Assembly (NCBI GenBank): GCA_964482405.1
Contig: CAYZXH010000001.1
Location: 661-64,660, forward strand
Source of the DNA: an uncultured Desulfurococcaceae archaeon
Lineage (GTDB): Archaea > Thermoproteota > Thermoprotei_A > Sulfolobales > NBVN01
Length of the DNA: 64,000 bases
Reading direction: 5' to 3'
Each line of letters opens with the position of its first letter. The stretch's first letter is position 1. Of this stretch, positions 1-64,000 are shown one piece after another. Both the position numbers and the translations under genes were made by a program. The notes beneath the pieces are model-generated. The model was not told where the DNA came from and made no database searches. It worked only from the letters and a program-made list of their open reading frames with translations.

Positions 1-19
1 GGTTTTTCTAGAGTCTGAA

Positions 20-1462
20 GTGAGGCCTTCTGAAAAAGTGGTTAAGGCTATCTTAATAAAGAACGTCTCGGCTCATAATCCGGCTAAGGACATTAGCTTG
101 GTTAGACTTATTGGTGTGGCTTTCGATGACTTAAGTGAGTATAGGGAGTGGGTTGAGTATTATGAGGAGGCTATTAGGAGAGATCACAGAGTTCTCGGTC
201 AGAAGCTAGACTTATTCGATTTTTATGAGGAGGCAGGTCCCGGCCTAGTCATATACCACCCTAAAGGGCAGTTAATAAGGGAGGAGTTAATAAAGCTGGT
301 TAAGGAAATAAACAGCAGGCTAGGCTACAGCGAGGTCTACACACCCCACGTTTACAGATCTATATTATGGAAGATTAGCGGTCACTACGACCTCTACAGA
401 GATAAGATGGTCTTAGCGGACGTTGATGGAGAGGAGTACGGGGTTAAGCCGATGAACTGTCCCGGACATATCTTAATATACAAGAGCAGAACCAGGAGCT
501 ATAGAGACCTCCCCATAAGACTTGCTGAGTTCGGCACTGTCTATAGGTGGGAGAAGAGAGGGGAGTTATTCGGTTTACTTAGAGTTAGAGGATTCACGCA
601 AGACGATGGACACGCCTTCGTGAGGGAAGACCAGATTGAGTTAGAGGTTGGGAACATACTTAGGGAGGTCTTTAACCTTCTCTCCTTGTTTGGCATAGCT
701 AGGGAGAATACCAGGATATATCTCTCAACTAAGCCGGAGAAGTACATAGGTTCTGACGAAGCGTGGGATAAAGCGACTCAGTCACTTAAGCGCGCGCTCG
801 ATAAGCTAGGTATTCAGTACGAGGTTAAGGAAGGTGAGGGAGCCTTCTACGGGCCGAAAATAGACGTCCACTTTAGAGACTCTCTAGGTAGGTGGTGGCA
901 ATGCAGCACTATACAAGTAGATTTCGCGTTACCTGAGAGATTCAACCTGGAGTACGTGGATAGTGACGGAAGTAAGAAAAGACCTGTCATGATTCATAGA
1001 GCCATATTAGGGAGTATTGAGAGATTCATGGCCATAATCATAGAAGAGTTTGAGGGCAGGCTACCAACATGGTTAAGCCCTATTCAGGTGGTTGTAGTGC
1101 CTGTGTCCAAGGACGTGGCTGAGTACGTGTTAGAAGTCACGGGAAAGCTTAAGAACGCAGGTATTAGAGCAGTGGAAGACCTAAGTGATGAAACACTCCA
1201 AAAGAAGATAAAGATGGCTTACGAGCAAGCAATACCCTACGTACTAGTAGTCGGGCGTAAGGAAGTAGCGCAGAAAACCGTGACGATCAGGGGTAGGGGG
1301 AACCTGCAAGCAAGTAACGTCCCTCTTGACACATTTATAAGAGAATTAATTGACGAGATTAGAGAAAGAGCTCTAGGTCAGAAAGCTCTAATGAACATTT
1401 TAGGTAGATCGCCCGCACGCCAAGACTTTGGTCATCAGGGCGAGAAACCCTCAACAACCTGA
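20..1462 (+). CDS. thrS: Threonyl-tRNA synthetase (catalytic core plus anticodon-binding domain), probably 5'-truncated by the window edge
   Basis: The frame is open back to nt 2 with no in-frame stop. Class II ThrRS motifs are present: HRVLGQKLDLF, MNCPGH, FTQDDGHAF, RWWQCSTIQVDF. The C-terminal anticodon-binding region contains PIQVVVVPVS. Confidence 0.85.
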   Translation: MRPSEKVVKAILIKNVSAHNPAKDISLVRLIGVAFDDLSEYREWVEYYEEAIRRDHRVLGQKLDLFDFYEEAGPGLVIYHPKGQLIREELIKLVKEINSRLGYSEVYTPHVYRSILWKISGHYDLYRDKMVLADVDGEEYGVKPMNCPGHILIYKSRTRSYRDLPIRLAEFGTVYRWEKRGELFGLLRVRGFTQDDGHAFVREDQIELEVGNILREVFNLLSLFGIARENTRIYLSTKPEKYIGSDEAWDKATQSLKRALDKLGIQYEVKEGEGAFYGPKIDVHFRDSLGRWWQCSTIQVDFALPERFNLEYVDSDGSKKRPVMIHRAILGSIERFMAIIIEEFEGRLPTWLSPIQVVVVPVSKDVAEYVLEVTGKLKNAGIRAVEDLSDETLQKKIKMAYEQAIPYVLVVGRKEVAQKTVTIRGRGNLQASNVPLDTFIRELIDEIRERALGQKALMNILGRSPARQDFGHQGEKPSTT

Positions 1463-1555
1463 TTGCCTGATTCCCAAGGAAGGCCCACCACGCTGACAGC
1501 GCGGGAATTGACGAGAATTTAACAATAAATCAAGAATATTATGTTGGGTAGGTAA

Positions 1556-2560
1556 ATGCACGAAATCCGCTGGAACCCCCTCATTAAGCAGTGGATTATC
1601 GTAGCTCCCCACAGAGCTGTCAGGCCTTGGAGGCCGGATGAGAAGGAAAGCTTCCCTTGCCCATTCTGTCCTGGAGCACCGGAACTCAGGGACTTAAGGT
1701 CTTGGAGCGTGGTGGTTCTGCCTAATAGATACCCCGCGTTACTTCCTAACCCCACCCCGGCATCCGAGCCGGATTTCCCTCTCTATAAAGTGCTAGATGC
1801 TAGGGGCGTGTCTGAAGTCGTCATTGAAACTCCGGAGCATGAAGGAGATCTGCACACACTTAGCCTCGAGCACGTTTGGGGGGTTGTTAGGGTTTATAGG
1901 GAGGAGTATGAGAAGCTCTCCAAGCTTAGTTACGTAGAATACGTCGCTATATTCAGGAATAAAGGGAGAGAGGTAGGGGTTTCTTTAACGCATCCGCACT
2001 CACAGATATACGCCTTACCCTTCATACCGCCTAGGATTGAGGCTGAGATAGAGGCTTTCCAAGATTACTGGAACAAGCGCTCTAAGTGTGTTCTCTGCGA
2101 TATACTAGAGTATGAGCTCAGGCGTAAGTCTAGGCTCGTGTATGAGAACCCTGTTTTCACGGTCTTACTACCTTATTACGCTATGTGGCCCTACGAATTA
2201 CATATCTACGTGAAAAAGCACGTGAGGTCTATTAATGAATTCGGTGACGAGGACCTGAGGTTCCTCGCGGATTCTTTGAGGGTAGTAACAGCCACTTACA
2301 ACACACTTCTAGAACGTGACGCTCCGTACATTATGGCATTACATAACCACCCCTCTAAAGGAGATTACCCATATCATTTCCACGTGGAGTTTTACCAGCC
2401 GTACAGAGACCGAGATAAGTTGAAGTACGCTGCAGGAATTGAGTGGGGTTACTGGACCTTCACTTACGACGGGGTGCCTGAGGAGAGAGCCAAGGAATTA
2501 AGAGAGGCTTGCAGAGAGGGTGTTAAGAAGCTGGGTGATGTGCTTGGGTATTGCTTCTAA
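1556..2560 (+). CDS. galT: Galactose-1-phosphate uridylyltransferase
   Basis: CPFCPG zinc-site motif and HPHSQIYALPF (HxHxQ nucleotidyl-histidine motif of the GalT/HIT superfamily). The length of 334 aa is typical. Confidence 0.85.
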   Translation: MHEIRWNPLIKQWIIVAPHRAVRPWRPDEKESFPCPFCPGAPELRDLRSWSVVVLPNRYPALLPNPTPASEPDFPLYKVLDARGVSEVVIETPEHEGDLHTLSLEHVWGVVRVYREEYEKLSKLSYVEYVAIFRNKGREVGVSLTHPHSQIYALPFIPPRIEAEIEAFQDYWNKRSKCVLCDILEYELRRKSRLVYENPVFTVLLPYYAMWPYELHIYVKKHVRSINEFGDEDLRFLADSLRVVTATYNTLLERDAPYIMALHNHPSKGDYPYHFHVEFYQPYRDRDKLKYAAGIEWGYWTFTYDGVPEERAKELREACREGVKKLGDVLGYCF

Positions 2561-3857
2561 CGTTCTTGCTAAATCCTTGAGAGAGTTTAAGAAATTCTTT
2601 AGTGATTCACCTTCCTTGATCGCGTCCTCGCCGGGACGTCTAGACTTCCTTAATACACATCAGGACTACAAGGGTTTGCCTGTCGTTTCAGTAGCTATTA
2701 ATAAGAGAGCTTACGTAGCTATATCGGAAGCCAGGGCTACATCGAGAGTAATTTCCCTGAATTTGTGTGAAGAAGGTAATGAGTGCGTGGATATCTTCGA
2801 TGTTAACGATGTTTCGCTAAGGAGTGGGGAGTGGTTCGGTAACTACGTTAGGTCCGTCATTATAGCTCTCCGTGAGAAAGGATTTGAGGTGAGAAACTTT
2901 AACATGCTCATTTATAGTGAAGTACCCATAGCTTCCGGGCTAGCTAGTAGCGCGGCTCTGCAAGTAGCTACTCTCACAGGCTTAAACGAGTTGTTTAGGT
3001 TAAGGCTGTCTAGGCAGGAAATCGCTGAACTAGCTTACCAGAGTGAGCATGAAGTGATGGGCGTTCCTTGCGGGAGGCTAGATCAGTACGGTTCCGTGAT
3101 GGGAGGCATTACGTTGATAGAGACGAAACCCCCTTTTAGGACTAAGACCTTCAAGGGGTTCCCGCTAAAGTTCGTAGTCTTAGACTCAGGCATTAAGCAC
3201 TCTACCAGGAGCGTTCACTCAGCGCGGATAAGAGAGCTTGTTAACGGATTACATGACTTACTGAAGTCTTCGAAGCTCTCGGAAGACGTTAGAACATTCT
3301 TGAAGGAAGATGTTTATGAAACGGATTGGGGTGATCTTAAGTTAGAGGTGCTTGCACCATTACTAGAGGACGTGAACCCAACGTCAAGAAAGAGAATAGT
3401 GTTCACGCTGAAGATGCATGCATCAACAATACTAGCGCTAAAATTGATCGAGGAAGGCTGGACTAAGGATTTGAACGCGTTAATAGAGGATTTTCTAGAG
3501 AAGGAATGCCCTGATTGTTTAATTGCTTCCTCTAAGTCCGGCAACGGCGTACTGAGGCTTCTTGGCGGGTTAATAAATTACCAGCATGTCCTACTAAGAG
3601 ATCTCTATGAGGTAAGTACTCCCGAGCTGGAAGTAATTAGGATGAAAGCGTTAGAAGCGGGTGCCTTAGGCGTGAAAATTTCCGGTGCGGGTATGGGAGG
3701 CTCTTTACTCGCCTTAATTGGGAGTGAGGAGGAGGGACGTAAAGTATTGCATCAAATCAGGGATATTGTGAGGAGAGGCTGGATCGTCTCGGTTGATGAT
3801 GGGGCTAGAATAGATTATGAGAAGGGAGCACGAGTTAGTAATGAAAACTTTGTTTAA
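2520..3857 (+). CDS. galK: Galactokinase (GHMP kinase)
   Basis: SSPGRLDFLNTHQDY galactokinase signature, PIASGLASSAAL GHMP motif II and GAGMGGSLLAL motif III. The 41-nt overlap with galT suggests the true start is the ATG at 2538. Confidence 0.85.
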   Translation: MLRSWVMCLGIASNVLAKSLREFKKFFSDSPSLIASSPGRLDFLNTHQDYKGLPVVSVAINKRAYVAISEARATSRVISLNLCEEGNECVDIFDVNDVSLRSGEWFGNYVRSVIIALREKGFEVRNFNMLIYSEVPIASGLASSAALQVATLTGLNELFRLRLSRQEIAELAYQSEHEVMGVPCGRLDQYGSVMGGITLIETKPPFRTKTFKGFPLKFVVLDSGIKHSTRSVHSARIRELVNGLHDLLKSSKLSEDVRTFLKEDVYETDWGDLKLEVLAPLLEDVNPTSRKRIVFTLKMHASTILALKLIEEGWTKDLNALIEDFLEKECPDCLIASSKSGNGVLRLLGGLINYQHVLLRDLYEVSTPELEVIRMKALEAGALGVKISGAGMGGSLLALIGSEEEGRKVLHQIRDIVRRGWIVSVDDGARIDYEKGARVSNENFV

Positions 3858-3869
3858 GCCCCCAAACCT

Positions 3870-5213
3870 CTACATGCTTCTTTCAGCTAGAGTCTTCCTC
3901 AACTTTTTCTTATCTTTTTCATACGTTCTGAAAGCGGGGAGCCATAATAACGCGCACGGAACCCATAAAAGACTTACTGCTATTAGACCAAGCAACATGT
4001 TGTCTGGTTCTGGAACACCGTTTGATTGGAAGAACACCATAAAGGCACTAGCTATTACTGGACCAAAGGCAGACCCTATATTATCCGTTATGTTGAACAT
4101 CCCGAAAATAGTTCCTCTATGTTCTGGCAACGATACTTCGCTGAGGACTGCGGGGACGTTTGGGGCTGCGAAAGTCACGAAGATCATTCCGAGTAGGCTA
4201 ATTACGATTACTGGGATTAGTGCGGTAAGCGTTTCTTCACCGTAAGGATAAGGATATGAGAGAAGCGTTATTACCGTGAACGTGCCTATAAGAATGCCGG
4301 TGAAAGGCACTATCAGCCTACCCTTAGATAGACCCTTACCTATAAGCTTGTCTGTGAGGAGCCCGCCTACGAAGTACCCCATCATCATTCCCATGCCGGC
4401 TACGAACACTATGAAAGTTGCTGTAGCCTCAGATAATCCCCACTTTTCCTGAAAGAACGTGGGTGCCCAATAAGGTATCGCGCCCCACGGGAAAGTTCCA
4501 GGAATCCCTTGAAGGTACATAAATATCAGCGTTGGGGTAGTGACTAATGCCGCGAAGAATTCTCTTAGATTTATCCTAAACTTGTACTCGTAACCCATCT
4601 CGTAGAACTTCCTTATTTCCGGCTCAGCATACCCTAGCTTCACCTCCTTGACGGTCAACAAAAATAGCGGGACTAAGACGAAATTAGGCGCTGCTGCTAT
4701 CATGAACGGAACCCTCCAACTCAGACCTGTGCTTAGGACTATCCCGGCTAATAGCATCCCGAGAAGCACTCCGAAACCAGAACCAAAGTTATATAACGCG
4801 TAGCCCTTACCCCTCTCCTCTGGGGGGTAAAGATCGGAGATCAACGCTCTAGCTACTGGTGCCGCCCCATTTATCCCAACACCCGTCAACGCCCGAAGGA
4901 CTAACATCTGGTAGTAGTCGTTTGCGAAAGCGGTCAGAAAACACGGTATCTCGCCAACAAGCACCGCTACCGCAAACAGCAATCTCCTACTTAATTTATC
5001 TGCGAGATATCCCCACACAAACGTTGTGATTATTCCGGAGAGTACCGGGATAGTTCCTAGCAACCCTGCATAATAGTACCAGTCTTCCTCTCCGCCGATG
5101 ATTATACCCTCATTTCTTAAAGTTCTTAACATCGGAGCTATTAGATTTTGATCCGCGTAAAGCATCGTCAGCATAGTGATAAAGAATAGAATCGTGAACT
5201 TTTTGACGACCAT
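3870..5213 (-). CDS. MFS transporter (possible sugar or galactoside permease by context)
   Basis: About 12 hydrophobic segments. GYLADKLSRRLL matches MFS motif A between TM2 and TM3. It sits adjacent to glycosidase genes. Confidence 0.7.
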   Translation of the reverse strand: MVVKKFTILFFITMLTMLYADQNLIAPMLRTLRNEGIIIGGEEDWYYYAGLLGTIPVLSGIITTFVWGYLADKLSRRLLFAVAVLVGEIPCFLTAFANDYYQMLVLRALTGVGINGAAPVARALISDLYPPEERGKGYALYNFGSGFGVLLGMLLAGIVLSTGLSWRVPFMIAAAPNFVLVPLFLLTVKEVKLGYAEPEIRKFYEMGYEYKFRINLREFFAALVTTPTLIFMYLQGIPGTFPWGAIPYWAPTFFQEKWGLSEATATFIVFVAGMGMMMGYFVGGLLTDKLIGKGLSKGRLIVPFTGILIGTFTVITLLSYPYPYGEETLTALIPVIVISLLGMIFVTFAAPNVPAVLSEVSLPEHRGTIFGMFNITDNIGSAFGPVIASAFMVFFQSNGVPEPDNMLLGLIAVSLLWVPCALLWLPAFRTYEKDKKKLRKTLAERSM

Positions 5214-5225
5214 ATTTCACGCACC

Positions 5226-7373
5226 TCACAGCTCGTGTAAAACCCCTTCTCTCAGACTTATCTCAATAATATCACCGTCTTTGTAATAAATAAGTGTGCC
5301 TGGAGCTCTTGTTTCAACGCTAGTTTCATTCTTTATTCTGATAGGGTATGGCGGCAGGAGATAATCCCTGAGACCTACCACGCCTAACCCGTCCTCTATC
5401 CTAGTAAACACTAATACATCGGCTTCTAACTCATCTAATTCTATTTCTACTCTCTCGTCTGGACTATCTACGAGGAATCTCTCGTTAGTTAATACTCTGT
5501 ACACTAAGTAATCACCACGCGGTATGCGATACTTTGTGAAAGCTAGTGAAACGTTATCCTTAACTACGCCACCATGACGGTATACGTTGCCAACTCCTAT
5601 CACGAAATGTTTCCCTACCTTTGTAAAAGCCTTAAGTAGTACGGGCTCCATGTAGGGGTTTTTGAACAATATGTCTAGGGTGGGTAGGGCCGGCTCCTCT
5701 GGTTTCACGACATCACCATCTGGTAAGAGAATTTTCCTTAGTAAGACAAAGTTAGTCTTGTCTGCTTCCCTGTCCGTAATGTATATAGGCCCGCCACTCA
5801 AGATTCTGAAAATCAGGTGAAGGAGTGAGGCTTCGTCATAGGTTATGAACATATCGTAGTCGGGGTAAGCTATTTGAGACACTAGCAAACTATTGTAGAG
5901 GCAGAGATAATTATGTAATTTAGCTCCGGAGCGCCAGAAAGGAACGTAATCTATTGAAGCTCTCACCACATTACTTCTCCAATAATTGAAGAGGCAGGAG
6001 GGGGTCATCGACATACAGTTAAGTATTTCCAGTCCTGACTCAACGGAAGCTTCCTGCAACGCGTTTTGAGCTTTCTTAGCTACAGACCCTGCATTCTCTA
6101 CACCCAAGTAAAGTGGCTCAATAATCCACTGATTATCTACCTTAACGAAAGAAAACCCCTCTTTATTAAGTTTGCTGTAGAGGTTCTTATACGCTCTGAA
6201 GTACTCACTAAATGAAGGAGATAACGCACACCCTGGCTGTATTAACGATTTAATCGTCGCCACATTAAGTTCGTTAGCCACTCTCTCAGAGAAACCTCCC
6301 CAGTGGAGATTTAAAGTATGCCATAAACCTACGTGTCGTATTCCTAGATTCTTTAGTTCTCTCACTAGGGTGGAAAACCCTCCCTCAAATTTTTCACTAT
6401 TTGGTTCTAGATCTTCAAGTACTCTAAGCTTGATAGGTGCGTATCCAGGTATTCGGAGCTCCTCCTCCTTCTCTGCTTGCCAGCCATCATCTATTATGAC
6501 GTACGAGAGCCTAATCCCTCTTACTATTAAGTCTCTAACTACGCTGAGTACGTTCTTTGAAGTTAAGTCACGTAACCCTAGGGCGTTCCAAGAACACCAG
6601 CCAAGACCACTAAAGTTTTTAGGTTTCTCTTTATGAACACGTAGTTTAAAGTTAAGCCTTAAACTAGCTTGCTCAAATAATCTTTCAATTAATTCGTACG
6701 GGTTGTTCTTGAGGCCTAGGGCAGCAAGCCAAGTGAACCTTAACGTGTCTTCTTCAAATCCTGTGTACGGCTTGATACACGTACCTGGGTGAAAGTACGT
6801 TACTGAGTTATCCGCGAGCCCTAACGCCGCGAAGTAGTATTCTCTAATTCTCGATAAGATCATGACAGTGAATGAGGGTATTTTACCTATATCGTCAACA
6901 TGAATTGGGTACAACCACGCAGGTACTGAGCCATAATGTTGGATCACGTCTAAGGGTGCGTGCTGGGAAGGGAGGGATATATTCTCTGGCGGAGGAACCC
7001 CTTTCTCAACACCTAGTACCTTCATATTGTAATACCTCATAGCGGTCTCATACGTTTTCCCTAGGAAGTTTAGATTCGTTAAGACAAGTGTTTTCTCCGG
7101 TAATGGTTTTATCGAGATCTTGATTTCTAAAGGCTCAATACCCAGTTTTTGTGAGGACGTGAGTATTCCCGCGCCAAGCACTGAAATCCCATCGTTTTCG
7201 TCAATTCTTAATTCCAGGTTATAACCGTCATCCTCGAAAACGTAAAGCGTGGACTTATTAACTTCCTGAATAAGTGTGGGGCGACGTTTGATCTCGCGTT
7301 CTTCATTAACTCCCAGAATCTTTATTGACTCAATCCGGATATCAACGTTTTTATTACTAATTAGTTTAATCAA
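5226..7373 (-). CDS. GH36-type alpha-galactosidase / raffinose-synthase-like glycoside hydrolase
   Basis: GWCSWNALG, VIIDDGWQ and KVDNQ motifs are characteristic of the GH36/raffinose synthase clan. At 715 aa it is comparable with the Sulfolobus GalS-type enzymes. Confidence 0.7.
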   Translation of the reverse strand: MIKLISNKNVDIRIESIKILGVNEEREIKRRPTLIQEVNKSTLYVFEDDGYNLELRIDENDGISVLGAGILTSSQKLGIEPLEIKISIKPLPEKTLVLTNLNFLGKTYETAMRYYNMKVLGVEKGVPPPENISLPSQHAPLDVIQHYGSVPAWLYPIHVDDIGKIPSFTVMILSRIREYYFAALGLADNSVTYFHPGTCIKPYTGFEEDTLRFTWLAALGLKNNPYELIERLFEQASLRLNFKLRVHKEKPKNFSGLGWCSWNALGLRDLTSKNVLSVVRDLIVRGIRLSYVIIDDGWQAEKEEELRIPGYAPIKLRVLEDLEPNSEKFEGGFSTLVRELKNLGIRHVGLWHTLNLHWGGFSERVANELNVATIKSLIQPGCALSPSFSEYFRAYKNLYSKLNKEGFSFVKVDNQWIIEPLYLGVENAGSVAKKAQNALQEASVESGLEILNCMSMTPSCLFNYWRSNVVRASIDYVPFWRSGAKLHNYLCLYNSLLVSQIAYPDYDMFITYDEASLLHLIFRILSGGPIYITDREADKTNFVLLRKILLPDGDVVKPEEPALPTLDILFKNPYMEPVLLKAFTKVGKHFVIGVGNVYRHGGVVKDNVSLAFTKYRIPRGDYLVYRVLTNERFLVDSPDERVEIELDELEADVLVFTRIEDGLGVVGLRDYLLPPYPIRIKNETSVETRAPGTLIYYKDGDIIEISLREGVLHEL

Positions 7374-7399
7374 GTTTAATCAACTCGGTCCTTAAGATT

Positions 7400-8851
7400 C
7401 TAAACGAATAGTATGTCTTCAGGTATTTCGTGTCTCGTCGCTATTTCCTTGAAGAATAACGCACTAGGTCTTAGATACCTCTTCTTAGTCGAGAAGGCTA
7501 CCTTAACTAAGCCGAATCTCATGTTGAAGCCCATGGCCCACTCATAATTGTCTATTAAAGCCCAGTGCAGGTAGCCTCTAACATCAATTCCTTTCTCTAA
7601 AGCTCTCAAAACACTTAGGAGATGTGTTAAGATGTAGGAAGACCTGTATTTATCTGCGGAGTCTGCTATGCCGTTCTCGGTCACAATTATCGGGAGTTTA
7701 TACCTCTCGTATACTTCGAGCAACACCTTCTCCAGGCCTTCCGGGTAGGTTTCCCAGCCGAAGTCGCTACAGGGTTTACCAGCCTTACTCAGCTCGTCAG
7801 GCGTACAGAGAAATCCGTAACCCGGAACATACCTCCACCCAGTCATTAGCTTCTTATCTGACGTAACAACCATTCGTGTGTAGTAGTTCACGCCTATCCA
7901 GTCAAGCCTGTTCCTCAGCGAATCTGATGATACCAGCATGGATGACCCCTGAGTGACAGAGTCTATGAATAAGTGATTATACAATAGTGACGCGTTAAAC
8001 GCTGCGGAAACATCGTCTGAATTCTCAGGATTCAAAGGCTCAAAACACATGAAGTTATGTATTACGCCAACAGGTTTCTTAGTGACTTCTTTTAAAGTAT
8101 CGTAAGCTCTTGCGTGAGCGATTATCTGGTTTCTCAGCGCGACCATGGTGTACTCCATGCTTGCGAGTCCCGGGGGAAAGCCGGACTTGACGTTTAAGTA
8201 GCCTGCAGTAGCCACTACGTTAGGTTCGTTAAGCGTGCTCCACATATCTACTAGATCGGAAAACTCGCGCGCTACTAGGTAAGCATATTTTGCGAACTCT
8301 ATAATAGAATCTTCGCTTAACCAACCTGAGGGTGCTGAAGTGACTCCGCGAAGCCTTAGTTCTACCGGGTTGTGAAGCCAGGAGGGGAGGGTGAAGTGAT
8401 TTAAATTAAGTATTAATTTCTTTCCCCTGCTAACCCAGTCTTTAAGTAGGTACCTATAAGTCTCTATCGCTTTCTTATTAGCTAATTCTCGAAGCAAGTT
8501 TAAGGTATTCTCGTTCATCTCAACGCGAGTTATAACTCCCTCCTCATCTCTTTCTACGGCGACTGGTACTTGCTTAGTAGATTTAGGGAAGATCCTACTC
8601 CACTCTACACCTAGTCTTAACGTGTTAGCACCTAATCTCTCAGCTATTTCATGGTCTATCTTGTAAAGCGTCAGGTAACCAGGGCCTTCCTCAGGTAAAT
8701 GCCCGCTTACGATGCCTGAAGCGATATTATCAGGGTCGTGAACCCATATCCACCAGTCAGTATTGGGGTCCGTCTGATCAGGGAAACCCATCTCAAACTG
8801 AAAACCTGATTCACTAAAACCAAGTAAGAAGTCCGGCGGAAACTTCATCAT
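7400..8851 (-). CDS. GH1 beta-glycosidase (LacS-like beta-galactosidase/glucosidase)
   Basis: Acid/base TLNEPN and nucleophile ITENGIA motifs. End-to-end resemblance to archaeal GH1 enzymes, e.g. DPNTDWWIWVHDP and RPSALFFKEIA. Confidence 0.9.
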   Translation of the reverse strand: MMKFPPDFLLGFSESGFQFEMGFPDQTDPNTDWWIWVHDPDNIASGIVSGHLPEEGPGYLTLYKIDHEIAERLGANTLRLGVEWSRIFPKSTKQVPVAVERDEEGVITRVEMNENTLNLLRELANKKAIETYRYLLKDWVSRGKKLILNLNHFTLPSWLHNPVELRLRGVTSAPSGWLSEDSIIEFAKYAYLVAREFSDLVDMWSTLNEPNVVATAGYLNVKSGFPPGLASMEYTMVALRNQIIAHARAYDTLKEVTKKPVGVIHNFMCFEPLNPENSDDVSAAFNASLLYNHLFIDSVTQGSSMLVSSDSLRNRLDWIGVNYYTRMVVTSDKKLMTGWRYVPGYGFLCTPDELSKAGKPCSDFGWETYPEGLEKVLLEVYERYKLPIIVTENGIADSADKYRSSYILTHLLSVLRALEKGIDVRGYLHWALIDNYEWAMGFNMRFGLVKVAFSTKKRYLRPSALFFKEIATRHEIPEDILFV

Positions 8852-8932
8852 AGTTCATGACCTTAATATATATCAACAAAAAGATAAAAAACTTTACAAG
8901 AAGAACGAGATGTGATTTAGTGAAAACATATT

Positions 8933-9316
8933 CTAAGACGTGAGAGAACTTGGGGTATCTCTTATGTCGAATTTTATCGTGCCGTAGCCTTTAACCGTAA
9001 CAACGAGAGTTATTTTATGCTCCCCTGGCTCAAGCTTCGCTCCATCTACTCTTATAGTCGACGTCATGTTTAGCGAGAATTTAACGGGATTCGATTCTGC
9101 TATGTCTTTGTTTGAGATGCTAGTTGTTCCAGCAATTAACGTAACATTTTCTAAGGGTATTTGTGTGTCGTCAACGTATATTTCTAGCGGCTTAACTAGC
9201 TCAGCGTCTGCAAGAACGTTCCTTAGTGAGAACTCAAAACCGTTCTCAACGTTCTTGAGACTTCCTTTAACGTAAAGTCTCCTTAGAATGAATGCAGGCA
9301 CGCTCACTAAACACAC
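8933..9316 (-). CDS. Hypothetical protein, beta-rich
   Basis: 127-aa ORF with a GTG start overlapped by a GAGGTG-like SD. No recognisable motif. The antisense ORF 9066..9275 looks like a shadow. Confidence 0.35.
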   Translation of the reverse strand: MCLVSVPAFILRRLYVKGSLKNVENGFEFSLRNVLADAELVKPLEIYVDDTQIPLENVTLIAGTTSISNKDIAESNPVKFSLNMTSTIRVDGAKLEPGEHKITLVVTVKGYGTIKFDIRDTPSSLTS

Positions 9317-9477
9317 CTCACAGATTTCAAGGATTCATACATGAATATCTTGTGAAGGGATTAATAAATTTCTGTGAGTTAATAAAGTGTTGAGGCGGGT
9401 TTAATAACTCTGTAGTAGAGAATGTTGCGGGGGTCCTTACGCCTCTACTAGATGTTAGGTGTAGGGATATAGCTAGG

Positions 9478-9846
9478 ATGCTTGTGGAAGGTCCTAGGAC
9501 GCGGAAAGAGATAGGTGTTAAGTTACGTGAGAAGTATCCTAAACTTAGAGCGCGTGGTGCTTGGGTAAAGTACGTGTTGCTTTCGTGGAATCCGCTAGTG
9601 GTGAAGGTAGGGGATGATGTTTGGGGCTTAAGCGATTTAGGGAAGGCCTTAACAAAATTACCAGGGGAATTAGGGGCTCCTCTAACAACTGAGGAGAAAG
9701 CTTTCATGTTAGGTCTGATGATGCTTGATGAAGAACAAAGAAGAATCATTAGTGAATTGGTGATAACGGGTAAATCTACACATGAGAGTAAGTGGCTCGT
9801 CAATTTAACTAAGAGAGCCTTAATTAATATGGGTCTATTACGTTAA
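9478..9846 (+). CDS. Hypothetical protein, possibly winged-helix-like
   Basis: 122-aa ORF with balanced, basic composition (EGPRTRKEIGVKLREKYPKL). It is preferred over the Ser/Pro-rich antisense ORF 9327..9803. An oligo-T tract follows the stop. Confidence 0.4.
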   Translation: MLVEGPRTRKEIGVKLREKYPKLRARGAWVKYVLLSWNPLVVKVGDDVWGLSDLGKALTKLPGELGAPLTTEEKAFMLGLMMLDEEQRRIISELVITGKSTHESKWLVNLTKRALINMGLLR

Positions 9847-9947
9847 CTACGAAATTCAAAAATAATTATTTTTATCAAAAATACATGCTTACGACAACAT
9901 CGCCGTGAACATATTGTAAAATTAATGATTTTTCTTTTAAGGTTAAG

Positions 9948-10016
9948 AGCGTTTCCCCGCTAACGAATCTACAAATATTTACGGATACCAACGAATACCA
10001 TTAGCGGGGAAACGCT
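9948..10016. repeat. Perfect 16-bp inverted repeat (AGCGTTTCCCCGCTAA / TTAGCGGGGAAACGCT) around a 37-nt spacer
   Basis: Read directly from the sequence. The GC-rich arms lie at 9948-9963 and 10001-10016, inside an AT-rich intergenic region upstream of the cstA operon. Confidence 0.7.
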
Positions 10017-10059
10017 TTTAAATGCTTCTTCGGTATATACTATTTGAGGTGTCCCTTTC

Positions 10060-10305
10060 GTGAAGGCTAGAGAGGCTTTGGGTCTAATAATAACTATCCT
10101 AAGCCTCTTAATATTCGCTTACGAGATACTTTACGTCGGTTTAACGACAGGGAGGATAGGAGTTAAAGGGGATGTGACTAATGACGCCATACTGATTTCC
10201 GCGGGATTTCTACTAATCATTTTAGGTCCTGCGCTGTGGCTCGGTGAAGTGCCTACAAACCTTAAGAAGTTGGTTGAGGCTAAGACCGGGAGGAAGCTGA
10301 GTTAG
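10060..10305 (+). CDS. Small membrane protein (2 TM) preceding cstA
   Basis: 81 aa with two hydrophobic helices. The stop lies 2 nt before the cstA start, so the two are probably co-transcribed. Confidence 0.5.
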   Translation: MKAREALGLIITILSLLIFAYEILYVGLTTGRIGVKGDVTNDAILISAGFLLIILGPALWLGEVPTNLKKLVEAKTGRKLS

Positions 10306-10307
10306 GG

Positions 10308-12161
10308 GTGTCAGCAATGGACGCCACACCAGTAATACTTATACTAGTAGTAACCCTTGCGATATACGGCTTAGCTTACGTCTTCTATGGGAAGAAGATA
10401 CTTGAGAAGAAAGTCGCGAGAGCGAGCCCAGATAGGGTAACCCCCGCCTTCGAGAAATTCGACGGGATTGATTACGTGCCGGCTAACAAGTACGTGCTTT
10501 ACGGACATCACTTTGCGTCAATAGCTGGGGCAGGTCCTATAGTGGGTCCCGCACTAGCGATGGTGTGGGGATGGGGTCTGCCGCTCATATGGGTTCTCTT
10601 CGGCAATATATTTATAGGGGCTGTCCACGATTACTTGGCTATAATGGCTAGCGTGAGGCACGGCGGAGTATCCATAATGAGCATAAGCGAGAACTTGATG
10701 GGGAGGAAAGCTAAGTACATATTCCTCGCGTACGTCTGGTTCGCTCTAGTGCTGGTTTTAGCAGCGTTCTTCAGTGTGGCTTCATCAACTTTCGTGGGCA
10801 CTCCAACCGCGGCAACGATATCAGTTCTATTCATGCCTATAGCGCTATTCTTCGGGTTGCTGGTCTACAGAACCGGGTTAAGTGTTAAGAAGGGAACTGT
10901 AGTAGCTTTAATACTCTTGATATTAGCTTTCTTCTACTCCTTAAACGTTCCTCTCCACCTGACTTACGAGGCGTGGGTGGTAGTTCTCTCACTTTACTCT
11001 ATTGTCGCGGCAGCCCTGCCTGTCTGGTATCTCCTGCAACCCAGAGACTACATAAACGCTTACTTGCTTTGGGCGTTCGTAGCCCTAGCTATTATAGGCG
11101 CGCTCTTCTCATTCAATTACACCTTCACAGGCCCTATATATACAAGCTTCGCAGGTCCAGGCACCCTGATAGGGGCATTGGCAGGTACTTCAACGGGCAG
11201 GGCCTCCATAGCTTACTTCTGGCCAACAGTCCCGTTAGTTATTGCTTGCGGCGCTCTCTCAGGCTTCCACTCAGTAGTTGGTTCCGGAACTACTTCCAAG
11301 CAGTTATCTAGTGAGTTAGATGCTATGCTAGTTGGTTACGGAGGTATGTTAACTGAGGGAGCGGTCTCCTCGCTCGCCGTGATCACGCCCATCGCGCTCG
11401 CCTGGAATTTCGCGGCACTAGCTTCCGCCACAGGTCTCCCAGTATCTGAAGCACTCTTAAAGGCGGGCATAAACACTACGGCAACCCCGATCATCACGGG
11501 ACTTGGGGGAGTGGATAGATTTACTGTTGGTTACGGTTTAGAACAAGCAGTAGCTTGGTCAAGAATTTTCGGTCCCGCAGTATTTGAGAGTACCTTCCTA
11601 ACTTTCAGGACGTTCGCTGCTTGGGCTCTCACAGGGTTCGTTTTAACCACCCTAGACACCTCTAATAGGTTGGCTAGATTTGCTTGGAGAGAACTCTTTG
11701 ACTGGCTCAAGCCTAGGAACGAATTAGCCTACAAAGTAATAACGAATAGGTGGGTTGCTTCAGTTATATCAGTAATTCTGGGCGCTATCATGGCTTACCC
11801 CAAGATAGAGGTCTACATACCGGAACTTAACAAGACTACGGTAGTCTACGCGTACTCGATTGTTTGGCCTGCGTTCGCAGGCACTAACCAGTTGCTAGCA
11901 GCACTAGCCTTACTTACCGCCGCGTTATGGGCTTACGCAATACAGAAGGTTAGGGGAGGTACTTCACTGCTAATAATGATTCCAGCGCTCTTCTTATGGA
12001 TAACTGTCACTGCAGGTCTTATATGGTGGCTTTACGCTGTAGTTCCCGGACTACCGCCACTCTACCAAATCGGTGCGGGAACAGTAGTAGCTATATCAGT
12101 AGTGCTTGATTTCCTGCTAATAGGACTCTTCGTTACAGGACTCAGGAGAGCCAGATCATAA
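10308..12161 (+). CDS. cstA: Carbon starvation protein CstA family transporter (peptide/pyruvate uptake)
   Basis: YGHHFASIAGAGPIVGP signature. 617 aa and highly polytopic. An oligo-T tract (AATTTTTCTTCTC) follows the stop. Confidence 0.85.
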   Translation: MSAMDATPVILILVVTLAIYGLAYVFYGKKILEKKVARASPDRVTPAFEKFDGIDYVPANKYVLYGHHFASIAGAGPIVGPALAMVWGWGLPLIWVLFGNIFIGAVHDYLAIMASVRHGGVSIMSISENLMGRKAKYIFLAYVWFALVLVLAAFFSVASSTFVGTPTAATISVLFMPIALFFGLLVYRTGLSVKKGTVVALILLILAFFYSLNVPLHLTYEAWVVVLSLYSIVAAALPVWYLLQPRDYINAYLLWAFVALAIIGALFSFNYTFTGPIYTSFAGPGTLIGALAGTSTGRASIAYFWPTVPLVIACGALSGFHSVVGSGTTSKQLSSELDAMLVGYGGMLTEGAVSSLAVITPIALAWNFAALASATGLPVSEALLKAGINTTATPIITGLGGVDRFTVGYGLEQAVAWSRIFGPAVFESTFLTFRTFAAWALTGFVLTTLDTSNRLARFAWRELFDWLKPRNELAYKVITNRWVASVISVILGAIMAYPKIEVYIPELNKTTVVYAYSIVWPAFAGTNQLLAALALLTAALWAYAIQKVRGGTSLLIMIPALFLWITVTAGLIWWLYAVVPGLPPLYQIGAGTVVAISVVLDFLLIGLFVTGLRRARS

Positions 12162-12278
12162 ACGATAATTTTTCTTCTCAACCCAAAATTTTCTGAGGAC
12201 TTTCTAAGTTCTTCTCGTGTGGTCTCCTAGTTTCTAACACTCAGTTTATTAGGTGGGTTGCTTAAGTAGGTTTATGGA

Positions 12279-12584
12279 GTGGGTGAGGAAATGTTTAAGG
12301 TTTTTAAGAAGATTTTGAGGGAGTTCATAAGCTTCGTTAGTGGAGTTAATCAAGCGATAATTGAGGATAGCGTTAGTGCTCTCGAACTGGAGCATAACGA
12401 ACTTGAGGCAACCTTCTTAACAATAGTTTTAGGCCCTTTAGTAGGGGTTACTATGCTCTCCCCTATCCTCAGCCTAGAATTACTTGAGGCTCTCAAGAAC
12501 GAGGTCAAGATTCTTGAGAATAGGGCTGTGAGAGGTGAAGACGTGTTAGGAGATTTAATGGCTTCCCTGGGTGGTGAGTGGTGA
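12279..12584 (+). CDS. Hypothetical small protein with a central hydrophobic segment
   Basis: 101 aa, overlapping the downstream ArsA-like gene by 7 nt. The hydrophobic stretch is ATFLTIVLGPLVGVTMLSPILSL. Confidence 0.45.
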   Translation: MGEEMFKVFKKILREFISFVSGVNQAIIEDSVSALELEHNELEATFLTIVLGPLVGVTMLSPILSLELLEALKNEVKILENRAVRGEDVLGDLMASLGGEW

Positions 12585-13540
12585 TTAACTTAGTTGATTT
12601 ACTGAAACCTATTGAGGGAGCTCCACACGTAGTCATGGTTTTGGGTAAGGGAGGTGTGGGGAAGACCTCCACGTCAATACTAATATCTAGAGAGTTAAGT
12701 GAATTGGGGAGAACACTCCTAGTGAGTTTTGACCCAGCTAAACACATACTCAAATACTTAAATATAGATAGGCCGGCTGAAGTGATTGAGGTAAGTGATG
12801 GTTTCTTCGTGAGTCAACTAGATATTGAGGCTTCCGCTAGGGAGTTGACGTCCAGATACTCGGACTTGATTAGCGACTTATTTCCCTCACTCTCAGTTCT
12901 TAACTTAGAAGACATTACTAAGGCTCTTAAGTACGCTCCAGGAGTTGAGGAGGAAGTATTCCTTAACTGGTTGAGTAATGCTTACGAGAACAAGAACTTC
13001 AGATTCATAGTGATAGACACCCCACCCACAGGCATCTCCTTAAGAACTTTAACATTGCCAAAGCTTTACCTCATATGGCTTGAGAAATTAATTAATATAA
13101 GGGAGAGGATCGTGTCACTTAGGTACGTGATAGCTAAGACTTTAGGTAGGGAGATCAAGGTTAGTGATCCGGCACTAATCAGATTATATGAGATGCGGGA
13201 GAAATACAGTAAAGTTAAAGAAGCTTTAACAGATCCTTCAAGAACGTCTTTCGTAGCCGTAACGAACCCCGAACCCCTCCCCATGTACGAGTTGAAGGAA
13301 GTCCTTAAATTCCTGAGTGAGGAGCTCTCAGCGTCTCCCAAATTGTTGGTAATGAATAAGGTCCTCCCGGAAGATATTGCTGTTAAGTTAGGGTCTTACG
13401 AGGAACAGAAAGCTATTATCGAGGAGTTCACAAGTTTATCCGGTAGATCTATAATGATACCTTACGTCAGTAACCCCCCGTCAAAACTGGAGGACATCCT
13501 GAGGCTGAGGGAGGCAGTAACGGTAGTTAAGGGTGTGTGA
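12578..13540 (+). CDS. ArsA/Get3-family SIMIBI ATPase
   Basis: Deviant Walker A GKGGVGKTS, then SFDPAKH (ArsA STDPAH-like) and VIDTPPTG (ArsA DTAPTGHT-like, with the His replaced). The protein contains no Cys, so it lacks the Get3 CxxC zinc motif. Confidence 0.75.
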   Translation: MVINLVDLLKPIEGAPHVVMVLGKGGVGKTSTSILISRELSELGRTLLVSFDPAKHILKYLNIDRPAEVIEVSDGFFVSQLDIEASARELTSRYSDLISDLFPSLSVLNLEDITKALKYAPGVEEEVFLNWLSNAYENKNFRFIVIDTPPTGISLRTLTLPKLYLIWLEKLINIRERIVSLRYVIAKTLGREIKVSDPALIRLYEMREKYSKVKEALTDPSRTSFVAVTNPEPLPMYELKEVLKFLSEELSASPKLLVMNKVLPEDIAVKLGSYEEQKAIIEEFTSLSGRSIMIPYVSNPPSKLEDILRLREAVTVVKGV

Positions 13541-14199
13541 TCTTGGCTATAGAAGTAGTGGCTTTCACGATATTAGTGGCCGCGTCATCTGCTTCAGTGA
13601 TCTGGTACTTCAGAGCTAGGAGAAAGATACTCAAGTTTATTAAGGAATTCACCGAGGAACTTGAGAAAGAGTTGAGACCGAGTGATAAGGAATATGTTCT
13701 TCTAGGGTATCTAGTCGGGTATAGAGCTAGGTATAAGCTCGAGGATGGGAAGAACGTGTACGTACTTTTAACCACTGCACCAAAGCATTCCCTCTTTTAC
13801 TACCCGATAGCTAGGGCGTTGGGGCATGAAGACCGAGTAACCGTAATGCTGGAGCTCGCCGGAAGAAACGTCTTAAGAGACCTCCATGCAGTTAGGAAGA
13901 ACGAGTCTAGGTTACTCAACGTCCTACTGAGGGATCTGAATGAGCGAGCGGAAAGACTGAACAGAACCATCGTGGAGACTAGTAAGGGCGATTACGAGGT
14001 TTTTTATGAGGAGCCCAGAGACCTAGACTTAATTAGGAAGATAATAGATTCAAGAACTAAGTCCCTGCTAAAGCTATCGGCGTACAAGGACCGCAACGCG
14101 GTCGAAATAGTTTCTAAGGCTGAGCTAGGCTCGGTTAACGAGTTGCTCGGGTCTCTGAAGATGTTTGCTAGAAGCGTTAGCAAGAGCGTTAAAGCATGA
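13537..14199 (+). CDS. N-terminally membrane-anchored hypothetical protein
   Basis: 220 aa with one N-terminal TM helix (ILAIEVVAFTILVAASSASVIWYF) followed by a charged soluble domain. It overlaps the ArsA-like gene by 4 nt. Confidence 0.5.
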   Translation: MILAIEVVAFTILVAASSASVIWYFRARRKILKFIKEFTEELEKELRPSDKEYVLLGYLVGYRARYKLEDGKNVYVLLTTAPKHSLFYYPIARALGHEDRVTVMLELAGRNVLRDLHAVRKNESRLLNVLLRDLNERAERLNRTIVETSKGDYEVFYEEPRDLDLIRKIIDSRTKSLLKLSAYKDRNAVEIVSKAELGSVNELLGSLKMFARSVSKSVKA

Positions 14200-14269
14200 C
14201 GCCATTCTCGGTATATAGTCAATGCCTTGTGCTCGACTCGCGGTGAACACGTGACAAGAAGTAAATAAA

Positions 14270-15094
14270 TCAACGGCTTAATTTTGCTTTTATGGAATTA
14301 TCTATCTCAATCCCTATCTCTCTAGACCTTTTAAACGAGGTTTCTACCACCTCTATTAGGCCTGCTTTTATTCCCTTACTCTCTAGTATCTTCAGCCCTT
14401 GGATCGTGGTGCCTGAGGGTGTCGTTACTTCATCCCTGATTTCTATGGGGTGTGTGCCTAGCTCCCTCAGTAGTTTCACTGTTCCTTCAATCATGTCTAG
14501 CGTTGCTTTGTAAGCTATGTCTCTAGTCATTCCTGAAGATACAGCTCCTAAGACGAGCCCGTCTATTATTTCAGCCATAAATGCCGGCCCACTACCCACT
14601 AAACTCGTCCAAATATCTAGGTATTCTTCAGGAACCCAATACACACTACCGAAACACCTAAAAACACCTTCTATGAGGGAGCGGTCTTCTGAGTTGTTAT
14701 TATTGGTTGCTATGGCGGTGGCAGACCTACTTACTAACGTGTTAATATTCGGCATAGCTCTGAAGACTTTAGCTCCCTGTAGAACCCTGCTCAGAGTCTC
14801 TAACCTAACGCCAGCCATCACGGAGACTACTAACTTACCTGACCAGAAATCAATTGGGACTTGATTATAGACATCTAAGAAATGATAAGGCTTAACACTC
14901 ACGATTACTAAATCAGAATTACGTACTACGTAAGCGTTATCCCTGCTTACCTTAGCACCAAATCTTAAAGCCCTACTTAAAGTTTCCTCACTCCTACCGC
15001 TTGCGTAAACCTCTAAACTAGGCGTGCATGACTTGAGAGCTCTAATAATAGCTGACCCTATCCTGCCAGCGCCCAAGATCCCCACACTACGCAT
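14270..15094 (-). CDS. proC: Pyrroline-5-carboxylate reductase
   Basis: N-terminal GILGAGRIGSAI Rossmann motif, GSGPAF, and the C-terminal VTTPSGTTIQGL P5CR signature. Confidence 0.85.
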   Translation of the reverse strand: MRSVGILGAGRIGSAIIRALKSCTPSLEVYASGRSEETLSRALRFGAKVSRDNAYVVRNSDLVIVSVKPYHFLDVYNQVPIDFWSGKLVVSVMAGVRLETLSRVLQGAKVFRAMPNINTLVSRSATAIATNNNNSEDRSLIEGVFRCFGSVYWVPEEYLDIWTSLVGSGPAFMAEIIDGLVLGAVSSGMTRDIAYKATLDMIEGTVKLLRELGTHPIEIRDEVTTPSGTTIQGLKILESKGIKAGLIEVVETSFKRSREIGIEIDNSIKAKLSR

Positions 15095-15246
15095 GATCGT
15101 CCCTCACCATGTCAACGAAAGTCTTAATTCAATATCACGTTTATAAGTATTCACAGTCGTAATGTCGGAAATCTAAAAACTAAAAATATGTGTTGTTCAA
15201 TTTAAGTATCTAAGAGGGAATAAGCTGCACTGATTCAGGATAGTAT

Positions 15247-15259
15247 AAAAGTTTAAAAA
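15247..15259 (+). promoter_or_regulatory. TATA/BRE-like box AAAAGTTTAAAAA for the first Liv-type operon
   Basis: The box ends 33 nt upstream of the ATG. GGTG (SD-like) lies at 15284-15287. Near-identical boxes precede the second Liv operon and the 5S rRNA. Confidence 0.45.
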
Positions 15260-15291
15260 CTCTCGCTAGAATCTATAATGTAAGGTGTACT

Positions 15292-16617
15292 ATGATGTCA
15301 AAACGTTCACTCAAAAAAGCTATTTCTAAAACTATGAGTCTCGTGATAGGTCTTATAATAGTGATTGCCGTTGTGGCCGGTGTCTTGATATACTTAACTA
15401 GTCAGCCACCACTCACAACCACCACACCAACCACGACTACTAAGCCGACTATAGAGAAAGTTAAGATAGGTATTATAGAGCCTTTAACAGGACGTTACGC
15501 GGTCTTCGGTCAGGAAGCGGTTGACGCCGCCAGACTCTTAGTAGATATAATAAATAACGAGTTAGGCGGTGTTAGTTCGTTGGGTGGTGCTAAGCTGGAG
15601 TTATACGTTGAGGATGCTGGAACAAGCCCTGACTCAGCGGCTTTAGCTGCTGAGAGGCTTATCTCGAATTACAGACCTCACGTAATATTAGGAGCTTACA
15701 TAAGTAGGCTTACGGCTGCAGTAGCTGAAGTAACTGAGAGGGAGAAAATACCTTTAGTTATGGACGCCTTAGTAGACTGGCTAACTGAGAAAGGCTGGAA
15801 CTACGTCTTTAGGTTAGCTCCTAGAGCGAGCACTCATGGCAAGGCTGCCGTAGACTTCGTTCTAGAGATGGCTAAAAAAACCAATATGACGATACGTACT
15901 GTAGTAGTACTTCATGAAGACTCTATATTCGGCACCACCGTAGCTAACGGTGTGAGATCACAATTAATAGCTAAGGGTGTGATACCTAATGAGACAATAA
16001 CCTACGCGTACACCATAACAGATTTCGGACCGATAATCTCTAAGATTAGGGACTTAAACCCGGACGTGATATTCAGTGTTCCTTACTTTAGCGACGGGAT
16101 ACTCTTCGCCAAAGCCTTACAAGCTTCAGGAATTAAGGTCAAGTTCATAGCCGGCGCTGGCGGGTGTGGTTATACGGATCCAGACTCCATAAGAGAGGCT
16201 GGTGAAGCCGTAGAATACTTCACTAACACGTACAGCTACAACCCAGCTCGCCAGACCGAGTGGAACAAACGTATTGTACAAGCATTCCAGCAAAAATATG
16301 GTAAGCTACCTACTGAAGCAGCAGGCATTATATTCTACTCACTAATGTTCGTTTACGAGGGGCTGGAGAAAGCAGGGCAAATGTTTCCTGAAGACCCACT
16401 AAACCCAGATAATTTGAGAGCTGCCTTCCTATCACTAGATCTAAACGACTCTAACAGTATAGCGGCTCAATTATACCCAACTGGTAGAGTAAAGCTAGCA
16501 TCTAACGGTGAGAACCTCCACGGAGGTACTGCGATCCTTCAAGTCATTGGAGGTCAGCCTAAGGTAGTATGGCCTGAAGCTGAGGAGGGCGTAACCCCAG
16601 TTTTCCCGAGACCTTAA
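15292..16617 (+). CDS. ABC transporter substrate-binding protein, branched-chain amino acid (LivJ/K) type, membrane-anchored
   Basis: N-terminal TM helix, a Thr/Pro-rich linker (TTTTPTTTTKPT) and a type I periplasmic-binding-protein-like body (IGIIEPLTGRYAVFG). It is the first gene of an SBP-H-M-G-F operon. Confidence 0.8.
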   Translation: MMSKRSLKKAISKTMSLVIGLIIVIAVVAGVLIYLTSQPPLTTTTPTTTTKPTIEKVKIGIIEPLTGRYAVFGQEAVDAARLLVDIINNELGGVSSLGGAKLELYVEDAGTSPDSAALAAERLISNYRPHVILGAYISRLTAAVAEVTEREKIPLVMDALVDWLTEKGWNYVFRLAPRASTHGKAAVDFVLEMAKKTNMTIRTVVVLHEDSIFGTTVANGVRSQLIAKGVIPNETITYAYTITDFGPIISKIRDLNPDVIFSVPYFSDGILFAKALQASGIKVKFIAGAGGCGYTDPDSIREAGEAVEYFTNTYSYNPARQTEWNKRIVQAFQQKYGKLPTEAAGIIFYSLMFVYEGLEKAGQMFPEDPLNPDNLRAAFLSLDLNDSNSIAAQLYPTGRVKLASNGENLHGGTAILQVIGGQPKVVWPEAEEGVTPVFPRP

Positions 16618-16673
16618 ACCTTAAAGTTTTTTAGCTTAAGATAATTCTTTTAATGTGATCAGGTGAAGCTAGA

Positions 16674-17546
16674 ATGTTACCTAGTCTTAACCTATTACTT
16701 CAGAGCATCCTAGACGGGATCTTTCTAGGTTTTCTATACTCCATCATGGCTCTAGGACTCTCGCTAGTGTTCGGCGTCATGGGGATAATAAACTTTGCCC
16801 ACGGGGACTTCATCATGTTAGGTTCCTACCTAGTATGGATACTGGCTAACAGCCTGAGATCAGATCCTTCGTTGATGTCCGTAATTACGGTACCTCTCTT
16901 CTTTGTGATTGGTGCAGCTATCTACACGATCATTATAAGACCTGTCTTGGGTAAGGAACCATTAATACAGATAGCAGTCACTGTTGGGGTGGGGTACGTC
17001 CTACAAAACCTTGCTTTAATGACGTTTAGGGCAGAGCCTAGAGCTGTCCAGATCTCCTATTTGAACTTTTACGTGGATCTAGGTTTAGTTAGTGTTCACG
17101 CGGCTAAACTCGTTTCCGCATTCCTCAGTTTTCTCATAGTGTTAGGGGTTCATTACCTCCTAACTAAGACTTGGGTTGGCTTAGCTATTAGAGCGACTGC
17201 CTATGATAGGGAGGTGGCGTCTTTAATGGGTATTAACGTAGGTAAAATATTCTTATTGGTTTTCGGTCTCGGAATAGCTCTCACAGGTCTTGCAGCATCT
17301 CTCTGGATGACTTTCGGGCAAGCCGATCCCTATATAGGTTCTTCCTTCGGTCTGCTGACTTGGGTTATAATAGCGTTAGGAGGTTTAGGTGGGGTTTCAG
17401 GTCTTTTGGCGTCAAGCATCATAGTGGGGATTATACAGTCTTTGACGATGACCTTAGTCTCGCCTACGGTTAGTCTAGCAATACCTTACGTGGTCTTCAT
17501 AGTAGTGTTGTGGTTTAGACCGCAGGGGCTTTTCGGTAAGGGGTGA
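16674..17546 (+). CDS. livH: Branched-chain amino acid ABC permease (LivH type)
   Basis: 290 aa, polytopic. NFAHGDFIMLGSY is the typical LivH N-terminal motif. Confidence 0.85.
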   Translation: MLPSLNLLLQSILDGIFLGFLYSIMALGLSLVFGVMGIINFAHGDFIMLGSYLVWILANSLRSDPSLMSVITVPLFFVIGAAIYTIIIRPVLGKEPLIQIAVTVGVGYVLQNLALMTFRAEPRAVQISYLNFYVDLGLVSVHAAKLVSAFLSFLIVLGVHYLLTKTWVGLAIRATAYDREVASLMGINVGKIFLLVFGLGIALTGLAASLWMTFGQADPYIGSSFGLLTWVIIALGGLGGVSGLLASSIIVGIIQSLTMTLVSPTVSLAIPYVVFIVVLWFRPQGLFGKG

Positions 17547-17551
17547 ATTAA

Positions 17552-18538
17552 GTGAGGTCGAGAGATTCATTCTCTATAATCTTACCAGCTCTCATCGTAG
17601 TGGTTGCTGGAGCGTCTATACCGTTCTTAGTAGGTTTTAATCAGTACTACATATTGTTAGCTCTTCAATCCGTCATAGTGGCTTCTATAGCTCTCGCGTG
17701 GAACATAATTGGTGGTTATGCAGGACAACTAGATTTAGCTTCATTTGCTTACATAGGTCTCGGAGGGATACTAGCGACAATGCTAATGATAGAATATAAT
17801 ATAACGCCGTGGGCCGGCATGTTCTTAGGTGCCGGAATCTCAGCGGCTTTAGCTTTTGTTATAGGATATCCTCTCTTCCGTTTCGGTATAAGAGGGGTGT
17901 GGTACGCCTTATCAACTGCCGCGCTGGTGGTGATTCTACATGAAGTCTCTATAATGGTTTTAGGACCTTTCGATTACTATATACCGCTCCTTGAGGGCTG
18001 GTACTACCTCAGGTTTAGGACTTGGGAGAATCTCTACTACTTTAGCTTAATAGTATTAGCTTTCGTCATCTCGTTAAACCTCTACATAAGTAGGAGTAAG
18101 GTAGGGTACTACCTGAAAGCTATAAGAGAGGATGAGGTGGCTGCTGAGGCCGTAGGCATAGATATAAGGAAGTATAAGTTGCTGGCTTTAATGACTTACG
18201 CGTCTATCCTAGGCTTCGTCGGATACATATATATAGTCTCGCAGAGAACATTCTCCTACAATACCTTTAGCGGTCCTCAATCAGTCTACATAGCTATAAT
18301 AGGTATAGTGGGCGGGTTAGGATCCGTGAGCGGGGTGTTTACTGCTGCTATAATACTTAAGATCGTTGAGGAGTATTTGAGGGGTTACTTAGGTGGTGCC
18401 TTGCCGGGCCTCCATCTACTCTTATTCGGTGTGTTGCTAATAACTGTAGGTATCTTAAGGCCTGAAGGACTCTCATCACTTACGGACACACTAGTTAAGA
18501 AAGTTAAGACTAGAATATGGGGTGGTGTTCGTGAGTGA
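17552..18538 (+). CDS. livM: Branched-chain amino acid ABC permease (LivM type)
   Basis: 328 aa, polytopic. GGYAGQLDLASFAY and AIREDEVAAEAVGI are LivM-type motifs. Confidence 0.85.
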   Translation: MRSRDSFSIILPALIVVVAGASIPFLVGFNQYYILLALQSVIVASIALAWNIIGGYAGQLDLASFAYIGLGGILATMLMIEYNITPWAGMFLGAGISAALAFVIGYPLFRFGIRGVWYALSTAALVVILHEVSIMVLGPFDYYIPLLEGWYYLRFRTWENLYYFSLIVLAFVISLNLYISRSKVGYYLKAIREDEVAAEAVGIDIRKYKLLALMTYASILGFVGYIYIVSQRTFSYNTFSGPQSVYIAIIGIVGGLGSVSGVFTAAIILKIVEEYLRGYLGGALPGLHLLLFGVLLITVGILRPEGLSSLTDTLVKKVKTRIWGGVRE

Positions 18539-19265
18539 TGCAGTCTTACTCGAGGTAATTAATCTTAGTAAGCGTTTCGGGGGTATTATAGCGCTTAATA
18601 ACGTGAGTATGAGGATAACTAAAGGCGAGATTCTGGGTATAATAGGTCCTAACGGAGCAGGTAAGACGACGTTCGTGAATTGCGTGACAGGGATCTACAA
18701 GCCTGATAGCGGGAGAGTCATCTTCTTAGGGGAGGACATAACAGGTAAGCAACCTCACTTCATAGCACTGAAAGGTATTGCGAGGACGTGGCAGAAGATA
18801 AGACCCTTCTATAACATGACAGTAATTGAAGCAGTCACTGCCGGAGCCTTACTGAGAACTAAAGACGTTCTTAAAGCTAGAAAGGAAGCTGCGGAAATCC
18901 TTGAGTTTGTAGGTATTCCTAGAAGTAAGTTCGAGGTCCTCGGCAAGAATATTGCTTTGATAGAGCATAAGTTAGTGGATCTAGCTAGGGCTATAGCCAC
19001 CAAACCTAAGCTACTATTCCTAGATGAGGTGGTGGCTGGGCTGAGACCTCATGAAGTCGACGTTATAGCTGACGTGGTTAAGAAGGTTAATAGGGAGATG
19101 GGGATAACCTTAGGCGTGATAGAGCACGTCATGAGGTTCGTGATGAACATCAGTGACAGGATAGTGGTATTACATGAAGGGAGGTTGCTAACGCAGGGAA
19201 GGCCTGCTGAGGTCGCGAGAGATCCTCTAGTAGTGGAAGCTTACTTAGGTACTAAACCTGTTTAG
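18522..19265 (+). CDS. livG: Branched-chain amino acid ABC ATPase (LivG type)
   Basis: Walker A GPNGAGKTT, Walker B LLFLDEV and the C-terminal VVEAYLG motif typical of LivG. Confidence 0.85.
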   Translation: MVFVSDAVLLEVINLSKRFGGIIALNNVSMRITKGEILGIIGPNGAGKTTFVNCVTGIYKPDSGRVIFLGEDITGKQPHFIALKGIARTWQKIRPFYNMTVIEAVTAGALLRTKDVLKARKEAAEILEFVGIPRSKFEVLGKNIALIEHKLVDLARAIATKPKLLFLDEVVAGLRPHEVDVIADVVKKVNREMGITLGVIEHVMRFVMNISDRIVVLHEGRLLTQGRPAEVARDPLVVEAYLGTKPV

Positions 19266-19266
19266 G

Positions 19267-19995
19267 GTGATGCACGTGAAGAACACACTACTTGAGTTAA
19301 TAAATGTGGAAGCTGGCTATGGAGTATTCAGAGTTCTTCACGGCGTTAGTCTTAGGGTAGATAAGGGGGAGATTGTAGCTTTAGTAGGTCCTAACGGCGC
19401 TGGCAAAACAACAACTTTGAAGAGTATTGTGGGTCTCACAAACCTCTTCAAGGGTGAGATAATGTTTGATGGCTCAAGAATCGATGACGTCCCAACATAT
19501 GATAGGATCAAGAAGGGGTTAGCGCTAGTTCCTGAGGGCAGGGGGATCTTCGCACCCTTAACAGTGCTTGAGAATCTCTACTTAGGTGCTTACCACAAGG
19601 AAGCGAGGCAAAAACTTAATGATTCTCTTGAAATGGTGTTCACCATATTTCCCAAGCTTAAGGAGAGGAGAAATCAAATAGCCGGCACACTCTCTGGAGG
19701 GGAGTCGCAGATGCTCGCTATAGGTAGGGCCTTGATGTCGAGACCTAAGATACTGCTATTAGATGAGCCAAGTCTCGGCTTAGCACCTAAGATAGTCTCA
19801 GAACTCTTCCATGTATTTAAGGAGTTAAACGAGGAATGGAAAGTTACTTTACTCCTAGTAGAGCAACACGTTAAGAACTCCTTAGAGATCTCTCACAGAG
19901 CTTACGTGATGGAGTCAGGCAAGATCGTATTGGAAGGGGAGAGCTCAGCATTAATAAATGATGAGAGATTGCGGAAAGCTTACTTAATAATATAA
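19267..19995 (+). CDS. livF: Branched-chain amino acid ABC ATPase (LivF type)
   Basis: Walker A GPNGAGKTT, signature LSGGESQML, Walker B LLLLDEPS and the C-terminal LRKAYL. Confidence 0.85.
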   Translation: MMHVKNTLLELINVEAGYGVFRVLHGVSLRVDKGEIVALVGPNGAGKTTTLKSIVGLTNLFKGEIMFDGSRIDDVPTYDRIKKGLALVPEGRGIFAPLTVLENLYLGAYHKEARQKLNDSLEMVFTIFPKLKERRNQIAGTLSGGESQMLAIGRALMSRPKILLLDEPSLGLAPKIVSELFHVFKELNEEWKVTLLLVEQHVKNSLEISHRAYVMESGKIVLEGESSALINDERLRKAYLII

Positions 19996-20091
19996 GTATA
20001 ACGCGGTCATAAAACTCTCCAATTTCTCCACGGATCTTTATTCCTTTGAATAGTACACGTTGAAAACTTTTAATCTGATAATCCCTATTTT

Positions 20092-20304
20092 GTGGGTGAT
20101 GTGTTGGAGGAACCTCCTACGGGACCCAGAAAACATCAGGTCGTTATTGGCTTGATTATCTTTGTCGTGTGGATTGCTTTACTACCTCTGGTTAACAGGT
20201 CTGATATTAAGGTTTTAGGTATCCCCTTGCTTTGGTTCTACTACATATTGCTATCCGTAGCTACGACTTTAGTGATAACTTTCATGTACTTGTTTGAGAG
20301 GTGA
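20092..20304 (+). CDS. Small 2-TM protein coupled to the SSS transporter (accessory-subunit-like)
   Basis: 70 aa with two hydrophobic helices. It overlaps the downstream symporter gene by 4 nt. Confidence 0.5.
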   Translation: MGDVLEEPPTGPRKHQVVIGLIIFVVWIALLPLVNRSDIKVLGIPLLWFYYILLSVATTLVITFMYLFER

Positions 20305-21767
20305 TGTTGTTGAGGGCTGAAGCATTATTGGCTTCCTCCATAGTTTTCTTCGTTATAGCTATGTCGGTGTTTATAGGTGTTCTGGTCTCAAGACTGAAAG
20401 TCAGGATTCTTAGAGCAGATACCTACATAGTTGCTGGCAGAACTTTAGGGACGCTTGTCTTCTTCTTAAACTCTGCCGCGGTAATATATAGTGGCTACAC
20501 ATTCCTAGGTACGGCGGGCTACTCCTACAAATACGGTGCCGCAACGATATTTGTCTGGGGTACGTCACTCTTAGGCTATGTTGTGGGGTACTTAGTAGCT
20601 CCTCGAGTATGGAGCTTAGCTAAGAAGCATAACTTACTAACGCTATCTGACTTCATCATGTGGAGGTATAATAGTAAGGCATTAATGATCTTAGCCGCGA
20701 TAATCTCGGTAGTTTTTCAAATACCTTACGTGCAGTTACAGATTCAGGCAGTATCGATAATAATTGATACAACATCCTATGGCTCGCTACCCTCACTACA
20801 TCTGTCAGTAATCGTTTTTGGCTTAGTGATTCTCTACGTGTTCTTAGGCGGCATGATGTCTATAGCGTTGACTAACGTGTTCCTGGGTGCTCTAATGCTT
20901 GCCACAATGTTTGGCGGTAGTTGGGCTATAATCCTTAAGTACTTCGGCGGGTTGCCGGGCCTCTACGAAGCGGTTTCCTCGGTCTCGCCAGCCCACCTAA
21001 CCCTTCCGGGACCCGGCGGCTTAAGACCTGAGACCTGGTTCATATCTTCAGTCATAGGTACTGGGATAGGTTTTTGGTGCTGGTCTCAGAGAGTGCAGAC
21101 GCTCTTCACAGCTAAGGACGTTAAAGTTATTAAGAAGGGCATGGTCCTCAACTCTTGGTACCTAGTTCTAGGATCACTCTGGGTTACTCACATGGGCTTA
21201 GTAGCTCTCGCTCTAGGAACGCAACTAAGAGGTAGTGATTACGCCTTCATCACACTTATCAGCGAGGCTTTCGGACCACTAATGTTGGGGTTCGTAGCCG
21301 CTGGCGGGGCGGCAGCATCCCTCTCCACGGCCGCAGGCCTCCTACTAGATCAGGCAAGCACCATATCCAGAAACCTAATACAGCAAGTCTTCAGGAATAG
21401 ATTAAGTGATAAGGAGTTAGTAACCTTGACTAGAGTAGCTGTGGTGGGGTTAGGGATAGTTTCAACGATCTTAGCTTACACGTCTCCAGCACTCTTAGTT
21501 GACTTACTCTTAATGGGTTATGCCGGCGTGACTCAGCTATTCCCAGGCCTCTTCATAGGTATTTTCTGGAGAGACCTCCAGAAATACGAGGTTTTAAGTG
21601 GCTTACTAGTAGGGGAACTGACAGTGCTCGTAATGAATGCTTACTGGGGTCTAGAACCATTCAGCATACACCTCATAATATGGGGTCTTACAACAAACCT
21701 AGCAACTGTCTTAATCACCTATGTAGCAAGGAAAACACTAGGAAGTAGAAAAGCCAAGACTTATTAA
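20301..21767 (+). CDS. Sodium:solute symporter (SSS) family transporter
   Basis: 488 aa with about 13 TM segments. Layout and composition are typical of SSS proteins (YIVAGRTLG near the N-terminus). Confidence 0.7.
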   Translation: MMLLRAEALLASSIVFFVIAMSVFIGVLVSRLKVRILRADTYIVAGRTLGTLVFFLNSAAVIYSGYTFLGTAGYSYKYGAATIFVWGTSLLGYVVGYLVAPRVWSLAKKHNLLTLSDFIMWRYNSKALMILAAIISVVFQIPYVQLQIQAVSIIIDTTSYGSLPSLHLSVIVFGLVILYVFLGGMMSIALTNVFLGALMLATMFGGSWAIILKYFGGLPGLYEAVSSVSPAHLTLPGPGGLRPETWFISSVIGTGIGFWCWSQRVQTLFTAKDVKVIKKGMVLNSWYLVLGSLWVTHMGLVALALGTQLRGSDYAFITLISEAFGPLMLGFVAAGGAAASLSTAAGLLLDQASTISRNLIQQVFRNRLSDKELVTLTRVAVVGLGIVSTILAYTSPALLVDLLLMGYAGVTQLFPGLFIGIFWRDLQKYEVLSGLLVGELTVLVMNAYWGLEPFSIHLIIWGLTTNLATVLITYVARKTLGSRKAKTY

Positions 21768-21786
21768 TCTGCCATCAATTAATATC

Positions 21787-22230
21787 ATGGAGGTGTTAGT
21801 AAAAATGCCTGTAATCAGACGTAGTAGAAGGTTCCCTATAAGAGTAGCTGACATCATGAGTACGCCGCCGATAACCGCTAGAGACGATACCCCCGTCGAG
21901 GAGATCGCTAAAATCATGAACGAGAATAACATAGGTAGCGTAATGATAGTGGATTCAGGAGGGATCCTAACAGGAATAATAACTGAGAGAGACCTCATAT
22001 ACGCTATAGCTAACGGGAAGATAGGTAAGAACCTGCCGGCCTACATGATAATGACTGAAAACCCCGTAACCATAGAGCCCGGTTCCCCGATAGATGAAGC
22101 ACTACAGAAAATGCGCGAGAATAACATAAGGCACCTACCAGTAGTTAATTCAGAGAAGAGACCCGTGGGCATGGTGTCTCTGAGAGACGTCATCGACGCA
22201 ATATTAACGTTTATTAAGGTTTTCGCGTAG
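21787..22230 (+). CDS. CBS-domain pair protein
   Basis: Two CBS repeats (VADIMSTPPITA...GSVMIVD...GIITERDL and IMTENPVTI...IRHLPVV...GMVSLRDV). Confidence 0.8.
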   Translation: MEVLVKMPVIRRSRRFPIRVADIMSTPPITARDDTPVEEIAKIMNENNIGSVMIVDSGGILTGIITERDLIYAIANGKIGKNLPAYMIMTENPVTIEPGSPIDEALQKMRENNIRHLPVVNSEKRPVGMVSLRDVIDAILTFIKVFA

Positions 22231-22277
22231 TTTTTCTAACTACCAATTATTTTATTGCCTAGCTGAGGTAACGGCAC

Positions 22278-23051
22278 TTGATTGAAGACTTCAGCGACTT
22301 GCAAACTTACTTAAGCATGGTAGGTAGTAGGTTGAGGTACGCGATCTTCTATGTGAGGAATTGCTCGTCTACTCAAGACCTAGCCATGAAGCTTTACGAG
22401 GAAGGCTATGGGGAAGGCTCAGTAATTATCGCGGAGGAAATGAGTTCCGGGAGGGGAAGGTTAGGGAGGAACTGGTTAGCCACCTCAGGAGGTCTTTGGT
22501 TCACTCTAGTTCTTACACCACCTAAGCCAACCAATTTTCAAATACTTAGCCTAGGAGTAGGTTCTTCAGTAGCCAAGACACTCAGAGAGCTCTACGAGAT
22601 TAAAGCAGTGGTTAAGTGGCCTAACGATGTCCTAGTAAACGGGAGGAAGATTGCCGGTATCTTAATTGAAGGAAGGAAAGACCTTAAAACAGCTCTCTTC
22701 GTAGGTGTGGGAATCAACGTTAATAACGAAGTACCGAGCGAGCTAAGGGAGAAAGCAATAAGTATTAAAGAAGTTCTTAAGCGTCAAGTCCCTAGAACCC
22801 CTCTACTAGCGAAAATCCTTCGAGAGATTGAGGGAACATACCTTAAGTTACTTGATGAGGAGACGGATAAGATCCTGGAAGAATGGCGTGGTCTTACGGA
22901 AACTCTAGGTAGGAAAGTTAAGGTAGTTACTGAGGAGGGGGTTATTGAGGGCGTAGCGGTTGACGTAGCGTCAGACGGCTCATTAATAGTAGAAGACTTA
23001 GCCGGCGTTAAACGCTTTATCTACGCGGGCGATGTGATACATTTAACGTAA
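22278..23051 (+). CDS. birA: Biotin--protein ligase (BirA catalytic form without an HTH)
   Basis: GRGRLGRNW biotin-binding loop, KWPNDVLVNGRKIAGIL and GVGINVN motifs. The start codon is uncertain (TTG at 22278 or the ATG at 22318). Confidence 0.8.
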   Translation: MIEDFSDLQTYLSMVGSRLRYAIFYVRNCSSTQDLAMKLYEEGYGEGSVIIAEEMSSGRGRLGRNWLATSGGLWFTLVLTPPKPTNFQILSLGVGSSVAKTLRELYEIKAVVKWPNDVLVNGRKIAGILIEGRKDLKTALFVGVGINVNNEVPSELREKAISIKEVLKRQVPRTPLLAKILREIEGTYLKLLDEETDKILEEWRGLTETLGRKVKVVTEEGVIEGVAVDVASDGSLIVEDLAGVKRFIYAGDVIHLT

Positions 23052-23231
23052 CGACTTACACGTAACTAAGTATTAAGTCAAGATGATGATCATTTACCGA
23101 GGGAAGCTATTTTCTCAAACGTTAATGTGATTAATGTTATATTACTGCTAAATCAAAGTGTCACCAAATAAGAATTAAAGAAACATTCGCGCTATTAGCA
23201 GATTTACGACTATTATTCTCGGTATGCATGA

Positions 23232-23244
23232 AAAAGCTTAAAAA
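23232..23244 (+). promoter_or_regulatory. TATA/BRE-like box AAAAGCTTAAAAA for the second Liv-type operon
   Basis: The box ends 35 nt upstream of the ATG at 23279. GAGGTG (SD-like) lies at 23265-23270. The motif and spacing match those at 15247. Confidence 0.45.
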
Positions 23245-23278
23245 GGTTTCTGGGAAAAATATATGAGGTGTTACCTAC

Positions 23279-24535
23279 ATGGCATTCGATATGAGAGCTA
23301 TTGCCTTAGTAATAGTGGCTCTAATAATAGGTCTGGCTGCAGGTTACGGCATAGCCGCGATGACTGGCGGCGGTGCGGCTACCACCGTAACTGTAACTCC
23401 TGAAAAGAAAGTATATAGTATAGGCTTCACCCTGCCACTCTCCGGGGAGCTGTCTTCAATTGGTAAGATCTGGGAGAAGGTGGTTCAGCTAGCCATCGAG
23501 GATTTGAATAGGGAGGTTCAGGCTTATGGTTTCAACGTAGAGTTCCGTGCCGTGATTCTGGATGACGGTACTTCCGAGGAGAAAGCGTTGCAGAACGTGC
23601 AGAGTTTTGCTCAACAAGGCATTAAGGTTATTATAGGACCTGCTGCCAGCGCTCAAGTTAAGGTTGTTAAGAGCTATGTTGATAGCAATAAGATAGTTCT
23701 TATATCACCGTCTTCCACCGCACCTACTCTAGCTATACCTAACGATTACGTTTTCAGAACTGTTGGTTCTGACGCTGGTCAGGCTAAGGCGTTGGCTGCC
23801 CTCGCGTATCAAGAGGGTGCTAGGAAGGTCGTAGTGTTCCACAGAAACGATGAGTATGGTAAAGCGTTTGCTGACTTCTTCGAGAATTACTTTAAGGAGA
23901 TGGGTGGGTCTGCGATTAAGTTACCTTATCAGACAGGCTTGTCAGACTACGCGTCAGAGGTAGCTACTCTAGCAAGCAAAGTTCAGAGTGAGGGAGCTGA
24001 CGCAGTAGTTTTAATATCTTTCGATACTGACGGGGCTAACATACTCTCGCACGCCGCTAGGTCGGACATACTCTCCAGTATTAGATGGTTTATCTCTGAA
24101 GGACCGCACGGCGCGGAAGAATTGCTTTCCCCAACAGTTGGTCAATTCGCGTCTGAGGTAAAATTATTCGGGACTAGACCCCTATTCATAGCTAATCCAC
24201 TCTACGAAGACTTCAAGAACAGAATGATCCAGAAATTCGGCATTGAGCCAGGTGTATTTAGTGAGAACTTGTATGATGCTGTGAAACTTGCTGGCTGGGC
24301 AATACTTAGAGCAGGGACTTATGACGGGGAAGCTATAAGAGCTGCCTTGATAGAAGTAGCTAAGACTTACTACGGTCCTAGCGGGTGGACTATCTTCGAC
24401 TCCGCAGGCGATAAAGCACAGCAGGACTACGGTGTCTGGGCTATAATTCCCGGAGGACCCAAGGGCTATCAATTCAAAGACGTCGGTCTCTATGAGAGAG
24501 GCACGATAATATTCCTTGAGCAAGCATACCCATAA
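23279..24535 (+). CDS. ABC transporter substrate-binding protein, LivJ/K type, membrane-anchored
   Basis: N-terminal TM helix and a type I PBP-like body (IGFTLPLSGELSSIG, VIIGPAASA). It is the first gene of the second SBP-H-M-G-F operon. Confidence 0.8.
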   Translation: MAFDMRAIALVIVALIIGLAAGYGIAAMTGGGAATTVTVTPEKKVYSIGFTLPLSGELSSIGKIWEKVVQLAIEDLNREVQAYGFNVEFRAVILDDGTSEEKALQNVQSFAQQGIKVIIGPAASAQVKVVKSYVDSNKIVLISPSSTAPTLAIPNDYVFRTVGSDAGQAKALAALAYQEGARKVVVFHRNDEYGKAFADFFENYFKEMGGSAIKLPYQTGLSDYASEVATLASKVQSEGADAVVLISFDTDGANILSHAARSDILSSIRWFISEGPHGAEELLSPTVGQFASEVKLFGTRPLFIANPLYEDFKNRMIQKFGIEPGVFSENLYDAVKLAGWAILRAGTYDGEAIRAALIEVAKTYYGPSGWTIFDSAGDKAQQDYGVWAIIPGGPKGYQFKDVGLYERGTIIFLEQAYP

Positions 24536-24615
24536 TTTTTAAATAAATAATGATTAGTCTTAAATATAAGTTCAACTCACATTAAATGAGTTAAGGAGAT
24601 ACGGGGGTTGGGAGA

Positions 24616-25572
24616 TTGATACCCGGCATACAGCAAGCAGTGATGAACGCGTTTCAATATTTTTTATTCTACCTAATTTTTTCATTACCGCTAACATTAA
24701 GTTATAGAACTACTAAAGTGATTAACTTCGCACACGCAAATTTCATAACTTATGGTACGTACGTAGCCATACTTCTACACGGGATACTGGGATTAAATCT
24801 TATGTCATTAGCTATGATAGTTGCTTTTGTGATAACGGGTTCTATAGCTGTCATAAATAACGAACTTGTTTTCACACCTCTTCAGAAGAGGGGTTCCTCA
24901 CCAGCTATAGTGATGATATCCTCGATGGGTTTATGGATAGCTTACAAGTACTTACTCTACATGATCACTGATATTGCACGTTATTACACGACTAAGAATT
25001 TCGCGTCCTACGGTGGAATCACGTACTCAGACATACCCAGAGGCAGTATAGGGGGTGTTGACTTCAGCCAATCGCTTGTGGCGAGTTTAGTAGTTGCATC
25101 ACTTACTGTGGTGCTCCTCTATATACTCTTAGAGAAAACCAAGATTGGCAGAGCCATGAGAGCAGTTGCCGATAATCCGTCACTCGCTGAAATCTCTGGA
25201 ATACCTAGATCGCTCATCATAAATCTGACGTGGTTTATCTGCGGCGGTCTTGTGGGCGTGGGCGGAGTTATATGGACCTCCTTCTCCGGAGCCATAACAC
25301 CTGAAGTAGGTGATTCCATGATTCTCCAAGTATTCACGGTAGGTTTCATAGGAGGGTTAGTTTCCTTACTGAGGACTGGAATAGGGGCTGTACTCATAGC
25401 CACAATAGAGAATGTAGGTATAGCAATACTTAACTCATTCTTCGGGATTCCCGTGAGTTTCAGACCTTTCCTCACGTTCGCAACCTTGATAACTACTCTG
25501 ATAGCGTTCCCGCCACTGGGTGCTGGGGGCGGGCTACCTTACAGATTTTTGAGGAGGGGAAGCAGGAAATGA
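24616..25572 (+). CDS. livH: Branched-chain amino acid ABC permease (LivH type), paralog
   Basis: Polytopic, with NFAHANFITYGTY and RAVADNPSLAEISGI motifs. Confidence 0.8.
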   Translation: MIPGIQQAVMNAFQYFLFYLIFSLPLTLSYRTTKVINFAHANFITYGTYVAILLHGILGLNLMSLAMIVAFVITGSIAVINNELVFTPLQKRGSSPAIVMISSMGLWIAYKYLLYMITDIARYYTTKNFASYGGITYSDIPRGSIGGVDFSQSLVASLVVASLTVVLLYILLEKTKIGRAMRAVADNPSLAEISGIPRSLIINLTWFICGGLVGVGGVIWTSFSGAITPEVGDSMILQVFTVGFIGGLVSLLRTGIGAVLIATIENVGIAILNSFFGIPVSFRPFLTFATLITTLIAFPPLGAGGGLPYRFLRRGSRK

Positions 25573-26618
25573 TTAGTTTCGACGTAATAGGCTTCATGAT
25601 TAGTTGGTTAACTTCGTTCGGAATATACGCGATACTCTCCCTAACACTCAACTTAGAATCGGGCACAGCCGGAATAACTAACTTCGGTAAGGTAGTCTTC
25701 TACGGTGCCGGAGCATACATTAGCGCGACCTTAACAACCTATTTAATCTTAATATTGAACGGCGTTGACGTCGGCGAGAAGCCGCCCTATAGTATAGACG
25801 GGATAATATTACTTGGAGAGCTAGGTAATAAGAATCCCTTGCTAAATATTGGCTTGCTAACGCTCTCGCTCGTATTAGCCTTCATAATTGCGGGGGTTCT
25901 TGGCTACTTACTGACGTACCCTATCCTCAGAGTAGGTCCGGCTTTCGTGGGATTCACCCTACTTAGTTCCGGAGAACTTCTGAGGATATTTCTACAGCAT
26001 TATGAGCCTGTAGGCGGGAATAAGGGCTTAATGGCTATCCCAACACCTTTTGAGTGGATAGCTGAGAGTAGAGTGCGTGAGGCGGCTTACCTATGCTTAG
26101 TATTAGGTCTCCTCGCATTAACTCACGTAGTGACTTATAGGTTAGTTAACTCGCCTCTGGGAAGATCTCTTAGAGCTCTTAGAGACGATGAGATAGCGGC
26201 GCTTTGCTTGGGTAAACACGTGCCTAGAATTAAAGCCACAGTTCTCTTCATAGGTTCAGGATTCGCTGGAATAGCGGGGGTCCTCCTAACTTATTACATG
26301 ACGGCAATTAATCCCAACACGTTCGTTCCAGCAGTAACCTTCAACGTGTGGGCTATGATAATCTTAGGAGGCTTCGGTAATTTGAAGGGCTCTTTAGTTG
26401 GTGCCGCGGTATTGACGTTTGTGGATAGAGCGTTAACTTTCATAACCCCCCAACTAGGTATTACGGTTATAACGCCAGATTACTTAAGGTGGGTTATAGT
26501 AGGGCTTTTAATCGTAGTGGTTTTGATAGTTAATCCTAAGGGATTACTCCCAGAGAAACCGATTAAGACCCCCGCAATCGATGTAGTGTTAGAAGAACTC
26601 AAGGGTGAGGCTAAATGA
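25569..26618 (+). CDS. livM: Branched-chain amino acid ABC permease (LivM type), paralog
   Basis: Polytopic, with the ALRDDEIAALCLG motif. It overlaps both neighbouring genes by 4 nt. Confidence 0.8.
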   Translation: MISFDVIGFMISWLTSFGIYAILSLTLNLESGTAGITNFGKVVFYGAGAYISATLTTYLILILNGVDVGEKPPYSIDGIILLGELGNKNPLLNIGLLTLSLVLAFIIAGVLGYLLTYPILRVGPAFVGFTLLSSGELLRIFLQHYEPVGGNKGLMAIPTPFEWIAESRVREAAYLCLVLGLLALTHVVTYRLVNSPLGRSLRALRDDEIAALCLGKHVPRIKATVLFIGSGFAGIAGVLLTYYMTAINPNTFVPAVTFNVWAMIILGGFGNLKGSLVGAAVLTFVDRALTFITPQLGITVITPDYLRWVIVGLLIVVVLIVNPKGLLPEKPIKTPAIDVVLEELKGEAK

Positions 26619-27385
26619 GCACGATACTTGAGGTAAGAGATGTAGCTAAGTACTTTGGAGGCGTTAAGGCGCTAGATGGCGTTTCGTTAACAGTGCCTGA
26701 GAGAGGCTTAATAGGTCTTATAGGTCCTAACGGCTCCGGGAAAACAACGCTCTTCAACGTGATAACGGGTTTCTACGTGCCTGATAGAGGTAGCGTGTTA
26801 TTTAGGGAATCCAACGACTTAGTGAGGATTGACGGGCTGAACCCCAACGAGGTTTTTAAGAAAGGTATCGTACGAACCTTCCAGATACCCAGACTCTTCA
26901 ACTCGCTGACTGTTCTCGAGAATTTGCTGGTCACACCTTTAGGGCAGAAGGGGGAGAGTCCTGTTAGAGCGCTCTTCAGGAACTCGTGGAGTAAGCAGGA
27001 GAGAGAATTAGCTAGTAAGGCTATAGAGCTCCTCAAAACATTCAATATGTTGCATTACGTGAACTCGAAGATCTCTGAGTTATCCGCAGCACACATAAAG
27101 ATGCTCGAGACTATTAGGGGGCTCATGACTCCGGCTAAGCTATACCTGCTCGATGAGCCGGCGGCAGGCGTTGATTATGCGATAGCGAGAGAACTCTTCA
27201 CATACGTGAAGAAGCTGAGGGACGAGCACAACTTAACATTCTTCATAATCGAGCACAGGCTAGAGATACTTATGGAGTACGTGGACTACGTGTACGTTCT
27301 ACATAACGGTAGGCTACTCTCTGAAGGCAAGCCACAGGAAGTTATTTCAGATCCTAAGGTGATAGAAGCATACATAGGTGTTTAG
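26615..27385 (+). CDS. livG: Branched-chain amino acid ABC ATPase (LivG type), paralog
   Basis: Walker A GPNGSGKTT, Walker B LYLLDEPAAG and the C-terminal VIEAYIG. Confidence 0.85.
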   Translation: MSTILEVRDVAKYFGGVKALDGVSLTVPERGLIGLIGPNGSGKTTLFNVITGFYVPDRGSVLFRESNDLVRIDGLNPNEVFKKGIVRTFQIPRLFNSLTVLENLLVTPLGQKGESPVRALFRNSWSKQERELASKAIELLKTFNMLHYVNSKISELSAAHIKMLETIRGLMTPAKLYLLDEPAAGVDYAIARELFTYVKKLRDEHNLTFFIIEHRLEILMEYVDYVYVLHNGRLLSEGKPQEVISDPKVIEAYIGV

Positions 27386-28091
27386 CATGCTCAGGGTAAG
27401 CAACCTGAGATCCGGTTACGGGAAGATGGTGGTATTACAGGACGTGAACATCAGCGTTAGGGAGGGCGAGATCGTGGCTGTTCTAGGCCCTAACGGAGCC
27501 GGCAAAACAACTCTCCTAAACTCTATATTCGGTTTAGCGACCATTCATAGAGGGGAGATAATCTTCGAGGGCAAACCAATACATAAGATGAGCCCTCACG
27601 ACATAGTGAGAGCGGGGATTAGCTACGCCCCCCAACTAGATAACGTCTTCCCCAACCTCACGGTATTAGAGAACCTTCAGATGGGTTCTTTCATTAGAGG
27701 TAACGACCCGACAATAAAGAACGATATAGAGGAGATATTCAGTATATTTCCTGAAATAGAAAGGAGGAAAAATCAAAAAGCCAAGACATTGAGTGGTGGC
27801 GAGAGACAAATGCTTGCAGTAGCCAGAGCCTTAATGTCCAAACCTAAGATGCTGTTATTAGATGAGCCAACGGCGGGTCTCTCACCTAAGGCTGGCGCTT
27901 CCTTAATGAGGAAAATCAAGGAGATTAGGGATAGGGGGGTCACCATATTATTAGTCGAGCAAAACGTTAGGAGAGCTCTGGAAATAGCTGATAAAGGCTA
28001 TGTTTTAGTTAGTGGGAGGATAATTAAGGAAGCAATAGCTGAAGACTTGAGAAAGGTAGAGATTGAGAAGCTCTTTTTCATGAGCGCATAA
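27378..28091 (+). CDS. livF: Branched-chain amino acid ABC ATPase (LivF type), paralog
   Basis: Walker A GPNGAGKTT, signature LSGGERQML and Walker B LLLLDEPT. Confidence 0.85.
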   Translation: MFSMLRVSNLRSGYGKMVVLQDVNISVREGEIVAVLGPNGAGKTTLLNSIFGLATIHRGEIIFEGKPIHKMSPHDIVRAGISYAPQLDNVFPNLTVLENLQMGSFIRGNDPTIKNDIEEIFSIFPEIERRKNQKAKTLSGGERQMLAVARALMSKPKMLLLDEPTAGLSPKAGASLMRKIKEIRDRGVTILLVEQNVRRALEIADKGYVLVSGRIIKEAIAEDLRKVEIEKLFFMSA

Positions 28092-28184
28092 TAAGGACCT
28101 CCGACTTAACTAGGTTAGTTCCGTTTATGGGACCTCTCTTCAAGTCTTATATTATCTGTTGAATGAGGTAATTGGTGTGGTGAC

Positions 28185-29924
28185 GTGATCACGTTCCCTA
28201 AGAGAACCCGCTGGTGTGGTGAGTTAAGGAAAGAACATGTCGGTAGTGAGGTCGTTTTAAATGGGTGGGTCCACACCGTACGTAAGGTTGGTAAGATTTC
28301 TTTCGTCATAGTAAGAGATAGGACCGGCGTTGTTCAGGTCGTGGTAAGTTCTAAGAGTCCTTACTACGAGATCGCTGAAACCTTAGCTCCTGAAACTGTC
28401 GTGGCTGTGAGAGGGGTTGTAAGACCTAGGCCTCCCAGCCAGATAAACCCTGAGTTACCTACGGGCGAGATTGAAGTTGAGTTGAGGGAGCTAATCATTC
28501 TTAATAGAGCTAAGCCTATTCCCATACCAATATGGGACGCTGAGTTAATGAAGACTACCTCAGAGACTCTGAGGCTGAAGTATAGGTATTTAGATCTTAG
28601 GAGGCCTGAGATGCAGCGTAATCTATTCTTTAGAGCTGAGTTAGTCAGGGTTCTCAGAAACTCACTAGATTTAAGGGGGTTTATAGAGGTTGAGACGCCA
28701 TACCTAGCTAGAAGCACTCCGGAGGGTGCTAGAGACTTTCTAGTCCCTAGCAGGCTATACCCAGGCAAGTTCTATGCTTTAACACAGTCGCCTCAGCTCT
28801 TTAAGCAGCTCCTCATGATAGCAGGTTTCGAGAGGTACTACCAGTTTGCTAGATGCTTCAGAGACGAGGATCCCAGAGCCGATAGACAGCCAGAATTCAC
28901 CCAACTAGATATCGAGATGTCCTTCGTTACTAGGGAAGACGTTATGGGTTTAGTAGAGGACGTAATGCGTGAAGCTTTCGGCAAGACGCTCAAGAAAGAA
29001 TTGCCCGACCCCCTGCCTAAACTAACCTACTCTGAAGCTTTAAAGAAATACGGCATAGATAAACCCGACATAAGATTTGAGAACTTCATAGAGGACGGTG
29101 ACGAAAATCTAAGAACTACTTTAAACGCTGAACCAGGCGAAGCCGTGAGATTCTTGAGGTTCGAGCTCAGAGGTAAGAGACCTGAAGCATTAAAAGAATT
29201 CATTGAGGGGGTCTTAAGTCGTGAGGGCGGTGTGGAGCACTACTACGTCGTCAGGGGTGAGAATACTCTTCTAAGTAATGCTGGGGAAGTTAAGGCGGAG
29301 TTAGTTAGGTTGCTAGACTTAGGAATTGGTGAAGCCGCTGTTATCTCTGTCGGTAACTACGTGAAGGCTTCAGAAACCTTAGGGGCTCTGAGGAACTCTT
29401 TAGGAAGATACTTAGAGCTAGTGAGGAAAGACGAGTACGCGATGCTGTGGGTAACTGACTTCCCCTTATTCGAGCTTAACGAGGAGGGAGTCATAGTCTC
29501 AATGCATCACCCGTTCACCGCTCCAAAACCTGAAGACATATCAAAGCTTGATACGGACCCGCTTAACGTAACGGCTTTATCTTACGATTTAGTCTTGAAT
29601 GGTTATGAAGTAGGTGGTGGGAGTATAAGAATAAATGATAGAGGGCTTCAAGAGAAAATATTCAGGATGATTGGCTTAACTGATGAGGAGATGTACGATA
29701 GGTACGGCTTCTTATTGGAAGCGCTTGAGTACGGTGCACCACCACACGGCGGGATAGCCATAGGTTTAGATAGGCTGGTCGCCGTGATGCTAGGTCAAGA
29801 GTCTATAAGAGAAGTTATAGCGTTCCCTAAGAATAAGGAAATGATGGATCCCATGACTGGAGCGCCGGGCAAGCCGCCTGAGGAACACTTAAGAGAGATT
29901 AGGTGGCTCAAAATAGATATTTAG
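28185..29924 (+). CDS. aspS: Aspartyl-tRNA synthetase, bacterial type with insertion (GAD-like) domain
   Basis: Collinear by eye with E. coli AspRS: LKYRYLDLRRPEM, FYALTQSPQLFKQLLM, CFRDEDPRADRQPEFTQLDIEMSF, YGIDKPDIRF, HHPFTAP, GGGSIRI, PPHGGIAIGLDRL. At 579 aa it includes an insertion of roughly 130 aa between motifs 2 and 3. Confidence 0.9.
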   Translation: MITFPKRTRWCGELRKEHVGSEVVLNGWVHTVRKVGKISFVIVRDRTGVVQVVVSSKSPYYEIAETLAPETVVAVRGVVRPRPPSQINPELPTGEIEVELRELIILNRAKPIPIPIWDAELMKTTSETLRLKYRYLDLRRPEMQRNLFFRAELVRVLRNSLDLRGFIEVETPYLARSTPEGARDFLVPSRLYPGKFYALTQSPQLFKQLLMIAGFERYYQFARCFRDEDPRADRQPEFTQLDIEMSFVTREDVMGLVEDVMREAFGKTLKKELPDPLPKLTYSEALKKYGIDKPDIRFENFIEDGDENLRTTLNAEPGEAVRFLRFELRGKRPEALKEFIEGVLSREGGVEHYYVVRGENTLLSNAGEVKAELVRLLDLGIGEAAVISVGNYVKASETLGALRNSLGRYLELVRKDEYAMLWVTDFPLFELNEEGVIVSMHHPFTAPKPEDISKLDTDPLNVTALSYDLVLNGYEVGGGSIRINDRGLQEKIFRMIGLTDEEMYDRYGFLLEALEYGAPPHGGIAIGLDRLVAVMLGQESIREVIAFPKNKEMMDPMTGAPGKPPEEHLREIRWLKIDI

Positions 29925-30028
29925 GAGTCAAGCTTCCACTATTAAGCTTTCCCGTACATTCTCTAGGTCCGCTATCATCTGGAAATCAAGAAAATTGTCT
30001 AGAAATGCTGGGAAATGATGTTCAAGAC

Positions 30029-30052
30029 CTAGACTTATAAGTCTAGTTTTTT
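30029..30052. promoter_or_regulatory. 18-bp perfect palindrome CTAGACTTATAAGTCTAG followed by T6 (candidate operator/TATA or terminator)
   Basis: Read directly. The palindrome core is TTATAA. It ends 29 nt (and the T6 run 23 nt) upstream of the GTG at 30075, and starts 104 nt downstream of the aspS stop. Confidence 0.3.
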
Positions 30053-30074
30053 ACTAGATAATTGATTTGAGGGA

Positions 30075-33029
30075 GTGATAGTCTTGAAGCCTTTCCTTAA
30101 GAGCCCGTTGCCTATAGTGAGTATCGTTTTAATAACGTTCACTGTTTTAGCTGTCACCACAGTTTTCTTATCAGCTACTTCCTTAGTCACGAATATCGGG
30201 ATCAACATTGGTAGGATGATTAAGTGGGAATTAGCCGGGTCTAAGTACAGCTCTTATGGATCTCCTCGCATCATCTTGGAGCCCGAAAGTCTACCCGAGG
30301 AGTACGTTTCCGTTAATGAGGGGTTTGAAATCTCAAAAGAGGTTGCTGAAAGATTATCTAGTGATTCAAGAATTTCAGACTATATAGTCATTCAGATAAT
30401 TCTGATAAAGAGTCCTGAAAGGTCTTTAATTCCTCTCATGGAGTTATCGATAATCGTATTACACGGTATTAAACTCAGTGATTTAGGTGTTTCGCAGGAT
30501 GCCGCAATAGACGGTAGTATCACGAACTACCTAAATAATACCTTGATTAATTTACTTCTTGGCGGGCTCAATTATACTACGTATTCAGAAGACTTAAGTA
30601 AATTGCTTGAGGGATTAAGGGGGATTCCTTGTCTTGAGTTTTATGAAGAGCGATTTTATCGTACGTGTGTCGTGTACAACCCGCTATCCTTGTTTAAGGC
30701 TTCTACATTATTTGTAATTGATTCAAGCACGTTCGAGAAGGTTGGTCTGAGTCACCTAAATAAGGTTAAGGATAGGTTTAAAGCCCTAAACGTTAGCGTT
30801 GATTTCTACACGATGAATGTTTTAGTGTTCGTAGACCTAAGAAGCGAGTCATACTTTAACCCTGCCTCGATACAGGGGAGCTTGGAGAATGCTAAGGCAA
30901 TAGCCGAGGATTTAAAGAACTCTCTCGATTTCGAGAGTTTCTCTAACACGCCGCTTCAGAGTGTTCTGAGTAATTATCAATTTATTGAGACAGCTTTTAG
31001 GGTTAGCTCTGTTGCCGGGGTTTTGCCAGCTTTCGTGGCTTTGGTTGCGGTGTTACGACCTATATCTGAGATGCTGGTTCTTAGTGTTAGGAGGGCTTTC
31101 GGGTTAATGCGTATTAGGGGGGTTTCTCAATCGGTCGTTAGGAGATGGTTTTACGGCATTTTGCTGATCTCCTTAATCGCGGGCTTCGGTCTCGGATTAC
31201 TAGTTAGTTATGTTTTAGCGGTCTCCTACTTCAAGATTTATGATCCTCTGCAGGTGTTGCTTGACCCAATCATACTGTCTATGCTAGCTATTCTGCTCGC
31301 GATAGAAGTGCTGATTCTAGCTCGCAGAATCTCTCGAACATCTTCTAGCATATCCCCGGCTGAAACCCTTAAGACTACGTTAATACCTGAGAGCTTACTA
31401 GAGCCTGTGAGGATGAGCACCTCCGGCTGGTTCTCGGTAGGTGTTGGTCTATACTTCATAATCACGGGCATAACGAATTACTCGGCGACAAGAATCTTAA
31501 CCACTGGCATGGTCGGCGGTCCGAGTAATGTTAACATAGCCTTAATAATAGTGTTAGCTATAGTCGCTATGTTCGAGTCTTTGCTAAAGCCTTTCGCCCC
31601 GGCTATAGCTGTTTACGGCTTCATAAAACTTTACATAGTAAATCATGAGAGGTTCTGGGATATCCTACATAGATCCATGTTAAGTAGATCAAGCCTCGCA
31701 CTACCTAGTAAGAGCATCGCTCTAACTATAAGGAGAAGGGTAACACCTATCTTAGTGTTGTTAGCGTTCTCCACGAGCGTCATGACTCAAACACTAATAT
31801 ATGGTGAGTCAATGAATTCCCTAGTAGACTCGGCAATCAAGGCGTCAGCGGGTTCCGACTTCCTACTCAGCAAATCCTTAAGCATCGTCCTCACCCCGAA
31901 CAAGACCTTACGTGAGGTACTTAATGAATATTCTGACACGCAAAAAGTACTTAACGGATGGGAAAGTATTGATAATTCATCAAGTATTTTAGCGTTTGAA
32001 GTTTATGGATCTGTTAGGGGTACCTCAATGCATTACTGTTGTTTACTGACTCTTATAGTGGTGCCCGACCCGAACACCTTCCTACGGAACACTTACTGGT
32101 ATGACGAATGGAGTTTAAGAGGTAGCTTCAGTGAGTCTCTTAATGAGGTCTTGTCGGAAGGTAGGGTAGTACTTGTTAGAGATTCCGCTAGTTTCACCAT
32201 ACCAGCTGGCTCTGATCTCAAAGACTTGAGTGTTTATCTCACAGCTTCTCCCCAACAGGACGTGATGCTAGTTCCTGAAGTAGTTGACGTATGGTCGGGC
32301 TTTCCCGGAATACCTGGCATAAGTCCACGTGCTTTTGCTATAGTCGCTGGTAGCTGGGTATTGGACGTGCCTAACTTTACTAAAGTATTGTACACGGTTC
32401 CTTTCATGGGAGGGGATGAGAGGTTCACCGCTCATGTCTATGTTTATAGCCTTAGTAGCTCAGTTTCTGAGGAGTTGATTAATGGGGGCTTCACAGTAGT
32501 TAAGTCTTTAAAAGATTTGAGGAGCGATCCAGAGGTCGAGATAGTTAGGTCCTTATTAACTTCTACAGGAGGTTCTTCAGAGACTTACTTAATCTTCATG
32601 ATTCTCTCGGCCGGGATTGCGGCGGTGGTTGCTTACGTGGTAGCTTTAGAGACTGGCAGGACTGCTTTGCTGTTGAGGGTTAGGGGCTTAACACCTTCTA
32701 AGACACTTAAACTCAACGCGCTGTACTGGCTTACGGTCACAGCGACTTCAGTGCTTCTAGGTAGTGTGGTGGGCTTAGCGCTGGGTTTAAGCGATCTGAA
32801 CGCGTACGGGACGTCCGGCGGACTCGGAGCCTCACTAACGTACATGTTTTCATATTTGTTAGGTCTTAAAGGACTTCAGCTCAGCTTAGGTGTTTTGAGA
32901 GTTGCTATACCGCCCGTCTTGATATTAACAACCCTGCTAGCTTTCGTCTTACTGTCTTTAATCCCTATCACAACAATACAGTTAGTGTATAGGGGTCAGG
33001 TTAGGGAGAGGTTTATTGAGGTGAGGTAA
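30075..33029 (+). CDS. Large ABC transporter permease with two FtsX-like domains (MacB/LolE-type)
   Basis: 984 aa. There are two TM bundles, each preceded by a large extracytoplasmic region. FtsX-type motifs are RRAFGLMRIRGVSQSVV and ALLLRVRGLTPSKTL. The ATPase gene starts 2 nt after the stop. Confidence 0.65.
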   Translation: MIVLKPFLKSPLPIVSIVLITFTVLAVTTVFLSATSLVTNIGINIGRMIKWELAGSKYSSYGSPRIILEPESLPEEYVSVNEGFEISKEVAERLSSDSRISDYIVIQIILIKSPERSLIPLMELSIIVLHGIKLSDLGVSQDAAIDGSITNYLNNTLINLLLGGLNYTTYSEDLSKLLEGLRGIPCLEFYEERFYRTCVVYNPLSLFKASTLFVIDSSTFEKVGLSHLNKVKDRFKALNVSVDFYTMNVLVFVDLRSESYFNPASIQGSLENAKAIAEDLKNSLDFESFSNTPLQSVLSNYQFIETAFRVSSVAGVLPAFVALVAVLRPISEMLVLSVRRAFGLMRIRGVSQSVVRRWFYGILLISLIAGFGLGLLVSYVLAVSYFKIYDPLQVLLDPIILSMLAILLAIEVLILARRISRTSSSISPAETLKTTLIPESLLEPVRMSTSGWFSVGVGLYFIITGITNYSATRILTTGMVGGPSNVNIALIIVLAIVAMFESLLKPFAPAIAVYGFIKLYIVNHERFWDILHRSMLSRSSLALPSKSIALTIRRRVTPILVLLAFSTSVMTQTLIYGESMNSLVDSAIKASAGSDFLLSKSLSIVLTPNKTLREVLNEYSDTQKVLNGWESIDNSSSILAFEVYGSVRGTSMHYCCLLTLIVVPDPNTFLRNTYWYDEWSLRGSFSESLNEVLSEGRVVLVRDSASFTIPAGSDLKDLSVYLTASPQQDVMLVPEVVDVWSGFPGIPGISPRAFAIVAGSWVLDVPNFTKVLYTVPFMGGDERFTAHVYVYSLSSSVSEELINGGFTVVKSLKDLRSDPEVEIVRSLLTSTGGSSETYLIFMILSAGIAAVVAYVVALETGRTALLLRVRGLTPSKTLKLNALYWLTVTATSVLLGSVVGLALGLSDLNAYGTSGGLGASLTYMFSYLLGLKGLQLSLGVLRVAIPPVLILTTLLAFVLLSLIPITTIQLVYRGQVRERFIEVR

Positions 33030-33030
33030 T

Positions 33031-33954
33031 GTGTTCGTGAAATCTGGTGTGTTGGTTGAGGTAAGAGATTTAGTAAAGATATATAAGTATAAGGGTGGTG
33101 AGGTTCAGGCTCTTAAGGGAGTCACCGCGTCTTTCGAGCCGGGAACACTGACGTGCATCATGGGTCCTTCAGGTTCTGGCAAGACCACGCTCCTGAACTT
33201 GATAGGAGGTATTGACACACCGACCGGCGGTCAAGTAAACGTTGGGGGTATTAAGGTTCACACGCTTAGGGGTGTGGAGCTAGATAAGTATAGGTTAGCG
33301 AATGTCGGCTTCGTCTTCCAGGCACTTAACCTAATACCTACCTTAACAGCGTTAGAGAACGTTATGCTCCCCGCTCAGATGGCTGGCGTCAGCAGGCAGG
33401 AATCAGCTAAGAGAGCTCTTGAGTTGCTACGATTGGTCGGGCTAGGAGATAAGGCTAGTAGATATCCTGAGGAGTTAAGCGGTGGTGAGCAACAAAGAGT
33501 AGCTATAGCTGTGGCGTTAGCTAACGACCCCTCACTAATCATAGCTGACGAACCGACAGCAGAGCTCGACTCACAAAACGCGAGAAACGTTGTAGACATA
33601 CTCGTTAAGTTAGCTAGGGAATACGGTAAGACAGTGATTCTAGCAACACACGACCCTAGGGTGGCCGTTAACACAGACAGGATACTGAGGCTGGAAGACG
33701 GCAAATTAGTTGGCGAGGTCAAGCCTATAGACCTAGAAAAAAGTGTTGTGGGCGCGACCCCGCGTGAAGCCTCAGTAACTCTCTCGGAAATAATAAAAGT
33801 TAAGATAGCTAGCGTAGAGAAAGAAATAAGGGATGTTGAAGAGATGTTCAGAGATAATAGGTTATCAGCTGAGGAATTCTACTCAAGAGTATCGAGACTA
33901 AGACTCATTAAGGAGGCCCTAACAGAATTGCTAACTTCCATAGGTAGCTCCTGA
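33031..33954 (+). CDS. ABC transporter ATPase (MacB/LolD-like) with a C-terminal helical extension
   Basis: Walker A GPSGSGKTT, Q-loop FVFQALNL, signature LSGGEQQRVAIA and Walker B IIADEPT. An extra helical tail of about 80 aa (VEKEIRDVEEMFRDNRLSAEEFYSRVSRL) follows. Confidence 0.85.
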   Translation: MFVKSGVLVEVRDLVKIYKYKGGEVQALKGVTASFEPGTLTCIMGPSGSGKTTLLNLIGGIDTPTGGQVNVGGIKVHTLRGVELDKYRLANVGFVFQALNLIPTLTALENVMLPAQMAGVSRQESAKRALELLRLVGLGDKASRYPEELSGGEQQRVAIAVALANDPSLIIADEPTAELDSQNARNVVDILVKLAREYGKTVILATHDPRVAVNTDRILRLEDGKLVGEVKPIDLEKSVVGATPREASVTLSEIIKVKIASVEKEIRDVEEMFRDNRLSAEEFYSRVSRLRLIKEALTELLTSIGSS

Positions 33955-34194
33955 GCACTTACCTCGCGTAAGACTTTTCTCTAACCTAGATTACTCGGTA
34001 AGTATAAGCTCGCACGAAAATAACAAACCTTAGTTACTTAGTTACGTGAGGTCTTGCCCTAAAAACAGAAATATAAATCTATAACAGAAAATACTAACGT
34101 AAGGCGAATCCGTGGTCAAGCCAAGTGAGTTAAGAAAAACTCCTTGAACTTTAACGGGTTGTTTGAAAGTTCCTGACTCTAAAAACCCGGTATG

Positions 34195-34617
34195 TTAAGT
34201 TTTCATTAATTCTCTTTCCTTGTAGGCGCCGAGTAACGCGTAGATCAAGATGATTATTAAGGCTATGCCTACGTTATAGCTTGACATAGATAGCCATGAA
34301 GCTATCACTAGTAGCACTAACCCTAAGAAAACTCTCGTCACCGCAGGGTTAGTGGCGAATACTTTCTTAGACGTTGTTTTAGGTTCAGCTCCGTAGTACC
34401 AGACACCGTTAACGTAAAGTATGATAACCCACGGAAGTGAAGAGAGTTCGTTGAGGGGAGGAGTTAATGTCGTTGCTACAGCAATTATTAAGGATATCAC
34501 GAATACTGTAAAATCTCTGAAACTTGTTGATACCTTAACGTGCTTGAAGGTTAGGAAAGCACTTAATAATATAGCCGCTGAGGCTAAGATTAGGTTGATT
34601 AACTCAGGTAGGCTCAC
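34195..34617 (-). CDS. Small 4-TM membrane protein (last gene of the five-gene operon)
   Basis: 140 aa with four hydrophobic helices. It begins 12 nt after the upstream gene's stop. Confidence 0.5.
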   Translation of the reverse strand: MSLPELINLILASAAILLSAFLTFKHVKVSTSFRDFTVFVISLIIAVATTLTPPLNELSSLPWVIILYVNGVWYYGAEPKTTSKKVFATNPAVTRVFLGLVLLVIASWLSMSSYNVGIALIIILIYALLGAYKERELMKT

Positions 34618-34629
34618 TCACACATCACC

Positions 34630-36108
34630 TCAAATAACTAGGGACTCCAGAGAGCTTAAGTCTGTGTTCAGCCTGATCCTGAGCTTTCCCTCAAAATCTA
34701 GTGTTCTCTTATCAACTTCTTTGAAGGGTATATACGTGGGTTCGCCAACGCTCGTAGACGCGAAGGTTATTTTACCTCTGTAATAATTGTTTGCGTTCAT
34801 TATGTATGAATCAGCTAATTTCTCTACTAGCACGGAAGCTATTAGGGGTGGTACTGCTCTAGCTTGCGAGGGCATACTCGTCTTAACCTTCCTAGAGAGT
34901 AGCTCGTTAATGAGTTTGAGAGCAGGTGCTTCCTCAACCCTATCTGGCGGTATTGGCCTACCAGCACTTACTTCAAGTACGTCAAGTACCGATCCCTCAA
35001 CTAACGGTGCAATACCGACTACCAGTAACTTTATCGAGGACTCAGCACCCTTCTTGAGTAGGAAACCCTTCACGTAAGAGAACCTAGCCTCAACCACGTA
35101 GTAGGGTATGTAGTAAGTTCCCTGCCCCCGCACAATACTTACCTCACTCGCCCCGATCTTGCTGTAAACGACTTCCTTAACCCGAGCGGTAATCTCAAGT
35201 AAGTCTTGCAAAGGTCTCTTATGTGCTTCCCTCAGCTTATTGAAGAGAGGCACGTATTTCTCAAACCACTCCATCATCTTTAGGGGGTCCTCACCTGCTG
35301 TGAAGAGCCTGTGTGCTGAGTCTATTATATTTGATAGAGACTCAGCACACATCTTCTCTACTTCAACTATTCCTGGATTAACTTCCGGAATTGCCTTACC
35401 TAAGACTTTCTGTAGTAATGATTTGTATAGGTCTACGGAGTTATTTATTAATGTGAGGGAAGCTGTAGTGTTCCTATTCCACAACTCATTGACCGCGCTA
35501 AGCATGGAGTGTGTTGCTCTCAGCCTCTCCTTAACTAGTGAATACTCTGGTGACTCAGGTATTGCTTGAAGCGCTTCCTCACAATTCTTAAGAGCTGTCT
35601 TAACATCGTTTTTGCTTAAAGCTCTCAACATGTTAGCTAAGTAAGCTGTGAGATACTCGTAAACTAACGTTTCGTTAAGTAGTTTCTGATCCTCCTCAGC
35701 GACTGCGAAATCCTTAAGACTCTCAACCTTCAGAGCTTCCTCGAAATAACGTCTGGAATCATCGATTGGGGGAGGCGATGATGTAATGAGAGGAGTTATC
35801 GGCTGTGAGAGTTGCTGTAAGTACCTAGCACGCACGTTCGCGCGCGCTAAGCTAACCTTAGGTTTTATTAAGTTCTGGAATATCTGATACCTGGCCGCGA
35901 CATCAACGGTTGTTGAGGTAATGATGGTTGGTGGGAGTATCTCCCTAATCCATCTCTCAAGTTCCTGCTTTAGGTTCTCAGTATATTTTGAGGCGTCCAC
36001 TATCTTGTTCGTGTAGCCACAGTACTCACACCTGATCCAGCTATCGCCTGGTTTAGGCGCTGGGAGCGGCGCGCCGCAATTAGTGCATCTAAGCTTGTAG
36101 ACCTCCAA
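34630..36108 (-). CDS. Hypothetical protein with an N-terminal 4-Cys zinc ribbon
   Basis: CTNCGAPLPAPKPGDSWIRCEYCGY (CxxC-x17-CxxC) at the N-terminus, then a long helical region and a C-terminal mixed domain. No enzymatic motif recognised. Confidence 0.55.
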   Translation of the reverse strand: MEVYKLRCTNCGAPLPAPKPGDSWIRCEYCGYTNKIVDASKYTENLKQELERWIREILPPTIITSTTVDVAARYQIFQNLIKPKVSLARANVRARYLQQLSQPITPLITSSPPPIDDSRRYFEEALKVESLKDFAVAEEDQKLLNETLVYEYLTAYLANMLRALSKNDVKTALKNCEEALQAIPESPEYSLVKERLRATHSMLSAVNELWNRNTTASLTLINNSVDLYKSLLQKVLGKAIPEVNPGIVEVEKMCAESLSNIIDSAHRLFTAGEDPLKMMEWFEKYVPLFNKLREAHKRPLQDLLEITARVKEVVYSKIGASEVSIVRGQGTYYIPYYVVEARFSYVKGFLLKKGAESSIKLLVVGIAPLVEGSVLDVLEVSAGRPIPPDRVEEAPALKLINELLSRKVKTSMPSQARAVPPLIASVLVEKLADSYIMNANNYYRGKITFASTSVGEPTYIPFKEVDKRTLDFEGKLRIRLNTDLSSLESLVI

Positions 36109-36141
36109 TAAACCACCTCAAAAACCAACCCCATAGCTAAC

Positions 36142-37119
36142 TTACTTCCTTTCAAACCTTATGGTGGTTCTCATGAGGTCTATCCTAGCCTGTAATTCTC
36201 TTATTCTAGCGTTTATGCGTTCCTCCATGAGCCTCATCTCCTTGATTGCTAGGTCGTAGTAATACTTGGATATCTTATCGCTTAAGTCTCTTATCATCGT
36301 GTAGCAAACTCTGCACACAGCTATCTTCCCGTCGTTGATTAAGTATGGTGCGTCTTTGTCGTACCTAGACTTGACGTACTCGTTTACCGACGCCGGTAGG
36401 TATATGTAGTTTACCTCCTCACCCTGGATCTCCCTATGACACACCCAGCACTTAGTTGACTTACCTAATTTGGTTATCCTCTCATTAACGAATTCTCTTA
36501 CCTCTGGTGTGGCTTGTTGTAGGAACGCGAGTGCTTCTGAATATATCTCTACGGCTTTGCTCGGTTCGTTTTCCTCTATCTTAACCGCTCTAATTATTCT
36601 CGCATAACCTAATAGTCTAAATCCTATGACGTTGAGCGGTTCGTGAAGACCTACTAAATCCTCTAGGATTAATCTTCGTGCCCCCTCAGCTAGCAATATG
36701 TTAGCGACACTCTCGTATTTCTCGGCTATGCTTATATCCATAGACTTAACCTTACCTATTTCAAAGCTAGGCAAACCAGATAATTCAGCCAGTAACTCCA
36801 GCTCGCGTGTGAGATCCTGAGGATACACCTTACTAGCTAAGCCTAGATCTAATTCAGTGCCAGGGTCTAGCTTCCTACACTGATCAGCAGCTTTCTTGAA
36901 AGACTCCGGGGTTTTCTTGATTAGTGCGTCGTAGAATAAGGCGTAGAATAAGGGTATGTCCGCCTTACTAGCTAGGCTCGGATCACGCGACTTGCTAGCT
37001 ACCTCATAAGCTTGAAGAAAGTTCCTTACAGCACCTTCTAAATTACCTTTATTGCGGTCACTAAAGCCCTTACTCATTAAATCATTGAATTTCTCTGTAT
37101 CACTCTTGAAGAATATCAT
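36142..37119 (-). CDS. Hypothetical helical protein with an internal 4-Cys zinc ribbon and a C-terminal coiled coil
   Basis: C224-x2-C227 and C269-x2-C272 (nt about 36304-36450), followed by MRLMEERINARIRELQARIDLMR. The N-terminal two thirds are helical-repeat-like. Confidence 0.55.
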   Translation of the reverse strand: MIFFKSDTEKFNDLMSKGFSDRNKGNLEGAVRNFLQAYEVASKSRDPSLASKADIPLFYALFYDALIKKTPESFKKAADQCRKLDPGTELDLGLASKVYPQDLTRELELLAELSGLPSFEIGKVKSMDISIAEKYESVANILLAEGARRLILEDLVGLHEPLNVIGFRLLGYARIIRAVKIEENEPSKAVEIYSEALAFLQQATPEVREFVNERITKLGKSTKCWVCHREIQGEEVNYIYLPASVNEYVKSRYDKDAPYLINDGKIAVCRVCYTMIRDLSDKISKYYYDLAIKEMRLMEERINARIRELQARIDLMRTTIRFERK

Positions 37120-37121
37120 CG

Positions 37122-38132
37122 CTACATCTCCTGCTTATACTTCTCTAAGAGTTCTTTCTTTAGCTTATCATACTCTTCCTGAGTTATTAATCCCTCATCA
37201 AGCATTTCCTTAAGTTCCTTCAGCTTCTCAATTATCGGGGACTTTTTCTGAGGTTGTGATGGTTGCTGTGGTTGAGGGGCTTGAGGTTGTTGAGGCTGTG
37301 CTTGCTGCTGAATAACCGGCTGTAAGAGTCCTGGCATAGCGACTAAAGCACCCATCCACCCGGCGGCCGGGGACCTACCTAAAGCTCTCATAATCTCGAC
37401 AGTCTTAACTATCTCTAACACCTTATCTTCATCGCCTTTCTGAATAGCTAGCAGTAGCGGGAGCCCGTAGGTTGGGTCCTCCTTCTCCATCTTCTCGAGT
37501 TGCGGCAGACTTACTCCGCCAATCTTAACATCTATTAATTCTAGACCTCTCTGTTTGAAGGCGTCGTATATGTTGCTGGCTTTTATCCTCGTGGTAACCT
37601 CGCTTAAGTTGGAGTATATGTCTATCGCGGTATACTTACTGATTTCCTGGATAAAGCTTTCTACGAAGTAATTCCTGATGAAGTCAGCAACCATAGGAGA
37701 CGATATCTCCCTGACTGCTCCGGCGATCTGGGTTAAGAAGAGGACTGGATCTATAACACGGTACCAGAACTCACCGAAGCTTTGCAGTTCAGTCATGTAG
37801 AGAGTTCTAGGACCTAACTTAACCCTAGTTGATAAACCAAACTTACCCCTGAATTGCTTTAGTGACACGAACACTACGCGTGCCTTAAAGGGGGTCTCCC
37901 CATACCCAGCGATCAGTCTGTAAGCTCTTGTTAAGAGAGGTAGGTTCTGGGTCGTTAAGACGTGACGTCCTGGCGGGAGGACATCGTATATCTTGCCGTC
38001 CCTCATGAATATAGCTGTCTCATACTCGTGAACCACTAACACAGTACCCCAACGAATATCCTCGTAGGGGTAAACCCACAGTATGTCATCAGGTCCTGGA
38101 TTAACCCACTCAATAACGTTAGTCTTACTCAT
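37122..38132 (-). CDS. SPFH/Band-7 superfamily protein of the YdjI (COG4260, 'virion core protein-like') type with a PQ-rich linker and C-terminal SHOCT domain
   Basis: The N-terminus (DDILWVYPYEDIRWGTVLVVHEYETAIFMRDGKIYDVLPPGRH) resembles YdjI-type SPFH proteins. It is followed by the linker QQQAQPQQPQAPQPQQPSQPQ and then LKEMLDEGLITQEEYDKLKKELL (SHOCT). Confidence 0.7.
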   Translation of the reverse strand: MSKTNVIEWVNPGPDDILWVYPYEDIRWGTVLVVHEYETAIFMRDGKIYDVLPPGRHVLTTQNLPLLTRAYRLIAGYGETPFKARVVFVSLKQFRGKFGLSTRVKLGPRTLYMTELQSFGEFWYRVIDPVLFLTQIAGAVREISSPMVADFIRNYFVESFIQEISKYTAIDIYSNLSEVTTRIKASNIYDAFKQRGLELIDVKIGGVSLPQLEKMEKEDPTYGLPLLLAIQKGDEDKVLEIVKTVEIMRALGRSPAAGWMGALVAMPGLLQPVIQQQAQPQQPQAPQPQQPSQPQKKSPIIEKLKELKEMLDEGLITQEEYDKLKKELLEKYKQEM

Positions 38133-38138
38133 TACTCA

Positions 38139-38669
38139 TCACCTCGTAAACCCCGCTAATATGTCTTCCCTCTCACTTAATTTAACTTCATATTCACTCA
38201 CGAATTTCTCAATATCTGAGAGGAGGGTACTCAACTCTTCCACGGCGATATTCGGCGTGGTCAGCCTGCTAGTGATCGCGTTTAAGGAATTTATTAAATC
38301 AGCTAACTGGAGATCGTGTTCAAGCATCTTAACCAGCTTCTCCTCATCCACCTTAGTCACGTGAAACAATGGCTTATAACCATACGGTGCGTGCCTAGTT
38401 CTCTCGGCTAGCGAGTCAATCCTGTAAATAAGTGATTCCACACGCTTAACATACTCTCCTAAACCACCCCTAGAAACCATCGCAGAGTAAGAACGCCTCA
38501 AATCCTCCAAACTCTTCCTCAACATCCTAAACAACTTATCCCTAACAACCCTGTCAGTCTCTCTAATGAGTTCTTTCTCTTTATAACCCCTATACCCAGG
38601 AAACACCATGAGAAGCTTCTCATACAACTTAAGCTCCCTCTGACTCAAATCCTTTAACACATCAGACAA
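38139..38669 (-). CDS. Hypothetical all-helical / coiled-coil protein (first gene of the five-gene operon)
   Basis: 176 aa, highly charged and heptad-rich, with no TM segment. It ends 6 nt before the SPFH gene. No family recognised by eye. Confidence 0.5.
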   Translation of the reverse strand: MSDVLKDLSQRELKLYEKLLMVFPGYRGYKEKELIRETDRVVRDKLFRMLRKSLEDLRRSYSAMVSRGGLGEYVKRVESLIYRIDSLAERTRHAPYGYKPLFHVTKVDEEKLVKMLEHDLQLADLINSLNAITSRLTTPNIAVEELSTLLSDIEKFVSEYEVKLSEREDILAGFTR

Positions 38670-38896
38670 AACACGTCACCTCACGACATCAATAATATGA
38701 TATGGTAACACCTTAATATACTTTCGAGTCAAATGTACACAAATAAGTAATTTCCTGTCTCTAACTCAAGAAATGGTGTATTTGCCATTTCGAGACGAGC
38801 AACTGACAAAGTTAGCTTTAAAGTATGAAACTACTAAGATAACCGTACTGTGATTAATTTAAAAATATTTGTGTTGTTTACGTGAAAAACACTATT

Positions 38897-41800
38897 TTAT
38901 TTCTTCTTGAAGAAGAAGCCGTAAATCGACGCTATTAAAGTCACTATTATTAAGCCTATTGTAGCAATACCGTAAGTTGATAGTGTTCCTGTGCTAGAGT
39001 CGATTTTCTGGCCTACATCATCTACTTTGCTAGCCACGTTATCTATCTTATTAGCTAATGCGGACACGTCAGTCTTGGAAGCCATGTTATTACTAATTCC
39101 ATTCAAGGCCTGAAGAATCTCGTTGAGTTTACTCATTATGTCTGATGATTTGCTGTTGATTAGGTTCTGTAGCGTGGTGAGTAGTGTTTGAGTATCTACG
39201 GGTAGTCCGGCCTCCACGAGTGCCTTGACTACGTCTATGCTCGCTAGTATTTCGCCCTTGGAAGTACCTATCACTCCTAGTATCTCGCCCTTACTCGTTA
39301 TTATTATCTGAGTTAGTGAAGCGTTGACACTCATTAGAGCATTGAGTAAGTCACTTAGTGATGCCTGTATCTCGCCGAGCTTTGTCTGAATAGATACGAC
39401 GCCGTTAGATATGCTGACTAACCTACCATCAATAACTCCGAGATTAGCGAGTATAGTGCTTAAATTACCTTGAATCTCGTTGAGTTTACCGGAGATCTCG
39501 TCTAGCTTGCTGGTTATCGTGAGTGTTGCTGTTCCTAGCACCTCACCCGTATCCATGTCCACAATATTTAGTTCGTGATCGCCCGCCACCACGATCGGTA
39601 TGTTCATCTTGACTTCGAAGGTTCCTAAAGCGTTCGCTCTGTAGTTCGACAACCAGTTACCGTCTAAGTATATCATCACTACCTGGTATGGGTACAGACC
39701 GGTCACGTTCACCTTCACTAGTCCTGGAGCTGTTGTCTCAGTAGGTGTTACTACTGCCTTAACTAAGACGTAGAGTGGTGTGTAGCCGTAGTACATTTCG
39801 TCCTCCGTGTACACCTCGATTAAGTGCTCGCCTCCAGGTATTAGCGGTACCGTGAACTCGAACTCAGCATATCCGGACTCATTACTTATTACACTACCGA
39901 TGATTTCACCGTCTAAGTATATCAGGAGCGTGGTATTAGCTGGAGCTCCCTCCACATGAAGTAATGCCGTATCACCTACGTGTAGGTACGGATTCTCTAG
40001 GGCAACGCTCAAAGGCCTCATCATCACCCACTTAACCGCGTTGTATATTATTTTCCACGCATCACGCGTGAAGTATGCCGGCGAATTCCAAGATGTTGGT
40101 GGGAAGCTTGAAAGCAATACCCACTTAACACCGTCCGGGAATACCTTCCAAGCTATTGAGTTACCCCACGTAGTCCCGCCTACGTAGGTGTCGGCTATCG
40201 ATGTTCCTGAGAATCCTGAGAACCATGAGAAGTCAGCTCCTGTCCACGCTATTATCTTGATTAAGTCACCCACATTATACCCTCTCAATATCGGGTGTGT
40301 TCTCGTGACTTTGATATAGACCTCGCCGTAACCCCACGTATAACCTATTGAGGACGGGTCGCCGAGGCATGAGTAAAGCACTTTTATGCCGTAGCCGTAG
40401 TAACCGTAGCTATCCATCCACACGACACCGACACCGACCTGATGGGTAGCGTTCAGGAAGGTAGCGAACTCACTACATGACGGGAACGGGACGCCGTAAT
40501 CACCAGCCCATATGACAGCGTCGTAAATCCCTGCAAGCACGTCGTTAGTTAGTGCTGCTAAGCTCGTGTAATCAACAGCGTATATGTCCATTAACTCTAA
40601 GAAGTTCTTTATAGAGCCCGCGTAGTCGTAGAGTATCGCTACTCTAGGCAGTCTCCTAAGCACTAAGACTCCTAAGTCTGTTGTCTCGTTTACTGAGACG
40701 CTGAAGTCTACCTGAAGTGTCTTATAGCCCGCAGCATTCACTAACATCGTGTAGTTGCCTTCAGGCAACCACGTGAAGAATTGCCCTGTCTCGTTAGTGT
40801 AGAGCTTAATCGGGGTCCCCAAGAACTGTACGGTGGCTCCTGCCAGTATAGTACCATCACTACCCACCACAGTTCCTGTCACGAAGCCGTGCGGTAATCT
40901 CTCGAGATATACGTCGGTTCTCGTGTATAGGTAGCTCTTAAGACCTCCCTGAACTGAGACCCCGGAACCCAGCTTAGCGCTTAATATCTTAAGGACCTCG
41001 CCGACTCTAGCCTTATCGACTACTCTGCTCGAGCTCGTGAAGCTCTGCCAACCCAACATGACGGCGTTTTCTAGAACTTTCTTAGTGTTGCTCGTGTACA
41101 TGCCGTCAGAGCCTGGCTCAAGATACTGCATCCAGTAACTCTCAGCCCAGCTACCTAGGTAGTACCATGGAGCACCGGTATTCGAGACCCACTCAGCAAC
41201 GCCTACACCGAATCTAAGGTATCCTGTTCTCGTATCCCACACGTACCCTAGAACGACGAACCTGCCGGTGGGGTCTGTAAAGTTATACACTACGTAGTCA
41301 GCGTAAGATCCTGTAGCTAGGTAGAACCTGTTAGGATACCCTGGCACGTCCGGCGTAACGCCATCAAATATCGGGTGAGTCATATTAAGCATCTCAACCT
41401 GTACGTAGGTCGGTGAAGGATACGCGATTAACCTACTTATCGGTGCTGGGTATCCATTATTTATTAAGGTGCTGTTGTATGTGTATAAGACGTATATTCC
41501 TGGATAGCCTGAGTATGAAGTACATAACCATACTAGAGTAGCTCCGGTAGCATCAGCTAGTAAGTGGAAGGCTAGAACAACGTCGCTCGGCGGATAACTA
41601 TAGGGTGAAGGCATCGTGTGATCTATGATTACGACAGCTGGATTTATGTCGCCGTTCACCCAATCAATCAGTAATTTAGTCATGTTGTTGTATTCTACGA
41701 CAGGTAGTCCGAGAGCTCCCACTATGGTCTTGAGGTGTGGTTGCGTGTAGTAATGTACGTTAGCTAAGACCACGACTGTCGGAGGTATTGGTTGCAGGTA

Positions 41801-43981
41801 GAAGTCCGCTATTACTGTCTCTAAGGGAGGTACAGTAACGCCTTCTACTGATGCTTGCACGTATCCGGGCTTCCAAGCGTAGACTGTGTAAGTACCTGAC
41901 GGAACGCTTAGCTCGTAGTAGCCCTCACTATCTGTGTACGTGTATACTGGTGTGCTATCTACGTACGTCCACACCACGGCGTCTACTATGGGATTATTCG
42001 TAACAGCATCATAGACGTGACCTGCTATGGTTCCGTTTCCTAGCGGGTATAGGCCGAAGTTGACTATCACGACCTCGGCTTCATCAACACTTACTAACTG
42101 TGTAGCGGGCTGGTAACCGCTCGCTACTGCTTCTAGGGTGTAGGTTCCTGGAGGTACTGATATCTCGTAAGACCCGCTCACGTCTGTTTGCGTGGTTATG
42201 CCTAGTTCTAAGACCGTTACGTTAGCTCCGGCTATCGGGTCGTTTGTTAGAGCGTTGTAGACTAGGCCTGTTATGGTGCCGTTGAGTAGCACTACCTCCA
42301 CAGTCACGTTAACGCTCTCATAACCCCACGCCTCGAATACGAGTGTGTAGGTTCCTGGGTCTAGAGGTATTCTGTAGTAGCCTGAAGCGTTGACTGGGAA
42401 CGTCCTCCCTATCTCTAATACCGTGACCGACGCCCAAGGTATTGGTTCGCCAGATATTGAGTCTAGCACAAAGCCCTCGACACCGCTCTTCTTAGCGAAC
42501 TCCATAGCCTTCCTAACAGCTTCATATGCGTCTATCCTTCCCCAACCATACCTAGTATCCTGTCCTGGGGAGCCGAAGTCTATGGCAGTGGAGTTCAGCA
42601 TTAAGTATATCTGCTCGGGAGTGTCAGGTATGTCGCGGTATAGCCAGCCAGCAGCTTGAAGCATTAAGGCAACTGTTCCAGAAACATGTGGTGTGGCCAT
42701 GGAGGTACCGCTCCAAGCCTCATAACCTCCTCCCGGCACAGCACTAGTAATACTAACACCGGGTGCTGAGACGTCAGGCTTTATGTAAGTGCTCGGGTAC
42801 ATGTCGAAGAACGGCCACGTGGGTGGTGGTGAGGGCCATGTAACGACCGCACCACTACTCCACGACGCGACATTATCGTTTATGTCCGTAGCGCCCACAC
42901 CGAAGACTCCCCATATATTTCCTGGGTTCCCTGTTGATCCAGGACCTCCATTACCTATGGCAGCGACCGGTATCACATTAGTTAGTAACATAGCTTCTAT
43001 GGCTGGGAATAAGTCATTCCCATAATATCCTTCAGCACCGAAACTCATTGAGACTACGTGGGCCGGCAGACCCGTGTAGACTATCTGTCCTGTAGACGGG
43101 TCTATGTAGAAGGGCTCTACAGTCCACTGCATTCCAGCTAATACTTGAGCGAACGTGCCGCCACCCCCAGGTAACACCAAGCCGTGCATGAGGGTTGCGC
43201 CCGGCGCGACACCTATCAATATATTACTCGTGTCCCCTCCTAGAGCAGTGCCGCTACAGTGCGTTCCGTGACCATGCGTGTCGTGCGGGGTGCTCAGTAC
43301 TGGGTTTCCGGCACCGTCAAACTCCATCCAGCCTCCTGGGTAGTACGGGCTCGTCGGGTCTAGAGTCAGCATCTTCCCAGCTAACGCTGGGTGAGTTATG
43401 TCAACACCTGTATCTAGGACCGCTATTCTGACCCCCTGGCCTGTGTAGCCCAGAGCCCACACTTCAGGTGCTCTAATCTTGAAGATACCCCAGCTAGAGA
43501 CTTGATTACTTCTCACGTCAGTCTCTTCTTTAGTGACAGGCTCTATTATGTGGACTTCGAAATTCTCGAAGATCTTTACTACTTCAGGTAATGAGGCTAT
43601 CTTGATAATCTTCCCTGCAGGGACCCTAGCTAGCACCACGTTATCTAGCCAGAACTTATTCAGTACTACACCTCCCTCACTCAAGATTAAGTTGATTAAA
43701 TTCTTCTGAGTATAATCAGCCCAATTCTTGAGGGTTTGAACAGCGAGTCTGTAGTTACCTCTCACGTAAGTACTTAATTCTTTAGGTATGGACTTAAGCC
43801 TTATAACAACCTCAACTAACTCATCTTCCCTCATACCTTCCAGCTTGCTCAGCAAGGGCGGCGCTATCTTGTACGACGCATCATCAGCTACCGCATTAAT
43901 AGTGATTCCAGGCAACCAACTTATTATGGATATGAACAACAAGATCGTTAAACCGGTGACGAGTATTTTCCTGTAGTTCAT
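38897..43981 (-). CDS. Giant secreted, C-terminally membrane-anchored subtilisin-like serine protease (peptidase S8) with accessory domains
   Basis: Signal peptide, then the catalytic triad motifs AVLDTGVD (D190), HGHGTH (H238) and GTSMATPHVSG (S427). Further domains: 3+1 CarboxypepD_reg-like repeats, two GATase1/ThuA-like modules (HPIFDG..., HPILRG..., NAVKW), two Ig-like repeats, a helical stalk and a terminal TM helix ending KKK. Confidence 0.9.
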   Translation of the reverse strand: MNYRKILVTGLTILLFISIISWLPGITINAVADDASYKIAPPLLSKLEGMREDELVEVVIRLKSIPKELSTYVRGNYRLAVQTLKNWADYTQKNLINLILSEGGVVLNKFWLDNVVLARVPAGKIIKIASLPEVVKIFENFEVHIIEPVTKEETDVRSNQVSSWGIFKIRAPEVWALGYTGQGVRIAVLDTGVDITHPALAGKMLTLDPTSPYYPGGWMEFDGAGNPVLSTPHDTHGHGTHCSGTALGGDTSNILIGVAPGATLMHGLVLPGGGGTFAQVLAGMQWTVEPFYIDPSTGQIVYTGLPAHVVSMSFGAEGYYGNDLFPAIEAMLLTNVIPVAAIGNGGPGSTGNPGNIWGVFGVGATDINDNVASWSSGAVVTWPSPPPTWPFFDMYPSTYIKPDVSAPGVSITSAVPGGGYEAWSGTSMATPHVSGTVALMLQAAGWLYRDIPDTPEQIYLMLNSTAIDFGSPGQDTRYGWGRIDAYEAVRKAMEFAKKSGVEGFVLDSISGEPIPWASVTVLEIGRTFPVNASGYYRIPLDPGTYTLVFEAWGYESVNVTVEVVLLNGTITGLVYNALTNDPIAGANVTVLELGITTQTDVSGSYEISVPPGTYTLEAVASGYQPATQLVSVDEAEVVIVNFGLYPLGNGTIAGHVYDAVTNNPIVDAVVWTYVDSTPVYTYTDSEGYYELSVPSGTYTVYAWKPGYVQASVEGVTVPPLETVIADFYLQPIPPTVVVLANVHYYTQPHLKTIVGALGLPVVEYNNMTKLLIDWVNGDINPAVVIIDHTMPSPYSYPPSDVVLAFHLLADATGATLVWLCTSYSGYPGIYVLYTYNSTLINNGYPAPISRLIAYPSPTYVQVEMLNMTHPIFDGVTPDVPGYPNRFYLATGSYADYVVYNFTDPTGRFVVLGYVWDTRTGYLRFGVGVAEWVSNTGAPWYYLGSWAESYWMQYLEPGSDGMYTSNTKKVLENAVMLGWQSFTSSSRVVDKARVGEVLKILSAKLGSGVSVQGGLKSYLYTRTDVYLERLPHGFVTGTVVGSDGTILAGATVQFLGTPIKLYTNETGQFFTWLPEGNYTMLVNAAGYKTLQVDFSVSVNETTDLGVLVLRRLPRVAILYDYAGSIKNFLELMDIYAVDYTSLAALTNDVLAGIYDAVIWAGDYGVPFPSCSEFATFLNATHQVGVGVVWMDSYGYYGYGIKVLYSCLGDPSSIGYTWGYGEVYIKVTRTHPILRGYNVGDLIKIIAWTGADFSWFSGFSGTSIADTYVGGTTWGNSIAWKVFPDGVKWVLLSSFPPTSWNSPAYFTRDAWKIIYNAVKWVMMRPLSVALENPYLHVGDTALLHVEGAPANTTLLIYLDGEIIGSVISNESGYAEFEFTVPLIPGGEHLIEVYTEDEMYYGYTPLYVLVKAVVTPTETTAPGLVKVNVTGLYPYQVVMIYLDGNWLSNYRANALGTFEVKMNIPIVVAGDHELNIVDMDTGEVLGTATLTITSKLDEISGKLNEIQGNLSTILANLGVIDGRLVSISNGVVSIQTKLGEIQASLSDLLNALMSVNASLTQIIITSKGEILGVIGTSKGEILASIDVVKALVEAGLPVDTQTLLTTLQNLINSKSSDIMSKLNEILQALNGISNNMASKTDVSALANKIDNVASKVDDVGQKIDSSTGTLSTYGIATIGLIIVTLIASIYGFFFKKK

Positions 43982-44335
43982 TAAGTCACCTCAATATAAT
44001 CACGAGTTAAGGGTTAATAAATTTCAGTTTATTTTTATTTCGTAACTCAGAAAACGTTTTTACACGTATATAATATTTTTATATAGACTCAATTTGCTTT
44101 TAATGAAAAAAGTTTAAAGATACCCAGAATATGCAGCTCTTTATTTCTCAAAAACCTATTTCTTGCAAGTGGGTACTCTGAAAAATATTTAGAAATCACT
44201 AGAACTTTACGAGACTCTAACGTAACCTTGCAGGAAATAACCCACGTTTCAAAAGACGCTAATATATAACTCATTATCTAGTGAAGGCTTCCTCTTTAGG
44301 ATAGGGAGCTCATGCCTCGTATACTCGCTTACGTC

Positions 44336-45340
44336 TTACAGGAATCCGTTATCTCTATACCATTTTATCGTTTCCTCAAGTCCTCTTCTTAAGTCATACT
44401 GAGGTCTATAACCTAGTTCTTTCTGAGCTTTACTTATGCTATATGCTCTATGTGTTGTTACAGCGTCTACTATAGACCTCCTGAGTATTAGGTTTTCACC
44501 GCCTCTCAACCTATCATAGATCTCTGTAAATATTAGCAGGAACTTGGCTATCCTAGGACCTAGCTTTATTTTCGGGGGTTCCTTACTGAGTAGGTGTGAT
44601 AGTATCTCATATACTTCTTTATAGGTATATGCTCTCTCATCACTTATTATGTAGGTCTGGCTTACCGAGACCTCGGGTTTTTCTAGGATTAGTGTGAATC
44701 CTTGAACTACGTCTCTTACGTGAGCAAACTGGACTAGGTACTCACCGCCTCCAATCATGAATTTAGATAAGATGCCTCCCTTAGCTAAGGTCATTATGAA
44801 CCAGTAAGAGACGTCATCCACGTTTCTAGGGCCGTACATGCCTGAGGGTCTTACGATAGTGTATTCAAGACCTGAGCTACTTAATTCCCTCACTACCTGC
44901 TCAGCTAGTAGCTTAGACTTCCCGTACTCGAATTGAGGATTTGGAGGAGTGTTCTCGTCTCCTGGAGGATCTCTCACAGGACCTATAGCTTCGGTAGAAC
45001 TACAGTAGATGAATCTCCTAACCCCAGACTTAAGAGCTGCTTGAGCGAGTGCGCGGGTGCCCTCAACGTTCACTAACCAATACATCTTCTTAGAACCCGT
45101 GAAGGTATAGTACGCTGCTAGGTGAATGACTGCGTCAACCCCCCTAACTGCTTGAGGTAACGTATCGTGCTTGATTAAGTCACCGTAAGCTACCTCAACA
45201 CCTAAGCTCCTTAAGTAATCTGCCTTTCTTAAATCCCTGACCATCCCCCTAACAACATACCCTCTACTAACTAATTCCTCGATTAGGTAAGTTCCTAAAA
45301 AGCCTGAAGCTCCAGTCACTAATATCTTCACACACGCCAC
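44336..45340 (-). CDS. NAD-dependent epimerase/dehydratase (extended SDR)
   Basis: N-terminal VTGASGFLGTYL Rossmann motif and YGKSK (YxxxK catalytic motif). 334 aa. Confidence 0.8.
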   Translation of the reverse strand: MACVKILVTGASGFLGTYLIEELVSRGYVVRGMVRDLRKADYLRSLGVEVAYGDLIKHDTLPQAVRGVDAVIHLAAYYTFTGSKKMYWLVNVEGTRALAQAALKSGVRRFIYCSSTEAIGPVRDPPGDENTPPNPQFEYGKSKLLAEQVVRELSSSGLEYTIVRPSGMYGPRNVDDVSYWFIMTLAKGGILSKFMIGGGEYLVQFAHVRDVVQGFTLILEKPEVSVSQTYIISDERAYTYKEVYEILSHLLSKEPPKIKLGPRIAKFLLIFTEIYDRLRGGENLILRRSIVDAVTTHRAYSISKAQKELGYRPQYDLRRGLEETIKWYRDNGFL

Positions 45341-45456
45341 CTAGCACTAACTACTTTAAGCAAAAATAAAAACGTACTTAAGCTGACTCCTTCCGTCTTC
45401 TTTGAAAATTAAGTTTATATATCCTATGAACACATAAAATATTTGAGGGATTATTA

Positions 45457-46314
45457 ATGCCTACTCTCGAAGACCTAGGTACCACGTTATGGAATCAGTT
45501 AGTAGCTATGATTCCCGGAGTTATAGCGGCCATAATATGGATTATCTTAGGCGTGATAGTAGGCATCATAGTGGGGAGCATAGTCACTAAGATTCTCAGA
45601 AAGTACGTGGAGAGACCCTTATCAGTAACTCCTTTCGGGAAGACTCTCACTACGATGGGTCTTGAGTTCTCAGAACTTATAGGAGGTCTTACGAAAGCTT
45701 TCATAATATCTATTTCCCTAGTAGCCGCTATAAGCTACATACCCTTAGGCGGGGAGGTCGGGGAGCTAATATATAGCGTGGTATCCTACCTGCCTTACTT
45801 GATAGGCGGTATAGCGGTAATAACGTTAGGTTTAGTACTAGCTATCTCGCTAGCTAGGTATATAGGGTCATTATTGAGTACAGGCTTTAGTGAGACGTAT
45901 AAATCCCTCGTAGCCTTAATAGAGAACCTACTGCTCGTAGGCTTAATAGCGATAGTTTTGACAGTAGCCTTCACCCTACTCAAGCTACCGTCAACACTCA
46001 TATACCCACTCCTAGTAGGTGTCACGGCAATAGCTATAGGTGTCATTATAGTCATAGAAGTATTTAAGGCCATCACAGAAGCACACCCAGATTTCAGCAA
46101 ACTCGCGCCCTTCCTGCAATTCATAATAGTGTTTGTGTTCGTGTTCGTCGGGCTTTCAGCGATATTCAGTGAGTACTCAGTGGTGGGTGACGTACTCAGG
46201 TCGTTGTCTTTCGGCGTCATGATAGCGTTTGCGGTAATACTAATACCTGTAGCGTTCTACCTAGTTAAGAAAGTCTTAATAGAAGCTGAGAGAAGACCTA
46301 GTAAAGGAGAATAA
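45457..46314 (+). CDS. Polytopic membrane protein (repeated TM-helix units; function unknown)
   Basis: 285 aa with several long hydrophobic helices, each followed by a basic patch. The antisense ORFs look like shadows. Confidence 0.55.
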   Translation: MPTLEDLGTTLWNQLVAMIPGVIAAIIWIILGVIVGIIVGSIVTKILRKYVERPLSVTPFGKTLTTMGLEFSELIGGLTKAFIISISLVAAISYIPLGGEVGELIYSVVSYLPYLIGGIAVITLGLVLAISLARYIGSLLSTGFSETYKSLVALIENLLLVGLIAIVLTVAFTLLKLPSTLIYPLLVGVTAIAIGVIIVIEVFKAITEAHPDFSKLAPFLQFIIVFVFVFVGLSAIFSEYSVVGDVLRSLSFGVMIAFAVILIPVAFYLVKKVLIEAERRPSKGE

Positions 46315-46351
46315 ATCAGAATCAAAGCCTTTTTACTAAAAACGAACCTAC

Positions 46352-47800
46352 CTACACACCCCTCTTAACCCTGAAGTAGGACGTGTAGGTGAAGTAGCGA
46401 GGGATATACTCGCCATCGTATGGCTCGCGAGGAGTTCTGAGAAATGACTCACCAAGAGGAACAACTCTATACACGCCTGCACTCGCCAACTTCCTCGTGT
46501 AGCAACTCGCTTTCCCCTCATAAACCCAGAGAGCTACTGTCTGAACCCTATCTACTCCTGCGTACCCCGTAGTTCTAGGTAATTCCTTAATGAGTTTAAC
46601 GCACTCTATTAAATCATTAACTACTATTATCTCTAAGAATCTCTTTCTAGAGTGAAGATCAAGCGGTACCAGCCTCAACCCAGTAAATGAAGACTCGCTC
46701 TTACTCACGACTACCGTGTATGGATTACGGGGATCATCAGACCTAAATACCTTAGCTCCTTGAAACTCTAGAGCTTTTCTGAGGGTATTTAGGTTATAGA
46801 GCCAGCCCTCCGAAACCTCAATCTTGTGTGAACTTCCTAAAATATCTAGGTACTTACTAACTTCCTTAGCTAGCTGAATCGCTCTCTCGTAATTCCCTAT
46901 GAAGAGAGCCATAGTAGGCGAGCTACATAACTGCTGATCATACATTAAAACCTCCATAGCAAGAGCTTCGGAAACCTCACTTAAAGAACTACCTATTGAA
47001 TCACCGTCAATAACCGCGACCCCGGTTAAGGGACCGTTAACGATTAACTTAGGCTTATGAGGATTCTCAGCCACAGCCCTATACACCAAGGTTCTACCAG
47101 GCTCGCCACCCCAATAATTCACTACTCCTAAAGGAGCTTCCTTAAGCAGGTATTCCAGTACCTTACTATTATGACTCAAGTATGTTATTAAGAGAGCGTT
47201 ACCTAAGACCAGTGCTTCATCACCTAAGTCTTCGAGGATTTTGAAGATTTCTTTAATGACGATATAGTTAGTCAGTGAAGGTCTTAAGATGGTCAAGTTG
47301 TTAGTAATTAACGAAGTAATCGTAGGTATTAACGGTGGGATCACGGAATTACCTGAAGCTATTATGAATGCAGGACCTGCAGGTAAGTTAGAGACGTACT
47401 CCCCTGGAGCAACCTCAACAAAATCGTCAAGACTTCCCACACCTCCTTCAAGACCTGAATTTATTAAGGAATCAATGTTTTCTTTCTTAAAAACTTCAGC
47501 GACAAACCTAAGATCTTCCTCAACCATTAACTCACTATATCCCGTGTTCCTCACCAGCTCTTTCTTCAAGACCTCGAGAGAGCCGCTCTCCAGCTTCTCA
47601 GTCCATGCCCTGCGAACACCCTCCAGTAACCTAACGCGTTTCTCGTGACCTAGACTCCTCAACTCCTCCTGAATTGTCTTGGCTTGACTCAGATACTCTC
47701 TAAGCCAGCTTATCTTAGGCTCAAGATGCTTAAGAGGTTCCTCGACTTGATCAGCTGGTACGCTCTCCTTGATTGGATGTAGGGGTTCTATGAGAATCAA
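46352..47800 (-). CDS. LuxC-like acyl-CoA reductase (ALDH superfamily)
   Basis: Collinear by eye with Photorhabdus/Vibrio LuxC: ASGNSVIPPL vs AGNVPLSG, YWGGEPG vs AWGGPDA, YDQQLCSSP vs YDQRACFSA (catalytic Cys region), and the C-terminal PYDGEYIPRYFTYTSY vs SHDGMRPLQRLVTYIS. Confidence 0.65.
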   Translation of the reverse strand: MILIEPLHPIKESVPADQVEEPLKHLEPKISWLREYLSQAKTIQEELRSLGHEKRVRLLEGVRRAWTEKLESGSLEVLKKELVRNTGYSELMVEEDLRFVAEVFKKENIDSLINSGLEGGVGSLDDFVEVAPGEYVSNLPAGPAFIIASGNSVIPPLIPTITSLITNNLTILRPSLTNYIVIKEIFKILEDLGDEALVLGNALLITYLSHNSKVLEYLLKEAPLGVVNYWGGEPGRTLVYRAVAENPHKPKLIVNGPLTGVAVIDGDSIGSSLSEVSEALAMEVLMYDQQLCSSPTMALFIGNYERAIQLAKEVSKYLDILGSSHKIEVSEGWLYNLNTLRKALEFQGAKVFRSDDPRNPYTVVVSKSESSFTGLRLVPLDLHSRKRFLEIIVVNDLIECVKLIKELPRTTGYAGVDRVQTVALWVYEGKASCYTRKLASAGVYRVVPLGESFLRTPREPYDGEYIPRYFTYTSYFRVKRGV

Positions 47801-49101
47801 GCAGCACTCCTCCTACTCATGAGTTCCTCGAGAGTCCCTCCACAAGCTCTCTGAAGATCCCATCCCTCATCCTTAGTTAATCTTCTAACATAGATATACT
47901 CTTTACCGTAATACCTGCTCGACTCGACAAACTTCATGATATCTCCGGGGAGGAATACCTCAAGCCATGATATTGCTAGTGGGTCATAAATACCTAGAAT
48001 ACCTTCCTTACCAGGCTCTTCAACAAGCTTATAAGTCTTAGGATCAAGTAAGAAAACCTCCTGCAGGGGGTGAGGAATCTTATACATAAAGCCATACTTG
48101 TCTATGAGTGCCGTGAGGGTCTCGGTCATCCCTAAAACATCCATGAAGGGCGTGGGCGCTTCCCTACCGTCAAAATCCCTGGACTTAAAGAATTTTCTAG
48201 CGTTCTCGACTATGATATCATATGGTGGTAAATCCGTGAATCCCTTAGTACCGCCACCCGTGACTATTACCCCGCCTGTTCCGAGATCTACTGGCGGCAC
48301 ACCAATTAAAAACTTGCTAACAAGTCTCTTCAGTAGACTCATACCCTCGAATTGCTTCGTTAGTAAGTGCACGCCGGCAGGAGCTGTGAAAAGTAGTTTT
48401 GGTTCCTCCCTACTTTTAAGGAATTCCATTATAGACTTCTTATTAGGCACGAGCCTCTGCCATTGAGACCCCTCACTAACCTCTTTTACTAAGTCCATCC
48501 CGTACAACAGCTTTATCTTCTTGCCTTGAAGAGCTAAATCAACGAACGCGACGAAGTTGAGCTTATTTCGTAACTCCCGCGCGGCCAGAAAGAGAGCTAA
48601 TCCAGCACCCTCCCTCAACACGTTACCGTAAACGTACTCAAATAACAAAGTGTTAGCTCTAGTCATCATAGCTAACTCTAAGAAACTCCTATAAACCCTG
48701 ACTGGACTGCTACTCGTAGTCCCGCTTGAGGAGAAAACAAAGCCTTCCTCATCAAAGTCCTCTATGAGGAATTTCCTGTATTCATCACCTCTCAACATGT
48801 CTGAAGGCACTGCTAACTTAATTAAATCCGTTAAATCTGCTGCGTCAGGATCTATCTCAAGCCTTTCTAGTAAGTCAGCGTAAAAACTGCTGTGCTTAAC
48901 GAAAAACTTAAGAGAATCCCTTAACAGACTCCTTCTAAGACTCTTCAGATACTCCGATGACTTACTGAATAACGAGCTATCTCCTGAAAGTTCCCATAAT
49001 CTCTTAACGTAGGGGTCGTTGAAGAACTTGCTTCTCTGCGCTCCTGAATATATCTCTTCTATAGTAGGTAGCTCGTTAGCCAAGTATCTAACACCACTCA
49101 A
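47797..49101 (-). CDS. LuxE-like acyl-protein synthetase / PaaK-F390-synthetase-type adenylate-forming enzyme
   Basis: FSSSGTTSSSP vs LuxE FTSSGTNG, VTGGGTKGF vs ITGGGWKSY, LLDPKTYKLVEEPGKEGILGIYDPLA vs ALDPETLKPVPDGTPGLMSYMDASA. It overlaps the LuxC-like gene by 4 nt. Confidence 0.65.
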   Translation of the reverse strand: MSGVRYLANELPTIEEIYSGAQRSKFFNDPYVKRLWELSGDSSLFSKSSEYLKSLRRSLLRDSLKFFVKHSSFYADLLERLEIDPDAADLTDLIKLAVPSDMLRGDEYRKFLIEDFDEEGFVFSSSGTTSSSPVRVYRSFLELAMMTRANTLLFEYVYGNVLREGAGLALFLAARELRNKLNFVAFVDLALQGKKIKLLYGMDLVKEVSEGSQWQRLVPNKKSIMEFLKSREEPKLLFTAPAGVHLLTKQFEGMSLLKRLVSKFLIGVPPVDLGTGGVIVTGGGTKGFTDLPPYDIIVENARKFFKSRDFDGREAPTPFMDVLGMTETLTALIDKYGFMYKIPHPLQEVFLLDPKTYKLVEEPGKEGILGIYDPLAISWLEVFLPGDIMKFVESSRYYGKEYIYVRRLTKDEGWDLQRACGGTLEELMSRRSAA

Positions 49102-49172
49102 TAGAAAACTATATAATAGCTTTTATTGTTTTGATCATACCCTTGACTTTGAAAGATCGTCCTGAATACACG

Positions 49173-49571
49173 TTAAGGAAACATCAGCATGCTGAAGAGT
49201 ATTACGACGTAGAGCGGTAGCGAGATATCCATGCTGTACTCGATCACGGAACCCTCCATAAACACCTCACCCCTAACCACACCGAAATTCAGTAGGGTGA
49301 GTACTATGAGCGCTCCTAAAACCTTAGATAGGAGCCGGAGCGGTAATGAAATCGGGTGTTCCCTAAGTAACGAATTCGCTAAGCCTATGCCGGTGAAGAG
49401 AGCGAAAGCAAGTAACCAGAGTATAGGTGTTTCGAGAACTTCAGTACCTGGGAGAATTTTAGAGAATAGAATTGGGAGTAGTATGACGTAAACGAAGTAA
49501 TAAAACAAACCTATGAGAATCCCGACTACCACGGAACTCACCACTTTCTTAACCTTGCTTCCCTCACCCAC
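49173..49571 (-). CDS. Small polytopic membrane protein
   Basis: 132 aa with about 4 TM helices. It overlaps the upstream gene by 1 nt. Confidence 0.45.
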   Translation of the reverse strand: MGEGSKVKKVVSSVVVGILIGLFYYFVYVILLPILFSKILPGTEVLETPILWLLAFALFTGIGLANSLLREHPISLPLRLLSKVLGALIVLTLLNFGVVRGEVFMEGSVIEYSMDISLPLYVVILFSMLMFP

Positions 49572-49951
49572 TACCCAGCACCTCTGATCCTTAATTCAAG
49601 ACGGTAAATTCCGGCGATCTTCAAGCTTATTAAGACTTCCGGGTATTCAGGAACCGAGCTAAAGTTGAGTATCATGTGCTTCGTTAGCGTAGTGTTTTTA
49701 GATAAGTCACCGAAGTATAGCGTGTTATTAAGTACCTCAAGCCTGACATCGTTTAAGGGTACGGACCCCCTATACGTGATGCTGAATACCACTTTAACGT
49801 GTGTTTCATTAAGTTGCTCGTGTGAAGTCTTTAAATCTATTAAGTCGGGCTTACTCGTTAACTCATAAACGAATATTATTGCCGGGGTTACTAATCCACT
49901 TAAGACTAGGAAAGCTACTAGACCTACCCCTAGCTTGAGGAGTGTGTTCAC
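49571..49951 (-). CDS. N-terminally anchored small protein with a beta-rich ectodomain
   Basis: 126 aa with a single N-terminal hydrophobic helix, followed by a beta-strand-like region carrying N-x-S/T sequons. Confidence 0.45.
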   Translation of the reverse strand: MNTLLKLGVGLVAFLVLSGLVTPAIIFVYELTSKPDLIDLKTSHEQLNETHVKVVFSITYRGSVPLNDVRLEVLNNTLYFGDLSKNTTLTKHMILNFSSVPEYPEVLISLKIAGIYRLELRIRGAG

Positions 49952-50286
49952 TTCTTGATCTCCTCAGACTCCTTAGGTTTCTTTTCCTTAATGTAGAGAG
50001 CTTTGAAGAGGTCAACACCCTTCCCTAACAGTATTGAACCGGCCCATATCATTGCCCCGAGAAAGCCTAACTTAATAACTAGGTTCAGTAATTCGTAAAC
50101 CGTGTTAGTGATAGATGTCTGCAAATCCCCTCCAGCAGGCAAGAGAGGCCTGTAATTAAGGTAAGCCTCGAAAGCTAGGAAAGCCCCGGAGACCACTATT
50201 AATACACCTGCTAAAAGTACCGCTACTCCTGTCACGAACGGAGTTTTACTCACCTCCATAAACGTATCACCTAAGTAACTTATCAA
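49948..50286 (-). CDS. Small 2-3 TM membrane protein
   Basis: 112 aa with a Lys/Glu-rich C-terminal tail. It overlaps the downstream gene by 4 nt. Confidence 0.45.
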   Translation of the reverse strand: MISYLGDTFMEVSKTPFVTGVAVLLAGVLIVVSGAFLAFEAYLNYRPLLPAGGDLQTSITNTVYELLNLVIKLGFLGAMIWAGSILLGKGVDLFKALYIKEKKPKESEEIKK

Positions 50287-50329
50287 CTATAATTAATAAA
50301 TGCGAGGTTTTGAAACCCTGTGGGAGCAC

Positions 50330-50683
50330 TCAGCTAAGCAACAACGCTATCTCACTCAACGCAATGAGTAGCGAGAGTATCAACGCTATTACTAGAACGA
50401 TCATCTTAATGAATTTCTTTATTCTCTCGTTTCTTGCATGTCTGTTTAAGAGTAATAACGCGCCGCCGTAGAAATGAAGCATGGATAAGGCCGCAATTGC
50501 GATCCTCAAGAGCGGGAGCGTGTGAATTTTAGCTGAGGTAGCGTACGTGAGTCCTACTAAGCTGAGGATAGGGGAGATCATCCCGTAACCACTTAGTAAG
50601 TAAAGCACTAAACACAGCGCTAGAGGAATTGAAGTATACTCAACGATTCTAAGACAGAAGTATGTTTCCCTAGCCCTACTCAT
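50330..50683 (-). CDS. 3-TM membrane protein with helix-embedded histidines (possible membrane anchor of the nitroreductase)
   Basis: 117 aa, with His54, His70 and His82 in or near the TM helices. It overlaps the upstream SagB-like gene by 4 nt. Confidence 0.45.
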   Translation of the reverse strand: MSRARETYFCLRIVEYTSIPLALCLVLYLLSGYGMISPILSLVGLTYATSAKIHTLPLLRIAIAALSMLHFYGGALLLLNRHARNERIKKFIKMIVLVIALILSLLIALSEIALLLS

Positions 50684-51474
50684 CTCCTCAACCTGGTGTA
50701 GAGGTCTTGAATCTCTCTGAAATCCGCTTTACGAGGACTTAGGGGGACCCCTACAGGGAATACGTATAGCGGGCGCTCATCGCGACGAGCATTAACTACC
50801 CTAGCCACCTCATCGTCGTAGAAAGCTCCTATAGCGACAGTCCCTAAACCTAGAGCCGTACTCATCAAGTAAACGTTCTGTCCAACATGACCTACCTCGA
50901 TGTGGACATACCTAATACCTCTCTCACCGTATCTCCACGTAGTCCTCTCGTAGATAGCACATATCACTAAGCTTACCGGAGCCTCCCTAACCCAGTCCTG
51001 CCTCAGCGTAGCTTGCCACAAATCATTCCTGAAATCCCCGCTCTTAACAAGTCTTAACGAGTGCCTTCTATAATCATATTTATAAACCCCTGCCTCCACG
51101 TAACCACCGTCACCTAGGGAAACACCTCCCTCACCTATAACCACGTAAATTTCTAGAGGGTAGGTAGCTCCCGCGCTGGGGGCAGCTCTCCTAAGCCACC
51201 CGTCTACATCCTCAACCACACCTTGAGAAGCCCAGAGAATCATCGATAATTGCTCGATGGTTATGGGAGAATCCCTCCACTCCCTAACACTCTTTCTAAG
51301 AAGGATAGCTTCCTCAACAGTAACGACACTCATCTTTCTGGGGAGGGGGAGAAGCAACTCACCACCCACGACTTCAACACCACCTAAATCTCCTTGGGGA
51401 GCATATAAAGAAAACAACACGTAAACAATAATTAAAACAGTAACTATCCATGACAAAGCGAAACCCAACCTCAC
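50680..51474 (-). CDS. SagB/ThcOx-type nitroreductase-family dehydrogenase with an N-terminal TM anchor
   Basis: RKSVREW...ITIEQLSMILWASQGV...RAAPSAGATYPLEIYVV is the SagB-type dehydrogenase pattern. The N-terminal TM helix is LSWIVTVLIIVYVLFSLY. Confidence 0.7.
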   Translation of the reverse strand: MRLGFALSWIVTVLIIVYVLFSLYAPQGDLGGVEVVGGELLLPLPRKMSVVTVEEAILLRKSVREWRDSPITIEQLSMILWASQGVVEDVDGWLRRAAPSAGATYPLEIYVVIGEGGVSLGDGGYVEAGVYKYDYRRHSLRLVKSGDFRNDLWQATLRQDWVREAPVSLVICAIYERTTWRYGERGIRYVHIEVGHVGQNVYLMSTALGLGTVAIGAFYDDEVARVVNARRDERPLYVFPVGVPLSPRKADFREIQDLYTRLRR

Positions 51475-51536
51475 TTAAAGACACCCCATTAATAACGAGT
51501 CCTACAACACTTATAACCAAGGTTTGAGCGTAAGAT

Positions 51537-51547
51537 AAGCTTAAAAA
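51537..51547 (+). promoter_or_regulatory. TATA-like box AAGCTTAAAAA for the 5S rRNA
   Basis: The box ends about 21 nt upstream of the inferred 5S 5' end. The same core motif occurs at the two Liv operons. Confidence 0.5.
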
Positions 51548-51567
51548 CCTTTTCACGCAAAAGATTA

Positions 51568-51693
51568 TGGCGGTCCCGGTCATAGCGGTCGGGAAACACC
51601 CGGACTCGTCAGATCCCGGAAGTTAAGCCGGCCGCGTTGAGAGGGCAGTGAGGTCCGCGAGGCCTCGCAGCCCTCTCAAACTGGGATCCGCCA
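51568..51693 (+). rRNA. rrf: 5S ribosomal RNA (stand-alone, crenarchaeal type)
   Basis: Strong resemblance to the Sulfolobus 5S rRNA: CCCGGTCATAGCGG...AACACCCGGACTCGT...CCCGGAAGTTAAGCC...CTGGGAT. The termini GGCGGTCCC / GGGATCCGCC pair to form helix I. Confidence 0.9.
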
Positions 51694-51750
51694 CTCCTAA
51701 TCTTTCTCACACGTTATCTCCACGACTAAATGGAATTCACGCATGCAAGA

Positions 51751-51762
51751 ATATTTTTAAGG
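51751..51762 (+). promoter_or_regulatory. TATA-like box ATATTTTTAAGG for the tRNA pair
   Basis: The T/A box ends about 26 nt upstream of the tRNA-Met 5' end. Confidence 0.4.
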
Positions 51763-51786
51763 TAGGTTATTATAGTAGTTATTGGT

Positions 51787-51875
51787 GCCGCCGTAGCTTA
51801 GCGGGCAGAGCGCCGGACTCATACGGCCCGTACTGGGATATCCGGAGGTCCGGGGTTCGAATCCCCGCGGCGGCA
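51787..51875 (+). tRNA. tRNA-Met (or Ile2) with anticodon CAT and a 16-nt intron at 37/38
   Basis: Manual fold: acceptor GCCGCCG/CGGCGGC, D stem GCTT/GAGC, anticodon stem CCGGA/TCCGG, anticodon CAT at 51820-51822, intron at 51824-51839, T arm CGGGG-TTCGAAT-CCCCG, discriminator A. The anticodon stem is not initiator-like. Confidence 0.9.
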
Positions 51876-51882
51876 CCTGAGT

Positions 51883-51972
51883 AGCCGGGTCGTCTAGCGG
51901 CCAAGGATGCGGGGCTCTGGTCCTCTGGGGAGTGCCCCCGTGACCGGGGTTCGAATCCCCGCCCGGCTACCA
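51883..51972 (+). tRNA. tRNA-Gln with anticodon CTG, a 14-nt intron at 37/38 and an encoded CCA
   Basis: Manual fold: acceptor AGCCGGG/CCCGGCT (A1-U72, typical of archaeal tRNA-Gln), anticodon stem CGGGG/CCCCG, anticodon CTG at 51917-51919, intron at 51921-51934, T arm CGGGG-TTCGAAT-CCCCG, then ACCA. Confidence 0.9.
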
Positions 51973-51978
51973 ATTCTT

Positions 51979-52827
51979 TTACTTAGGTGGGTAGATAGTT
52001 AAGAGACCTATTAATATGGCCTCGGTGAGCGGTGATAGGACCGGTGAGTAATCTATGTTTTTACTACTTAGCTCTATGTCTAGACTTAAAACCTTCTTAA
52101 AGTTTTCTCTGTCTTCAAGCTTGTGCGGGAACTTAACGACAGCGCCTAGAGCACTTAATAATGTTGAGTAAGAAGCTATCGCTGAAGTGTTGAAGTCGTT
52201 TTCCTTCTCATACTCTTTGATGAAAGCGTTCGAAGCTTCCAGAACGTAGTTATACTTCGTTGTCGCTAAACTCAGGTACTTGTAGTTGCTGGATAGGAGA
52301 TTCAAGAATTCCTCAAGAGTTAAAGACTCAGAGATTATTTTGCTGGACGTTAAGCTTGACTCATAAAGTGCTCTACTTACGTCACCGCCGGCATTCTTTA
52401 AAGCCTCGTAAATCTTCAGAACTTCTTGAGGACCCGTGTAACTCAGGAGTGACTTCCTAGCACTTATGTATGTCTGAATCAGGAACTTATCCCTCATCCT
52501 CAAAGTATAGGACGCCGCAACACAAGCGGGTATCATGAAGATATGAAATTCAGGCAGGTGAACTCTCTTGAGGTAGGAGATGTTATCTTGTATAGAGTCT
52601 CTTATAAGAGTCCCTAAACCAATATCGACGAAGCCTAAAGAACCTGCAGCGACGCTAGCGCCTAGCTCGATAGATTTTAAGTAGCTTCTCAGAGAAGAAG
52701 TTAATAAAGCCACGTAAGATCTCAAGTCCTTAAATCTTAGAGAATATCTGTGAGGCGCTCCGGGCTTAACGTAAGAGTAAACAGCTATGTCTACAGAGTC
52801 TATCAGCCCACGTAAAACCACCGACAA
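51979..52827 (-). CDS. Hypothetical protein, tentatively CitG-like (ATP:dephospho-CoA triphosphoribosyl transferase family)
   Basis: 282 aa and helical. An N-terminal KPGAPHR resembles the KPG(N)V(H)R motif of CitG-like proteins. The pterin-biosynthesis context is compatible, but the assignment is weak. Confidence 0.35.
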   Translation of the reverse strand: MSVVLRGLIDSVDIAVYSYVKPGAPHRYSLRFKDLRSYVALLTSSLRSYLKSIELGASVAAGSLGFVDIGLGTLIRDSIQDNISYLKRVHLPEFHIFMIPACVAASYTLRMRDKFLIQTYISARKSLLSYTGPQEVLKIYEALKNAGGDVSRALYESSLTSSKIISESLTLEEFLNLLSSNYKYLSLATTKYNYVLEASNAFIKEYEKENDFNTSAIASYSTLLSALGAVVKFPHKLEDRENFKKVLSLDIELSSKNIDYSPVLSPLTEAILIGLLTIYPPK

Positions 52828-52928
52828 AACCGGAACCCCTCAGATATAACTATCTCAAAGTAATAAACGAAACACCCTCAAGCGAGGGTTACTTCTTAAA
52901 ATAAATCAAGACCGCCACATAATATTAG

Positions 52929-53651
52929 GTGAGATATATTAAGGAAGTTACCTACCCTATAACGACTTTCCTACTTTTCCACGAGTTATGCCCCTTACTA
53001 GGCTTAAGTAGTGAGTACTCGATTTACTTACCCATAGTATTCACGATACTACTGTGCTACGGTGACAGAATCAAGATATTCTTGCTGAGTAAAACAGTCA
53101 GCGGTGACTTACTAAAAGTGATTGATTTAAGCTACGGTAGGTTAAGGGCCCTACAGAAAATTAGGCTGAGGACTGCCCAGAAGCTAAGAATTTACGTTAA
53201 CTTAACCGGCCTGCTATTCCCGGTCGTCTTAGCACTATCATTAAGTGCTTACCTAATCCGTCAAACACCTAACTATCTCGTAACATACCTCTTACTACTC
53301 TCGTTTCTGACAGCCACGTACAATAGGCTCTCAATAACTGTTTACGAGAAGGGAATACTTGTCTCATTAGCCTCCAGCGTCGTCGTCACGGCTATGTCAA
53401 CGCTTGCAATAAGCATACACTATAAGCTGGGCGCGGACGTAACTTTCATGACAGCATACTCCGTCAGCGCTCTAGCAGCTCTGATAGGTATAGACTTACT
53501 GAACCTGAGATACGCGACATTCTTCAACACTAAGTCAATAATTATGGGTGGGTATGGAGTTAAAGACGCGATATTCCTTATCCCAGCCCTCTCCTCGATA
53601 ACGGCAAAGCTACTCTATAGCTTGATAACTAATCTACCCTCCTATATCTAA
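52929..53651 (+). CDS. Polytopic membrane protein, function unknown
   Basis: 240 aa with 6-7 hydrophobic segments and a GTG start. Confidence 0.5.
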   Translation: MRYIKEVTYPITTFLLFHELCPLLGLSSEYSIYLPIVFTILLCYGDRIKIFLLSKTVSGDLLKVIDLSYGRLRALQKIRLRTAQKLRIYVNLTGLLFPVVLALSLSAYLIRQTPNYLVTYLLLLSFLTATYNRLSITVYEKGILVSLASSVVVTAMSTLAISIHYKLGADVTFMTAYSVSALAALIGIDLLNLRYATFFNTKSIIMGGYGVKDAIFLIPALSSITAKLLYSLITNLPSYI

Positions 53652-53991
53652 GCCCCGCCTCCCTGAGTAGCGAAGTGATTAAGTCATTAATCAACACTAA
53701 CTTCTCCGGAATCAACGTATCCACGGATACCTTAACCAAGAAGTATCGGGCTTCAAACATTCTGGTCTCGGCGCCGTAAGGCTGTGGGAGAATCTTAACT
53801 AAGGTATCTGAAGAACCGCAAACATATGAGTGTTCCTCAATACTACAAACATAACCCAACTTCTTCAAGCCTTCCTTCACCAAACTCAAAGTCTTAACTA
53901 GTAAGTCGTAGGTCTCGGGAAGGGATTCAATTAACAACACAGTAGTGAAAACCCTGCAATTACTGTTCAAGTACTTCAACCCCGGACTCAC
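53629..53991 (-). CDS. Hypothetical protein downstream of threonine dehydratase
   Basis: 120-aa ORF overlapping ilvA by 32 nt, so the start is uncertain. No motif recognised. Confidence 0.35.
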   Translation of the reverse strand: MSPGLKYLNSNCRVFTTVLLIESLPETYDLLVKTLSLVKEGLKKLGYVCSIEEHSYVCGSSDTLVKILPQPYGAETRMFEARYFLVKVSVDTLIPEKLVLINDLITSLLREAGLRYRRVD

Positions 53992-55207
53992 GTAATTTCG
54001 TGATCGCGGTCTTAATTACCTGCTCACTTGAGACCTCCATTAATATCTTGACTTTGGCGTAACCAGGCTTTATATCTAGGTCGAACCTATCATGCGTTAT
54101 ATCGAGAATATTACACCTCAAATCAGCGAGTATTCTCAAGACCTTCTCTAAGCTTCCTGGAACGTCTTTTAAAGAAAGAGTTATTCTAGCGACCCTGCCC
54201 TCACGTATCAAGCCCCTCATTAAGATCCTGTAAAGAGTTGTGAGATCCGCGTTCCCGCCGCTAACGACCGCAACGACGTTCTCGCCCGGAATCTCATCAC
54301 TCCTAGACAGTAGGGCGGCCACAGGGAGTGCTCCCGCTCCCTCAGCAAGCAACTTAGTCCTCTCTAGCAGTAAGTAGATAGCTCTAGCAATCTGATCCTC
54401 CTCCACCTCAATGACTAAGTCAACGTAGTTACGGATTATCTCGAAAGTTAAATCACCTAAACTCTTAGTTAAGACGCCGTCAGCTAGTGAGGGCTGTGGT
54501 AACACAGTCACCGGCTTGCCAACACTTAAAGACAGCCTAGTCTTAGCCGCTACTGAGGGCTCCACGCCCACTACCTTAACCCTCCCCTTACTGAGCTTTT
54601 TAACAGCTAGTGCGATACCGGATATTAGCCCCCCTCCCCCGATGGGCACGACCACTGTGTCAACATTACTCACGTCCTCAATTATCTCTAACCCTATAGT
54701 TCCCTGCCCTGCTATGACGTAAGGGTCGTTGAACGGGTGTATGAGGCTCATCCTCCTCTCCTCACTAATTTCCAGAGCCTTCCTGAAGGCGTCATCATAT
54801 ATCTGACCATACAGCAAAACCTCACTACCGTAAGACTTAACAGCGTTTATCTTGTATGTCGGGGCTGTTTCAGGCATGACTATCAGAGAGTGTATGTTCA
54901 GCTCCCTAGCAGAGTAAGCAACACCCTGAGCGTGATTACCTGAAGAAGCCGTGACCACCCCTCTAGACCTAACCTCCTGGGGCAGGGTGTATATCTTGAA
55001 GTAAGCACCCCTAACCTTAAAAGACCCTGTTTTCTGAAGGTTCTCAAGCTTTAAGTACACGGATTTCCCTGCGAGCGATGAGAAGAAAGCTGAGTGAAAC
55101 ACGGGAGTTCTGTGAATAACTGGCTTAAGAATCTCAGAAGCTTTAAGTATTAAGTCGAATAACTCATCAACACCTTGACTCACGAAATCTTCACACCCTA
55201 AAAACAT
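53960..55207 (-). CDS. ilvA: Threonine ammonia-lyase (threonine dehydratase) with a C-terminal ACT-like domain
   Basis: PLP-lysine motif LQKTGSFKVRGA, the glycine loop VPIGGGGLISG, and a C-terminal regulatory domain (RITLSLKDVPGSL). Confidence 0.85.
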   Translation of the reverse strand: MFLGCEDFVSQGVDELFDLILKASEILKPVIHRTPVFHSAFFSSLAGKSVYLKLENLQKTGSFKVRGAYFKIYTLPQEVRSRGVVTASSGNHAQGVAYSARELNIHSLIVMPETAPTYKINAVKSYGSEVLLYGQIYDDAFRKALEISEERRMSLIHPFNDPYVIAGQGTIGLEIIEDVSNVDTVVVPIGGGGLISGIALAVKKLSKGRVKVVGVEPSVAAKTRLSLSVGKPVTVLPQPSLADGVLTKSLGDLTFEIIRNYVDLVIEVEEDQIARAIYLLLERTKLLAEGAGALPVAALLSRSDEIPGENVVAVVSGGNADLTTLYRILMRGLIREGRVARITLSLKDVPGSLEKVLRILADLRCNILDITHDRFDLDIKPGYAKVKILMEVSSEQVIKTAITKLRESGVEVLEQ

Positions 55208-55262
55208 TACGTCAGAACAAATTTTAAACTAGAAGTGATGAAATAGGAGGAGGTTTTACGTA

Positions 55263-55523
55263 TTGAGAGCGCGGAGAAGTGTGAGGAGCGTTAAGGAAGC
55301 CAAAGAATTATTCACTGAACTAAGCGATGCCATGGAGTGTGGGGAGAGAGTTAAGGTATTGATTGAGGATATAAGCAAGATCCATGAATACGTGGAGCTC
55401 GTGATTAAATCTAAGCTCTCATTAATAGACGTTGAGGAAGCTGGTAAAAATTATTACCTAGTAATAGAGAACAGGTTCAGTAATAGGTGCGTGCAGAATG
55501 ACCGAGAAAGTAGAGATAGATAA
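55263..55523 (+). CDS. Hypothetical small protein
   Basis: 86-aa ORF with a TTG start that overlaps the Lrp gene start by 26 nt. No motif recognised. Confidence 0.3.
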   Translation: MRARRSVRSVKEAKELFTELSDAMECGERVKVLIEDISKIHEYVELVIKSKLSLIDVEEAGKNYYLVIENRFSNRCVQNDRESRDR

Positions 55524-55974
55524 GCTGGATATCATGATACTCGCAAAACTACTTGAAGATTCTAGAATACCTTTCAGGAGGCTAGCTCGTAGCTTAAGCG
55601 TTAGTGAGTCAACAATATACTTAAGAGTTAGAAAGCTAAGAAACAGCAGAATCCTCAAAAATTACACGATCGACGTAGACTTAAACAAGCTCGGCTTCTT
55701 ACAGCAAGTTTATGTTGAGATTAAGGTCATGCCTCAATACATCAAGAATATAGTAGAGGAACTTAAGGAAAAACCAAGCGTTTTAGAAATCTATGAGGTG
55801 AGCGGTGAGTACCCACTCCTAGTCAAGATAGTGTCCACCAGCAACGAAGAACTTTCATCCACCATAGATGAGATAGCCTTAATTAAGGGAATTACTGAGT
55901 TGAAGGTCAAGTACGTTTTCAAAACTTTGGAGAGTAAAAACATAGGCAAGGTATTCTCAAGACTGAGTATTTGA
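55498..55974 (+). CDS. lrp: Lrp/AsnC family transcriptional regulator
   Basis: N-terminal HTH (LDIMILAKLLEDSRIPFRRLARSLSVSESTIYLRVRKL) and a C-terminal RAM-like domain. Confidence 0.85.
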   Translation: MTEKVEIDKLDIMILAKLLEDSRIPFRRLARSLSVSESTIYLRVRKLRNSRILKNYTIDVDLNKLGFLQQVYVEIKVMPQYIKNIVEELKEKPSVLEIYEVSGEYPLLVKIVSTSNEELSSTIDEIALIKGITELKVKYVFKTLESKNIGKVFSRLSI

Positions 55975-56037
55975 AGAGATAACTCAAAAAACACTAACTT
56001 CTAGCTAAGATTTAGAAACCAGTCCAACTCAATGATT

Positions 56038-56928
56038 TTATTTCTTGAGTTTCCTCAGTAAGTAGTCTACTATCTTAGGTGCGGGATTCACTCCGGTACC
56101 TGCGTGAAAGCCTTGCCAGTTAGGCATTGCGTTAACTTCGTAAACTACGTAACCATCCTCGGTCTCGCCTACGTCGACCCCTGCGTAGTCTAGTTTCAGA
56201 ACTTTAGTAGCTTTTAAAGATAGTTCTGCTAATTCAGCGTCTACCGGCGCTTTCTCAACTCTCGCACCCTGAGCTACGTTGGTTTTCCAAGTATTCTCGG
56301 GTTTATACCTGTATATCGCGCCCAGAATCTCATCACCTACTATGAAGACTCTTATATCTCGCTCCTTGGCTCTAGCGTATTTCTGTATTAGGAGTGGCTG
56401 GCTATGGCTAAGCCAGGTCTTGCCTATTATGTAGGCTATGTCAGGATCTGAAACAAGTAGTGAGCCGTAACCCATACTCCCTATCAATGGCTTAATGACT
56501 GTCTTACCCCAAGATCTCACTGTCTCGCTTAACACGTAGACGTCCTCAGTAATCTTAGTTTCAGGAACCCTCACCCCGGAACTAGCTAGTAATTGAGTTG
56601 CTCTATACTTATCGCGAGCGTTCAGGAAGCCCTCACTACTATTGACTAGTAAAGCACCACCTATCTCAAGCTGTTTCAGTATGTTTACCCTCTTGAGAAG
56701 GGTCTCCATACTCGCTACGGAACCAACCCCCCTCACCAAGCCACCATCTATCTCGACTAAGTGATCACTACCGTAACTAATCCTCAGACTACCGTCTTTT
56801 GAGACTTCACCGTTAAGTCTCGAGATTCTTAAGTAGAGAACGGAAACACCCTTCCTCAACAATTCCGTAAGTAACTCCCTAGCAGTCTGGGGAGGCACGG
56901 GAGCCTCGTGAATTACAGCAACCCTCAA
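56038..56928 (-). CDS. RimK-family ATP-grasp ligase (MptN / LysX / RimK-like alpha-L-glutamate ligase)
   Basis: VIKPLIGSMGYGSLLV, DIRVFIVGDEILGAIYR and GVDVGETEDGYVVYEVN are ATP-grasp RimK-type motifs. The specific substrate cannot be assigned. Confidence 0.75.
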   Translation of the reverse strand: MRVAVIHEAPVPPQTARELLTELLRKGVSVLYLRISRLNGEVSKDGSLRISYGSDHLVEIDGGLVRGVGSVASMETLLKRVNILKQLEIGGALLVNSSEGFLNARDKYRATQLLASSGVRVPETKITEDVYVLSETVRSWGKTVIKPLIGSMGYGSLLVSDPDIAYIIGKTWLSHSQPLLIQKYARAKERDIRVFIVGDEILGAIYRYKPENTWKTNVAQGARVEKAPVDAELAELSLKATKVLKLDYAGVDVGETEDGYVVYEVNAMPNWQGFHAGTGVNPAPKIVDYLLRKLKK

Positions 56929-57004
56929 ACATCGTTACCTCAAGAGTATTTAGCTTAGGCAACTATTTAAGGACTACACAAATAAACATCTAGAGTGGGG
57001 TAAC

Positions 57005-57973
57005 GTGATTGAGTGGATACTGATACCAGCAACGACTACGCTGGCGTCAACCTACTTAATTATGAGTGTGGAGAAGAGTAGGGGGATAACATCCCCGGAT
57101 ATTCATAAGCCCGGGAAGCCTAGAATACCCAAGACAGCAGGACCGGCGTTCATGATTACCTTGCTAGCTGGGTTAATTCTCTCCCTATCAAACAACATGA
57201 CTTTATTCACGTGCCACGTCCTAGCAGCGGTGATCGCCGGCTTAATAGGGTTTTGCGACGACTTTAAGGGTCTTGGAGCTTTGTGGAAAGTGGTTTTGCT
57301 CACACTTCCCTCACTACCAGTCCTCCTCGGTGCTGCTTACGTGCCAAGACCTTATATACCGTTAGTTGGTTCCTTGAGGATACACATAATATACCCGTTG
57401 CTTCTACCACTAGCTTACAGCGTGTCAACGAACGCTTACAACATGATCGACACACACAACGGTATCGCGGTAACAGCAGCACTCACATCATCGATAGCCT
57501 TGTTGATATCCACCGTGGACAAACCCCAACCACTGGATGAGGGCTTCATATTCTCGCTATTCGTCATATCCTTCCTAATTAGTTACTTCCCCTTCAACGC
57601 GTATCCCTCAAAGATATTTAATGGTAATAGCGGTTCCTTCATGTTAGGATCCTTAGTAGCTTCTCAAGCAATATTATTGAGGAGAGAGTACTTAGCGCTA
57701 TTGCTTTACATACCCTTAATAATTAACGGTTTCAGCATATTGACTAGCATCGGCGGATTCATGAATAAGGAGAGGATTTCGAGACCCGTGATAATAACCG
57801 AGGATATGAGGGTAGCTCCGAATAAATCAAGTAAGGCGCCAGTCACGTTGGTTCAATTACTAGTATTGGGGAAACCTCTCACCGAGAAGGAGTTAATAAA
57901 GCTTTACAACCTTTTAATACTCTTAAACACCATTTTTTCACTAATTGTTTACCACGTGTTAGCTAACTTGTGA
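57005..57973 (+). CDS. aglH: Polyprenyl/dolichyl-phosphate N-acetylhexosamine-1-phosphate transferase (AglH / MraY-WecA family, GT4)
   Basis: Polytopic, with CDDFKGL (DDxxG) and NAYNMIDTHNGIA (NxxNxxDxxNG) motifs. Confidence 0.7.
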   Translation: MIEWILIPATTTLASTYLIMSVEKSRGITSPDIHKPGKPRIPKTAGPAFMITLLAGLILSLSNNMTLFTCHVLAAVIAGLIGFCDDFKGLGALWKVVLLTLPSLPVLLGAAYVPRPYIPLVGSLRIHIIYPLLLPLAYSVSTNAYNMIDTHNGIAVTAALTSSIALLISTVDKPQPLDEGFIFSLFVISFLISYFPFNAYPSKIFNGNSGSFMLGSLVASQAILLRREYLALLLYIPLIINGFSILTSIGGFMNKERISRPVIITEDMRVAPNKSSKAPVTLVQLLVLGKPLTEKELIKLYNLLILLNTIFSLIVYHVLANL

Positions 57974-57988
57974 TACCCGAGTAACGCG

Positions 57989-58942
57989 TTAAAGGATGTA
58001 GTGCCCTTTCCTTGAAACTTCCGTTACCCAAAATCTAAGATTGAGGGAATTGCTTAACTCGTTTAAAGCCCCAATAACTCTCTCACCTCTCCTCCAATTC
58101 TCGACGAAACCGTAGATTGCAGGCCCCCAACTACTTTGCCCTAACGCTGTAACACCATTCCTATTTAGTGTTTCAGCTATTATCGAGGATTCCTCGCTAG
58201 AGTATATGCCGCCTTGATACTTACTGAAGTACTGACCCGCAAGTAATTGTATTCTAGACAAGGCCTTACTAAAGATACTGAAATCACCGAGTCTAACCGA
58301 GGTTATTAGGTGAGTGAAGAGAGCGTAGAGTTCTGCTTGATTCTCATGCTGTTCCACACTACTTAACGCGGGCTCTTCCTCCCTCTCGTGAAAACCTCTA
58401 ACGCCCTCTGGTAGCGCAATTAAAACCTTCCACTTAGGAGGTCTTAACCTAGCTAACAACTCAGGATACTTAAGAATACCGTTCCCTCGAAACACGCCAG
58501 TGTCTGCCACGAACCCACCGTATAAGAAGGTATAAATACCTATGCCTGAGACATGACCCACACCCAGTTTCCTAGCTAAGTGATCTATAGGATCGTTACT
58601 CTCAACGTAACCGAGGATTTTAAGTGATTTGAGCAAGCCCATAACCAGCTTAGTCCTCGATCCAAGACCCACGTGGTGTTTTAAGAAACCAGAGATCTCT
58701 ACAGTCAAACCATCTTCGATATTAAGCTCGCTTAACACTCCCGCAATTATTTTCTCAGATTCTTCAGTGGGGGTCTTTATTGTGAGTTTCCCTTCAGTCC
58801 TGGAAACCTTCATTATTATGTAAGGTTCTTTCACCGCTATCCCAGTAGATCCGAAGAGATAGGGCAGGTCTTTATACCTGTAAAAACCTAGGTGGAGCCT
58901 GTAGGGTACTCTTAACCTCACGCTACGTAGGTTATCTCGCAT
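57989..58942 (-). CDS. mptG: Beta-ribofuranosylaminobenzene 5'-phosphate synthase (GHMP-kinase fold; methanopterin-type cofactor biosynthesis)
   Basis: VPYRLHLGFYRY N-terminal pattern and the HHVGLGSRTKL GHMP motif II variant typical of beta-RFAP synthases. 317 aa. Confidence 0.7.
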   Translation of the reverse strand: MRDNLRSVRLRVPYRLHLGFYRYKDLPYLFGSTGIAVKEPYIIMKVSRTEGKLTIKTPTEESEKIIAGVLSELNIEDGLTVEISGFLKHHVGLGSRTKLVMGLLKSLKILGYVESNDPIDHLARKLGVGHVSGIGIYTFLYGGFVADTGVFRGNGILKYPELLARLRPPKWKVLIALPEGVRGFHEREEEPALSSVEQHENQAELYALFTHLITSVRLGDFSIFSKALSRIQLLAGQYFSKYQGGIYSSEESSIIAETLNRNGVTALGQSSWGPAIYGFVENWRRGERVIGALNELSNSLNLRFWVTEVSRKGHYIL

Positions 58943-59637
58943 CTCCAGCCCAACCTCATTAATTCAATTAAGACTTTACACCAATAAAGCTTTCTTTTCT
59001 TTACCGGGGTTGCCGGAGCCTCGTTCTCTAGGTGAGGCTTAGAATACCTGCTCACGAGTCCTTCATAATCGAAGCCTACAAGCCCTACTTCAATTGCCTC
59101 ATTCGCGAGAGCTAAGTATACGGCTCTATCCCCGTCGGTGAAGCCTCCGGAGAAACTTATGTTAGATGTTGTGTGTAAGACTTGGGAAGTGCCTAAGACT
59201 CTCTTCTCTTTCAATAATGGGATCCAGTGCTTTACCTTCTCCACGTTATCTCCGTGAGCGTGCACCACGATAAATCCGTCGAAAGACAATAGGTCGTTTA
59301 AGCTAACACCGTCAAGATCAGTGACCACCACGTGAGGCTCCACACTTACATGCCGACAACACCTTAACGCGCCATCAGCAGCTATCACTACGTCGTAGAG
59401 ACTCACTAACTCAGAGACCCTCACGCAACTCAGGCCTGCACCAACCACCAAGACTCTTGAGTCTTTAACGAGTTTCCTCAAATCCCGCAATACCTCATCA
59501 CGCCCCCTACTAAATCCCTGCAGTATCATATTCAGGGTCTCGGCCGCTGTGAAGTCTTCATCGTAGCTAAACCCGAACTCACGTCTAATGACGTCATGTA
59601 AGGAAGCCCACGCTAAGCTGTCCAATACACCCACCAA
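58918..59637 (-). CDS. mptE: 6-hydroxymethyl-7,8-dihydropterin diphosphokinase, archaeal MptE (DUF115) type
   Basis: VLVVGAGLS, VVIAADGA, VVVTDLDG and VVHAHGDN are the hallmark DUF115/MptE motifs. It overlaps the mptG-like gene by 25 nt. Confidence 0.7.
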   Translation of the reverse strand: MVGVLDSLAWASLHDVIRREFGFSYDEDFTAAETLNMILQGFSRGRDEVLRDLRKLVKDSRVLVVGAGLSCVRVSELVSLYDVVIAADGALRCCRHVSVEPHVVVTDLDGVSLNDLLSFDGFIVVHAHGDNVEKVKHWIPLLKEKRVLGTSQVLHTTSNISFSGGFTDGDRAVYLALANEAIEVGLVGFDYEGLVSRYSKPHLENEAPATPVKKRKLYWCKVLIELMRLGWRCEITYVA

Positions 59638-59675
59638 AAACAGAACACTTAAGGTAAATTTAACTTATCACCTTA

Positions 59676-60320
59676 TTGTTAAGTATTTTTAAGGTGGTGG
59701 GGACGAAGATTGTTAATAAGTTCCTTAGGTTCGGCTATCACGAATCAATAGCTGTGACCTTAAACGAGGAGTTAAAGCCTCACGCGGCTCCGATGGGTGT
59801 AGAGTATGATGAGCCGCACCTAATACTCAAGCCTTATAGAAACACCAAGACTTACGCAAACCTCATTTCCAGACCCCCATTATCCTTAAACTTCACGAGC
59901 GACTCAAGATACTTTTTCAAGGCTATATTTTGCCAGAAAGAACTGGTTTTCGACTTCATTGATCAAGGTGAGGTGCCGGTAATTAGAGGTGATTTTGATT
60001 TATATGTGGTGGGACGAGCTAAACTTTCAGGCATGGCTGGTGAGAGAGCGGTTTTCTTGGTTACGGCTGAGAAGGTTTATGAAGGTCCTGGATCTAGGTT
60101 AGCTTTAAGTAGAGCTAACAACGCCTTACTCGAAGCGCTAGTTTACTACACTAAGGTTGTCGCGTTAGTTAATGAAGGATATAAAGACTTAACAGAGTAC
60201 CTCAATTTATTAAGAATAAACCTCAATTTAGTTAGGAAGCTGGGGAGTCACGAACTAATTGAGATGGCTAACATCGTTGAGGGGAAGTTAAATGGATTAT
60301 TAGGTGATGTGCTGGAATGA
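59676..60320 (+). CDS. DUF447-family (FMN-binding split-barrel-like) protein associated with methanopterin-type pathways
   Basis: HESIAVTLNEELKPHAAPMGV...LKPYRNTKTYANL resembles the DUF447 core (APMGV). 214 aa. Confidence 0.5.
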   Translation: MLSIFKVVGTKIVNKFLRFGYHESIAVTLNEELKPHAAPMGVEYDEPHLILKPYRNTKTYANLISRPPLSLNFTSDSRYFFKAIFCQKELVFDFIDQGEVPVIRGDFDLYVVGRAKLSGMAGERAVFLVTAEKVYEGPGSRLALSRANNALLEALVYYTKVVALVNEGYKDLTEYLNLLRINLNLVRKLGSHELIEMANIVEGKLNGLLGDVLE

Positions 60321-62023
60321 GTTTAATTAGAGCGGTCTTTTTAGGTTTGTTGGTCGGGCTTCTTCAAGGGTTTGTCGATACCTACGGATATGCTGTGACA
60401 GGCTACACTACAGCGGAAATAGCTGGCGTGGTCTCGGCTATAATCTTTCTCGTTTTGTATAGAGCGACCTTCAGAGAAACACCGACAGTTTTTGAGCATT
60501 TCATAGGGGTTGTGGTGGCTGCCGGAATCTCTATTTCGACTACTCTGACGGCGGGCATGTACATTACTTACACGATGCTTCACGCCTACGGGGATGCTGA
60601 GGTCTTAGACCTCCCTTCATGGACTTACTACATGGGTTTCCTAAGTCTTGATACCCTGCTGTTCTACTCTTACGCTACCGCGGTCTCTGTTTCAGGATCT
60701 CTAATTGCTTACGTTTTCTATAAACACTATATAGAGAAGGAGAAACTGCCCTACCCTATAGGTTCCTCTATAGCTAGGGTCATTCAGATAGGTAAGGTGC
60801 TGAAGAAAGAGTACTTAGCTTTATCGATATCTTTGGGTTTCTCAACTCAGCTCCTCATAATGTATTCTGGTGGGTTAACACTTGATGTAACGCCGGTTAT
60901 GCAGAAAATAATGCCGGGGACTGCCTTAGCTCTAACCTTAGACGTCTTCGTTTTGACGTTGGCTCTACTGATACCGCTCAATACTTCGCTTGGGATAGGT
61001 ATTGGCAACATACTGACTTACTTGCTCGTGACGCCCTTGCTCGCGTCACTAGGTCTCTTAATATCCTTGCCTTCCCTAGATAACCACGCGCTAGCTACGG
61101 CGGCCGCCCCCTACATAGCGTCATTAATTAGCGGCTTCCTGCTGGTAGCGTCCTCATATTATGTGGTCGCGAGCAGGAGCTACTTCAAAACCTCGCTGAG
61201 GTACGTGTACTCAAGTAAGTACCTGACACACTACCTACTCTTATCAACCCTCTTAATAATTAGCTTAGCTATCCCGTTAATCCTCTTACGTAAAGTCTCC
61301 ATAACCACCCTCTCAGCGGTCCCTATCCTCGTAATTCTCCACATATTCCTGACGATCTTTACTTTAAGGGTTGCCGGGGAGGCTGGAACCGTATCACAAG
61401 CTACGCTACCCGTAGCCACCTTAACCTTGTTTTCGTTCGGGGCTAGAGGCGCTACCCCCTACGTGTTTTTAGACCCCTACACAGGGGTCCCCATGCCCCA
61501 GTTCGTGGCTGCTAACACGCTCAACTACATTAAAGCTGGTAAAACCCTTGAGATTAGGGCTGAGGTATCGACCTTCCTGCCAGCGCTACTAATGCTTTTA
61601 GGTGCGCCGATAACCTTGCTTTACGGCCACGTATTACTTAACACTTTCGGTCTTACATCCCCTAAACTCAATCTTCTTAGGTGGGTACCGCTCGTTATGT
61701 GGATGAATAACCTCTATAGCGGGAACTTATCTTCTTTTAACATATACTCCATACTCATAGGCCTACTCATGGCCTCTCTCCTCATAGCCATGTTTAAATT
61801 CTTAGGTCTTAGTGGCATATCGCTATTTGGTATACTGATCGGGGTTACTTTAACGCCTGATTTAGGCATGCTCTTCCTGATAGCTTCATTAATTAAGTAC
61901 GTGGCTTTTAGAATAGGTGTCGATGTTTACGAATCCCTAATCACGTACTCTAGCCTAGTTCTAGCAGGCGCTGGCTTGGGGGTAGCTACCTCAGTATTAA
62001 TGAGTTTGGTCGGGGTGATATAA
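60317..62023 (+). CDS. OPT-superfamily oligopeptide transporter-like membrane protein
   Basis: 568 aa with about 16 TM segments. The N-terminal YAVTGYTTAEIAGVVSAI and the LPYPIGSSIARVI motif resemble OPT family signatures. It overlaps the DUF447 gene by 4 nt. Confidence 0.5.
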   Translation: MSLIRAVFLGLLVGLLQGFVDTYGYAVTGYTTAEIAGVVSAIIFLVLYRATFRETPTVFEHFIGVVVAAGISISTTLTAGMYITYTMLHAYGDAEVLDLPSWTYYMGFLSLDTLLFYSYATAVSVSGSLIAYVFYKHYIEKEKLPYPIGSSIARVIQIGKVLKKEYLALSISLGFSTQLLIMYSGGLTLDVTPVMQKIMPGTALALTLDVFVLTLALLIPLNTSLGIGIGNILTYLLVTPLLASLGLLISLPSLDNHALATAAAPYIASLISGFLLVASSYYVVASRSYFKTSLRYVYSSKYLTHYLLLSTLLIISLAIPLILLRKVSITTLSAVPILVILHIFLTIFTLRVAGEAGTVSQATLPVATLTLFSFGARGATPYVFLDPYTGVPMPQFVAANTLNYIKAGKTLEIRAEVSTFLPALLMLLGAPITLLYGHVLLNTFGLTSPKLNLLRWVPLVMWMNNLYSGNLSSFNIYSILIGLLMASLLIAMFKFLGLSGISLFGILIGVTLTPDLGMLFLIASLIKYVAFRIGVDVYESLITYSSLVLAGAGLGVATSVLMSLVGVI

Positions 62024-62034
62024 TCGTCAATACC

Positions 62035-63618
62035 GTGTTCTTCCTCCTCATCTATCTTCTCGTTGCGGTAGCTGTGGGTTACGCAGCCATCAAATACGTT
62101 AGGGCAGAGTCAGGAATGATTAGGGAATACAAGACAGTCATTAAGGCCAGGCTAGCAAGGTTGGTCGGTATCTATAAATTAAGCTTACTAATACTTAGAA
62201 AACCCTTCACTTATTTGGTGATACTGGCAACAATCCTCTCCGTCATAGCTTCAGGACTCAACACTAAGTACGAGAACAATTTAGTGGTAGTGAGGGACCC
62301 AGCAATCACAGGCGATTCACACACCATGCTAATCAGGTTCAGCGAACCTGTCAGCGTCGAAGCTTGCTCAACACTATTAAATGGTTTAAGCTTGGAAGGC
62401 CGCTGCACCTACTACTACAGGGTAATTCTAGACCACCCATACCAACTAAAAAAGAGCAAGAAATTAATATACGTGGTGTTAGGGGTTGAGGAGGAGGTCT
62501 TGAAGAGCTTAGGGCTTGATGGAAGATTACCTGAGTTCTCGTTTGGTTATTCTGAGATCTCTGAAGAACGCGCGTCAGATTCTATGATAATAGACGAAAA
62601 GGTCTTGGAAGTAACTTTAATTCGCGTGAACGGTAGCTTGCTCGCGAATTATCTAATATTCTATAAAACCCCGATAATACCTATTCAGGGCTATGTGGGG
62701 ACAGAACCTCTTACCGTGCCCTTACAACACGTCTTGATATCAACATATGATAACGTGATGAAGCTTGCGAATAGCAGCAAACCACTAGCTACAGACATAG
62801 TGGTAACTAACTTAAGTGAGTTTACCGAGCCTCTAAAAATTTTTGAGTTTCTTGAGGAACGATACCCCGTCACTGAAGTCGCCGTGACAGGAAGCGGTTA
62901 CGTGATGTACGTATCGGAGGTTCGCATACCAACGCCAGACTCCCTAATCTCAGCTATCCTCTCGTCAATAACTGCTTCAATCATAATAATATCAATATTT
63001 TCCTCCACCACACCTTACTTAACGGAGTTAAGGAATAAGATATTCCTCATGGGTTTTCAGCCGTGGGCGATGACTATAGTCATGGTCGGTTATACTTTGA
63101 CATCAATAATGCTTCCAGGGCTAATCACGCTCACGTACATCTTCATCTCGATGGGGGGTGCCTCAACGCTGAACTCCATGGTAACCCTGATCACTTCATG
63201 GCTTACTTCAACCATCTACATAGTTTTAAGAACTAAGCCAGAAAAACTAGTTACTGAAGCTTACATGCCCCCGACCTTTAGATACGTCCTCATATCTTCC
63301 GTGACTGACGTGAGGAAGTTAACTGAGTATATTGTTAAGTTAATTAAGACGAACGAGTTCTTCACGTCGGAGGAGGTAGAGTGGAGGGTTGAAGGCAATG
63401 AAGCGTTCATACACGCTAAGATGAACTACGTAGATTCCTGGGGTTCCGGGATAGACTTAACTATATTCGTGAGCGTTAATGGTGAGAAATCGTACGTAAA
63501 CATAAGTAGCGTGGTCTTCGGCGTAGAGGAAATATCTGAGAATATGAGCAAGAGCATTAATGCCTTAGCTATCTCTAAGATAGTGGGGGGTGTTACTGCT
63601 TGGGAAGCAACATCTTAA
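62035..63618 (+). CDS. FtsX-like membrane protein with a large ectodomain and an extra C-terminal soluble domain
   Basis: Layout is TM1, an extracytoplasmic region of about 230 aa, then three TM helices beginning at ELRNKIFLMGFQPWAM (FtsX-like motif), then a tail of about 130 aa. No ATPase partner is adjacent. Confidence 0.4.
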   Translation: MFFLLIYLLVAVAVGYAAIKYVRAESGMIREYKTVIKARLARLVGIYKLSLLILRKPFTYLVILATILSVIASGLNTKYENNLVVVRDPAITGDSHTMLIRFSEPVSVEACSTLLNGLSLEGRCTYYYRVILDHPYQLKKSKKLIYVVLGVEEEVLKSLGLDGRLPEFSFGYSEISEERASDSMIIDEKVLEVTLIRVNGSLLANYLIFYKTPIIPIQGYVGTEPLTVPLQHVLISTYDNVMKLANSSKPLATDIVVTNLSEFTEPLKIFEFLEERYPVTEVAVTGSGYVMYVSEVRIPTPDSLISAILSSITASIIIISIFSSTTPYLTELRNKIFLMGFQPWAMTIVMVGYTLTSIMLPGLITLTYIFISMGGASTLNSMVTLITSWLTSTIYIVLRTKPEKLVTEAYMPPTFRYVLISSVTDVRKLTEYIVKLIKTNEFFTSEEVEWRVEGNEAFIHAKMNYVDSWGSGIDLTIFVSVNGEKSYVNISSVVFGVEEISENMSKSINALAISKIVGGVTAWEATS

Positions 63619-64000
63619 TGATTTTCGTTAAGGTAGTTGCTAGGGGTTCAGGACTTAAGGTCTCGGCGATCGTGTCAATAAACCTACTCGTAATCCTGCT
63701 TTTCAGGAATAACGCCTTAACACCATACCTCATCATGTTGCTTAGCATGGTGGCCTCAGCCGCAATAATAATAATTGATTTCAGGCTCCACTCAATACTT
63801 CTATACGTACTCTACGTTTACGGCTCAAGACCTAATACCGTGAGAGCACTCATATCTCTTTACTCGTTATTGATAGCTAGCATACTCTCACTACCGTACC
63901 TAGTAATTGATTTAATGAGTTTTTCATCAACTCTAACGTCAACGTTCCTCATAGCTTTAAGTACCTTAAGTTTGATTTACAAAAATGTTAGGGGAAGTGC
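63618..64000 (+). CDS. Membrane protein, 3'-truncated by the window (not in the supplied ORF track)
   Basis: My own translation from the ATG at 63618 (TAATG overlap with the upstream stop) gives MIFVKVVARGSGLKVSAIVSINLLVILLF... The frame stays open and hydrophobic to nt 64000. Confidence 0.4.
   Translation, partial: MIFVKVVARGSGLKVSAIVSINLLVILLFRNNALTPYLIMLLSMVASAAIIIIDFRLHSILLYVLYVYGSRPNTVRALISLYSLLIASILSLPYLVIDLMSFSSTLTSTFLIALSTLSLIYKNVRGS

Follow-up and report, generated by a model that had tools for sequence, protein, structure and literature searches.

Within a 64,000-nucleotide stretch of DNA (the window, i.e. the whole stretch that was analysed) we identified genes for a LuxE-like acyl-protein synthetase, a LuxC-family acyl-thioester reductase and an extended SDR reductase, which recur as a closely conserved set of three genes in at least seven lineages of archaea. 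Judging from the sequences, this trio is rather likely to convert a carboxylic acid into an alcohol, in an enzyme-tethered manner and independently of CoA. The gene order, its conservation, the conserved residues and a fusion protein were observed directly, and from homology the pathway would start with the adenylation of a carboxylic acid by the LuxE-like enzyme with ATP, followed by transfer of the acyl group to the enzyme's own Cys420. Its C-terminal tail would then hand the acyl group to Cys292 of LuxC, where an NAD(P)H-dependent reduction of the thioester would give the aldehyde, from which the SDR would form the primary alcohol. An earlier inspection of the same DNA (the sequence-only reading) had proposed an acid-to-aldehyde fatty-acyl reductase pair. 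The kinship to LuxE and LuxC stands, whereas the term 'fatty-acyl' was an assumption, and although the pair is real, the conserved third gene had been missed by describing a two-gene set. With the SDR as third gene the predicted product is an alcohol and not an aldehyde.

Gene organisation and conservation

The following features of the window are referred to in the text:

44336..45340, minus strand: gene of the extended SDR reductase (334 aa), which completes the conserved module as its third gene
45457..46314, plus strand: gene of a membrane protein, 285 aa, Pfam MS_channel_1st_1 (1.9e-5)
46352..47800, minus strand: gene of the LuxC-family acyl-thioester reductase, 482 aa, TTG start
47797..49101, minus strand: gene of the LuxE-like acyl-protein synthetase, 434 aa, TTG start
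47809..47814, minus strand: AGGAGG, putative ribosome-binding-like motif read from the sequence
49110..49116, minus strand: TTATATA, TATA-like motif read from the sequence, upstream of the LuxE-like gene

The 4-nt overlap described earlier for the LuxE-like and LuxC genes is indeed present, as both ORFs were found at the coordinates above and have TTGA in common, with the stop codon TGA of the LuxE-like gene at 47799-47797 and the start codon TTG of the luxC-like gene at 47800-47798. The AGGAGG motif (47814-47809) lies 8 nt ahead of the LuxC TTG, still within the 3' end of the upstream gene, and because of an in-frame stop at 47815-47813 the TTG at 47800 is the sole possible start of LuxC. For the LuxE-like gene the in-frame TTG at 49083 may be the true start. 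The TTATATA motif (49116-49110), a candidate promoter for a two-gene transcript of the LuxE-like gene and LuxC, is only 8 nt away from the TTG at 49101. Between the LuxC and SDR genes the membrane protein gene is inserted on the opposite strand, an arrangement (cluster 42) that was seen only in the window and in loci L001, L014 and L039; so far as observed, this insertion belongs to the Zestosphaera-like lineage alone and lies outside the conserved module.

A contig search with one protein gave only three near-identical loci. Loci with 97% identity belong to Zestosphaera sp. and to an uncultured Desulfurococcaceae archaeon, and together with two tRNA genes of about 90 nt in the window, a length expected if they are intron-bearing, they point to an archaeal origin of the stretch. 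The trio itself is found in Desulfurococcaceae, Thermofilaceae, Methanomethylicia, Bathyarchaeia, Odinarchaeia, Archaeoglobaceae and Methanomassiliicoccales, its hosts being mostly energy-limited anaerobes. In 66 of 66 loci the LuxE-like gene is followed by a co-oriented LuxC, the junction being 0–4 nt in most cases, and both proteins also occur as a natural LuxE-LuxC fusion of 884 aa (P0250). Of 56 related loci from archaea, 44 have the SDR gene directly behind LuxC, with a 4-nt overlap at this junction in most loci, and five more carry it at another place in the locus. Moreover, the pairwise identities of the LuxE-like protein, LuxC and SDR co-vary with r = 0.84–0.90.

The neighbourhood was searched for further partners. 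In agreement with the sequence-only reading, which had noted neither a luciferase nor a transferase gene nearby, a Pfam scan of the main ORFs from 34.6 to 59.6 kb, except for those at 53629-53991 and 55263-55523, gave no luciferase or LuxD match (the rest of the window was read by eye only), and no luxA, luxB or luxD was called in ten homologous loci with Pfam labels. Clustering of the ORFs from 94 sources including the window revealed no fourth conserved partner beyond the SDR; the other neighbours are lineage-specific, vary between lineages and look like unrelated housekeeping genes. An HMG-CoA reductase gene lies two genes away from the trio in Odinarchaeum, and a function in the formation of mevalonate from HMG was considered and rejected, this being a single case and no evidence.

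The LuxC-family protein

The downstream protein had been read as LuxC, and a profile search bears this out with a match to Pfam PF05893 at 5.4e-30 (105 bits, cut-off 21, model positions 10-393 of 401). This match, together with more than 100 close homologues for each of the LuxE-like and LuxC proteins, argues that the two genes are not a product of chance. The protein also matches LuxC from P. phosphoreum (7xc6_A) in sequence at 3.5e-11 with the catalytic Cys aligned, and with the profile of the family as query 7xc6_A was the sole match in the PDB (8.5e-21). The AF2 model (pLDDT 91) leads to the same protein, as Foldseek returned 7xc6_A as the best hit (TM 0.77, E 9e-20, 483 columns), while other aldehyde dehydrogenases reached a TM of 0.60–0.68. 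The motif YDQQLCSSP was found in LuxC as described earlier, and its Cys292 aligns with YDQQACFS of 7xc6_A, corresponding to Cys296 of P. phosphoreum LuxC. Cys292, on whose conservation the sequence-only reading had depended, is invariant in 32 LuxC homologues.

With 56.6 bits against a cut-off of 750 the protein did not pass the NCBIfam LuxC equivalog NF052251, and it is therefore distinct from the enzyme of luminous bacteria. The residues L107, W111, M114 and S118, which line the distal hydrophobic cleft in P. phosphoreum LuxC, correspond to E, F, E and K here. This rough mapping lends no support to a C14 chain, with an alignment in that helix that is too weak to decide on chain length.

The LuxE-like protein

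The upstream protein had been proposed as a relative of LuxE, and the alignment of its family profile with genuine LuxE over the full length supports this (hhalign, 99.7%, E 1.1e-25, 343 columns, with five proteins passing Pfam LuxE as the reference set). A search of the PDB with the family profile likewise gave LuxE 7xc6_E as the best match (3.6e-4). By direct search this relationship is hardly visible: the protein from the window has no Pfam match, PF04443 being silent at E ≤ 1, and PF04443 picks up only two of 32 members of the family, the best at 2.9e-7. The family is very isolated, as only 77 matches were obtained among 1.84 billion representative proteins, and all six of the weakest matches that were scanned belong to Pfam LuxE.

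The protein is assigned to the ANL superfamily of adenylating enzymes. Its P-loop is S125-S-G-T128, within the motif SSSGTTSSSP that had been named before and was found again, and K286 lies in TGGGTKG. K286 is invariant and aligns with the lysine of the GGWK motif of LuxE, the likewise invariant R406/R407 align with VRRL of 7xc6_E, with R407 matching the LuxE arginine in hhalign, and Cys420, invariant in 32 homologues, aligns with the invariant C-terminal Cys of LuxE. Distant relatives end in ...R-x-G-C-G. These residues (K286, R406/R407, C420) correspond to K238, R354/R355 and C364 of LuxE, which have been tied to adenylation and self-acylation by mutagenesis and modelling, the acyl-carrying Cys364 being located in a short C-terminal motif (PMC9157457). 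In the AF2 model (pLDDT 85.5) residues 421-434 fall below 50, so the C-terminal tail after Cys420 is probably flexible. The alignment with the LuxE proteins of 370 aa reaches both C-termini, which suggests that no extra ANL C-terminal subdomain is present. In length, however, the protein resembles PaaK, and its Foldseek alignment with PaaK1 covers about 380 columns.

The failure of the Pfam LuxE model to recognise this protein runs against the pathway proposed above, as does its fold, for which CoA- or amide-forming ligases of the PaaK family are the closest solved structures (TM about 0.6, E 1e-12, PaaK1 first).

Across the archaeal lineages the LuxE-like enzyme shows a mean identity of 62%. 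Such high conservation may favour a specific small metabolite over bulk fatty acids, and in combination with the isolation of the family it suggests that the substrate is specific and important. We slightly favour a hydrophobic substrate, a fatty or isoprenoid acid.

The SDR and the product of the pathway

The SDR is matched by Pfam Epimerase (1.8e-45) as well as by 3Beta_HSD and NAD_binding_4. The NCBIfam models for HpnA, SdmB, OleD and thioester reductases also matched, all under their cut-offs, as for the HpnA model TIGR03466 with 178 bits (cut-off 368) and the thioester-reductase model TIGR01746 with an E of 3.8e-21. The substrates of these families, the nearest ones that carry a name, are lipid-like compounds or thioesters. 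On the basis of these matches the protein is assigned to the extended SDR superfamily only. Its motif TGASGFLG and the residues R35, S114, Y139 and K143 show a conservation of at least 95% among 44 orthologues. The best match in the PDB is 3wj7 (5.6e-39), possibly the aliphatic aldehyde reductase Gox2253, an identity to which we have given no weight.

In the main alternative the aldehyde is the true product of the pair or an intermediate for another enzyme, and the SDR has a separate group of that substrate as its target, e.g. a 3-keto or 3-hydroxy group. The best named relatives of the SDR (HpnA, SdmB, OleD, 3Beta_HSD) would fit such a role, since SdmB, OleD and 3-beta-HSD enzymes work on ring or beta-keto/hydroxy groups, and in seven of the 56 loci no SDR is nearby at all. 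However, the SDR and LuxC genes are closely coupled, mostly by the 4-nt overlap, the protein co-evolves with both partners, and its relatives also include NAD_binding_4 and, under the cut-off, TIGR01746; we therefore regard this alternative as rather unlikely. The absence of the SDR from these seven loci, and its possible action on another substrate group, nevertheless count against the conversion of the acid all the way to the alcohol.

Loading of the acid onto ACP or CoA by the LuxE-like enzyme, similar to a split carboxylic acid reductase of the NRPS type, has in our opinion a small chance only. It would agree with the similarity of the SDR to thioester-reductase domains and with CoA ligases as the nearest solved folds of the LuxE-like protein, and in the Thermofilum loci L012, L022 and L027 genes for an ACP and a phosphopantetheinyl transferase (AcpS) adjoin the trio. 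Nevertheless, both were looked for in the window and in all loci and were found nowhere outside these three closely related Thermofilum loci, and ACP and AcpS were accordingly rejected as general parts of the system. The invariant C-terminal Cys that aligns with the acylation site of LuxE also argues against this scenario, as does the LuxE alignment that reaches both C-termini and thus suggests the lack of the ANL C-terminal subdomain, with which PaaK makes its thioester (PMC9157457).

That the genes encode an ordinary catabolic pair of a PaaK-type aryl- or acyl-CoA ligase and a CoA-acylating aldehyde dehydrogenase, the outcome that the sequence-only reading had named as speaking against itself, is very improbable. 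Some homologues carry the labels 'phenylacetate-CoA ligase' or 'aldehyde dehydrogenase family protein' in databases and PaaK1 tops the fold search, but the NCBIfam PaaK model gave 11.7 bits against a cut-off of 700, no phenylacetate catabolic (paa) genes are located nearby, no catabolic context recurs among the neighbours, and the downstream protein is best matched by LuxC in sequence and fold and not by a CoA-acylating aldehyde dehydrogenase. A module running in reverse, with an alcohol or aldehyde being oxidised via an enzyme-bound thioester and an acyl-AMP to yield ATP from AMP and pyrophosphate, might suit the energy-limited hosts and would be reversible in principle at every step as judged from the chemistry, but it can practically be dismissed given the unfavourable overall equilibrium and the nature of LuxC, a known reductase in which the catalytic residues typical of ALDHs are missing (PMC12041015).

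Comparison with known systems

The proposed acid-to-alcohol pathway has its closest counterpart in LuxC-LuxE of bacterial lux systems (P. phosphoreum, 7xc6). Both have the two protein families in one operon, and both have the catalytic Cys of LuxC as well as the Lys, the Arg pair and the C-terminal acyl-carrying Cys of the synthetase; like bacterial LuxE, the archaeal synthetase may also be without the ANL C-terminal subdomain. In contrast to the bacterial system, the archaeal genes are adjacent in the order E then C, luxA, luxB and luxD are missing and an SDR gene is added. The archaeal synthetase is about 60 aa longer and not recognised by the Pfam LuxE model, the archaeal LuxC scores far under the NCBIfam equivalog cut-off and has not kept the residues of the myristoyl cleft (with a weak alignment in this region), and the host here is an anaerobic hyperthermophilic archaeon.

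The same overall chemistry as proposed for the trio is carried out by the carboxylic acid reductase CAR (NRPS-like, A-PCP-R), which adenylates the acid with ATP, forms a thioester and reduces it with NADPH to the aldehyde, together with aldehyde reductases that lead to the alcohol. CAR combines a phosphopantetheine arm and an SDR-type reductase domain in one polypeptide, whereas in the archaeal system a Cys on the tail of the LuxE-like enzyme itself is predicted to serve as the arm and the protein that reduces the thioester is of the ALDH fold. Among solved structures, the ligases of the PaaK family (PaaK1, BT_0428, ClxA, AjiA1, NatL2) come closest in fold to the LuxE-like model and have the N-terminal region and the P-loop in common with it. 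They pass the acyl group to CoA or an amine, while the protein from the window has a LuxE-type C-terminal Cys and an obligatory LuxC partner; it is not an ordinary PaaK and resembles these enzymes in fold only.

A luxC/luxE pair in the absence of luciferase is found in non-luminous bacteria, for instance in the polar-flagellin glycosylation islands of Aeromonas, where it presumably provides a lipid-derived building block and is accompanied by an ACP, a 3-oxoacyl-ACP reductase and an AMP-dependent synthetase amid glycosyltransferases (PMC7874193). The function of the pair is presumed there as well. The archaeal trio lacks such a fixed context, with an ACP and AcpS nearby only in Thermofilum. 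An archaeal route to fatty alcohols has been shown experimentally for FcrA, an HMG-CoA-reductase-like fatty acyl-CoA reductase from haloarchaea (PMC11948995). Unlike the trio, FcrA belongs to an unrelated family, uses acyl-CoA as substrate, performs both reductions with one enzyme and occurs in aerobic halophiles. A literature search for luxC/luxE or acyl-protein synthetase in archaea yielded nothing relevant, and no paper on the archaeal trio was found.

Conclusion

To our knowledge the LuxC-LuxE form of acid reduction has been studied only for bacterial light production. Reducing a free acid to an aldehyde at the expense of ATP has been called a rare biochemical reaction (PMC9157457). The trio could supply thermostable CoA-independent acid-to-alcohol enzymes for biotechnology, and knowing its substrate could close a gap in the lipid or cofactor metabolism of archaea. 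A bolder idea, to which we would give only a limited chance, is that the trio constitutes a widespread CoA-free archaeal route from free acids to fatty or isoprenoid alcohols or aldehydes that feeds unexpected lipids. If true, these would be alkyl ethers, wax-like neutral lipids or lipid anchors, which are not expected of archaea, and fatty-acid-derived metabolism would gain a conserved place in anaerobic archaea of several phyla, with a bearing on the 'lipid divide'.

Identification of the gene pair

The LuxE/LuxC-like gene pair proposed by the sequence-only reading is present as two open reading frames with a 4-nt overlap, the TTGA being common to the stop of the LuxE-like gene and the TTG start of LuxC. 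Both quoted motifs were found in the translations, SSSGTTSSSP in the LuxE-like protein and YDQQLCSSP in LuxC.

Genes of the pair and features around it
47797..49101, minus strand, LuxE-like synthetase, 434 aa, first gene of the pair
46352..47800, minus strand, LuxC, 482 aa, second gene of the pair
45457-46314, strand opposite to the trio, membrane-protein gene between LuxC and SDR
44336-45340, minus strand, extended SDR reductase
51572-51689, 5S rRNA gene

An AGGAGG is located 8 nt 5' of the LuxC TTG, and as an in-frame stop lies just 5' of this TTG it is the sole usable start. A TATA-like TTATATA (49116-49110) is only 8 nt away from the LuxE-like TTG at 49101, so that this gene may in fact be leaderless and begin at the in-frame TTG of position 49083.

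By every sequence and fold test save the equivalog test, the downstream protein belongs to the LuxC family. It matches Pfam PF05893 (LuxC) with 105 bits (cut-off 21), and a single-sequence search found LuxC of P. phosphoreum (7xc6_A, 3.5e-11) with YDQQLC aligned over YDQQAC. For a profile of 32 archaeal homologues 7xc6_A was the sole PDB match at E <= 0.01 (E 8.5e-21), and it is also the best fold match of the AlphaFold model (pLDDT 91; TM 0.77 over the full length), compared to TM 0.60–0.68 for other aldehyde dehydrogenases. The candidate catalytic Cys292 is invariant among the 32 homologues. However, the NCBIfam LuxC equivalog gave 56.6 bits (cut-off 750), showing that the archaeal LuxC differs from the enzyme of luminous bacteria.

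For the upstream protein the proposed similarity to LuxE holds in profile comparisons but not with the Pfam LuxE model: a Pfam scan gave no match at E <= 1, and the LuxE model matches just two of 32 family members. The nearest folds of its AlphaFold model (pLDDT 85.5) are PaaK-family adenylating enzymes (TM ~0.6). The connection to LuxE comes from the family profile, whose best PDB match is LuxE (7xc6_E, 3.6e-4) with PaaK second (0.1), from weak full-length matches among 1.84 billion representative proteins, where all six scanned are Pfam LuxE, and from a profile-profile alignment with five Pfam-LuxE proteins (99.7% probability, E 1.1e-25, 343 columns). In this alignment K286 corresponds to the GGWK lysine, R407 to a conserved arginine and Cys420 to the invariant C-terminal cysteine; K286, R406, R407 and C420 are invariant in the archaeal family. 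In the LuxC-LuxE complex solved by cryo-EM, K238, R354/R355 and C364 (motif TRxxKGCxLS) form the adenylation and self-acylation site, and the Cys-bearing tail of LuxE is a flexible arm that has to reach LuxC (PMC9157457). The confidence of our LuxE-like model drops from residue 421 on, and R-x-G-C-G forms the C-terminus of distant relatives from Theionarchaea and from the actinobacterium Pseudonocardia sediminis. With 77 matches at E <= 0.001 and 27 at <= 1e-30 in the 1.84-billion-protein search, the family is very isolated. The synthetase is a divergent LuxE homologue outside the reach of the Pfam model and is best named a distinct, mainly archaeal LuxE-related subfamily.

Some Pfam-LuxE proteins, such as P0287 (530 aa) and P0299 (548 aa), carry a ~150-aa extension C-terminal to the acyl-carrying cysteine, that of P0299 with a weak winged-helix DNA-binding match (HTH_27, 19.5 bits, under the 22.2 cut-off). 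In L039, whose locus shares 97% identity with the window, ORF calling gives the LuxE-like gene in two pieces (~8105-9407), which a frameshift, sequencing error or pseudogene could explain.

A third gene and the distribution of the trio

In every Pfam-labelled homologous locus reaching past LuxC an extended SDR follows on the same strand. To count linkage, 80 metagenome loci were fetched and their ORFs called and clustered. LuxC is directly 3' of the LuxE-like gene in all 66 loci with room, and the SDR directly 3' of LuxC in 44 of 56, elsewhere in the locus in five and absent from view in seven. The window is of the 'elsewhere' kind, as the opposite-strand membrane-protein gene parts LuxC from the SDR; its closest relatives (L001, L014, L039) have the same insertion. 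When the 44 loci that carry the complete trio are compared pairwise, the LuxE-like proteins share 62% identity on average, the SDRs 57% and the LuxC proteins 45%. The three sets of identities correlate with one another (r = 0.84–0.90), as expected of a jointly inherited unit. Moreover, P0250 (884 aa, from a 66 kb JGI metagenome contig) is a fusion of a LuxE-like part (residues 5-382) and Pfam LuxC (422-754). The SDR retains the cofactor motif, the catalytic Ser/Tyr/Lys and R35, which may favour NADP(H); among named families it comes closest to HpnA, SdmB, OleD and a thioester-reductase model, with every score under the respective cut-off.

The survey of archaeal distribution and neighbourhoods that had been suggested revealed the trio in seven groups, namely Desulfurococcaceae (Zestosphaera, Thermosphaera), Thermofilaceae, Methanomethylicia, Bathyarchaeia, Odinarchaeum yellowstonii (closed genome), Archaeoglobaceae and Methanomassiliicoccales, according to source names and records. 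The SDR is the conserved neighbour, and those beyond the trio vary by lineage. Eleven loci of Methanomassiliicoccales type (L006 11772-13696 and ten further, e.g. L007, L037, L044, L059, L071) have a MenA-like UbiA prenyltransferase gene 3' of the SDR and on its strand, with a divergent radical SAM gene next on the opposite strand; this could be either functional linkage or mere lineage synteny. A GrpB-like gene is directly 5' of the trio in 19 loci. In Methanosuratincola (L004 7346-7881 and 11807-12666) the trio has an ArsR-type regulator and a pair of thioredoxin-like genes on its 5' side and glutaredoxin and ferredoxin-thioredoxin-reductase-like genes 3' on the same strand, a setting that might matter for an enzyme system relying on two reactive cysteines. 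Three closely related Thermofilum loci (L012 552-821 and 5729-6103; L022 1332-5304 and 13765-14136; L027) have an ACP and an AcpS-type phosphopantetheinyl transferase flanking the trio. Further 5' they carry phosphotransacetylase/butyrylase (Pta), acetate-kinase-family (Ack) and sugar nucleotidyltransferase genes, and in L022 this block is separated from the trio by a family-B DNA polymerase gene. Archaea generally seldom carry ACP, AcpS or Pta-Ack. In O. yellowstonii (L094 10474-13660) the gene of a 551-aa alpha/beta hydrolase is convergent with the SDR and HMG-CoA reductase comes next, a single case. Neighbours in the remaining loci resemble unrelated housekeeping genes, judged by reading the sequences. 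As no fourth conserved partner was found among the clustered neighbours, the trio appears self-contained.

Other genes of the window

The window DNA is archaeal, as its 97%-identical loci are from a Zestosphaera sp. and an uncultured Desulfurococcaceae archaeon and its tRNA genes fit introns. The two tRNA genes of ~90 nt after the 5S rRNA (region 51572-51972) probably both contain introns, and the ARAGORN prediction of a tRNA-Tyr (anticodon ATA) seems to be an intron artefact. In agreement with the sequence-only reading, no luciferase or LuxD domain was found in the ORFs scanned with Pfam between 34.6 and 59.6 kb.

Directly 5' of the LuxE-like gene (49173-51474) are four small membrane-protein ORFs (112–132 aa, no Pfam match) and a nitroreductase-family protein whose N-terminal segment appears hydrophobic, all on the same strand. 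Outside the window they recur solely in its nearest relatives, with the full set in L014 and L039 and three of the ORFs in L002 and L018. A secreted subtilase (Peptidase_S8, 1694 aa) that has four CarboxypepD_reg repeats and ends in a membrane anchor is located at 38897-43981; L008 and L021 likewise have related large S8 protease genes close to their trio. The four-gene minus-strand block at 34630-38669 encodes an SPFH/Band-7 protein with a SHOCT tail and three flanking proteins without Pfam match, two of them with Cys-pair motifs resembling zinc ribbons. Genes for a RimK-type ATP-grasp ligase, a GT4-family transferase, a GHMP-kinase-like protein and an MptE-like pterin diphosphokinase are grouped at 56038-59637 and may form a cluster for pterin (methanopterin-like) cofactor biosynthesis in this Desulfurococcaceae archaeon.

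Proposed mechanism and substrate

By analogy the archaeal system would work like the LuxC-LuxE fatty acid reductase, with an overall likeness of the trio to carboxylic acid reductases coupled to aldehyde reductases. The acid would react with ATP to the acyl-AMP, the acyl group would be transferred to Cys420 of the synthetase and from there to Cys292 of LuxC, NAD(P)H would free the aldehyde and the SDR would turn it into the alcohol. We infer every chemical step by homology, with residue conservation, gene linkage and the fusion being what was directly observed, and regard the scheme as a whole as more probable than not, any one particular substrate as far less so. A hydrophobic acid is weakly favoured by the LuxC/LuxE precedent, the lipid-type SDR relatives and the ACP/AcpS adjoining the trio in Thermofilum. 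Points against a long fatty chain are the unusual conservation of the synthetase and charged residues at positions aligned with the distal hydrophobic cleft of LuxC, where the alignment is weak.

Pairs of luxC/luxE without luciferase are already known from bacteria, e.g. in flagellin glycosylation islands of Aeromonas with a presumed function (PMC7874193), and the experimentally demonstrated fatty-alcohol route of archaea relies on a homologue of HMG-CoA reductase, which is of an unrelated family (PMC11948995). Our literature searches on LuxC or LuxE in archaea found no paper.

In summary, the finding of a LuxE/LuxC-type reductase pair in an archaeon, with no luciferase among the scanned ORFs around it, is real, and its first reading is supported. 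Together with the SDR the pair forms a conserved three-gene module, predicted to convert acids to alcohols, that is widespread in anaerobic archaea.
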